58,862 nucleotides of DNA from Chromera velia (Eukaryota): assembly GCA_018398765.1 (NCBI GenBank), contig JAHBMJ010000072.1, positions 1 through 58,862 of the forward strand, in the 5' to 3' direction. The position numbers were made by a program, and so were the translations under genes. Positions 1 through 58,862 of this stretch are shown here, one piece after another; within the stretch, counting starts at the first letter, position 1, and each line of letters opens with the position of its first letter. Below the pieces are notes generated by a model. That model saw only the letters and a list, made by a program, of their open reading frames with translations. It was not told the DNA's origin and ran no database searches.

Positions 1-12176: not shown

Positions 12177-14330
12177 TTAGTTAGTTAGTTAGTTAGAGGC
12201 TAGGTTAGAGGATGCCTCACCCCAGTTGGAGCGCTAAGCTCCCAGGCAGTACATACATGCATGGTTGTTGTTTGTTAAGTCGCCGGTAGAGTTGATCAGT
12301 TAATCACTTTCTAGAATTGGGAGATAGACATCAAAAAGACAGGCTAGATGTGAGTGTAGAAGCGATCAAATGAAATTACGGATGAAGAGTTCAGATGTAC
12401 TTGCACTGGGGAGTGGACAGTTACAATCATTTGAATTAATGAATTCCAGCTCAGCCAGGCAGTGCAGGAATTCTCTTTCATCCAGCCACTTAGCATATAA
12501 AGAAAGTCTATGCATGAAGTCATCAACACACCGAATATAAGAATCATCTACACAGAGTTTGTGGTCGCTACATTCAACAGACAGAGCACTGCTTTGGCCT
12601 TGTGGGTTAAATGAGAGCAGACATAAGAAACCAAACAGAGAGCTGTCGATTACTGTGAGAGCAGATCGAGGGAGGGCGGAAAAGGAGTAGAAACCAGAGG
12701 CGGATTTGTTACAAAGAAGAAACATAAACATGCGATGAGAGGAGGGAAAAGCTTGTTGAAGGGGGGTGAGCTTGGTAAGAGGAGGGAAATGTGAAGAAGC
12801 GATAGCCCCCGCCTACCGAGTGCAGACCTCTTCCGCAACTGCATGTCTAGCTCTGCCCTTAAAGAAGAAAGAGCCGGTGCCTTAAACTCTCCGTCGCTGC
12901 TGCTCGCTGGTACCAGGGTGTTGCGGCATTCCCACCCCCAACGAACAAACAGAATCTAGACCAGCCCAACGAAGCAGCCGCAAGGAGGCTCTCGAAAAGT
13001 TTAACTCTCGACAACTGTTTCCCTTCCAGGCATGCAACATTGTAGCGGGAACGGTGTGCATGGTTTGTGAGAGCGAGCACCACCAGTCGGCCACTCTAGA
13101 GCAAAGCAGGGCTTTTGCAGGAAGCAGGCCGAAAATATACAGGGAGGGCAAATGAAGACTGCAAGCAGACAGACGGCTAGACTAGCATACAAAACGCAGC
13201 TGCAAAGCATCGATTGTAAAAAGATCAGCATCATAAAGAGGGAAGTATTCGAGGCAATACAGTGTAACAGGGGACTAACACGCTCTAAAAACAGTCATCT
13301 GTGCATCTATACTGAGGGGACCCATGCTGGCAATCAGATGAAACACAGCCCCCAGGGCGCGGGAGGCCGAAGCAATACGCGATTCAACTATCTCACTAAG
13401 GCATCCCCCCTCAAAGAACAAGCACCCCAGGTATTTGTATTCCGTTGCCCATTCAACCTCTTTCTCTTCATATACCACCAAACTGGAGCTTTTTCTAAAT
13501 ATAGAAGCAGACAGGCGGAGAATCTTTATTTTTTTCAGATTGACCGTAAGTCTCCATTCTTTGCAATACTTCTCGAGAGCAGAGAATTTCTTTTGAAGGT
13601 CTGAGACAGAATGGGCAAGAAAGCAGAGATTGTCAGCATAACCCAAACTGTCCAGAACACAATCATCCAGCAAAACTGGCTCCGGCTTGCTTTCTGGCTC
13701 CTCTCTACTGCCTGCTTCCATTTCTATGTCTGTCCGCTCTCGCTCGACTGCCTTGCTGGCATGCCTTGCCTCGCTCTTGCTTGCAAAACACACACGGGGG
13801 AGATCATTTATGTACAGAAGAAAAAGAATAGGTGAGAGGGCATCCCCTTGCTTCACTCCAGTGGTAGACCAGCGCCCTCCCGAAAATGTAGAGAGTCCCT
13901 GTCAATCTAAGGCTTGCCCCATATCTCTCTATACATTTCACACATCATGCAGATGTTTGCCTCACTCACGCCCTCATTTCTCAGTTTCTGAATTAACTTT
14001 GCTCTTGGCACAGTGTCAAACGCCTTAGAAAAGTCAACAAAACCTACCAACAGAGCCTTTCTTTTCTTTTTGTACGAAGAGACAACAGAGGCAAGAGCAC
14101 CACCCCCCTCCCTCGTTCCCACCCTTTTACGGAACCCCAGCTGTCTAAAGTCAAGACGGACCTGGGAACGCACATGGCAGTCCATCAGGAGGCCAAAAAG
14201 TTTTGCAAAAGGGTTTATAACATAGATTGGTCTCCATTCGTTGGGAGAGGGGGAAGCAGGGCCTTTTAAAACTGGGCAAATATGCAAAACATTCCATGAA
14301 GGAGGCCAACAAGCATGAATATACATCAGG
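12177..14330 (-). mobile_element. Degenerate, 5'-truncated non-LTR retrotransposon (LINE) ORF2 with an RT domain and a (TAAC)n 3' tail
   Basis: Minus-strand fragments carry RT motifs WRPI..FAKLF, QLGFR, FVDFSKAFDTV, GVKQGDALSPILFLLYINDL, YADN (degraded YADD), EYKYLG, RIASASRA; interrupted by stops and frameshifts; (TTAG)n on + at ~12177-12196 lies at the expected 3' end. Confidence 0.9.
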
Positions 14331-15435
14331 TTAAATAAAATAAAAAGTAAAAAGCGGGATTACATTTTGAGTTGTTCTCTATTTGTTAGATAATAATTTA
14401 AACCATATATTATATTTTGTAGCAGATTCTCTATATGATATACTTAAAAAGATTAAATTATGGAATAAAAATTATAGTTACATTATGTTCCACTCTATGT
14501 TTCAATAGTGTTTCGTTTTTAAAAATTTTCTATTTGCTTAGTTATATTCAAGTTTGAAAACACAATCGATCTTATGAAAAAATCCGCTTTTCGGTTAAAA
14601 ACAGTTAAAAACGGGCTGTTTTACAATTTTAGTTTGAAGCCATGCACCTTGAAACCACTTGAGATCGACGCGCTCTTCCGAGTCGTAGAACTAGTTTCAC
14701 AAGCCTCAAGACACACTATCAGTCTGTATCTATCTAAACGGCAGCTTCGTACTAATGAAGCTTATAAGTGTCAACAGTGGTTGATTCATGAATCTGAAAC
14801 AAGTGGATCAGAAAACCTTAAAAATGAAAAATGACACTTCCGTCATAAGTTTCGTGGTATACAAAAGATGCGAAGAAACCCTCCAAGAAAGCAGGGTTGT
14901 CGAACTGAAGAGGTGGAAGTGGGAGGTCAACTGCCGAAATAGAGTTCCACTCATCCCATGGTCCATGGGGAATTCATGTAGCACCCATGATCCGATGTCG
15001 TCGAGTTTTTGTGAAACTAAAACGCTTGAAGTAAGGAATGGCAGCAAAAAATACAACAAGCTCCTTGTAACGATTGAAAGTCAGGGGCCTCTATCTTTGC
15101 AACCACTGTTTCTAAGACATCAGTAGACCTACCCCATACATGTTGATTCCGCCAGCCATCGGGTTAAAGGGGAAGTCGTTATAAGAGTTGGCAGTCGAAT
15201 CAGTCTGGCTTCCAGCACGTTCAAGCGATAACTCTGTGTCCAGCACGTTCAACGCACGACGCAGCAATGTGATTTGTTAACTTACAAAAGATGATGTACA
15301 AGCAGAAGGCATTTTCACAGGACAGACCAACCAAAGGGCTTTGCATTAGCGTTCAGAGAGGTTCCTCTAAGACGTTCCTCCTAAGTGTTAGCTTGAAGTA
15401 AGGCAGATAACTCTAAAGCCTGCTTCTCATAGCAG

Positions 15436-15670
15436 CCGCCAGTGGAGTTGAAAGGAATGAGGTCGCTGGCTTTCGTTTCTGTGAGGATTACGGGCAAATC
15501 AACATTTTTCAACTTTTTAAATGATCATTCTTCTCGCTGAAACGGATGAACCCCAAGGTTGGACGTACATCTCCGCCAGTGGCATCGAAAGGAATGAGGT
15601 CACTGGCTTTTGTTTTTGCGAGGATCATGATGTCGGGCATATCAACATTTTTCAACGTTTCAAATGATCG
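15436..15670. repeat. Two diverged ~95-bp direct repeats
   Basis: ccgccagtgg..gaaaggaatgaggtc..ctggcttt..tcaacatttttcaac..aaatgatc at 15436 and 15573. Confidence 0.8.
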
Positions 15671-16890
15671 ATCATTCTCTGCAAGACCCTCTCTGCTGAT
15701 ACATTCTCAGAGAGCCACCATCATTCTTTGCAGATTCTCCTTCATTGGGATCCTGCGCAGGCTATGTACTCAGTTCCCTTATAGGGTGCAGGCTACGAAA
15801 ACTTCGGCAAGAATGAGGAGGTATACTCACTGGGTGCTCACGAAATTTTGGAAGCTAGAAAGGACAAAAACTTTGTCCTTCGAGTTATACTTTAAGTTTA
15901 ACATAGTATCCTAGCTCCGGCAGGGCTTATAGGCTAGTGTTGCACCCCGTGTTGCACGAGCTACAATTATTGGCCTTTTATGTTACCATCGATGTACAAT
16001 AACAGAGAAGATACATTCTCAGCAGCAGTGTTCTTCTTTTTGAACTTGACTCTCAAGTTATCATCCCAAATGGCACGAATCTCAAAAGCATCACCCAGTT
16101 TTGCAGAACTTTCAAAGCAATGATCTGCAAGAGTCATAGATCGAGGGTTGACAGATATATGAAATGCAAAGGACAATCAATGGTCTTCATAGGGTCAACC
16201 TATGAAGATGGGACATCAACCCAACTCTCATAGGGTTATCCACCTATGAGTCGAACAGTGGTGCGGACTGATCCTCAACCTTCTTGAGCTTTATGATCTA
16301 GCGTATTTACATATTTCGGTCAGATCTTTTGGGGGCAGCCTTCTTGAGATTCGAAAAATGCTCGTGATACTGCATTCTGTTTGCTTTGGATAGCTTTGGG
16401 CACTGGGTCCCATGCAGCGCTTTGTTACTGAAGTGTTTGTCTGGACTTTGCGTTTAGATTTCGGCATGGTTTTTGTTGCTCTTACTATCTACTTTTTGTC
16501 TTGTAGCTTGGCAGTGCTCGATGATTCATGCTCGTTTACTTCAGAACCTTGACTGTTAACATGCTCATTTTGGAGTTTTCAACCGACAGCCTCAACAGAT
16601 GTTTAAAATGAAAGATGAACTTTTAAGTTGGCTAAGACGATTTACTCTTTATTTTGGCTTACAGATTCCTTCAGCCCATACTCTCGTTCTTTTATGATCT
16701 TCGGGGAAATGTTCACGTCGAGTTTTTCAATGTATGTCCACGGTAAGTATTGCAAAAATAGAATTTTGATGGTCGTTTGATGCATGCATAGATTTCGATG
16801 GAGTGTTACATGCATGCATGCATATTGCAATTCCTCGATGCGTGCGCGGCCCCCCTCCCCCTCGAAAACCCAAAGTGCCTGACGAACAAA

Positions 16891-17575
16891 GGATGCCGTG
16901 ATTGCAACCCCAAGCGACAGTGTGTCACTGCTATTCCACCGATGACAGGGACAAGGCCAGGCCTCGCGAAAACTGCCCTAAGTACAACTCCTCAAGCTTT
17001 TACACCTACAGGAGGCACGTTTCCCAAAATCTTTATCATGATTGCCACCCTAAACGTCACTTCTATGACTGCTATTCTACCGATGACAGGGACAAGGCCA
17101 GGCCTTGCAGAAACTGCCCTAAGTACAACCCCTCATTGACAAGCTTCTACACCCATGGACGACCTCTGATCAAAGGATACCGTGATTGTAACCCCGAACC
17201 TTACTTTTGCGACTGCTATTCCACCGATGACAGGGACAAGGCCAAGAAACGCGGCTACTGTTCCAAGTGTAACCCCTCAAGGTTCTGCACCCATAAGAAG
17301 CACATTTCCCAAAATCCCTGTCATGATTGCTACCCCAAACGTTACTTCTGTGACTGCTATTCTACCGATGACAGGGACAAAGCTAAGAAACGTGGAAATT
17401 GCCCCTACCTAAGTATAAACTATCACTCTACTTCTGTAACTGTTATTCCACCGATGACAGAGACAAGGCTAAGAAACGGTGCCACTCTCCCAAGTACAAC
17501 CCCTTAAGCTTTTATACCCACGGGAGGCATGTTTCCCAAAATCCCTATCATGATTGTCACCCTAAACGTTACTTG
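16891..17575 (+). pseudogene. Decayed Cys/His-rich repeat-protein fragment (~140-bp tandem units, about 5 copies), related in pattern to CxHGR..CxxC repeats
   Basis: Unit core ctgctattc(c/t)accgatgacagggacaag recurs at ~16928, 17069, 17213, 17354 and 17440; translation CDCYSTDDRDKAKKRGYCSKCNPSRFCTHKKHISQNPCHDCYPKRYF, with many Cys->Tyr changes and frameshifts. Confidence 0.75.
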
Positions 17576-17634
17576 TCAAAGAACGTTCGAAAAAACTGTA
17601 AGAAGAAGAACGCGGTAGCAAGGTGCGATTTGTA

Positions 17635-17819
17635 GACGTCTTTTACATAATTTGATCGAACCAGGGTGCGATTCATAGCTGGTTCCCTTTATATTACAGC
17701 GCTTTCTCAGATACAATCACAAGTGACGTCCTTTGTGCAATTCGATCAAACCAGGGTGCGATTCATAGCCGGCTCCTTTTGTATTGCAACGCTTTGTCAG
17801 ACACAATCGCAAGTGACGT
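17635..17819. repeat. Tandem duplication of ~90 bp
   Basis: gacgtc..gatc.aaccagggtgcgattcatagc..caagtgacgt occurs twice. Confidence 0.85.
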
Positions 17820-18866
17820 AAACCCTCCCTTTGCATTGCAACACTTTATCAGAGCCAATCGTACTAAGTGACAACAGCGAAAAGCAGTTTGTATGTATGA
17901 TAACTCCATATAAAAATTATTGATGTCTGTATCAAATCGCCAGCTATTAACAATATTGACCTGTATACTAGCTAATACTAGCACGAACCTGAATGGAGTC
18001 TCTTTCGCGAGAAAACGAATTAAGCAGCAGTTGAAAGACTTCAGAACGGAATCTTAAAAAAAAGTTGAAGCAAGGTAATCATCGATCAGCGATCAGCATC
18101 TCAATTAAGCGCCCATGATTCTTTTCGGCAGGTTCGATCGGTTTTCGAATGAACGAAGGGTTGATTGGTCGGAGAACCTGCGTGCGTGGTACTGATTACG
18201 TAAATTCGCTCTTATATTAAATACAAATGATTACAAGAAGCAGGGAACTGAGGGAACGAAGCGCCATGCACTTATACATAAGTTGTGCCATTGCAAAAAG
18301 TCATTTGTGCGTGCATGGGCGTTCCGCCCTTCATGTTGCAATTTGTTTTTTTTTTTTTGTTGCAATTTAATTGTTGCATTGTTGCTATAGCTTACAATTA
18401 ACGTACCATGCATGGATGATTGAGGGTTTTTTCATGTATGCCGCGTCCCCATATATGAGAGGCGGATCTAACCTAGTTTGTCGATTAATTGTTGCATGAA
18501 TCCCGTGCGCGGCCCGGCTGCATGGGCGCGCGGGGCCGGCCGCAAACTTTGACTGCATGGGCGCGCAAAACGCGCACGTACGCGCGAGTACGAGATATCG
18601 TGGAGCCGGTTGGAGACGTCGATTAAAGGCGCGATAGGCGAATAATCGTGTATGCATGATTGCAATCGATTGATCTTTGAGCGTGCTGATCGAAGTTTGA
18701 CTGCCATATATAGTGATCGAGCAAGTCAGAGATAACAGGAATCGTTATCTCGTCGAGTCATCTCTGCGCGCTTTCTGATATACCGAAAGTACAGTCTTCC
18801 CTCCTGCGGAGCCTCAAACAACACTGTATAATCGGCTCCTGGAGATATCTTGATTGGCCAAACGAC

Positions 18867-21800
18867 ATGCGCTCTCGTTTGGCCTTGACAGCCTTTTGCG
18901 GCCTTGCCGCGGGGGCCTTGGGGGCTGTTGAACCGTACGGAAGCAGTCTTACGGTCTCTCTTTTGCTCGAAGACGTGCATAGCACTGCTCCGGCACAGTG
19001 CAGTGGCTTGCAACGAGTCTTCGGGGCAAACTTCGATACTGCTTCATCCGAGTCTCCAGATTTCAAGCACGAGGGTACTGACACGGAAGATGGAGGAATG
19101 GTGCTGAAGGGTGTGAATGCGGCAAACGAAGAACTCTTCCTTTTCTATGAAGGGAACGCAGAAGAAGCACAGGAACATCTCCGACAGTCAATCGACCAAA
19201 AGAATTACGAGTACCTCAATTCGCAGGTAGAGGGCCAGTGGTGCATCGGAACTGATCCAGAGGACCCCTCAAGCTGCTTTGCGTCCAATCACGTGAAGGG
19301 CTGGGCAGGACAGGGTTGGCCTGCAGGGGGAACCTGGGTGTTCGACTGTGGCGCCGAAAAGCAGGCTGTCGTCAAACTAGATGTGGAGGTGAAAGGTCAG
19401 TCAAACTGTCTGTCTCTTCTGTTGTTTGCTTGATCAGGTGTTGTTTGTTTGATCGCGTCGAGCCTCCTGGTAGAACAACATTTCGTCTGTTTGTTCATCT
19501 TCCTGCTCCCTTTGTGTTGTAGAAGAGAGAAAGTAATGCTCGGCCCTTCTCTCCTTCTCCTTGAAATCTCCTCTTGCTGCCTTCTCCCTCTCTCTTCCCT
19601 GTCCTCTGCATGCCACCCAGCGTGTTTTCCTGCTTATCTGCATGTCTGTGGGTCCTTAATGTTCATCCAAATCTTTCCATCCCTTTCCCCCCTTCCTTCA
19701 GGAGCTTCTCCTACCGCCCGTTTCGAGCAAGGCCTGCTCTATCACGCCTGCACAGCCACAGGATTCTGCCTTGAGGGAACCTGCTTCGAAATGGACGCGG
19801 TCAGTCGGTTGGGAAGCTGAGAAGACACGAAGAAGAATGAAGTGTGAAAACGAGAAAGTCGGAGGGCGGGCAGAAAGGCCAGCAGAGGCAGGCATGGATA
19901 AACCGGCAAGGTCGCACAAAAAAGGGGAAACACACGGATGGAGACAGGTGGGAAGATAAAGCGCTTGAAGGACCCCCTGTAGAGTCAGTCTCAAGTTACT
20001 CTATTCATCATGAAAAGGCCTCTGTAAGAGAAAGCTGACTTATTTTTTCATTTTCATGAATTCTGGATGCAGATGTTCAGTCAGTGCCGAGAGACATGCC
20101 CCGGACAGCCGGGAGCAGAGCCCGATCCTGAGGGACGTGAGTGGTCCTGCAAGGTTTGGGACTCTGCACCCCCCGCTGCGCCCTACATGGACTGCACGCT
20201 GTCCGGATGCTGTCGTGACCCTGGGTTCGAGTGCTACTGCTGGTTCCCCCCTGGAGCTGACCCCGATGACGAAGGACAGAAGGTCGGCAGGCAAATCTTT
20301 CAGCGATTTCGCGTTCTTCATTTTCGGTTGCAGATGGACACTTCGGGGACACTTGCCTGGGTTTACCCTCCATTTTTCCCCTGCCTCCCCACATGTATGA
20401 CTGGCTGACAGACTGATGAACGAACGACCCGCTCACTTTCCTTCTGACTCACTTTATGAATGCAGATGTGCCAGTGCCACGAGGAGTGCCCTGCCTCCCC
20501 CCGCCGTCGCCTAATGAAGGACAGGAACGACGAGAGGAAGCGCAGAAGACGCATGCGGGCTGAGGCCGCTTCAAAGATCTCCCTCGGTTCTGCAGAAGGT
20601 TGGGCTTCCCACGGTGCCGACACTGCTGGAGCGACCGTCCAAAAGCCTGTCTACACCAGCGACGGTGAGTCGGGCGGGGCGATTGGCTGGATCGAAGCGA
20701 GGAGGAGAGGAGCCGACAGAGAGAGGACGGAAAACAGACTCTTGACCTACAGATACAGGGCAGAACGAAAGGAGTTGTGCAACAGTCCTTGCTCTCTGAC
20801 TTTTATTACGTCGGCAAAAGGCGAACTGACTTATCTCCTTCCTGCGTCCGTCTCTTCACTCAATCCTTCCGAGAAGCAGAAGATGAACTCTCCCTCAGAC
20901 TTCTCTTGTGAGGTCAAGAAAACAACAAGCGCCGGTCCCCCGACTTGTTATTTCTCTCAGCTCCTGTCTCCATTGCAGCAGCTTTCCACTTCACTCACTT
21001 CTTCTCTCCACTTTCCTTGCCTTGATACCTGCAGGGTTTGACTTTTCAGAAACCGAATTGGCCCACACGGTCACGCAGGAGAAGGTCGACGCCTCCGGTC
21101 TGGACTTCGAGATTGACGACTGTGACGAGGACTGGTGTGTGTTTGACACTTACGAGGGTATGGAGGGATGGGACTGCACTCCCATGCAGTGCCAGAGGAC
21201 TCAGATGTTCAGAGGAGAGGAGGAAGTGGAAGAAGGAAGACCCGCACTCATCAAGGCACAGCAGAAGGCACTCGATGAGGCTCCCCAGCCCTTCACCGAT
21301 CTGTTTGCCCCCGAGGATCTCAAACCCGTTGAGATTCCCAAGGGTAAACCCGCCGCTGGTTTCGGCTTGGGAAGCTTCGACACAGCCGTCACCGCCGCAG
21401 CACCCACAGTAGCCCCCCCTCCTGAAGAGAAGAAGAAGAAATTCCCCATTTACGACTGCGGTGGAAACCCCCTCCACGTCAAGGCTCCGGTCAAACTCCT
21501 TGCCCCTGCAATCCTTTGCGCCCCCCTTGCAGTCTATGCCCCCCTCCTTATGACAGGGCCGCTCTTCATCTCTGGTGGTCTGATCGTCGCGTCCCCGGTG
21601 GCAATTATCGGTACCGCAACCTTCACGGGTCCTACCATTGTCACTGCCCCCCTCATCGTCGTTGCCCAGCTGAGCAACATCGCAACTATCTTTTTCACAG
21701 GCCCCTCCATCATTTTGGCACCCACCAACAACATTGCAGTGATGATGATTGCCACCAACTTCATCACCCTCGCCCCTGTCACCAACATCGCAGTCCTCCT

Positions 21801-22593
21801 CCTCGCCCCTGACATTTTCGACGATTCCTTCTACATGTTCCCCGGCGACAACGTCAAGAACAAGCTCGGTCTCACCGACAAAGACATGAAGAAGATTGAG
21901 GACAAGGAGGTCAAGCAGATTCCCTACAAGGACAAGGAAGAGCTCGACTTTGAGAAAAACCAGACTGTCGTCACAGTCACCAAGGACAAGAAGGGCGTTG
22001 ACGTCACCAAGGAAGACGGTGTGAAGAATGGCGACTCACCGATTCTCCCGATCCCCTCCCTCGCAGACAAAGTCAACGTCATCCTCGCACCAGCCCAAAC
22101 AATCAACCAGGAGGTTGGGTCCAAGCCCGTCCCCCTCCCCCAGGGCCCCATCGCAAAGACCCTCAAAATCAGAAAGGGGACCACCCTCGGATCCTTCTAC
22201 GTCATGATTGACGCGATCACTCTCGTGTGTCCCCGCTACCTCCGCTTCCCCGGCACCGAGCCTTCCAAGGACGACCCCCTCAAAATCTTCTACATCCTTC
22301 CCAGAGACCTCCGCATTGTCGCAGAGAACAACATTACCCTCTCTGACTGCGTCCTCCCGATGCCTTCCGACTTCATCAAGGACTTCCCGTGGATCCCCCA
22401 GAAGATCAAGAACAACCTGGGTCCCCTGGAGGCCCTGGAGGATAAGTTCATCCCCCATTTTGCCAGAGAGGCAGTGAACGACAAACTGTCTGTTGCAACC
22501 GCGGTGGCGGAAGGGCGTTGGCCGACCTACAACCAGGTCTATGACGCACTTACCTTCCCTACCCCCCTCTTTGCCGACGAGAAGGAGGAATAG
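18867..22593 (+). CDS. Secreted protein, 5 exons (18867-19395, 19702-19799, 20073-20282, 20466-20664, 21035-22593): signal peptide, Cys-rich modules, polybasic RRRL site, hexapeptide-repeat domain
   Basis: N-terminus MRSRLALTAFCGLAAGALGA; phase-consistent GT-AG introns; C/G-ending codon bias in the last exon; period-6 [AG]P-xxxx repeat at 21466-21810. Confidence 0.8.
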
Positions 22594-24396
22594 GTCAATG
22601 AGGAGTGATGAAGATGGAAGAAGAAGGACGCCAGCAGAGGAAAACAGAGAAAAGAGGTATCTGAACGGGGGGGTGGTTTTTTGAATTTTAAGGTCAGACT
22701 ATGGGAGCCGAGATCAGCACAGTCGATGACTAAAGAAGGAAGCGGCGGTCCGTCGCTGTGTTTCTGTCGGTACGTGCATGTGTGTGTCAGTGTGACGGAC
22801 GGGAATCTGTTTGACGGGAGTCTGTCATCAGAGACCCTAACGAAGTTTCTAATCCATGAGCAGTGTTGTGGGGCCGTGTGAATTCCGTGCGGTGGAAACA
22901 CACCGCATGCGTACGACAAAGCGTGCGTCACATGGCGTGCATGCTGGAAATGAGTATGGCAAGATGTGAGGCGGAATTAAGTAGACTGAAGAACTACATG
23001 ATCGTGGAAGAGTGAACGATAGACAGAGCGTAAGTCATCCTGTTACTCATGAGTGAAGAGCAGTCTTTCCGATCTCGGAAGTAGAATCCGAAGTACGGGG
23101 AGCTGCATGTGCGTGCGTAGCGTGACGTTCTATGTTCGTGTCATGTGATTACGGGACTTGCGGGTCACGAGGGGTAGAGCCGTATAGCTGGCCAGACTGG
23201 CAAAATAATCACAGAATTCACATCCTGAGTCGTGAGTCGTTCTGTGACCGATGCAAAGTCATCTTATCTCCTTCGCATTTCTTCTCTCTTCGTCTCTTTA
23301 CATCCTTCCTGGATGTGTTCAATGAGTGTGTTCAATGACACGGAAATTAACTTGAACCGTTTTGAATTTGACTTGTCCTAGGACTTGTCGCGTGCGGCAG
23401 TTGAGGAACTGCGACAGCCACGCGTGCATCTGAAGAGCTCAAGTTGATCTTTCAACCAGTTACATATAGATTATTCAGGTTACTAGTGACATAGTATCAG
23501 TAGCAACGAATCACTCTTTTTTAATAAACAACATAACAATATGTTACACTTAGTAATTTACAGTTTAAAATCTTTATAGAATCATAGGTGACATAATACG
23601 CCTAGTCATAAATATATATTCAATTAAAAAAGTTGTAACTATTTTACATATAGTACCTAGACTGAGATCGATCTAGATCGATCGATGTATATATAAATTC
23701 AATGTTACAACGGCAGATTTGAAGTGTTGATTCAAGCAGTGTAGCATGGCATCCTGGAAAATAACAACTTTTTTAGCAACTTTTCCCTGCCTAAGTTACA
23801 GCTAGTTGCAGCCTATAACATTAGAAATATCGATCCAGCTACCTCTGGATATAGATGGCGCATCAAAGTCATAGTCATAGTCACGGCAGATATAGACAAT
23901 AATAAGTCACAATATTCAAATGATCAATTTTTTTTAAAAAAAACGTTTTATGAAACAATTAAGTATCTCGTTAATTTGCTGTTCCATCGTACCGTTGTTC
24001 TATTGAAGTTATAGGCAATAGAATGAAGTTAGGTTTTTAGATCGAAGGCTAGTAAGAACGACATAGACTAGTCTTATTTTGTTAGTAAATATTTAGTTAT
24101 TAAATTGAGCAACAGGAATGATAGATTAAGAAGTCATGGAGAAAGATCAATCGGAATGTAAGAGTCAAGGTCTTATAGGGCTGATATACAGTAAAGGGTG
24201 TTTACCTTGACAGAAGATTGGTAGAGAATGGATGGAAATGAATTAAACACTCGGTATAAAAGAAATAAGTCAGACGATATCAGAAAGCTGATAAAAGAAA
24301 TAAGGTTAAAAAGCTTGAGTAAAAAAAAAGCAATAGAGTTAATAAGAAAGACAGAAAATAGATTGATAGAAGGTCAAGCAATGAGTCTGATGATAC

Positions 24397-24530
24397 ACCG
24401 ATACAGAACTGATTAATCGGTTCTGTATCGGTTAAGGCAAAGTATGTCAAACTTGATACACTTTCAAAAATGAAAGTCTGTCAAACATGATACACTTACA
24501 CAATTGATACACTTTCACAATTGGCAACCT
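24397..24530. repeat. 36-bp near-perfect palindrome followed by short tgatacactt direct repeats
   Basis: accgatacagaactgat|taatcggttctgtatcggt has one mismatch; tgatacactt occurs three times at ~24454-24514. Confidence 0.8.
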
Positions 24531-26609
24531 TTGCAGGAAACAAGCATAAAATGCAACTTTGAAAAAAAAGAAAAGAAAGAATCGATTAAAAACTTGACCT
24601 TGGAGTAACAGAATTGAATCCCAAATCGAGTTGACTTACTTTCTGGAAGAATTGACTTGAAGCGATCTAAACCGACCTTCACTGACTTCAATAGCATTGA
24701 GTGAATAATTAAAAGATATATTCAACTTCAATTCTAGTTCTATTCTTTCGTTTCGGCTTCGTCTGACCTACTGAGTCCGGAGGAGCACGGAACACCGTAA
24801 GCTTAGTAGTGGTAAGCCCAGAACTTTGATCATAATATATAAATCAATGATGATGCACAATCTAGTACACAATCCTGAAAGGCACAGGACGGCCACAGGC
24901 CTTTGCACAGGCAAAACATGTCGAAACAGGTTTTTATCCCCCTAAAAACTCTTTTTGTGTACTTGACCATACAAATATAACATACTTATACAAACAGCTA
25001 GACAATTTAATAGTTTGTGAACATTGACGAATATACGCTTACCACTGTTAACATTAGTTGGCGTCAACATTGGCTAAGCCAAAATAAGCCAAAAAACAAC
25101 CTTTTGCCAGCTAAGCCAATAGATTAGCCAATTAATCACATTTAGCAACTCTGACTGCTGTAAAGTGATTAAAGTCTAAATCAAGGTATTTTTAAACTTA
25201 GTGTTTAGAAGTGGGTTTAGAATTCATTGATATAAAACACTGTGTCATGGCCCTATGTTAGTTAGTTAGTTAGCTATATGTCATTTGAGACTTAATTTTG
25301 AGTTGTCTTGTATTCCCAGGAAATGATTTCTCAGCCAATTGCAAGTAGCTGAACTTGCTCAGAATATGGAGACGGCAGTAAGATTTTTGTGCCCTGCTGG
25401 CTGGGTCGTTGTCTGACGGGCATAAACCAGAGATCGAAAACTCACAGCTTCTAACAGCCTAGCTAACAGCTTCGTCCGTTTCGTTCACTCACGATGATGT
25501 CAAAGCCCCCTGCATGCAGAGTCACTGTGTTTGAAAGCAGACAGGCAGACGCAGACAGCTTTCGCAGCGAAAGTAATTCCAACGTAATTCCAACACGTTC
25601 CAACAGCGGATGTCACCGGTAGCCCTACCCACGAAATCGACCCACGACCGAGAGATGAGAACAAGAATGTTCTGAAGTATACGTGAGGTGTAGAAACAAC
25701 GGGGGAGGCTGAACATGTATCCAACACCCTCCTTGGATGATCGTGAATGATGCAGAACCCCGCTCATGAATCGAAGGATCGCATCGTTGTCAGCAAAGAG
25801 CTCTTGGATCTTTGTTCGTCATGTCTTTCACCAAAAGGCAACGAAGTGATGTAACATCATGAACGTAACTGGGGTCATACACAACAGAAATATCGCCATG
25901 CATGTACTAATATACACGAAACAATCCATCCAGAACCTGGGAACAGACACATGTCACACAGCGGTCTATTGACAGGGGTGGACATGCATGCACCTTTGGA
26001 CCATTCATCTTTGCTAGCGACAGCCAAGGCAGAAAGAAAGAGACAAGCAGGCGATTAACAGAACAGAGACGGACCTGTTGAGAACCGTTGAGAACCACCG
26101 TATTTCTGAATCCTGACTGAACGGTTGGAGACGTATATACGGTTCTGTGATTACTCTGCCCACTGAGACGTACAGTAACTGAGGCGACTGCTGGCGAGCA
26201 AGCAGACCAGCGTGTGGCTACTCCGTCTTGATGGTCCTCGGGGGGGCAGTGAGATAATGCACTTTGTGAGGACTCTCCGCTCTCTTCATTCTGTTGACAA
26301 AGGTCAGTCAACTCCGACGCGCAGATAGAACGAGTCAAACGATGTCATGTTTTGCGTACATGCTGTCCGTGTGCAACACAACTATATAACACAACTGCAT
26401 GTCACACTGCTGAAGCTGCAACATAGTGCAACACCAACATAAATCAGCACTTCGATCCAGCTACACCTTGAAGGATGTGGCTCATTAATTGTCATCCCTC
26501 CAGTCCTCACAAAACCTTTCCTCGCAATGCATAAGGAGCAATCGTGGAACCTCTGAAGGCTGTGCAGTACTGCTGCCTCATTGGTCGGTTTTTTCAATTC
26601 CACTCAAAC

Positions 26610-27727
26610 ATGAGAGGCAGTTTACTATTCTGCTGTCTTCTCTTCCTGATTGTGAAGGGAGGAGAGTCCTTCCTCGTACAACGCAGCCCTCCAAAAAGGA
26701 CGGCAACTCTCCAGAGAGCCGATCCGACGCTAGGAAAGAACGCAGGCACAGGGGTCAAATCTGGGTCTGAGCTCAAAGACTTTGGACCCCAAGCAACGGC
26801 TCTATTCAATTCCTACAGGGTGCCTGCGTCTCTTGTCGCTGGTGCTGCCTTTGGAGGGGCGTTTTCGCTTCCCTTACAGGCTGCTGATGATTTACTGTTC
26901 CAAATGGTGAAGAGAACGGTCAGTTTGCTGTGATGAACAGGATCTTAGAGCCTCACCCGTCTTTTGAGACTCACCCGTCTCCGTGCCTTTTCACGTCTCC
27001 CGTCTCCCCCTCTTCGTCTGCCGCTGTCCTTCCTCTGAGTGTCCCCGCTGCGATCTCTAGCTGCCGAACTTTGTGGCCTGTCTTTTGGTTCCAGATTCAC
27101 GAACGTGTGTGCCGACATGTTTGACTTATAAAGAGTGGGACTCGTCTGAGGATACATTTCTTGTTCCCGCCACGTATCGGATTTCCAGTCGGTTTAAACA
27201 TTAACATGTGTTGTGTCTCCATGCAGTACATTTTGATTGCCATGGGAACAGTTGCGTCGCAGATCATCGTGATTGTGGCCTCGACCATGGCGATAGAAAA
27301 GATAGGGGTGCAGCACCCAGAGAGCCGCGTGCTGGCAGCAGATCTGAGGGAATACCTTCAGAAGAATTTGGACGTTGAGTGGTCGGCAGTTCGGCTGGAC
27401 TTTCTTCTGGGGTTGATTGGATTTGCAATCATGGGGGGGGTGCGGGTGTGGGTTGCCTTTGAGTGTCCTCGATTTGCCAAGATGGGACTTCTTGTGATTG
27501 CGACTTCGGTCGCGTTGGTCTCGGCTGTGATTGATGAAGCGATGGGGGAGGACACCGTGGGTTGCCTGATTGCGGACTTCTTTGGAGCATGGGCAAAAAG
27601 GGTGTACGAAGGAAAACCGCTGTACATCCTTGCGGCGGCGATGATGGCCTACAGCTTCTACTTTCTTGTGGGATCGTACATTGATGCCTATTCATATCTG
27701 AAGAGACTGAAATTGGGCGTCAGCTGA
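26610..27727 (+). CDS. Multi-pass membrane protein with a bipartite (signal + transit) N-terminus, probably plastid-targeted; exons 26610-26918 and 27227-27727
   Basis: MRGSLLFCCLLFLIVKGGES|FLVQRSPPKRTATLQR is a signal peptide followed by Phe and a basic/hydroxylated stretch; phase-0 intron gtcagt..atgcag; several hydrophobic helices. Confidence 0.75.
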
Positions 27728-28194
27728 CAGACTCATGAGAGCATCGAAAGGGACCTTGATCTTTCTGAGCGGTTTTGTTCGTAGCTACATTTTAATGCCA
27801 TCTCTGTGCTCACCTCTCCTTTCTCTATCTACCCTGAGCTTTTGCAAAAGGACTTCTGCCATCACTGCATGTCCCGTCGTGATTCTCTGCAAAGATTGGG
27901 ATCTAGACTCTCTGTTCTTTCCTTCCCGCTGCCGTCCCTCCTTCCGTCCCATCCTTTGAAGAAGGGATCACGAATGATGCTCCTACAGAACATACCGCAA
28001 CAACAAGTAGAGGGAGAAAGGTCTGTGTACTTGCCTGCCTGCCTGTGTTTCTTCCTTCCTCCCTTCCTTTCTTCCTTCCTTCCTTTGTTTGTTCATTTAT
28101 TTTGTTCGTTCGTCGCTCCATTCGTTTCCTCCGTTCTTTCCTTTTCTTCCCATCTTTCTTTTTTTTTTCGTTTCCCCGACTTCCTTCTTATTCC

Positions 28195-28239
28195 TTCTTC
28201 TCTTCTTTCTTTTTTTTTTCTTTTTTTTCTTTCTTTCTC

Positions 28240-28278
<39 letters not shown>

Positions 28279-28294
28279 GTCTTTCTTTCTTTCT

Positions 28295-28344
<50 letters not shown>

Positions 28345-28345
28345 T
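28195..28345 (+). repeat. (TCTT)n/(CT)n microsatellite
   Basis: Seen directly. Confidence 0.9.
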
Positions 28346-29469
28346 TCTTTTCTAGTTTCTTTTCCTTTTTCATAGCCTTCTTGTTGTCTCTCTCTCTTTC
28401 ATGTATACGTCAAGGTAGACGCCGACACTCCAGATCATGCGTCTAAGTGGTTTCCTGAGAAGCCGCACATCGGACATTCGGCGTATTGGGGCAGGAATTA
28501 AGCCGCTCCTCTGGAAACTAGTCCAGATATAAATCGATTCTTGTCCCGGTCCTAGTCCTATAGTGATATAGACCTAATCATAATTTGATTCGTAAGAAAT
28601 CCTATCTTGCTAGCTATCTTATAAATCATATAGAATAAAGTTTTTATTCAAATTTCTTGTGTACATGTATAGTCATTAATTTTTTATTACATTTCTCGAT
28701 CTAGAGATTTTTTTAAAGTTATGACTTGCTAGTGCAGAAGGAAGCGTGATAGTATAGGTAATATATATGTTGCACTATAAATGAAAACTAGAATTAAAGT
28801 CTATAATATGCATCCATTATGTACACGGAACGCATCAATCAACCAATCAATCAAATTAATCATTGCATGTACATATGCATTTCTAAAAAAAATGTTATAA
28901 GAAAAACGTCAAAACCTTTAGGCTTTAGGATAGGACAGAATTTTATATTCTGGCAATCCCCGTGATGTACCGCGGTCCACCGTCCACTGGACCACTGCCA
29001 GGTATTGGTATTTCTAGATCGGTTTATCTCCAGACCCACTATAGTAGACCTATCACTTAATTTATTGTTATTCCAAGCGGCCAAGCCAGACTTTTTTTCT
29101 CGCTAACCCTAGCGCAAACCTAGCCTTTCGGCTAGCCTTCACTACGGCCCTTAAAGCCGCCCTTTAGGGTTCTTTTTTGTTCGACTAGTTGTTCGGTCGT
29201 TTCCACCGCTTCAAAGACGGCTGCGATCGGTTCAATATCTTTTCTCATCTTGTTCACTGACAGTTCGTTTGAAGTTTGACTGGTCTAACACAGCCTGCAG
29301 AAGCTCACATGCATGGCATCAAATTGGCATCAAATCATCGGCTTGTACGTCATCTCAAGCACTTGCAGAGTCACTTTGCGTCCAGATACCTTAACTTCTC
29401 TGCTCCGTCTCTCCTTCTCTCCGCCCTTTGGTCCCCGCCACCTGCTCATGCAAACATCCAGTCATTCGA

Positions 29470-31098
29470 TCATCCGAGTTTTGCAAGAGCCTTGTCAAGT
29501 CCCTTCCACTTCATCAGCTTCTTAAAGTCATCCAGAGGAATGTGGGCTCCCTTCTTCGTGGGCTTCCCTCCGTCGTAGGTGTGTCTGATGTCAACGTAGA
29601 TTTTGCCTTTGAACTGAGAACAAAAAGAAAGAAGCAAAAGACAGGAAGAAAACGAGAGGAGAAGAAAGAAAATAGATAGGATAGGATAGGATTTGTGTTT
29701 TGAGTTCCCCCGCGGTCCACTGCCGGGCGTCGACTTGAGTGTACAAACAACACATTCTTGCACGCTCTGGCTGTGCGGGTTCGAGGGGGGCAAGAGGGGA
29801 GGAAGGGACACTGACAGGCACACAGTTGGGGAGGTACACCGGTAAAACGGCATACAGTTGAACCAACGAGATGGCGCGGCCTGTCACTTGCTCTCACATT
29901 TTCCTCAGAGTCGCTTCCCTTTCATCTCCGAGAAAAGGATGTAGACAAACGATGAAAAGAGAAACATAAAATACAGACAGCCAAATGCAACAAAGGAACC
30001 CCAACACCAAGAAAAACGGAAGAGCAGATGCAGGGATCAGGAAAGGCCGCAGGAAAATAGAGTACGACGGAGAGCGGCGACATCGCCAACATATGAAGAG
30101 GGAAAAAGAGACTTTATCAACCTTTCATGCCGATCTCGCATCAGAGCGGCAGACAAACAGATTCACATGCAAGAAAACCAAGAGAGACAGGGCAAAAACG
30201 GAAAGACAGAGGTAGACTCAAAGAGAAAAGGGACAGAGGCAGAGACAGCCAAAAGCGAGCCAAAGAGTGGGGGACAGAGACCGAAAGACGCACACAAAGG
30301 TAGGGACAGAAAACGCCAAAGACAGACGGATAAATGGAGACACACAGATGCACACGGGGACAGAAGAAGATCCCCAAAAAAGTATTCATACAGACAGAGG
30401 TAAGAGCGAGAGGGCGAACAAGAGAGATACAAATCGACTTTTCAAACGGCTGCAGAGCGATTACAGAAAAGATCATTGCGCGGGGGGCGGCAGCTTTATT
30501 GCGGAAGAAAAGGGAGAAGCTGTGATCAAACAATTAAGACAGACTGCGGGACAGCATAGCACAGCTTGAAATCTACTGAGCAGACCTTGCTGACAGTGAG
30601 CTTCATTTCGTCCTTGACCATTGTCGTCCACTCTTTTCCGTTCCACGATCCATCTGCAATTCCGTCTCCGTCGTCCTCGTCTTCGTCGGCAGCGTTGTCT
30701 TCTTTCTCTTCCTCTTCCTCGGCTTCTTTCTCTTTCTCCTCGTCCTCGTCATCCTCATCATGCTTCACCCTCTTCTCAGCCTCTGCAAAGAAGAACTATG
30801 CATCGGTCTACAGACGGTCCGCGCCTTCGCGCGAAAGATGTTGCCTGCCTCGCTCTCCTTCCTGTCTCGAGGGGAAAATCTATCCAGTCTGTAGCCTCAG
30901 GAAAAGTGACCGGACTGCTTGATTGAGTTGTTTACTTTCCATCGTTGGCGGCTGTACGGGACAATTCTGATGGAAGAAACCAATTTTTGCGTCTCGACGT
31001 CTAACGTGCAGTTGAATTTGGATGGGACTGAAGGAAACGAAGGCAAAAACGGGCACAAGTTACTAACCATCCTCGGCATCACTCTTGCGCTTTGCCAT
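29470..31098 (-). CDS. SUB1: PC4/Sub1-family ssDNA-binding transcriptional coactivator; exons 31098-31068, 30782-30586, 29613-29470
   Basis: Spliced product MAKRKSDAEDEAEKRVKH-(acidic tract)-..MKLTVSK|FKGKIYVDIRHTYDGGKPTKKGAHIPLDDFKKL matches the PC4 core (V..FKG..YVDIR..Y...P.KKG); intron phases are consistent. Confidence 0.88.
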
Positions 31099-31760
31099 CT
31101 TGAGAGAACCTCTATCCGAAGGGGTGCAAGAAAAAAGTTAGGAAGCCGAAATACTTGTTTCTGAGGGGGATGCCGTCTCCTTTCCCAAGTCAACCTGTTC
31201 GATTGTCTTTGGTTTTGTGGCCGACTACAACGACCAATCAGACTCAGTCCCTTCTTGGCCAACTTAACGCTGTCGTGTCAGGACACTTCAAAGCAGTGGG
31301 AGATAGGCAACGAATGTAGAGCTAGGCTGTATATGACTTGTCTGACAATAAAGGCGCGCACAATTAGGTGCCTGCACAAAATTTTGTCACCTTGTCCGCG
31401 GGGATGCACATTTTGGCTTTCCGGGGCCGAGCTCGCCTGAAAACGCGCCTGATACGCGCCTGACACGTCATGCACCTTTTTCGCGCATGCAGCTTTCGGA
31501 GACATCAGCTTCCCAATACTTCCCACATGCTTCCCACACACTTGCTTCCATAGAGGCAGCACGTCAAAGCCATCAAAAAAGAAGTTCATTAGACGTCTCC
31601 TTGAAGAAGCATTCAACGGCCCTGGAAAGTGCAGGGCGCTTAGACTACACCTATCGTACGGAGACTGCCATCTGAGGACATCCGTCTCCTTCTCTGCTTT
31701 TTGTTGCAACAGATTGTGGGGAACTAGGTAACTGCCCTGGATCGTCCCTGTAACGAAACT

Positions 31761-33694
31761 ATGGACTCGTCTGCCCCAAGAAGTGGTTGCAAGACCGTGG
31801 ATGTTCTAGTCATTGGGGCAGGATTCGGGGGTATCTGCGCTGCCAAGTATTTAAAGGATGCGGGATTTTCGGATCTTCTGATTGTGGACAAGAACCCGGA
31901 GCTTGGGGGCACATGGTACGAGAACGTGAGTCTACACCGCGTAACCTGTTTGGCAAGAGTCTAATTCCTCACTGTTTCCCGCACACTCGCCCGTGGATGA
32001 CGGGGGGGGGATGAGGGGCAGGGTGTTTGGGGCAGATATCGTAGAGACGGGTGGAGGGAGCATGAACCATATTGGTGCATCACAGAGATTGAAGTGTGCT
32101 GTCCATCTAGGAGTCACCCATGCATGAAGTGTGCTCGCCTTTTTGACTTGTGTGCACGTGTTCTGCCTGCATGCAGACGTATCCCGGTGCGGCATGCGAT
32201 GTGACCTCTGTCCTCTATTCGTTCTCGTTCTTCACGAACTTCTCCTGGTCAAGCTTCTTCCCTCCCCAGAAGGAGATCCACACCTATCAGAGGGAGACCG
32301 TGGACAAGTTTGGTCTCAGACCTCTGCTTCGTCTTGGCCATACAGTGAAGGAAATCGAATTCAATGAAGAGACGGCGATGTGGACTGCCCGGTGTGAGGT
32401 GGCAAGTGCGGGGAAGGAGGAGAAGGAGACGGTGACTATCAAGTCGCGTTTCGTGATTTCGTGCGTCGGCCAGTTGAACAAGCCGATGACTCCCCAAATC
32501 GAGGGACAGTCCAAGTTTGCAGGTCCCGCTTTCCACACTGCCCAGTGGGACCATTCTGTTTCCCTGGCCGGGAAGCGGGTGGCGGTGGTGGGGTGTGCCG
32601 CATCAGCCATTCAGGTCATCCCCACCATCCAACCGATCGTTGGACAACTGACAGTGTTCCAGCGTACCCCGAGTTACATTGCCCCAAAGCCGTTGGAGGG
32701 TACGTTCAGTGAATTCGAGAAGTGGCTTCTCTCGTTCTCCCTCGTCTTTTGGCTTCTCCGAATGTTCATATACCTCTGGCACGATATGCAGTGGTTTGCC
32801 CTTTCCGGTGTTTGGGGGTTGAAACACCTGTGGATGTTCGTTGTCGCTTTGAACAAATCGAGGGGGCTCCAGGGAGCCTCTCCTGAGAAGCGGGCAGAGA
32901 TTGACAAAAAAGTGACACCCGACTATGCCTTCGGGTGCAAACGTCTCCTCCTCTCCTCGAATTTCTATCCCGCCATCAGCCAACCGAATGTCTCCGTTGT
33001 TACGGACCCAATCGATCGTGTTCAGGAGGGGGGAATCGTGGCAAAGAACAAAGAGACGGGTGAGTGTACTCTGTACGAGGCCGATGTGATTGTGTATGCG
33101 ACAGGGTTCCAAGCCCAGTCGTTCATCTCCCCCACAGAGGTCAAGTGCAGAGGGAAAGAACTAGGCCGGGAGTGGAGAGAGCACGACCCCCGTGCCTACC
33201 TCGGTATTCTAGCTGCGGGTTTTCCCAACCTGTTTTTTGTTTACGGACCCAACACGAACCTCGGGCACAGCTCGATCATCTTCATGCTCGAGTGCCAAGC
33301 CGCTTACATTGTTAAGTGCCTCAAAGAGCTCCGCTCCCGCAAAGCCAGGAGCGTTGAGGTGCGTGAGGAGGCAGCAGACAGATTTGACACTGAGGTCCAA
33401 TCAAGTCTCAAAAAGTCTGTCTGGAGTACCGGCTGTGCGAGTTGGTACACGAGTTCCAAGAGCGGGAGGGTGGTGAACAACTGGAGGGGGACCACCACAG
33501 GGTACTGGTGGTTGACTAGACGTCTGAACCTCCCAGACCTAGTTTTTTCTCCTAGAGCACCGCAGTCCTCCCTACCCCTCGATCGTCTGCGAGAGGGGAA
33601 GGACGAAGAGCTCCATCTGTCCAGACAGGAGACCAAAGACACTGTGGGGGTGGACGGAGCAGGGGTCTCTGCGCTTGAAAAATCCGCTGCGTAG
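31761..33694 (+). CDS. Type I Baeyer-Villiger monooxygenase (class B flavoprotein monooxygenase); exons 31761-31925 and 32177-33694
   Basis: FAD motif GAGFGG; spliced GGTWYENTYPGAACD fingerprint; FAGPAFHTAQWD (FxGxxxHxxxWD); second Rossmann VAVVGCAASA; FQRTP; GCKR; ATGF; GFPNLF..GPN. Confidence 0.95.
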
Positions 33695-34018
33695 GTTGTC
33701 GGACTGGCAGAAAGCGAGAGAGGGTTGATCGAGAAGTGGAAGAAAGAATTCATCGCACCTGCACGGATTCTCACTTGCTTGTTTGTATAAGTGGAAGCCT
33801 CGCACGGTGGTTGACTGTTTGTTTCGTTGACGGGAGAGTCCAGGCAGACGGCTTGTGCAAGCTTTGGGCGCCTCCGTCGCTTTCATCGTTTCCATTTCCC
33901 CCCAGACTCCTCTTAATTCATTTATTTTTCTGTTCCTAGTTCTGTTCCCGATCGGCGATGAAGTTCGTTGATTCTTCACTTCGTTTGGTTATGCATGTGT
34001 ATTTGTGTTGCCACTGTT

Positions 34019-34131
34019 TTAACTGCAGACTGCAGTTAACTAGTCTGCAGTTCACTGCACTAGTTAACTGCATGCAGTAGTAAATACAGTTCCGAGTCTA
34101 GCTGCAGTTAACTGCACTGTCACACTGTCAC
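34019..34131. repeat. Nested palindromic cluster built from ttaactgca / tgcagttaa units
   Basis: ttaactgcagactgcagttaactagtctgcagttcactgcactagttaactgcatgcag...ctgcagttaactgcac. Confidence 0.7.
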
Positions 34132-34212
34132 AAAGTCATTGTATGCAAGCATAGGCCTAGGCATATAGGCATACTAGTAGGCACTAGAGTAAGCATAATT
34201 CTAGGCATATAA

Positions 34213-34301
34213 TTACTTACTTACTTAATTGTAGTTAAGCCTAGAGTCTCTGAAACCAGAGACAAATGGCAACCCATGCATGCAGTTGTAAACAAAAGGA
34301 G
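34213..34301 (-). mobile_element. Short retroposon 3'-end fragment with a (TAAG)n tail, copy 1
   Basis: Reverse complement matches 52695-52783 with one substitution; ends in a tetranucleotide tail. Confidence 0.75.
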
Positions 34302-36199
34302 TATTATGATTGATTCAATTTATCTAGCAATTTATGAATAAATCAAAAATATTATAGCAAAAGTAACCACAATTTTAAATAGTTGGCTAGATATATAGTT
34401 ATTGATTAAATTATTACTCACTTCCTAAAAAAATAGTAGCTTAATCATTGAGCTTTTGAATGCTTTTCACCAGACCTAGAATCAAACAATACGACTCAAA
34501 CTCATTTTTTGATAGTAGTACTCAATTAATTAAAAAATGAACCATGCAAATCTAGTACTCAATACTAGTTAACACTCTGCGCGTACATACATGTACACAT
34601 CGCAATCTGTGGAAAGAGTATAAAACATTGTAAGGGTTTAATTGTTTTAGATTTCATTCATACATGTGTGTAAATTTGCGATGCTCATTCAATTAAGGCG
34701 GGCAGACTGGTGAAGGGTTGCAGCAATTCACCTGAGCAGGAATAATGAAGCACAGTGCCCTGAAGAGCTCCGTGTGGTACAAAGCGAACGACTTGTGGGT
34801 CGCTGACGCCTCTAGCTTCTCTGTCAGTTGGTCTTCTTGCAGACATTTGCAGGTCAATATTGCAAAGTTTGCGTAGGAAGACAAACGGTGTGTTTGACTC
34901 AGCGAGGCTCCTGCCCCTTCAGTTTCCTGTGTGTGTTCTGATTTGAAAGACGTGCAAGCGTGCACACCCTGCACCGGATAACCCTCGACCATCCCCCCCC
35001 CGATCCCGCCCTGTATAAAGTCATGAGATTTGCCGCGCGACACGGGAGCAGCAAAGTGCTCTCGATGCACTCAAGTTGTTCCCTGTGGGCCAGGGTGTTG
35101 TTTGTAGACAGAGGAGAGCGGAGGAAATAGAAGGCAAGAGAAGAGACGAGACGAGGAAAGAGAAGAAAAAGGGAAAAAAGAATTTCCCCCTCTGCGTCGG
35201 GACTTGCGAATCCGGGGTTCTGGAAGTACATTCTTTTTTTCATCGACCTTCCTTGAAACACCCCGTGCGAGAAGAGACCCGAGAAAGTCGCTGGCTGACA
35301 ACAGGATGGAAAGCGAGCGACAAATGATGCAAGGGTCGGAACCCTCTCTCCTGGTCTCGTTTTTTTTTTGCTTCTTGCTTTCTTTTCTTTTTTTCGCGCG
35401 CCGTGCCCACATATGCAGAGGATACTCAAGATTTGCACCGATCTTCTTTGCATCTCACAGAGTCAGATGCCCCGCCAATTGGTCCTGTGAATTGTCTCTT
35501 TCCTCTTTTCCTTTTCCCGAAAGAGACGAGACACACAGACGAAGAGAGAGAGATTGGGATAAAATGAGGCAGAACATCAAATCGAAAGGCCTGGCAAGAT
35601 AAGAAGGACCCCCACCAAAGACACAGCACCAGAACAAGAGAGAGGCATAGAGACAGGCAGAGGAAAGGAGTTGGATAGAATTACAGCTCTGAGACAGAAC
35701 AGAGAATGGAGAGAACGAACGGAAGAAGTTCAACGGTCCATTCTTTGATGCAGCAACGCAAACAGAGAACGGAGGGAGGAAGGGTGGTGAAAGAAGGTCG
35801 TGAAGTCATTCAATTGACCTTTCTTCTTACAGGCTCCCTCTCCTCGTCTCAATCACCTGCTCCTTCTGTCACTTCCCCCTAGGACAAACAGACGAAAACC
35901 AAACCTCTCTTCACCGCTCTCCACACTTCTTTCTACTTTCTTCCTCCTCCACCTTTCCACATGCAGACTTGCTTCCTTCCTATTGCCGTACATGCATATT
36001 CCCTTACATGAACCCAAAAATTCCCCAACAGCCGGCCAGACGTGCAGCACAAAGAAACGGAAAACACCGGTTCTCTGACCCCCCCCCCACCCCCATGCAT
36101 TACTTCAGACTTCTTACTGGCTTCTTCTCTCCTCTCCACTTCCCTCGCTCCTCTGAAACATCAATCCAACTTAACAACCACTCTTGTTCTTTCTTATTT

Positions 36200-39100
36200 C
36201 TACATTTCTCTCTCTCGCCACATGTCCTCATCTCTCCCCCAACTTTGGTTCCTGCCGAACCCAACACCCAAGCTAAAGGCGAAGGACGCGTTCGAGCCCC
36301 CCCCTCGTGCACCCAGACCCCCCCCTCCTCCCACTGGAGAGGCCAGGGGAATCGGGGGAGATCCCACAGGAGGGAGATTACCACCCTGAAGCCTCGCACT
36401 GTGACACCCCATCTCCCCTCCGTCCTCACAAACCGACTCCAACCGCCCCCCTGCATTCAGAGGATACTGCTGTCTTTGCAGGTGTGTGGATGGCGTCGGG
36501 AACAACCCACGCTGGGGGTTCCAGATGCTTGGCGGCGGGTTAGGGCTCACACGAGGTCCCAGGTTCTGGTTGACACGAGGTGGCGGGGTGGGGAACAAAC
36601 CGGGCGGCGGCGCATGGTTCATCCCCATAGCGTTCATCCCGGGCGGCGAAGTCGGGTTCATGCGAGGCGGCGGGGCTTGGTGGATACTGGGGGGGGCGGA
36701 AAGCTTCATTCCGGGGCGGGGGCCTGAGTACAGACCGGGCGGTGGGGCTGGAGACAGACCGGGCGGTGGAGTGGTCGTGTACAGGTCCGGACTCGGGTTT
36801 GGAGGCTTTGTGAATCCCCCTCCCACCCCCGTGTGTGTCTGGTCCTTGTGCGTCTGCTGGACTCTGGTGAAGAACTCATATCCACTCACAGACCCCATCG
36901 TCCCCTGAAGTGCCCGACCGACGGTGCCTTCGTTGATGCCTAGAGCAAGGGCGCAACTCCGGAGGGAAGTGAACTCCCTCTCTGAGCCTGTGCAGACACA
37001 CTGGGCGACAATCACAGGGACCGGGTTGTGATCATCGAGCGTCCATATGGACTTCTCAAATCCCGGTGGAGGCATCACGGGAGATACTGGCAGGGGTTTC
37101 GGTGAGTGCTGCGGCTGCAGTCTGGGGGATTCGCGAAGAGGGGGGAAGCGGCACGGGACGTTGGCGTTGGAGGAAGAACGCTGGCTGTCGGGGGACAACA
37201 AGGTTGGGAACATAGGAAGGGGGTTGACGGGTTGTTCGGTGAGGGCCCCGAAAGGCCCTGCTCCAGGGGACCGGAATGAGGGGTCGGGATGTCGGGCTGG
37301 GCACAGAGCCGGGGGCTCTTTTGGGAGTGGGATCATATCTGTAGGGGACTGTGTGGGGGGCTGGGGGTTGTCCACGGGGATCGTCCAGTCGTTTCCACCG
37401 AAGGCTGAGAATGCAGCCTCGAGGGAAGCTCTGACTTCGGCTGTCTTCCTTCTCTCCTCAGCCTCTGCTTCTGCCCTCTCCCTCTCCCTCTGCTGTGCAT
37501 TCGAGAGAGAGTTGACTGCACGTCTGTCGACCTGATCTCTCTCTGCGTAGGGTGCGAGGGAGAGAAAGGAGACCTTCCGGGGAGGGGGGCGAGTCTCCTT
37601 CTCCTTCTCTGCTGGTGTGTTTGAGCTGAGGGAGGAGAAGGCAAGCGCGAGGGCGTTCTGCTGAGAGGTTGCCCCAGGAGACCTGAGGGGGGAGGCGGCA
37701 GGGGATATGGGGGAGGGAGGCGGTCCTCCCATGGAGGGGGTCATGGCGGGGGACAGCAGGGGGGGTTGGTGGTGTGTGCGAAGAGGAATGTTGTCGTTCT
37801 CCTCCTCGACCTTCTGGGAACCTGAGGACATGAGGTCCATGTGTCGCAGGGGCTCTGCAAAGGAAGAGATTGGAGAGTTCTGGGGAGCAGGGAAGCGCTC
37901 TTCCTTGTCGAACAAACTCTGGGTGAGTGACGGTTCGGATGGCTGTGGAATGCCAAAACGGATGGACACGCTCTCGCTCTCTTCCTTGTCCTCCTCCTTC
38001 TCCCTCTCCAAGTGGACTGACGTGCAGAGGTCTCCGTTCTCCTCCCGTTCTCCTCCCTCCTCCCGTGATCTCTAGATTCTGTTTCTCTGTTTGCGCTTCG
38101 GTGTTCGGGGAGGGGTTCTTTGCCTTCCAGAGGGTCTGGGAGGCTGCTTTGGGTCTGCAGAAGGCGAGGGGGGGAAAACTCGTGGAGGAAGTGGGACTAG
38201 GGGGAAGCGGCTCCTCATGGGCCGATGCGACACCTAGTTGAGGGCAGTAGGCACAGAGATGGGAGAGGAGACGTTTCTTTCCCGAGGCCAGAAGGTTCTT
38301 TCGGAGACGGGAGGCACTCTCAGGGGTCCATGGGGTGATCCCGCAGATCATTCGGAGTTTCTCTGCGAAGATCTTTTGGGAAAATTCGAGAGCACAGATG
38401 AGAATCAGTTGAGTCTCATCCACGACCAGATTCTCCTCGAGACCGTACAGTTTTGTGAACGAGGCGTGGGGTCCTACGAGGGACACTTTCTTCTTCAGAA
38501 CGACCCAACTCAACACCCCCACATTTCCTACCTCTGCTGCCCCCTTCAGCAACCTGTTTCGAACAGGACAAACGTACCCCTTGATCGACATTCCTGAAGA
38601 GGAAAAGAAACTCTCGAGCTCGGAGTCCCTCTTGGCCCATCGTCCGACTGCCTCCACAGCCAGTTTCTGCTTCTCTTTGTCATCCGCGAGGAGGCTGGAG
38701 ACGGTGAAAGGGGAAACCCCAAACTCAGACTCGAGACGGGCCCAGAGGGAAAGGCTCGGGGGAAGGAGGATCTTCGGTTGGGCCACCTGCACAGCCTCCC
38801 CTTTCGACTGCTGCTGCTGCTGCTGCTGCTGGGTCTGAGAGAAGGAAGTCGGTCTTTCAATTTCTTTCTTTGCCGAAGTCGCTTTACTATCCTTTGCCTC
38901 TGTCCCCCCCCCTTCTCCACTGCCCTCTTCCCCCTGTCCCTCCTTCTTGACCTTCCCCTTTCTCGGAGTGACACCAGTACAGAAACGTTTCGGAGACACA
39001 TACTCCAACTCATCCCCCTCCAACCAGCAGGTCGGATCGACAGTGCATCGACGGGCATGGGTGTCGATGGCTCGGTGCCAGGAACAGAGACCCGAGCCGA

Positions 39101-41384
39101 GCATCCACTCAACTATGGGCCTCTGCCCGTTCTCTGCAGCGATGCAGACTGCCATCTGCCCCAGAGTCATCTGCTCGAAGTTCTTCTCTGCAACACATCG
39201 GACCATCGTGGAAGCCTCAAGAGGCAGCGAGTCGGTCTCACACAGGTGTTGGAGGATCCACAACCGCCCAGTGCGGCAGATGGAAATCACCAGATGACGA
39301 CAGAAGTCCGAGACGAAGCCACGCCCCGTCTCCAGCTCCATTCCAGGCTGGCAAAGAAGCCTGCAGAATGGATGGATGGAGGTCGCATACCATGACAGAC
39401 CAGCACACACACAGATAGACGAACAGATGCCACGTTTTCTTTTTCCCTCTTCTTTTCATATTATCTGCATACAGACGGACATACTATATCGTCTTTTTCA
39501 TTCTCTTCTGTTTTTTTATGGCGCGCTCTCTCTGTGGAAGGGTACCCTAACTCCAGGCCTTGAGCGTATCTTGCGGCCCTTCCTTGCCCAGTGCGGGCTT
39601 ACGCTTTTGCAGACAGACAGACGGGCGGATAGACAGAGAGACTATATCGTCTTTTCTTCACTTCACCTTTTCCGAATCACGCAGACAGACAGACAGACAG
39701 ACAGACTATATGTTTCTTCTTCTCCCTCTTTTTCTTCGTGAACAGACAGACAGACAGACAAACAGAGAGACAGACAAACAGACAGACAGACAGACATCCA
39801 GACAGACAGATGGACAGAGAACAACGTGTAGACTCCCCCCCTCTCGTGTGACCTGACCGAACCACCCCGATGACTGACCACTGGAGGTCTGCAGGCCCTG
39901 CAATGGCACCGAACTCCATCGCCACTCGGAGAAGGGCTCTGGAGTCCCTCGCGGCTGCTGTCACCGCTTTTGATCTTGACAGAGCGAACCTGCTGGGCTT
40001 GGGTTTGCCATTCTGCACACAAGAAGAGCCAAAAAGGAAAGAAGATGAGACACGCGGGAGAGCGTTCTTGGAAACGAAAAAAGCGGATATCGTTGACCTG
40101 TCTTCATCCCTCTGCAGTTGCAGTAGGAGTGACACGAAGAAGGCAGCAAGGCAAAGGCCTCCGTTTGAATAGTCACTGCGTGTCTCGGATATGTCGGATC
40201 ACTTGAAAACATGAAGGGAGAAAGCGAGAAACAAGAACGAGAAGCGTCCGAGGAAACAAAAAAGACCCGCCCACCCCCACCCAGCAACCGGCTTACTTAC
40301 CTTCATTCCGACGACCCGCCACTCTCCCTCAGTACCCCTCGCTGAATTCCTCCCCTCTTCCTCATCACCGTCCCCTTCTTTCCCTTCCCCATCCTCTTCG
40401 TCTTCCTTCTCTCCTTCATATTCCTCTTCCCCCTCCTTGTCCACCACCTGCAGGATTCTGGCGGGACTGTGCAGGAGCAGTCTCGAGTGATCATCGAGCC
40501 ACGGGAGGCCCTCCTTCAGCTCCCTCTCGGAGAGACTGAAGAGAACCCCCGCAGCCCCCAAGGCCTCCAGAAACGCCACACTCTTTGCACGCGCAGCAAC
40601 GCACGCCAAGAAGGCGCCCGGAGACATGCGTGACATCACAGAGGTCATGGCATGTCCGTCGAGGTCCGTTCCCTCAGGGAGGCAAAGGGACCCCATCGTC
40701 ATGTCTGTCAGTGAGAAAGATCTCTCACACATTCCCCCCCACCCCTCGCACTCCTCACGAACCCACTCCACCGCCACAGGGTTATCCACCTCCGCACCCC
40801 CCCAGAGGATCTGGAAGGGTACAACTACTGCACACCACACACCCGAAGACCCCCCAGCCTCAGCAGGGGAATCAGAGTCCTCTTCTGTCAGTAGGCCTGC
40901 AAATCGCAGGAACTCCCCAATCTCCCCCTTCAATGACGCCCTCGCACCCACCCCCCTGAGGATCGCATCGAGCATTCCGGGGCGGTCCCCTTCCTTCACA
41001 CATGACTGCAGAAGGCCAACATCTGCAGGAGAGACTGAAAGCGAGTGACAGACCCGCAGACGGTCATCGAAGTTCAATCTTCTTCTGAAGATCGTCAGCC
41101 AATCGAGATCGTCTGCTGCTGCCACCCTGCCCAACTCCCCCACCAGACGGGACCACTCAGACGAGGACAGATACTCCATTTCATCCCCCCCCTCCATACG
41201 CTCAGACCGGTGCAATTCCCCTCCTCCCCCCATATGCACAGACTGAAGCTTCTCTTTTGCCCAGTCGGACAAACGGGCCCAGCAGGACAGAGACGTCTCA
41301 GGACAGTCGGATGTCACAGACGAAGCAGGAGAGAAGTAGGGGGCCGGACCCCGGGACTCGATGCTCACAAATCCCTGCAGGCAC

Positions 41385-41422
<38 letters not shown>

Positions 41423-44400
41423 GGAGAGGGAGGGGGTGGGAAACGTGGGGGGGAGAAGGCCTTCGCAGCCAGCAATTTGCGTCATGCCACCGCACTGGTG
41501 GGGTCCTCTTTCTTCCCACAAGCAGAAGTTTTCCAATTCCATGTGTCTTCCTTTGTCTTTTACTCTTCCCTCCCCAGGTTCAAGTTCCTCTGAACAGTCC
41601 CCACCCACTCATGCACACACCTACCCTCCCTTTCCCCTAAAACACCCCCCTTGCCACGACCCACCCACCTCGGCGCGGTCCTCGAGCCACTCCTCCTTCC
41701 TGCGTCCCACTGCCTCCATGAATCCCTTCACCCAGCTGCAGGACTTCCTTCGAAGGACGACAATCTGAGTGTCTGCATTGAAGGGAAGAAGGAATGGACA
41801 GGCAGATGCAGAGATACTCATGACATTCTGAGTGTCTGCAGGAGGACAGACAGAGAAACTCGGAGACGGGAGGAGAACAGGAGCACAGAATGGAGAAGGG
41901 ATAACTGTCGGAAGACGTCCACGGGGAAGTGTTTCCTCATTGATGACTGCATCTGACCAGAAGTGAATGACGAAACTGACTAGATCTCGGAGAGAACACC
42001 CCCATGAAGCCAGATACAGACAGAGGAAGGAGGACAAGAGCAAAGGAAGAGGGAGAGAGTCCAACCTGGAGGGACTACCAGAGGGTCCATCAGTTCGGTA
42101 TCTGAGAGGAATTCGTCTGCATTGACGCACGCAGAGGGCGGGGAAAGGGAGAGGGGGATTAGATGCGGGCACGCTGACCAGCGGTAAGAAGGACCACGCG
42201 AAGAGTCAGGCTCCAAAGGAGGACCGCAAAGAAGAGACGGAAAATTCAGCAAGCTTTAAGGGTTGTGTGTGAGACGGAGTTTAGAAAAGGAGTATTGCAG
42301 AAGAGGGGACGCCACGAGAAGAGGCGCACAACTGATCGAGACAGAGACAAGGAAAGAGGAAGGTACCTTTGAGATGAGCTGTCTGTCACTCGAGAGAAAA
42401 ATCAGTATCATTCTCGCTGACTAACTGATCACCTTCCTGACACACTCTCCCTCACTGACTGACAGTCAAGCACAAGGATGGCAATTCTGTGTCTCCTCGC
42501 CATATTCGGGTTCTTGTTCTGTGTTGTCCCCTCTTGGCCACCTCCCCCCGTGCCAGGCCGCAGCACCACAAACGCCTCCCTGGGACACGACTCGAGGGCC
42601 GCAATCGGCCACCCGCACCTCACTCCCCCCTGCTGGAGGGCCCCACGGACCCCGGCATCGAACGCCGCCTCCAGGCAACTTCGGAGCGCCGCAGCCCGAC
42701 GGAACCCCTTCGTGACGATGGAACAGAATGCAGATTTCTCTGCAATTGCTTGATCGAGTTTGGACAGACCCGGTCGGAGTGGAGGAAAGACTGTGGTCAC
42801 AGGCAGCACTTTCTTCTGTTTGGAGAGGAACTTGGGGGGTGTGGGAGGCTCTGGAGCCGTCCCGTCGAGGAGCTTCTGCAGCACCAGGGAGGCCACGAGG
42901 TGGGCAGAGGGTCGGGCGTCGCAGCTGATGAAGAGAACGTCCCTTCCGGCCACGACAGCAGAGAGGAGGGAAGCCTCATCTGCAGCACAGGAGGGAAGGA
43001 AGAGAGGGGAGAGGAGAGATGCGGAAGGCAAATCAGAGAAGAACAGATGAAGAAAACCGAAGAGAAGGGATTGTGACAGCACTTCCAGGTGGCAAAAACG
43101 CAACCACGAGCAAAAAGGGTACCCCTTCAGTATCCCCACATGTCAAGAGAGCCGGCACGATACTTTTCTAATCAGGCAGGACAAAAGGGAAGAAAAAGAG
43201 TCCATGCTGGGTAGATCCGAAGACAACAGATATAAGAATTGAAGGTGCCACACCACTACGAAACGAAACCGATCAGAGAGAACTTTGCTTTGGTTGATTG
43301 ATTCGTGCCCCCTTCCACCCCCCTCCTACCTGCGGATGGGGGGAACGGCATCACTGAGGACTCCCTCAGGGCTTTGACCAGGGAGGGCGCGAAGAAGTTC
43401 AGCGTCTCTGCACTGTCCCTCCCCCCCGCATAAGCTCTCTGGCAGTTCTCGGCCTCGCCCGCTTCCTCGATCTGCATGCAGGCGATCAAACGCATAGACA
43501 AATGGATGCCCGTTTGAGAGTCACAAAGTCCGTTGGGCAGAAAACATTCTTGCATTCTTTTCGCAGCTTTTTGAGCATGATTTGGATGCAACACAGCTGC
43601 ATCGCTTTCTTTCTGCTGAGGACGAGTCGCATCGATCAGTGGTGAAAAAAAAGGAAAGAGACCATTCCGCCACTCAAAACAAAACAGGACAGGGAGGAAT
43701 CAGAGAGGCGCATCAAGGAGAAGCCGAACAATCGTGAAAGGACACCGCCTTCTTCTCGTGAAGATCTGAGGAACACACAGACAGACAGACTATATGTTTC
43801 TTCTTCTTCTCCCTCCTTTTCTTCATGAACAGACAGACAGACAGACAGACAGGCAGGCAGACAGACAGGCAGACAGACAGACAGACAGACGAACAGACAG
43901 ACAGACAGACTATATCGTCCTTTCTTTTCTTTTCACTTCCTTTTGTTTCGAAGACAGGCAGGCAGGCAGGCAGGCAGACAGATAGGCAGACAGGCAGGCA
44001 GGAAGACATACAGACTGACAGGAGGGGTGAGAGACCGGAGGCTCCTGCTGAGCGACGGAGACGACGAACGAAGAGAACCGAAAGAGAAGGGGAAAGAGCT
44101 TCTGTTCATAGTAGAGGCGGAACATTCAGGCAAGGGCACCACACCCCCGCCTGTCTTCACATGCCACTGCTCTCTGTCTCTCTCTCTGTCTCTGTCGCCC
44201 TCTTTGTCGTTCCCCATTCCCGACCCCGACCCCCATCCCGCCTTTGTTGAGAGGGACGCGACATCGTCCAGACGGGACATCCCTCCCTCCCCCTTCACTG
44301 CCGTACTTGCCCTTTCTTTACCCTTTCCTTCTCCCTCCTTCTCTGTCGCGGTCACTCGAAGAAACGCTTTGAGGAATTTTGCAGACAGGGGGCTCTGCAC

Positions 44401-46028
44401 TGCCTCTGCTACCTCGAGAAGAACTGACACACCATCACGCCAGGAGGACACAGACAGGTCCCCCGACTTTTTGGTCCCGGAAAGCGAAAATGAGAAAGAA
44501 GAATGCATACGGGAGACGCAAGAGACAACGACAGGAAGATGGTCACTAGAGATGGCACCCATGAGGGTCCCCTCCAGTCGTGCACTCGCGATGTTTCTCT
44601 TCTTGTCGTTGTCTCTGTCCTTCTCCTTCATGCTGATCTTCTCCTCGGACTCGACGGAGGAGGAAAGTGAGACGTTCATCTGCAGCCCCGCCCTCTCCTG
44701 AAGCCATCTGAGGCAGGAGAGCGCACAGCGGCTTCTTTCGGTGTTGTACTTATCGTTGTTGATGCCGTCTCTCTTCGTGTTCAAGTTCAAGTTGGTGCCG
44801 AAACCCCGACTCTTCTCCTTGTCCTTCGGCTTTTCGACCACCGAGGACGGCTCGTTCTCTGCCCTGGTCGATGCTGACCCCGTCATACCCTGACCCTTCG
44901 TACCGTCTCCACCTTGAAGCAGAGAGGGAGATGAGAGGACAAGGGGACAGGGGGGACGCGAGGCGGCCTGGAAGAAAAGACGGCGTTGGTCATCCAGGGG
45001 CAGGTCTCGGAGAGTCGTGATGATCTCGGAGATGTCCGGGTCGGCATCAGTGGAAGCCTCGAGGGTTTCCTTCTGTGGGGGGTGTTGGGGGCCTCCTCGA
45101 TGCAGGTCGGTGAAGGAGAGGAGAGCGGAGAGGACGAAGGAGCGAATACAGACAGTGCAACAGGGTGTGGTTCCTCCTTTGTTGTCCTTGTCGGCATCCG
45201 CGTCTCCGCACCCGTGTGTCTGGGGCAGTTTGAACAGATCACCGTCTGTCTGGAGACTCCCCACGGACTTGAGACGGGTAGCGAAGGTGCGGAGGTCATG
45301 GGCTCGAATCTGCACGCAGAGGTGGGAAGGGAAGGGGAGAGAGAGGGAAGGGGAGGTCGACTCAGTAGAGCACAAAGAGAACAACGTCTTGTGTGCAGAA
45401 GGACAGAGCAAAACCTTTGCCGAGCCGAACTATCTGCAACCTCTGTTTCCGTCTCCTTCGAACTTTCTCTCTCGGTTATGTTGCAAGGGCACTTCCCTCT
45501 TCTTCACCCAGAAGCCTCCTGTGTCCTCCCCTTCCTGAAAGAGAAAAGGGTCTGCTGACCTCTGAAGCCACCGTATCGGTGCCGAAGAGGGTCCCGTTTA
45601 CCGCAGCCTGGGTGTACTGGGAGTGGGAGGGAAGGCTTTCTGGATTTCTGTCGGAGAAGGTCTTGTCGTCTCCTCCTGTCGGACCAGATTCCTGGTGGTT
45701 CCTGCAGCGCGCCAGCATTCTCGCTGCCTGCAAAGAGAGGAGCAAGAGGCAAGGCGATTGAGGAGAAAGCAGGAGAGAGGGGACATCAGCGCGAAAAGAG
45801 GAAGAGACAGGAGTGGATTGACTGAAACAACAGAGGGAGGAACGGGGGCACAAAGAAGTATCCGCAAAAGTCCCGTCCTTCTTCGATAGAGACGGGTACC
45901 AAAAATTCCCAAAAATTCACAGAAGGCTCTCATCAGCAGAGAAGGACACTTAGGCGTGGCCGAAGGTGCTGACTGACAAGTTTTCTAGAAGCTTCGCTTG
46001 GCTGCGAGAAGAACTTTTGGTCCTCCAT
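36200..46028 (-). CDS. Large multi-exon gene of unknown function: degenerate ankyrin-like helical segments, C-terminal NUMOD1-like HTH and PPPG-rich tail; exon structure only partly resolved and it may be more than one gene
   Basis: Long minus-strand ORFs 43933-45309, 42429-42990, 40290-41380, 38000-39390 and 36200-38070 are separated by microsatellite-rich introns; candidate first exon MEDQKFFSQPSEASRKL (46028-45978, gtcagt donor); ankyrin-like CIAAENGQRPIVEWML and KGAAEVGNVGVLSWVV. Confidence 0.6.
39610..39815 (+). repeat. Intronic (GACA)n composite repeat
   Basis: (GACA)n blocks separated by spacers also found at 43775-44015. Confidence 0.85.
43775..44015 (+). repeat. Intronic (GACA)n/(GGCA)n composite repeat
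   Basis: Shares gactatatgtttcttcttc..ttcttcrtgaacagac and gactatatcgtc spacers with 39610-39815. Confidence 0.85.
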
Positions 46029-46885
46029 CGTCTGCTCGGTTTTGAGATGGCTTGATCAAAAGCAGACAAATCAAGGACTTAATTATTTACGTGCAAACAA
46101 GGAGAAGAGCTCTAGGACCTGAAGAGCTCTGCGGGTTTCCTTTCCGTCTCAAGAAAGGGCTCCACGAGGAGCTGCTGTGCTGAGTCTCGCAGCACCTGCC
46201 CTTCTGAACTCGATGAGTTTGGATAGCAGTTCTGTCTTACGGAGAATCAGGACATGAGGTAAAAACAAAAAGATGACCCTTTACATCTCATCTCTTTACC
46301 TGGGAACGGACTCACGACCTGCTTTTCTATTTTTGTCAGCCATAGCTCTGCGCCAGTTCCACTCACTGCTGATCATTGTTGATCGGAGATGATCGGAGTG
46401 GCCAAAAAGGTGAGGGAATGGTGAGGGATTTTTGGCGATGCACGGCGGAAATCGTGCCGGAGCGCGCAGCTTTAATTTTTTGTCATTTTTTGTCAGTCTG
46501 AGCCATCCGAGGCACTCAAACGCATTCAGCTGTATAGGCCGGGGTCCAACCACGTACGGATGCCGCCGCCCAACCCGGCCGCCGGGGGGCGCTAGGCATG
46601 CATGTCTGAGTGCAATATCCATGCAAGACATCATTGCAAGACCGGCGTTGAGTCCATTATCTCTTGAAGACTTCAGCGCCACAGGAGCATCGGAGAAGAG
46701 TTGCAAGCCCAGGAAGGAGCATTAGGAGGCCGCTACTTCTTTTACCGACTTTATTCATGGAAACTCGAGCCTGACGTTGAATGCTCGCCGGTGGTGTACA
46801 TGCAACTCAGCTGCCGTCTCCTCCCGTCTCTGCATGTGCAGAAATCCCTGATTGTATATATACAGTTGGCCCACCCCGCTTGCCG

Positions 46886-48325
46886 ATGATGATCCACGAC
46901 AGCTCAACGCAGCCAGATGCTGCTGGAGACACAGAGACGGGGGATTATGCCCTTCTTGTGCCCGAGGCAGATGCAAGCGAACGGAGAGGAGGGTTTTGTG
47001 GAGGCTGTCCAAGGAAATGGCACAGCACATGCTTTGGTTTGTCTCTTGGGACCGTGCTGCTTGGTCTGACATCCCTGGTCCGTCTACGCTCTGCATGCGC
47101 AATCAACAAAGTGCATATGGATTCCCTGCGTGCAGACCCAGTCTCAAAATGCATGCAGCTAGACATCGTCCTAAGGATGCGCGTCTCCAATTAGGTTCAG
47201 AGAATGGCCTCAGGCAGGCATCAGTGCTTTTTACGGTGAGGCTCCCTCCTTCTCGTCACCATGCAAGGGCGGTGTTTTTTCAACCTTATTCAGACCCTGT
47301 CTCTCTTTCTCCCCCTGCATGCAGCTGAATTACTGGGACCTCTACCTTGACCCCCAGCACCCGCGTCTCCATCTTCCTCCAGCTCTCCTCTTTGGAGGCA
47401 CCGCCGCGTTTCTGGGTCTTTACCTTCTCGAGGCCCTCTTCTGCTCCTCAACCAGCCGCTGTCTCTGGCGCCTGAGGGCCTCTGACTCTCTCGCGGGCAC
47501 AGTCGCGCGTCTCCAGGCTCTGCCTCCCCAAGTTCTCCTGCAAGTGCGGGAATTCAAAATGAACACGAAGACACTCCGCACAGGACACCCTCCAAGAGAC
47601 CAACGCATCACAGTGCCGGAAGAGACACATGCGGAAGCGGCCGAATTCAAGTGAGAACTCACTTGCTTTTCGTCCAGAATTGCCCAGAACTGGAAACTGC
47701 ATTCTTGCCTCGAGCCTGACATTCTGTATCTCGCACGCCCTCGCGTGAGGTTTCGCTCTGTGCCTTCTCCCATTTGACAAACGCCCCACTTCCTCGTGTC
47801 CGTCAAATGGGCCCACGTAGAAAAGAATGGGTGCATGGGTCGGCCTCTGGATCCCGCCTCCCCAGATTGGCCCCCCATGCACCGCACTGTGATCATCGGG
47901 GAGAAAACCGAGACGTGTTTGTTGCTGTGACTGCGTGCAGATATCGCAGATGGCAGGACGCCAGCCATCCGCCCGACCCAGAGTCCCTCGGAGGAGTCTT
48001 GGCTCACGTGGAAGTGACAGTCACTGTTTTGTTTCAAGACGAGGAGACGAGGGATAGGTCAGTCGGTCTCCAAAGAGTCCTCTGACGTTCTCCGGAAAGG
48101 ATTGTGACGGCCAGAAAGGAACAGAATGCCAGTTTGATCTAGTGTTTGAACCCGAAATGAGGACACGAGGGAGAGCCGCAAGAGACTTCAGGATCGATTG
48201 GCCGACTTTGGGGGGGGGACTAATTGCCTCTGCTGATTTTCTTTTTTCAGCTGTCTTCTTGCATTCTCCTTCTGGTTCCTTTCTGTCCTCCCTCTGCCCC
48301 GTTTCCCTTGTTCCTTTTTCTTTTC

Positions 48326-48374
<49 letters not shown>

Positions 48375-49345
48375 CGTGTGCCCTTCCGTGCCGCTGTCTT
48401 GGACACTTTGCCAGTTTTTGACTCGGGGAGAGGTTTTCGATCGACACGTGAAAACGCGTGCACTTCTTGTTTTCTGTTGCCGTTTTTGGATTTCTGCTGG
48501 TCTTTCTTTCATCGTCCCTCTCCAGACTCGAGAGAGACATTCACGCTCTCCGGAAGAAGGCACGGAAGACGAAGGATTCACTTCAAGGTCAGGCAGACAG
48601 GCAGGCATTCAATTTGCGCAATCAACTACTCCTTGGTCGTTGAGCAACAGAGTGACAGGGCCGCGAGCGTCAGAGTGACCCCAGTCTTCCCAGTCTGTCT
48701 GTGGGGAAGTCAGGCCGTTCGTAGTTTTCGCTTTGCAGCAATGCATCTGTTTTTTCTGCGCTACGTCAGCCTGTGAATACAGGAACGAGTCTCTCACTGC
48801 AGCTCGTCATTTGTGGGGAGGCAGGTCCATGAGTAGCCTGCCAATGCGTGGAGAGAAATTCGAAATGCCAATCTGCAGTTTCCTTCAATGGGCAGTCAAT
48901 CACCATGCAGGTATTCTGTCTTACTGTGTGCAAGCCTGAAGGCTGTATTTTTGTGCTCAATGATTGCGCACGTTCTGTGGCCTGTCTGCCCTCAGATTTT
49001 CGTGTCGTATGCGGTCTCAAAGATGCCGCCGGGCTCGTCAGCAGGAGTGTGGATGGTCGAGAGAGAAGGCGGCGAGATTCCTCGGAGTCTTCTTTTTCGC
49101 TGCTCTGTTTCACAGGAGGACACGAAAAGCCCTGGTGGCTCCACTTCTGGGCGTACGTTTTCTTGAGTCTCCTCCTTCTCTCCTGGCCCTACAGAGTTGC
49201 GGTTGAATTTGGGACGCGGAGGTCTCACGTGAGTGTCTGCAAGACAGTATCAGTCCTCGTTCAGGGGGCAGAAAGGGGGGGGGCCTTCGCAAAACAGGGT
49301 GCTAGACAGGGTGCAGACGAGAGTCCGATACCGCCAGGCCCGTGA
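46886..49345 (+). CDS. TMEM151-family membrane protein, multi-exon (approx. 46886-47077, 47325-47650, 47941-48057, 48525-48587, ~49000-49345)
   Basis: LGLYLLEALFCSST..LARLQALPPQV, F..WQDAS and the C-terminal KPWWLHFWAYVFLSLLLLSWPYRV..T..V.V.K resemble TMEM151 conserved blocks (recognised from memory, not searched). Confidence 0.7.
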
Positions 49346-49795
49346 GTTAAGGAGCCACAATGCTGCTAGATCTGCATTTTAATAATCGGATTCATATCTT
49401 GGATCTAGTCTTGGATGATAAATCTGATTGTCGTATTTGAATATTATAACATCCCTTAGTACAAACCATGCCAAAGATATGGTCAAGTTGAGCTAGCAAG
49501 TTGAGTCAATTGAAGTTGAAATAGTTCTCAGGCAGCGTCAGGCTATCCCAGATTCCGAAACATACAGCTTACTGCAACTAAAATAGTTTATGGTTGAATT
49601 ATATATGTAACTATGTACAATATAAAATATCTACGCTCCGCACTACATTAAAAAAAAAAAAAAAAGAAGAGAAAAAGTTTTTTTTTATAGATTTTTTTTC
49701 TATTTGTCATAGTATTCAATATGCAAACAACTGTTGTTCAAGTGTTGTAAGAGTGTTGCACGGGGTGTTGCATTGAAAACCATATACTTTTCAGT

Positions 49796-49796
<1 letters not shown>

Positions 49797-49828
<32 letters not shown>
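49797..49828. repeat. (TA)n microsatellite
   Basis: Seen directly. Confidence 0.9.
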
Positions 49829-49832
<4 letters not shown>

Positions 49833-51653
49833 AAGTTGGCAACTTTCTTTTTTTTCTTTTTTTTTTTAATAGTCCAAATTATAGAGTGCAGAGCCTAGTA
49901 AAATATATTATTAATCTACTTAAAAGAAAAGCAAATTCAGCTTTCTTTCTGAAAAAAAAAGAAAACGTAAAAATTGCATACAATGATTTAATATACTGTG
50001 TTATTACATTCCCTCCTTTGATAACTAATCTTCTTATGTTCTTTCCTGCTTATACAATTGAGTGCACTATTCACCTGCTGGAAGCGATAGACAAAAGACA
50101 GCAGCAAAGAGGAAAGGGGGGTCGCGCGCGTCGGTTCTCATGCCTTGCTCTGTGCTTCTCGATTGATCAGATGTTGCATTCTTGGAGTCAGTCCGTCTGA
50201 TATTGCATGCACGGTTCTGGTGTGTCAGCACCATTGTATATGCAATCAGACCCGTGACTTCTCGCGAATGATGCGCGCGTAGAAGGTGCATACATTAATT
50301 ATTCACTTTTTTCGGCGTCCCCACCCGGATCGCACAAAAGTGAATTTTTTGCATGCATTCTTTTTGCTCGATTATTTGACTTACCCAGAAGTGAGAGCAT
50401 GCCGTCATATTGACCAATCTTGGAGATGGTGATTTCGGTAGAGTCCACCATTGGTCCCTTAGCAAATAGTACGTGCATAGCAGGACTGTCTCGGCTGTTG
50501 GAAGAGAACTTATCATACTAGAACATTCCTACTGTCCACATAAGGGTTACGATGGGGGTCTGTGAGGAAATTACAGATTACAACTTTTTTCGTTACAGTT
50601 TTTCCGTAACTTGGCGCCTTCGACACCAATTTTTTATTATAGAAAATTTCTAAGAAAAACGGTAATTCGGGCGTTGTGGGGCCAACATAGGACCCCGGTA
50701 TAGAAATCTCACGCCGTTCTTCATACAGTGCATGCAATCATATGCATGCTTGTACAAACGAATGATTACATTGATTCCAAGACCAGTAAGGCAAAGGAGC
50801 CAATTAACCATTGCCAACCGATGAGGTATGATCTTCTTAAGCTGCTGTTAATCTTTTGACGCAGGTGTCTGTATATCTGTATGTTGCGAACTGCACCTTC
50901 TCTTTGTGAACTGCAGAGAGCGAACTGTTTCTACAGGACTGTTAGATAGATCAGGGGGGGCATCTTCGAGTCCGTCTTTCTCAAATCAGCCCTCTACCGC
51001 TAAGGCAAAGGCGAAGGGCAAAAGAAGGCCAAAAGGCAAGGCAAAAGCCAAAGTCAGCACTTAAGAAGACCACAAAGGAAGGGAGGGGGGTGGAAAAGGC
51101 TTGCAGGGTCGATCTTTTGTGTTGTTTTGTGAAACTTTTGAATGTAAAGGTACCTATAGACGTCGAAAAGCAAGTTTTAAACGGATTGAACTCAGTCTTT
51201 TCCCTATAGTATTTAATATCCTGGTCAGAATGAGATTTAAGAAGGATAGTTTGAGAAAAAAAGATATACAGCAAACTTCATGCAATCTAACATATTTTAA
51301 CTAGTATTTTTATTTGAATTTTAGTAAGTTCTGAATTTATATTGGGTTTTCTAGTGGGTTTTGAACTTTGAATTAAATGTACACAGTCCAATTGCGTACT
51401 CTGCCTCGCTCTTTCTTGTCTGGTAGTTCTCTTTTCACTTCTCTCTTTTGAGCATGTGCTGGTGGGGGAAAGAGACACGGTGGATCCTACGAAGAACACT
51501 GTATTCACTGTCCTGCAGTCGAAGGTAAAAAGGTGATCGACGATGCGGTGCATCGATTGTCTGCGTGCGTGCAAACAGAGTAGCTTAGATCCAAACTTCA
51601 CTCACTGGCAGAGAGAGTGAAAGAAAGAACAGGAATCGGTGAAAGGGTCTGCA

Positions 51654-52439
51654 TAGTGCTAGGAAAAGGTTCAAGGTTCAAGGTTCAAGGTTCACTTCGA
51701 AGTAATGAACCTGAATCAGGTTCAAAAACAGGTTCACTTTTAATTAATAGAAACCTCATTTTTGCCCGGCCTGTTGCCCCCCCCCTTGCTCCCCCCCATG
51801 GCTCCCACCACTCCCAGCTATCACGGGTGGCACCCACACATCTGGGCTTGCATTCGTTCCAACCTTTTGCCACATAAAATCGGATTGAAACTCTGTTTTC
51901 GAATACTCATCAGTGCACCCGATCATATGAATTGGTAATATTATGTCACCTGCTTTGTACTTTGCATGAGGAGCAACATTCTTGTTCAACCCCCCTCTCG
52001 TCCACTTCATCATTCCTTTAACGTCTCTTGTTCAACTCTATACTTCCTCATTCCTTCAGTGGAGACTGTCTGTTTTGATGCGGGGCCTTGCAAGTGGAAA
52101 ACTTGGTAAGTCAGTGTACTTTTTCACTTCTACAACCATCAGCATGAGTTTTCATGCTGACATATGATGCTGACATATGCTGACATGCGTTTGTCCGACA
52201 CAATAGATTGAACCGGCTGGGGACAGTTGCTATGCGCGCAACTCCAGCTCCAGCTCCTTATTTCACCTATATCGGCCGTGGGCGGCGCGGGCCTGGCCGG
52301 CTTTGTGTTAGTGGCCGCGTGTCTGGCCTCCAAAACAGGTTCAAAACAGGTTCAACAGGTTTAACAGGTTCAAAACAGGTTCAACAGGTTCACTTTTTCA
52401 GATTTGAACCTTTTCTCAATGAACCTTTTCCCAGCCCTA
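51654..52439. mobile_element. Non-autonomous hAT-type DNA transposon (MITE), 786 bp
   Basis: 20-bp TIRs tagtgctaggaaaaggttca / tgaaccttttcccagcccta (2 mismatches); perfect 8-bp TSD GGTCTGCA at 51646-51653 and 52440-52447; subterminal AGGTTCA arrays at both ends. Confidence 0.92.
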
Positions 52440-52694
52440 GGTCTGCAGAGCAAGATGGACTGCTACAGCTGGGGGAAGAGGTATCGGGGAAGAAGAGACA
52501 TATGTGGGAGAGCTCGTTTCATTCATTAGAGACCGGGAGCTGAAGAAGGCAAGTACACTGATCGAAGCTTATCTGAACTTGAAATGAGTGCGCGCGCGTC
52601 TTGTATGGTTGTTCAGCCTTTAGCTTCAGCCTAGGCTACGGAGGGTCGTGGTTGTTTATATTCATGCAGCAGCAGGCTAAGCTGCGGCGGTTTG

Positions 52695-52791
52695 CTCCTT
52701 TTGTTTACAACTGCATGCATGGGTTGCCATTTGTCTCTGGTTTCAGAGACTCTAGGCTTAACCACAATTAAGTAAGTAAGTAAGTAAGTAA
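52695..52791 (+). mobile_element. Short retroposon 3'-end fragment with a (TAAG)n tail, copy 2 (may extend upstream)
   Basis: ctccttttgtttacaactgcatgcatgggttgccatttgtctctggtttcagagactctaggcttaaccacaat(taag)n; inverted match to 34213-34301. Confidence 0.75.
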
Positions 52792-53024
52792 AATTAATTT
52801 AATTTCAGAATTCGAGTGCTAATTGATTTCAAAATGTCAAGCATATCTTAGTACTGTTTTTTGTTGAGCTACTTGCCTGCTGTGACAGTGGTCAGAGAAC
52901 TTAGTTGGATTTGAGAAAAGATTCCAAACCCGCAAACATTATTCTAGTTATGAAGGAGTTTTTAGACTGATAATCAATAGTATTCGGTTCTTGTGCTTAG
53001 TCTGCAAAGCTGCTAACATTATCG

Positions 53025-56000
53025 TTATTGCACCTTTCCAACAAATCTGTTTCCCTTCTGAAGATTCTCTCTCGACCACATCGGCTGGAGGTTGGAAAAA
53101 TGCAGACGTGCAATCTGCGTCTCTTTGCTTGGCCTCTCCCCACCAGGCCCTACGTACATGATGGGGGTGATATGGTCGACATGCCAGTGAGTGCCGTAAT
53201 TCTGCCACGACATTCCGGGGTTGCCGTGGAAATCGTCTTTTTCAAGGTGGGACTTCAAGTTTTCGTACGAGCAACCCAAGTATTCGTGGGTACGTTTGCG
53301 CTCTGGGACAGGCCTTCCAGAGCGAATCTTTCTCAACACCTTTGTGATCACAGAACGTGAAATAGCCATCAGCCGAAAGACCGCGTCTTCTTTGTATCGC
53401 GCTATAAAGCTCTCTCGCCGTCTTTCCTTTCGTTTTGCGAAAGAAGGGTTGTCTTTCTGGCACACCGGACAGTCAGATCGAACGCGGTCGTGTTCGCAAA
53501 TCTGACTTCCATTACACTGCCGACACAATTCACGTCTACGGCCGTGCTCGCAGATACCTTTCCCATTACACTCCTTGCAACGGTACCTGTACCTTCCATG
53601 TTCACAAAGTCCTTTTCCACCACACTCCTTGCACACATACTTCTGCCGTCCGTGCATGCAGAAGGAGTTTCCTCCACAATCCCTGCACCGGTCTCGTCGG
53701 CGTCCATGGACACAGATTCTACTCCCCCCGCACTCTTTGCACCAATATTTGATTCGGCCATGAATGCAAATGGAGCCCCCTCCACACTCTTTGCAGTGGC
53801 CTCTCTGTCGTCCATGTTGACATATTCCCTTCCCTCCACATTCCCTGCAAGTGTACTTGTATCGGTTGTGTACACAAATGGCACTTCCCCCACATTCCTT
53901 GCACTTATCTCGCCTCCTTCCATGTGCGCAGATTCCGTTTCCTCCACAGTCTCTGCAAAACCTTCGTTGGCGTCCGTGCTCGCACAGCCCCTTCCCGTCG
54001 CAATCCCTACAGTACCGGCGCTCTCTTCCGTGTTCACATACTGCACTACCCCCACAATCCTTACAATATGACCGCTGGCGCCCGTGACAACAAATCCCCC
54101 CCCCCCCGCACTCCTTGCAGAGATACCTTTGCCTGCCATGTGGGCACTTGCCCTTCTGTTTTGGCTTTGTGTTTGTCAGCTTTTCAGATGCGGTTACAGA
54201 AACCCTACCAGAAGTGCAAGAATGAGACCTGAATAATCTTGTTTCACTTGTCTGTTGCTTGGGGCTGTTTCTCAACTCGCTGTCCCCACCGGGGGACTGA
54301 ATCACGCCAACAATGTCCTCTAACAGAATCTCTCTTCCCATCCCGAAACTCTCTGACAGCGCGGAGGAACGAGAAGGAAAGGATAAAACAGCAAAACCTC
54401 TCACCCCAGACCTCTCTGCATTGATTCCCCGCTTCGGGTGCTGGTTCACGACAGTGGTGGTGCCCACGGAGAGACTCACTCGATGTGCGGNCAATTCACG
54501 TCTACGGCCGTGCTCGCAGATACCTTTCCCATTACACTCCTTGCAACGGTACCTGTACCTTCCATGTTCACAAAGTCCTTTTCCACCACACTCCTTGCAC
54601 ACATACTTCTGCCGTCCGTGCATGCAGAAGGAGTTTCCTCCACAATCCCTGCACCGGTCTCGTCGGCGTCCATGGACACAGATTCTACTCCCCCCGCACT
54701 CTTTGCACCAATATTTGATTCGGCCATGAATGCAAATGGAGCCCCCTCCACACTCTTTGCAGTGGCCTCTCTGTCGTCCATGTTGACATATTCCCTTCCC
54801 TCCACATTCCCTGCAAGTGTACTTGTATCGGTTGTGTACACAAATGGCACTTCCCCCACATTCCTTGCACTTATCTCGCCTCCTTCCATGTGCGCAGATT
54901 CCGTTTCCTCCACAGTCTCTGCAAAACCTTCGTTGGCGTCCGTGCTCGCACAGCCCCTTCCCGTCGCAATCCCTACAGTACCGGCGCTCTCTTCCGTGTT
55001 CACATACTGCACTACCCCCACAATCCTTACAATATGACCGCTGGCGCCCGTGACAACAAATCCCCCCCCCCCCGCACTCCTTGCAGAGATACCTTTGCCT
55101 GCCATGTGGGCACTTGCCCTTCTGTTTTGGCTTTGTGTTTGTCAGCTTTTCAGATGCGGTTACAGAAACCCTACCAGAAGTGCAAGAATGAGACCTGAAT
55201 AATCTTGTTTCACTTGTCTGTTGCTTGGGGCTGTTTCTCAACTCGCTGTCCCCACCGGGGGACTGAATCACGCCAACAATGTCCTCTAACAGAATCTCTC
55301 TTCCCATCCCGAAACTCTCTGACAGCGCGGAGGAACGAGAAGGAAAGGATAAAACAGCAAAACCTCTCACCCCAGACCTCTCTGCATTGATTCCCCGCTT
55401 CGGGTGCTGGTTCACGACAGTGGTGGTGCCCACGGAGAGACTCACTCGATGTGCGGAGAATGTATGGAGCGGGCTTGAAAGGGTCTGCAGAAAAGTGACG
55501 GGGCTGCACTCCTTCAGTGGGGACCTTACGATAGGCTGCAGCTGCAGAGGGCAGACGAGTGTGACTTGCTTTGAGAATTGACATTGTTTTTTCTGAAGCG
55601 ACACGGCAGGTAAGCCCGCAGAAGACTTCCCCACATATCTGTTTCCCTTCTGAAGATTCTCTCTCGACCACATCGGCTGGAGGTTTGAAAAGTGCAGACG
55701 TGCAATCTGCGTCTCTTTGCTTGGCCTCTCCCCACCAGGCCCTACGTACATGATGGGGGTGATATGGTCGACATGCCAGTGAGTGCCGTAATTCTGCCAC
55801 GACATTCCGGGGTTGCCGTGGAAATCGTCTTTTTCAAGGTGGGACTTCAAGTTTTCGTACGAGCAACCCAAGTATTCGTGGGTACGTTTGCGCTCGGGGA
55901 GAGGCTTTTCATCTCTGCAAGCAGACAGGCACTTGTATACAACATTTCGAGTGTTTTTTGTCAAGCGGTAGACAAAATCTTCTTTGCATCGCAGTTTTTC

Positions 56001-56921
56001 TCGTTCTCTCCTCTCCGCAAATGCTGGGTTGTCCTTCTGGCACACTGCGCATTTTGAGCGAACCCTGTCGTGTTGGCATATTTGACTTCCCTTACACTCC
56101 TTGCACGTCGTCCGCAGGCGGCCGTGCACGCATACTCCACTTCCGCGGCACTCTACACAGCGGTACCTGTGCTTTCCATGTTCGCATATTCCCTTGCCTC
56201 CACATTCCCTACACCAGTACTTGCGGCGGCCGTGTTTGCACAGCGAACTTCCCCCACACTCTTTGCAACGGTCTCGCCGCCGACCGTGGGGGCAGAGCTT
56301 TCTGGTCTTCTGTGTTTTTGGGATATAAGGTGCCAGCCGGTCTTTTGTTCCTTCGGCCCTTCCAGCGTCTGAGGAGGCTGCTGTGAAAACGGATGGGGAA
56401 ACGTGGAAACGGTCCTGGGTCTTTGATGTGTTGGGAGTTTCTGCCCCGGTGGATCCTAGGACCCGGAGGGAAGACGTATTTTTGAAGCAAATTTGTAACT
56501 CATTATGCCTCTTGCTTGACGACTGTGGACCTACAGTGTCGCGGACTTTCTGCTTGTCAGCGTGAAGACCCTTGTCCTCGTTCTGTCCCTTCCAGGCGGT
56601 AGGCCCGGGTTTCAAACATGAAAAATGCCGACTACAGCCTGAAGGCTGGACGAAGTTCGTGCCAAACAAGCGGAACGATCCCGAGAAACAAAATCTGGAT
56701 CCAGGAAGCCGAGAAGACGAAATTTCAGCTGAGCTATAAATTGGCTCTCTGGAATGCAGCGTCGAAAGCGTGTTTTTCTCTGGTTCTACATGAAGGGCGG
56801 ACACCTCGCACTTGCACTGTGCAGAATTTCTGTTCTTTTCGAAAACTCTGCGCTGCGTCAAGCATCGGCGAGCGTGGCATCCTGTCACACTTTGACAAAG
56901 GAGCTGATGGACGCTTCTCAT
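53025..56921 (-). CDS. Intronless protein with two [18-aa CxHGR..CxxC repeat array + HNH (beta-beta-alpha-Me) endonuclease] modules; first ATG at 56921; about 322 aa shorter if the N-flanked duplication is an artefact
   Basis: Repeats such as CEHGRQRRFCRDCGGNGI; the nuclease block YLGCSYENLKSHLE..GMSWQNYGTHWHVDHITP..LHFSNLQPMWSRENLQKG occurs twice (55620-55895 and 53025-53305). Confidence 0.88.
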   Translation of the reverse strand: MRSVHQLLCQSVTGCHARRCLTQRRVFEKNRNSAQCKCEVSALHVEPEKNTLSTLHSREPIYSSAEISSSRLPGSRFCFSGSFRLFGTNFVQPSGCSRHFSCLKPGPTAWKGQNEDKGLHADKQKVRDTVGPQSSSKRHNELQICFKNTSSLRVLGSTGAETPNTSKTQDRFHVSPSVFTAASSDAGRAEGTKDRLAPYIPKTQKTRKLCPHGRRRDRCKECGGSSLCKHGRRKYWCRECGGKGICEHGKHRYRCVECRGSGVCVHGRLRTTCKECKGSQICQHDRVRSKCAVCQKDNPAFAERREREKLRCKEDFVYRLTKNTRNVVYKCLSACRDEKPLPERKRTHEYLGCSYENLKSHLEKDDFHGNPGMSWQNYGTHWHVDHITPIMYVGPGGERPSKETQIARLHFSNLQPMWSRENLQKGNRYVGKSSAGLPAVSLQKKQCQFSKQVTLVCPLQLQPIVRSPLKECSPVTFLQTLSSPLHTFSAHRVSLSVGTTTVVNQHPKRGINAERSGVRGFAVLSFPSRSSALSESFGMGREILLEDIVGVIQSPGGDSELRNSPKQQTSETRLFRSHSCTSGRVSVTASEKLTNTKPKQKGKCPHGRQRYLCKECGGGGICCHGRQRSYCKDCGGSAVCEHGRERRYCRDCDGKGLCEHGRQRRFCRDCGGNGICAHGRRRDKCKECGGSAICVHNRYKYTCRECGGKGICQHGRQRGHCKECGGGSICIHGRIKYWCKECGGSRICVHGRRRDRCRDCGGNSFCMHGRQKYVCKECGGKGLCEHGRYRYRCKECNGKGICEHGRRRELXAHRVSLSVGTTTVVNQHPKRGINAERSGVRGFAVLSFPSRSSALSESFGMGREILLEDIVGVIQSPGGDSELRNSPKQQTSETRLFRSHSCTSGRVSVTASEKLTNTKPKQKGKCPHGRQRYLCKECGGGGICCHGRQRSYCKDCGGSAVCEHGRERRYCRDCDGKGLCEHGRQRRFCRDCGGNGICAHGRRRDKCKECGGSAICVHNRYKYTCRECGGKGICQHGRQRGHCKECGGGSICIHGRIKYWCKECGGSRICVHGRRRDRCRDCGGNSFCMHGRQKYVCKECGGKGLCEHGRYRYRCKECNGKGICEHGRRRELCRQCNGSQICEHDRVRSDCPVCQKDNPSFAKRKERRRESFIARYKEDAVFRLMAISRSVITKVLRKIRSGRPVPERKRTHEYLGCSYENLKSHLEKDDFHGNPGMSWQNYGTHWHVDHITPIMYVGPGGERPSKETQIARLHFSNLQPMWSRENLQKGNRFVGKVQ
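53526..55456. repeat. 965-bp direct duplication (53526-54490 = 54492-55456) separated by a single N; probable assembly artefact
   Basis: Copies appear identical, with the same ORF translations at an offset of 966, and the junction is an N. Confidence 0.85.
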
Positions 56922-57396
56922 CACTTTTTCACACAAGATGTCTGCAAGTTCGCACTCAACAAGATGCAGACTGGGAAATGAGGCCAGAAATCGAGGTGCA
57001 AGTCAAGTCTTGCAAGCAACAAACTCCTCTGATCCTTCGAAAATCGGAGCGAAAATCTGTGTGAGCCAGGTGTCCAACATCGTAGAGGCTGGAAGAAACA
57101 GTAAGTACCCCTTTTGAAGTCCACAAAAGAAGGCTGTAATCTTATAGATGCATGAGTACATAGATGTTGCATGTTGCAATGAACTGCATGTGTTGCTATA
57201 AGTGTTGCAAGGTATTGCAAGGCATACACTTTGCAGTTAAATTCTGCGTGCGAATATAGGCGCGCATTGCGCGCCGACGTATTTCAGACTATCAGCTAGA
57301 AAAGTATTATGAGAGAAGTATGCTACAGTAAGAAAAATTGTGTGGGGCAACCGGGGGCAACTTTCCCGGGCAGCAGTAGTTAATGTTGAAATTTCT

Positions 57397-57432
57397 CCCC
57401 CCCCCCCCCCCCCCCAAAANNNNCCCCCCCCC
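57397..57432. other. Assembly gap (NNNN) within a poly-C run
   Basis: n at 57420-57423 flanked by C homopolymers. Confidence 0.9.
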
Positions 57433-58862
57433 TCCTCAAAAAAGTCAATCTAAAACTACGTAAAACTAAAACACAGAAAAAATAGAAAATGAAATCTTAA
57501 GATATTAATATCATCATTACAAAAAAAAAGGGGGGGGTAGAGAAAAAGAACGGAACAACACCAAACTAAATAGCAGACACAATGAAAGCAGGCTCACAGA
57601 TAGTACTTGTTAGATACATTAGAGACAACAACACTTAAAACAGTATCAGTCTATATGTATAAGGAGAGCAAGAGGGATATAAGCAACAGTGAAGACAGGG
57701 GCTATGTTATAGCTACAGGAGGAGGCGTGGCTGCAGTACAGGCTTTTGGTTACTCCTTATGAACAAAACGACTTAACACAACTAGACGTGACAGAGTTTT
57801 CAGTTAATATGACTGATTAATTCAAAATTAAAAGAAATTAACAACTTGAATATGCAAATAATCTGCAGTTAAAATCTTTTTCAAGAAAACAAAAAAGATG
57901 GAATATATGTGTTACATATATACCCGTGGAGTATACAAACGTAACTATTATGCAGACAAAGTATACAAACTATAAACAAAAAGATACAGTCTTACATTGA
58001 ATATCGGGGCTCATGACGCCATACCATACATTAGCATAATATAGCGGACTACTTATCTGACTCCTCAGGCTAGAGGTTTCTTCCTTGGTGGAGTTCAGCA
58101 AGTGCAAAGTCTGTTCAGGGTTCGAGTCACTGCGTAAAAATCTCAAAGTCCGGATGAAGGTCTCTTGTTCACTCTCTAGCTCTCTTTTGATTCATTTTCT
58201 CATCACTTTTTAAACTGGTGGAAAACGCCGAAAGTCAATATTTGCTGTTTTGGAGAGCAATTTCTGGTTCGATCTTGATATACGTATTTACATACATATA
58301 TGTTAGTCTTTTGCGCATATGTTTTTCATTCTGTATCTGACCTACAAGTTAGTATTCAAGGACGTGTGTCTTAAGGTATTTAGTTTTCCCCATGTTTTTT
58401 CTATTTTTGTATTCATTTTGCAGGCCTGTATTTATATACGTCTGTAAGTCCAAATCTTGCTTTTTTCTTGACGTGGCCACTTTGTTTTCAGACATACCGA
58501 CTCCTTTAATGTTCATGCGATCTTAAGAATACATGTAAGTTCGGGAAAATGTATGTACATACGTCTCTAAATATATGCAACTTCTTGTTTGTCTCTAATG
58601 AATCAAGTTTATTTTTACTTCTAAACATGTATGATAGTATAAAATATTAATCCTGGTGTAAAAGTGTTCTTAACATTTCTTAACGTGATATATAAGTGTG
58701 GCTTGGTATGTACATTCGTATGTGGCTTGGTATGTAGGTTGATATATATGTGTCAGTCTATTTACCTTATATGTTTCATTATAATACTTATCTTAATTAT
58801 TTCTTTTCTTTCTCTTTTCCTCTTTCTCTCTCTCTTCTTAATATAATCAGCTACTTATAGAG

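Follow-up and report, generated by a model that had tools for sequence, protein, structure and literature searches.

Does a decayed repeat array in an alga carry the mark of a genome defence known from fungi? The locus lies in a stretch of 58,862 nucleotides of Chromera velia (hereafter the window), an alga that is a free-living relative of the malaria parasite. The original prediction held that its tandem units had undergone hypermutation of the type of fungal repeat-induced point mutation (RIP), with CpA converted to TpA, and that the same change recurs in unrelated repeats nearby. We find that the transposons of this genome do accumulate strongly directional C-to-T changes, and that their context order is not that of classical RIP.

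The contig was taken to be non-fungal, and this is borne out by its closest named relatives, which are Chromera velia proteins: the best 17 matches of the Gypsy pol at 1–1506 all belong to this species (named as such for 16 of them), one of them at 100% identity over 54% of the query. Exact sequence matching placed one of eight window ORFs (3833–5284) in UniRef/EukProt, in a single-member cluster. Exact ORF look-ups for alleles of other strains matched 0 of 1 and 1 of 8 ORFs, none from another strain, and searches for Chromera DNA in metagenome and viral collections gave no match, no match and one distant locus at 28% identity. Single-copy DNA in the contigs of sequencing runs shows 0–1 differences per contig and the variants recur in runs from two studies, so that a sequencing artefact is rejected.

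A repeat array with a C-to-T excess

The array is the following feature.

16889–17575, forward strand: decayed tandem array of units of about 141 nt encoding a Cys/His-spaced repeat, a single locus

It comprises six units or part-units of roughly 141 nt, and its Cys/His-spaced repeat ORF occupies 16902–17408, the reading frame being broken by a frameshift near 17410. Contigs of two runs (X1 and X2) span it without differences at single-copy depth. In these runs contigs also link 17730 both to 17290 and to 17673, and coverage is twice as deep at 17588–17808; elsewhere in the genome there is probably a related locus. No homologue of the ORF was found by a near-length word search, by HMMER on cluster representatives or in the Atlas. 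By eye, its Cys/His spacing is loosely like that of the zinc-finger repeats at 53025–57002.

All 21 sequence motifs quoted in the original prediction are found between 16891 and about 17551. The statement built on them, that the units differ mainly by one TpA-producing class of change, fails, as CA/TA-type differences account for only 59 of 290 pairwise differences and transversions for 110. Array columns carry a C/T polymorphism at 16/33 CpA, 7/15 CpG, 9/20 CpT and 9/26 CpC positions. When columns are polarised on the majority base, C>T changes affect 15/95 CpA, 9/95 CpC, 4/43 CpG and 7/81 CpT sites, and the comparison of CpA with CpC and CpT combined (16/176) gives p = 0.11, whereas the total of C>T changes (35/314) exceeds that of T>C changes (15/309, p = 0.005).

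The direction of change had been read from the protein, structural Cys codons having become Tyr, and a stronger CpA signal depends on this polarity. If three columns with a Tyr majority are taken as Cys, the CpA count becomes 24/108 (p = 0.003), but the measure is biased because a TGY codon can reveal only a CpA change, the count is affected by events that units may share by descent, and no intact homologue confirms the polarity. Sliding RIP indices along the window do not single out the array. The array thus has a C>T excess with a CpA preference that is weak alone, which is insufficient by itself for a claim of RIP.

C-to-T changes dominate among Gypsy copies

The window begins with a young retroelement whose open frame serves as the codon reference for its paralogues.

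1–2358, forward strand: young Gypsy pol with RNase H, integrase zinc finger and chromodomain
1507–1509, forward strand: premature TAG in the Gypsy pol

The stop arose as CAG>TAG, because the residue is Gln in all seven paralogues that cover it; it is a CpA>TpA change, as the original prediction had supposed. The stop is absent at this position from paralogue P0002, which matches at 99.3% identity over 556 residues.

Seventeen paralogous proteins (15 of the 24 main-cluster members and two singletons) form Gypsy family 1, and 16 of them could be aligned to the window codons. Changes were scored at non-synonymous sites, setting aside seven window-minority positions and three multi-step changes. 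C>T changes, counted on both strands, make up 79 of the 90 single-step changes: they affect 79/758 sites, against 8/684 for T>C and 3/3497 for transversions, so that per site a C>T change is about 120 times as frequent as a transversion. The rate depends on the 3′ base (chi-square p = 2e-9), with CpG at 37/173 (0.21), CpA at 24/162 (0.15), CpC at 13/257 (0.05) and CpT at 5/166 (0.03), and CpA exceeds CpC and CpT combined (p = 4e-5).

Sixty-eight of the 79 C>T sites are singletons private to one copy; since most changes are private in this way, they arose after insertion. Of the 13 copies with mutations, 11 are changed on both strands. The load per copy is 0–4.9% of scorable C sites and no copy is saturated, although the sample consists of gene models and of contigs with at least 80% similarity, a choice that favours intact copies and could miss heavily hit ones. 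Load is uneven between copies (chi-square 49.8, 15 df), and copy-to-copy variation in the CpA:CpG ratio is not significant (p = 0.15).

For two further Gypsy sets, amino-acid changes were scored on alignments of at least 80% identity and codon usage was borrowed. They give CpG 74/263 (0.28), CpA 28/120 (0.23), CpC 26/279 (0.09) and a fairly high CpT of 29/164 (0.18), with T>C-type changes at 9/518 (0.017).

Editing of retroelement DNA by an AID/APOBEC-like deaminase would require no DNA methyltransferase (DNMT) and would produce an almost pure C>T spectrum in retroelements, as seen here. Such editing is marked by strand bias and a 5′ sequence preference. The Gypsy changes are evenly divided between strands (plus 36/373, minus 43/385, p = 0.55); their context effect is 3′ rather than 5′, the 5′ effect being weak and without a TpC preference, and a transition excess is also present in a duplication at 17635 that is not a retroelement. 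The absence of strand bias and of TpC preference largely refutes editing of reverse-transcription intermediates, and we regard a deaminase as highly improbable.

LINE copies and shorter repeats

DNA-level data come from a second retroelement, for which contigs of four runs were aligned over 11400–18000.

12204–14359, reverse strand: broken high-copy LINE-like retroelement with RVT_1 in two frames

Its summed depth in run X1 reaches 5784, against 12–18 for single-copy DNA, contig depth being a rough copy count only. Counted by place in X1, changes comprise 168 C>T, 177 G>A, 82 T>C and 71 A>G, and each transversion occurs 4–20 times. The window copy was polarised from the 40 rows listed out of 673, 37 of which had a differing majority and three of which were dropped (share below 0.5). 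Among these listed rows, family C has become T in the window at 33 of 37 polarised sites (CpG 12/148, CpA 8/309, CpC 6/264 and CpT 7/328), with an excess at CpG only (p = 0.001) and none at CpA (8/309 versus 13/592, p = 0.82).

A second alignment, over 12795–12955 in two runs, includes all 39 variant rows, and 61 C/G sites within 12825–12925 were scored. Here the mean T share across LINE copies is 0.061 at CpG, 0.038 at CpA, 0.016 at CpT and 0.012 at CpC; CpA exceeds CpC and CpT combined (p = 0.016), and CpG and CpA are not significantly different (p = 0.12). T>C changes are found at 0/40 A/T sites of 12825–12925, where four transversion rows lie near 0.5%, and the 161-nt stretch has no indel row. 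No +2 base preference of the CAG or CWG type stood out in either the Gypsy or the LINE data.

These data bear on whether repair steered to genes could leave silent repeats to fix ordinary deamination and G:T mispairs with no methylation involved. All four contexts show a raised C>T rate, Gypsy T>C changes are about ten times as frequent as transversions, and loads are gradual and fall on both strands, as such repair would have it. Loss of mismatch repair usually raises both indels and T>C changes, against which stand the lack of any indel row in the 161-nt LINE stretch and the 0/40 T>C sites; nor does gene-directed repair by itself predict the 3′ order in which CpG exceeds CpA and both far exceed CpC and CpT. 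We consider this explanation unlikely.

Four shorter repeats of the window complete the comparison.

17635–17819, forward strand: direct duplication of 90 nt, 15 transitions and 1 transversion
15436–15679, forward strand: direct repeat pair of about 100 nt, 9 transitions and 4 transversions
51655–52440, no strand assigned: element with terminal inverted repeats, putatively hAT (a label from the earlier note)
34210–34301, forward strand: retroposon-like end, 98% identical to an inverted copy at 52695–52786

By context, the 17635 duplication gives CpA 5/13, CpG 4/10, CpT 4/10 and CpC 0/5, and the 15436 pair CpG 4/8 and CpA 2/12. The ends of the putative hAT element differ by one TG/TA change and by transversions, and the retroposon pair by one TG/TA change and one transversion. 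The claim that the change extends to the 17635 duplication, the terminal inverted repeats and the retroposon pair is thus upheld, as a transition excess in the first and a single TG/TA difference in each of the others. Retroposon ends at 12178–12204, 34200–34230 and 52760–52790 bear short tetranucleotide tails (TTAG or TAAG repeats).

A host gene family lacks the pattern

The window also contains a host gene whose family serves as a control.

53025–57002, reverse strand: open zinc-finger/HNH-type gene of two modules, its family showing an ordinary spectrum in the same genome

We compared three C. velia paralogues labelled zinc-finger/CBM20, at 81–86% protein identity; they represent one family on which selection may act, not single-copy neutral DNA. 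Of the 68 changes in this trio, 21 are C>T-type, 11 T>C-type, 32 transversion-only and 4 multi-step. The corresponding numbers among 430 changes in two Gypsy sets are 345, 44, 30 and 11, an approximately 18-fold difference in the ratio of C>T-type to transversion-only changes (odds ratio 17.5, p = 1.5e-17). Four Gypsy trios treated by the same method as the host trio give C>T-type fractions of 56/65, 47/64, 36/47 and 49/62. Repeats are therefore subject to a strongly directional C>T process from which a host gene family is free.

A genome-wide bias, hidden in genes by selection or GC-biased conversion, would also produce a difference between repeats and genes. Single-copy DNA offers 0–1 differences per contig, the host comparison is not of single-copy neutral DNA, and the C share at host four-fold sites is lowest before G (101/214), so that some CpG decay may be general. 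Against such a bias, one in two single-step changes of the host trio requires a transversion, a mix that corresponds to a transition/transversion ratio of about 2, when transposon rates would give 4% transversion-only; HNH-family paralogues placed on the window codons show 28 transition-type and 46 transversion-type changes; and in genes preservation is best at CpA, C being kept before A at 94/120 and G after T at 107/120 host four-fold sites. We judge a hidden genome-wide bias very unlikely.

Among 56 zinc-finger units in 12 family members of C. velia, a ligand is altered in only 1. At 68 four-fold sites of the two zinc-finger/HNH modules there are 7 transitions and 19 transversions, a saturated comparison of little weight. 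TpA is strongly avoided at the four-fold sites of host exons across the window (observed/expected (o/e) 0.34), possibly because selection, or a T>C process working in the opposite direction, acts in genes; six hand-called introns have a GC content of 0.49 and a TpA o/e of 0.43. At their HNH ends (53034–53305 and 55626–55897) the two modules share about 270 nt of near-identical sequence and are saturated upstream of it, a pattern suggestive of recent gene conversion. Between them, 53526–55461 is a 970-nt direct duplication of 99.8% identity whose halves meet at an N near 54491. It is probably an artefact of assembly, in which case the 1325-codon ORF is inflated. The zinc-finger/HNH family has many metagenomic relatives.

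Sequence composition and AT-rich blocks

Five sharp AT-rich blocks interrupt the window.

23460–25300, 28550–29130, 34000–34680, 49350–51400 and 57450–58862: AT-rich intergenic blocks, GC 0.30–0.34, TpA o/e 0.87–1.10

The intergenic blocks are rich in A+T and in TpA, and TA/AT reaches 1.2. Simulated decay under the Gypsy rates predicts a CpG o/e of 0.1–0.3 at a GC content of 0.35–0.41, and four of the five blocks, the exception being 34000–34680, have values of 0.59–0.89; because their CpG is less depleted than simulated, these four are not simple end products of decay. A tblastn comparison of the blocks with a set of transposon proteins found no match. For the array, simulated Gypsy decay gives GC 0.48, CpG 0.52 and TpA 0.78, compared with an array composition of 0.48, 0.56 and 0.87. 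The RIP substrate index, (CA+TG)/(AC+GT), is 0.99–1.49 over all 13 region classes, which indicates no depletion of CpA.

The repeat changes differ from classical RIP

The predicted RIP-like hypermutation of repeats is right in that C>T change is biased to transposons and CpA is mutated above CpC and CpT; it is wrong in that CpG leads CpA. As in RIP, C:G>T:A transitions dominate in repeats (79/90 and 345/430 in Gypsy sets, and 33/37 in the LINE among the rows listed). The proposed check, a CpA preference of C>T change, gave a positive result on both Gypsy (p = 4e-5) and LINE copies (p = 0.016), with CpA at about 2.7–3.5 times CpC/CpT in these two best data sets (Gypsy family 1 and the LINE copies). 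However, CpG is the top context in every transposon set, with a lead over CpA that is not significant on its own (p = 0.16 in Gypsy, p = 0.12 in LINE), and CpA ranks second in the Gypsy sets and across LINE copies, so that CpA is not the predominant target as it is in RIP. RIP attacks any long similar duplication whatever its function, and the host trio, one family compared at the protein level, has an ordinary spectrum. Nor are dense mutation and CpA depletion seen: loads are 0–4.9%, in a sample that favours intact copies, and the substrate index is 0.99–1.49. The equation of the dinucleotide signature with that of fungal RIP is therefore incorrect. With CpG in the lead, mild loads, undepleted CpA and unaffected host duplicates, the phenomenon is not classical RIP. 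A transposon-biased C>T hypermutation, at CpG and then CpA, is nonetheless real, and it is likely that the pattern marks an undescribed silencing system of the DNA-methylation type rather than fungal RIP.

The comparison with RIP as described in Neurospora and other ascomycetes (PMC4352252) is instructive on both sides. Shared with Chromera are repeat-centred C:G>T:A change, raised CpA, a gain of TpA and nonsense codons; what differs in Chromera is the lead of CpG, the mild loads, the undepleted CpA, the sparing of host duplicates and the lack of a recorded RID. Closer are the transposon signatures of Tuber melanosporum, Aspergillus niger and A. fumigatus, attributed to MIP-like methylation followed by deamination, which involve the same two contexts. 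The Tuber row in Table 2 of PMC4352252 has the Chromera order, CpG first and CpA second; Tuber differs in being a fungus with RID/Masc1 and Dim2-class genes (PMC4352252), none being listed for the non-fungal Chromera.

A true RIP- or MIP-like defence would have a DNMT4/RID-related enzyme mutate repeats at CpG and CpA in a sexual or cyst stage. For this speak the excess of CpA over CpC/CpT in both Gypsy and LINE, the predominance of CpG with secondary CpA in Tuber melanosporum, a RID/Masc1-like gene in all five PMC4352252 species with a CpA signature, a DNMT4-class gene listed in Vitrella (PMC10538959), the AT- and TpA-rich intergenic blocks (TA/AT up to 1.2) and the variation in load between copies. 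That variation is explained by differences in copy age; long host duplicates at 81–86% protein identity are spared and a linked duplicate, some 270 nt long, shows almost no differences; no sampled copy is saturated, although heavily hit ones could be missing; and the substrate index is at least 0.99 in all 13 region classes. On balance such a defence appears quite unlikely.

A candidate methylation-type process

Methylated transposons of plants, animals and diatoms decay by deamination of 5-methylcytosine (5mC). The Chromera pattern shares with these systems a transposon-biased, two-strand, gradual C>T change with CpG at the top, and CpG being the fastest context, on both strands and after insertion, is what 5mC deamination produces. 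A restriction to repeats would also be expected, and it may hold here, to judge from the ordinary spectrum of the host trio (one family) and from the composition of genes. By analogy, the pattern appears to work like methylation-driven repeat decay and to resemble the CpG-plus-CpA signature of some fungi.

Our preferred explanation, to which we give an even chance of being correct, is that silent repeats are cytosine-methylated by a candidate methyltransferase and that the methylcytosines then deaminate, giving C>T at CpG and then CpA. A DNMT4-like protein or a diverged DNMT2 copy would methylate cytosines of silent repeats, CpG above CpA; deamination to T would let changes accumulate slowly; and targeting would operate through silencing or a chromatin region rather than through homology. 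On this view the repeat-rich block adjoining the LINE would hold two bystanders, the Cys-repeat array and the 17635 duplication. This reading builds on the observed spectrum, context order, strand symmetry and copy-private changes, and on a host family that does not have the pattern.

Several points count against methylation. The LINE copy of the window has no CpA excess, CpT is fairly high in the two further Gypsy sets, four of the five AT-rich blocks retain more CpG than simulated decay predicts, and the host control is a single family of three proteins. Gypsy T>C changes are above transversions (0.012 versus 0.001), which methylation leaves unexplained. The published count for Chromera is of DNMT2 only, for which no detectable 5mC is expected: Supplementary Table 1 of PMC12344493 gives it 0 DNMT1/3/4/5/6 and 4 DNMT2, and the same source reports undetectable 5mC in species with only RNA-type DNMTs. 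This count fits gene-directed repair, which needs no DNMT, and it sets Chromera apart from 5mC-decay systems, as no DNMT1/3/5 is listed. PMC12344493 also confines DNMT4/RID to fungi; its table has all zeros for Phaeodactylum and Vitrella, in contradiction to PMC9998398 and PMC10538959.

In PMC10538959 the Vitrella protein CEM15752 is listed as a DNMT4 in a clade with diatom proteins; one of two trees separates this clade from canonical DNMT4. PMC9998398 describes diatom DNMT4 as RID-related and diatom transposons as methylated, with non-CG methylation scarce; Chromera differs in that CpA is at 60–80% of the CpG rate. The DNMT4 class of diatoms and of Vitrella, the other sequenced chromerid, thus offers a candidate enzyme. 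Chromera was not found in ten supplement files of PMC10538959, and 12 of the 23 supplement files of PMC9998398 have no Chromera or Vitrella row. PMC4501334 reports about 30 Mb of transposons in Chromera and 1.5 Mb in Vitrella; no passage on methylation or RIP was found in its available text. The original prediction knew of no earlier description in chromerids, and in agreement with this, searches of the open-access literature found none of RIP, 5mC or transposon hypermutation.

Implications for Chromera

A published survey leads one to expect no 5mC in Chromera, yet its transposons bear a strong methylation-like footprint with a large CpA component. Either a DNA methyltransferase that has gone unrecognised, DNMT4-like or derived from DNMT2, silences repeats in this alga, which is free-living and closely related to apicomplexans, or its repeats hypermutate without methylation. 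At stake are what non-fungal DNMT4 does, whether DNMT2 can act on DNA and whether RIP-like defence is found in fungi alone. A bolder and doubtful possibility is a mutagenic genome defence in Chromera, in which a DNMT4/RID-related or repurposed DNMT2 enzyme would mark transposons at CpG and CpA and convert the marked bases to T. If true, this would be the first RIP- or MIP-like system in an alveolate and would provide the first function for the non-fungal DNMT4 clade.

What the first reader, a model, noticed from the sequence alone, without database searches (positions are those of the whole stretch)
53025..56921. Natural modular repeat-array nuclease: 18-aa Zn-finger-like repeats with a hypervariable window fused to a virus-like HNH
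Each repeat has a fixed scaffold C-x-H-G-R-[4 variable]-C-[KR]-[ED]-C-G-G-x-x-[ILFV]. The variable window is rich in basic and aromatic residues. Array 1: RRDR, RKYW, HRYR, LRTT, VRSK. Array 2: QRYL, QRSY, ERRY, QRRF, RRDK, YKYT, QRGH, IKYW, RRDR, QKYV, YRYR, RREL, VRSD. Both arrays end in a capping repeat (HDRVRS.C.VCQKDNP), a helical linker and a beta-beta-alpha-Me domain with intact DH..N..N residues (WHVDH, NLQP, ENL.KG), of a type I recall from large DNA viruses and phages. Constant scaffold plus variable positions plus a C-terminal nuclease parallels TALEN/ZFN design. It suggests a repeat-encoded nucleic-acid recognition code, serving homing-like selfishness, anti-viral/transposon defence or organellar processing. 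Function is inference.
Basis: partly seen in the sequence, partly recalled or inferred. Interest (0 to 1): 0.88.

Follow-up and report, generated by a model that had tools for sequence, protein, structure and literature searches.

The report
Alga's captured giant-virus double zinc-repeat nuclease
A Chromera-type alga transcribes one gene holding two strings of tiny zinc-type repeats, each followed by a predicted DNA-cutting domain likely captured from a giant virus; the repeats likely choose the DNA target, but no reading code could be found.

Summary
A 966-bp stretch duplicated across a single N is probably an assembly artefact, so the protein is about 976 aa: 5 repeats-HNH-linker-13 repeats-HNH. 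The 'four variable residues' are really x-[RK]-x-x (positions 6, 8, 9).

The closest relatives are Chromera velia proteins. The gene is transcribed, both HNH sites are intact, and 10 of 13 Chromera gene models show the tandem layout. The Chromera HNH cores nest among array-HNH proteins from giant-virus and environmental DNA. In giant viruses the same array is fused to HNH or PD-(D/E)xK nucleases, in optional genes that often sit beside the capsid gene, and array content tracks genomic site. That is free-standing homing-endonuclease behaviour.

A TALE-like code is not shown: the variable positions are not under positive selection in viral orthologues, and three decoding tests failed. This scan has found the array before in giant viruses, mostly with a Vsr-type nuclease. 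The nuclear, expressed, amplified, double-HNH form is new here. Best reading: a virus-derived, target-directed nickase family kept by the host, probably against foreign DNA.

The parts
53025..56921 (-). Whole ORF, first Met to stop; about 976 aa once the 966-bp duplicate is set aside
   Evidence: RNA contigs cover it in pieces
56295..56921 (-). N-terminal extension, 209 aa, no Pfam family and no similarity to any fetched protein
56040..56294 (-). Array 1: five 18-aa C-x-H-x6-C-x2-C repeats (RRDR RKYW HRYR LRTT, cap VRSK)
55626..56039 (-). Helical segment and HNH (beta-beta-alpha-Me) domain 1; Asp of DH at 55767-55769
55113..55625 (-). Open 171-aa linker between HNH 1 and array 2; RNA contigs cross most of it with no splice joint listed
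54491..55456 (.). 966-bp duplicate across a single N (part of the linker plus 11 repeats); probable assembly artefact
53460..54146 (-). Array 2: thirteen repeats (QRYL QRSY ERRY QRRF RRDK YKYT QRGH IKYW RRDR QKYV YRYR RREL, cap VRSD)
53028..53459 (-). Helical segment and HNH domain 2; D324-H325 at 53172-53177, N352 at 53091-53093, N361 at 53064-53066 (numbering of P0001)

Best explanation
This is a transcribed nuclear gene of a Chromera-type alga that joins two zinc-repeat-array-plus-HNH modules, likely captured from a giant-virus homing-type nuclease and kept as a family of predicted target-directed DNA nickases, probably aimed at viral or mobile DNA. Mechanism: each 18-aa repeat is predicted to bind one zinc through C1, H3, C10, C13 and to show residues 7-9 on a short helical turn. 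Fixed K/R at 5 and 7 would grip the backbone, and residues 6, 8, 9 would touch bases (inferred). The string of repeats would pick a long site, and the HNH behind it would nick one strand (inferred from family chemistry). Two modules in one chain would either nick both strands near each other or cover two targets (untested). Shown: anatomy, transcription, intact catalytic motifs, family expansion with tandem layout, nesting among viral-type relatives. Inferred: DNA binding, cleavage, specificity and the defensive role.
For: Top homologues are C. velia proteins. The 18 Chromera/window HNH cores form one clade (support 0.999) inside a 67-member clade (0.942) whose other 49 members all carry the array, including Marseillevirus LCMAC101. 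The HNH matches PHROG 1035 at 1.8e-08 and the predicted structure of a Bodo saltans virus intron-encoded endonuclease at 2.9e-07. DH...N is kept in 73 of 79 array-HNH proteins. The model has mean pLDDT 90.7 with a regular repeat fold. RNA contigs cover the ORF in runs that show GT..AG splicing in neighbouring genes and no cover in silent stretches. Of 13 C. velia models, 7 have two HNH cores and 3 more have an HNH followed by an array. Viral relatives: optional at a site; capsid-gene start in 31 of 82 loci, and in 13 of 38 contigs of 30 kb or more against at most 6.0 expected; AAAATTGA upstream of 43 of 77 array genes against 69 of 478 other ORFs. At 70-85% nuclease identity, same-site arrays keep in-register identity at 6/8/9 (0.35 vs 0.17 out of register; 47 pairs) and different-site arrays do not (0.16 vs 0.15; 264 pairs). 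No terminal repeats around the window's gene among the 25 longest of 62 inverted pairs; its linker and N-terminus match no paralogue.
Against: No binding or cleavage data exist. The evolutionary tests were run on viral loci, mostly of the PD-(D/E)xK type, not on Chromera DNA, because no genome was held. Same-site pairs are not independent (5 clusters) and may simply share descent; positions 17 and 18 are held as well as 6 and 9. There is no positive selection at 6/8/9 (dN/dS 0.35, other variable sites 0.30). No code was recovered. The tree uses about 95 columns, a midpoint root and hits chosen by similarity to the window. Expression is low and comes from contigs of one study, strand unknown; run X5 of another study barely covers the ORF. 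The defensive role has no direct evidence.
Confidence: 0.5

Rival explanations
1. Still a selfish gene: the array-HNH cuts empty alleles or ectopic sites in the alga's own genome and is copied in by repair, which would explain the dispersal, the tandem modules and the homogenised HNH cores.
For: Viral relatives behave like free-standing homing genes, and some ride as cargo beside a DDE transposase. There are at least 13 gene models with scattered Cvel numbers. The two HNH cores in the window are nearly identical.
Against: Paralogues share no linker or N-terminal similarity with the window. No terminal repeats or transposase were seen beside the gene. RNA contigs, apparently of another strain, carry the same gene with about 1% differences.
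Confidence: 0.22
2. On the way to a transcription-factor family: the array is the useful part, a DNA-binding module like AP2, and the HNH is a passenger.
For: Of 344 fetched proteins with three or more repeats, 122 had neither nuclease motif behind the array; some of these carry other nucleases. Nuclease-free arrays occur in C. velia (CBM20 fusions) and Hanusia phi and with chromo or RING domains. AP2 domains sit in homing endonucleases or integrases outside Apicomplexa (PMC4117751, passages).
Against: 17 of 18 Chromera/window cores keep the DH pair, and the cores are strongly conserved.
Confidence: 0.15
3. The arrays are basic, low-specificity DNA or RNA clamps; their variability is drift and unequal crossing-over at tolerant surface sites.
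For: Array 2 has 51 K+R against 23 D+E. Repeat number differs in 36 of 70 pairs with nuclease identity of 90% or more. In pairs at 85-99.5% identity, positions 6/8/9 are held no better than other sites (0.605 vs 0.618). The decoding tests were negative.
Against: Arrays at one capsid-adjacent site keep the same residues repeat by repeat across diverged viruses. At 70-85% nuclease identity 6/8/9 are held better than other variable sites (0.885 vs 0.965; 0 of 500 bootstraps reversed), though this weakens when end repeats are dropped.
Confidence: 0.13

Closest known systems
Free-standing HNH homing endonucleases of phage T4 (mob genes) and ICP1 (HNH plus zinc finger or AP2; T5orf172 with repeated CapR zinc fingers) (PMC2988022, PMC10448857; passages read)
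   Same: [quoted passage not shown]
   Different: The binding module here is an 18-aa CxH-x6-CxxC repeat with no Pfam family and no solved-structure match, in 5-13 copies N-terminal to the HNH. The gene is nuclear, eukaryotic and doubled, with no shown empty allele.
Intron-encoded HNH endonuclease of Bodo saltans virus (A0A2H4UUB1; PMC5871332, passages)
   Same: Predicted structure matches the model over 148 columns, 28% identity, E 2.9e-07.
   Different: It sits in a self-splicing intron of a virus. The window gene is free-standing with no intron seen. Whether the BsV protein carries the array was not checked.
Giant-virus array-nucleases: A0A481YSM3 (Marseillevirus LCMAC101) and A0A481Z8I3 (Pithovirus LCPAC304, named 'DnaJ central domain protein')
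   Same: A0A481YSM3 has the same repeat and HNH, 40% identical over 307 columns. A0A481Z8I3 is the best fold match, E 2.1e-25.
   Different: A0A481YSM3 is a single module; both are uncharacterised. Most viral relatives carry a PD-(D/E)xK domain instead (82 of the 120 best hits).
HNH-AP2 endonucleases and ApiAP2 transcription factors (PMC4117751, passages; Wuitschick 2004 seen only as a reference title)
   Same: A DNA-binding domain from mobile nucleases taken into alveolate nuclear genomes.
   Different: Unrelated binding domain; here the nuclease motif is retained.
Engineered ZFNs and TALENs; PRDM9 (recalled, no call)
   Same: Constant-scaffold repeats with focal variable residues ahead of an effector.
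   Different: No code shown; the window's repeats are old and diverged (median 57% DNA identity), not near-identical; no positive selection in viral orthologues.
MIGE of PgV and CeV (10.1101/299784 and PMC4669402, passages)
   Same: Multi-copy giant-virus element with a zinc-finger ORF.
   Different: Described as one ORF with a zinc-finger motif behind a conserved non-coding piece; no repeat array or HNH is mentioned in the passages seen. The primary papers were not held, so sequences were not compared.

Membership tests
HNH (beta-beta-alpha-Me) nucleases | D-H pair, structural Asn and metal-binding Asn on a beta-beta-alpha core | tested here: met
   D324, P328, N352, N361 invariant in 69 of 69 aligned rows, H325 in 90% or more; strands 321-325 and 353-357, helix 358-364; PHROG 1035. 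Solved-structure matches are weak but of this fold (CAD Z 4.8, rmsd 4.4, 119 aligned; PacI Z 4.6, rmsd 4.2, 91 aligned). No Pfam HNH hit.
HNH (beta-beta-alpha-Me) nucleases | Metal-dependent DNA cleavage | not testable with these tools
   Needs an assay.
Free-standing homing endonucleases | Nuclease joined to separate DNA-binding modules | tested here: inconclusive
   Modular layout and exchange between HNH, PD-(D/E)xK and GIY-YIG are shown; DNA binding by the array is inferred.
Free-standing homing endonucleases | Optional gene beside conserved genes | tested here: inconclusive
   Met for viral relatives. For the window no empty allele could be sought, and RNA contigs with about 1% differences carry the gene.
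Free-standing homing endonucleases | Cleaves a cognate site in alleles lacking the gene and is over-inherited | not testable with these tools
   No target could be predicted.
TALE/ZFN-like programmable arrays | Constant scaffold with fixed variable positions | tested here: met
   Positions 6, 8, 9 at 3.3, 2.8, 3.7 bits over 1138 repeats; position 17 is also variable (2.6 bits).
TALE/ZFN-like programmable arrays | Residue-to-base code per repeat | tested here: inconclusive
   Gibbs search on 11 arrays, 9 models: 2 above all three nulls, by 0.6 and 1.0 units. Chemistry code on 27 arrays x 6 models: smallest p 0.06. Profile search on 8 groups: 3 of 11 models above four nulls, about 2 expected by chance. 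Power was low and only the capsid gene was searched.
TALE/ZFN-like programmable arrays | Diversifying selection at contact residues (PRDM9-like) | tested here: not met
   dN/dS 0.35 at 6/8/9 in 11 independent viral pairs; not testable for Chromera paralogues.
Mariner/Fanzor cargo transposons (PGv-1 type, PMC3627910) | Transposase, terminal inverted repeats, nuclease as cargo | tested here: not met
   No transposase ORF or terminal repeats seen around the window's gene. Some viral relatives do lie beside a DDE_3 transposase (L170).
EsV-1-7 repeats (PF19114) | Pfam match | tested here: not met
   No hit for the window's proteins.
MIGE | Conserved non-coding leader plus MIGE ORF | not tested
   Primary papers not held; no MIGE sequence was available.

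The most novel reading that the evidence does not exclude
An alveolate alga has turned giant-virus homing nucleases into an expanded family of single-chain paired nickases. Their 18-aa zinc repeats read DNA by a simple, swappable code and are aimed at viral core genes: an innate immune system and a very compact natural ZFN/TALEN equivalent.
Probability: 0.15. Interest if true: 0.92.

Novelty: new variant of a known kind. Interest (0 to 1): 0.62.

Why it matters
The repeat has no Pfam family, no solved relative was found, and it belongs to a very large family: 5,526 clusters at E up to 1e-10 for the array-HNH query, HNH-only hits included. It moves between at least three nuclease types and into nuclease-free algal proteins, which parallels how AP2 domains are thought to have become apicomplexan transcription factors. 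Chromera gives a culturable host with an expressed, intact, doubled version, hidden so far because six gene models read the array in the wrong frame. If the repeats read DNA modularly, an 18-aa unit would be shorter than a C2H2 finger or a TALE repeat (sizes recalled). It would also make the idea of protist defence by captured viral nucleases directly testable.

Tried and rejected
No genome held for this window, so no paralogue DNA, dN/dS or empty-allele search in the host.

Pfam, NCBIfam and PDB sequence searches gave nothing meaningful for the repeat (the Nanos hit at E 0.03 and the DnaJ hit were rejected). Fold searches of a 5-repeat model found no match; this does not prove a new fold. In the phage collection, 89 records match and none covers 80% of the query; the 30 listed matches start at residue 161 or later.

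An alternative zinc grouping across repeats (CxxC...CxH) was rejected: 0 of 79 arrays end with a trailing CxH, and 7 of 79 start with a leading CxxC.

Positive selection at the variable positions was not found. A two-bases-per-repeat reading of the capsid start that I saw by eye did not survive the scan, and the other decoding models failed too.

The HNH homodimer prediction gave no verdict (score 0.00). The protein atlas did not complete. Scans of genome and metagenome contigs with alignments returned errors, so cellular prokaryote genomes were not screened. The run search listed no holder on record as RNA; RNA status rests on the splice joints.

Literature: no paper held all of Chromera velia + zinc finger + HNH + repeat. 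Motif strings gave only unrelated papers. A giant-virus repeat-endonuclease search listed 9 papers, of which 3 were checked by passage and none of those passages described this array. The library lacks most subscription papers; no supplements were read.
Full report
Observation. The - strand carries one open frame from 57002 to the stop at 53025, with its first Met at 56921. A motif scan of all six frames of the window finds 29 C-x-H-x6-C-x2-C units, all in this frame. Five form array 1 and thirteen form array 2. Eleven lie in a 966-bp stretch that repeats its neighbour exactly except at the single N at 54491 and the base beside it. Such an overlap at a gap is a typical scaffolding artefact (own knowledge). 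RNA contigs bridge both outer edges of the duplicate, and none of the pieces listed spans the N (the table was cut). Without the duplicate the protein is 976 aa: 209-aa extension, 5 repeats, helices, HNH, 171-aa linker, 13 repeats, helices, HNH. The linker has no stop in this frame (chance about 5e-4; 10 and 3 stops in the other two frames).

Repeat anatomy. Over 1138 repeats from the 120 best homologues, positions 5 and 7 are mostly K/R, and 6, 8, 9 are the most variable (3.3, 2.8, 3.7 bits). The unit is therefore x-[RK]-x-x. Arrays begin with CxH and end with CxxC, which points to C1, H3, C10, C13 as one zinc site. AlphaFold2 models the 13-repeat module at mean pLDDT 90.7 and a 5-repeat piece at 93.5. 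No solved structure resembles the array and Pfam has no family for it. The window's repeats are old: median DNA identity 57%, third positions near random.

Nuclease. D324, N352 and N361 are invariant in 69 aligned rows, and 73 of 79 array-HNH proteins keep DH...N. The domain matches PHROG 1035, weakly CAD and PacI (Z 4.8 and 4.6), and many viral models (29 at E up to 0.001), among them an intron-encoded endonuclease of Bodo saltans virus. The two cores in the window differ at 3 of about 260 nt while the adjacent helices have diverged, which suggests recent gene conversion. RNA contigs show each core carrying a base of the other, so collapse during assembly cannot be excluded.

Host and expression. 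The best homologues are Chromera velia proteins, so the window is very likely C. velia or a close chromerid (inference). Runs X1-X3 show GT..AG splice joints in neighbouring genes and no cover at 40898-43561 or 57548-58862, and they cover the ORF in unspliced pieces at depth about 3-7. They come from one study; X5 from another barely covers the gene. Summed depth over the HNH cores is several-fold to ten-fold higher, as expected if paralogues are transcribed too, though the tool warns that contig depth is a poor measure. Thirteen C. velia gene models carry this HNH. Seven have two cores, three more have an HNH followed by an array, and six read the array in a shifted frame. The tandem layout is thus a family trait, not a quirk of this locus. 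The linker and N-terminus match none of the fetched proteins, and no terminal repeats flank the gene.

Origin. In a tree of 208 unique HNH cores (228 extracted, 20 identical or short ones dropped), the 18 Chromera/window cores are monophyletic (0.999). They sit within a 67-member clade (0.942) whose other 49 members all carry the array (midpoint root, short alignment, hits selected by similarity). Array-HNH genes lie on giant-virus contigs and in Marseillevirus LCMAC101. The direction virus-to-alga is inferred from this nesting and was not tested with a formal rooted test.

Behaviour in viruses. The array is fused to PD-(D/E)xK (145), HNH (77) or other or no domains (122) among 344 fetched proteins, including GIY-YIG, chromo, RING and ligase domains. 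Of 82 unique viral array genes, 31 have the capsid gene start in their locus, at several distinct positions (capsid confirmed by Pfam for L176). On contigs of 30 kb or more the count is 13 of 38 against at most 6.0 expected, but the loci are related to each other. The gene is present between capsid and VLTF3 genes in some viruses and absent there in others. AAAATTGA, linked mainly to early genes in mimivirus (PMC5294985, passages), precedes 43 of 77 array genes against 69 of 478 other ORFs (5 of 11 for the HNH type). Some copies lie beside a DDE transposase, like the nuclease cargo of PGv-1-type elements (PMC3627910, passages). This matches free-standing homing endonucleases as reviewed for T4 and ICP1 (PMC2988022, PMC10448857, passages).

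Is there a code? For: at 70-85% nuclease identity, same-site arrays keep in-register identity at 6/8/9 (0.35 vs 0.17) while different-site arrays do not (0.16 vs 0.15). Arrays at one capsid-adjacent site keep the same residues repeat by repeat. In 38 independent pairs, 6/8/9 are held better than other variable sites (0.885 vs 0.965). Against: that gap is absent in 21 closer pairs, shrinks when end repeats are dropped (bootstrap 0.09 and 0.02), and is shared by positions 17 and 18. dN/dS at 6/8/9 is 0.35. Three searches for a residue-to-base map on capsid DNA did not beat shuffled arrays. The array probably sets specificity, but a simple code is unproven.

Verdict. This is a real, expressed, intact gene. 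It is built like a modular homing endonuclease, but membership is not established for the host copy because mobility and cleavage are untested. What this locus adds is capture by a eukaryote, family expansion and a conserved two-module layout. I rank host-kept defence first, selfish spread second, and regulatory or non-specific roles after. Papers were seen as search listings or found passages only; no supplements were read.

Noticed in passing
window 51654-52439: A roughly 790-bp element with 20-bp inverted ends; many RNA contigs break off at exactly these ends, which suggests a multi-copy MITE just downstream of the gene.
   Followed up: partly
window 34210-34301 and 52695-52786: A 92-bp sequence present twice in inverted orientation, 98% identical, and very deep in RNA contigs: another dispersed repeat.
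   Followed up: no
window 16884-17574 (+): ORF with a different Cys-rich tandem repeat of about 47 aa (CDCYSTDDRDKA...CxxC); only a sub-threshold DUF4329 hit. Unexplained.
   Followed up: partly
window 1-2358 (+) and 13275-13901 (-): LTR-retrotransposon pol fragment (RNase H, integrase zinc domain) with an in-frame stop at 1509, and a separate reverse-transcriptase fragment.
   Followed up: partly
window 53636: RNA contigs of three runs read Met for Val at position 9 of one repeat (QKYV to QKYM), a polymorphism inside the variable window.
   Followed up: no
L215, L277, L345, L379, L381, L384, L385: All 7 listed carriers of one conserved capsid-adjacent array have a capsid gene starting M-T-G-G-G-L; none of the other 39 capsid genes does. 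It could be a self-immunity mark or just a lineage marker.
   Followed up: partly
upstream of several viral array genes (one search list): An 11-bp inverted repeat lies between the AAAATTGA motif and the ATG; possibly an autoregulatory operator or hairpin.
   Followed up: no
L161, L162, L170, L171: Array-PD-(D/E)xK genes lie beside an ORF of about 620 aa, and in L161, L170 and L171 also near a transposase-like ORF (DDE_3 confirmed for L170).
   Followed up: partly
C. velia models Cvel_22226, 23820, 29388, 24816, 6061, 11200: These public gene models translate the repeat array in a shifted frame, which hides the family in annotation.
   Followed up: yes
L001, L084: Array-HNH genes on small contigs whose tested neighbours have no clear Pfam family; possibly polinton-like viruses, unverified.
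   Followed up: no
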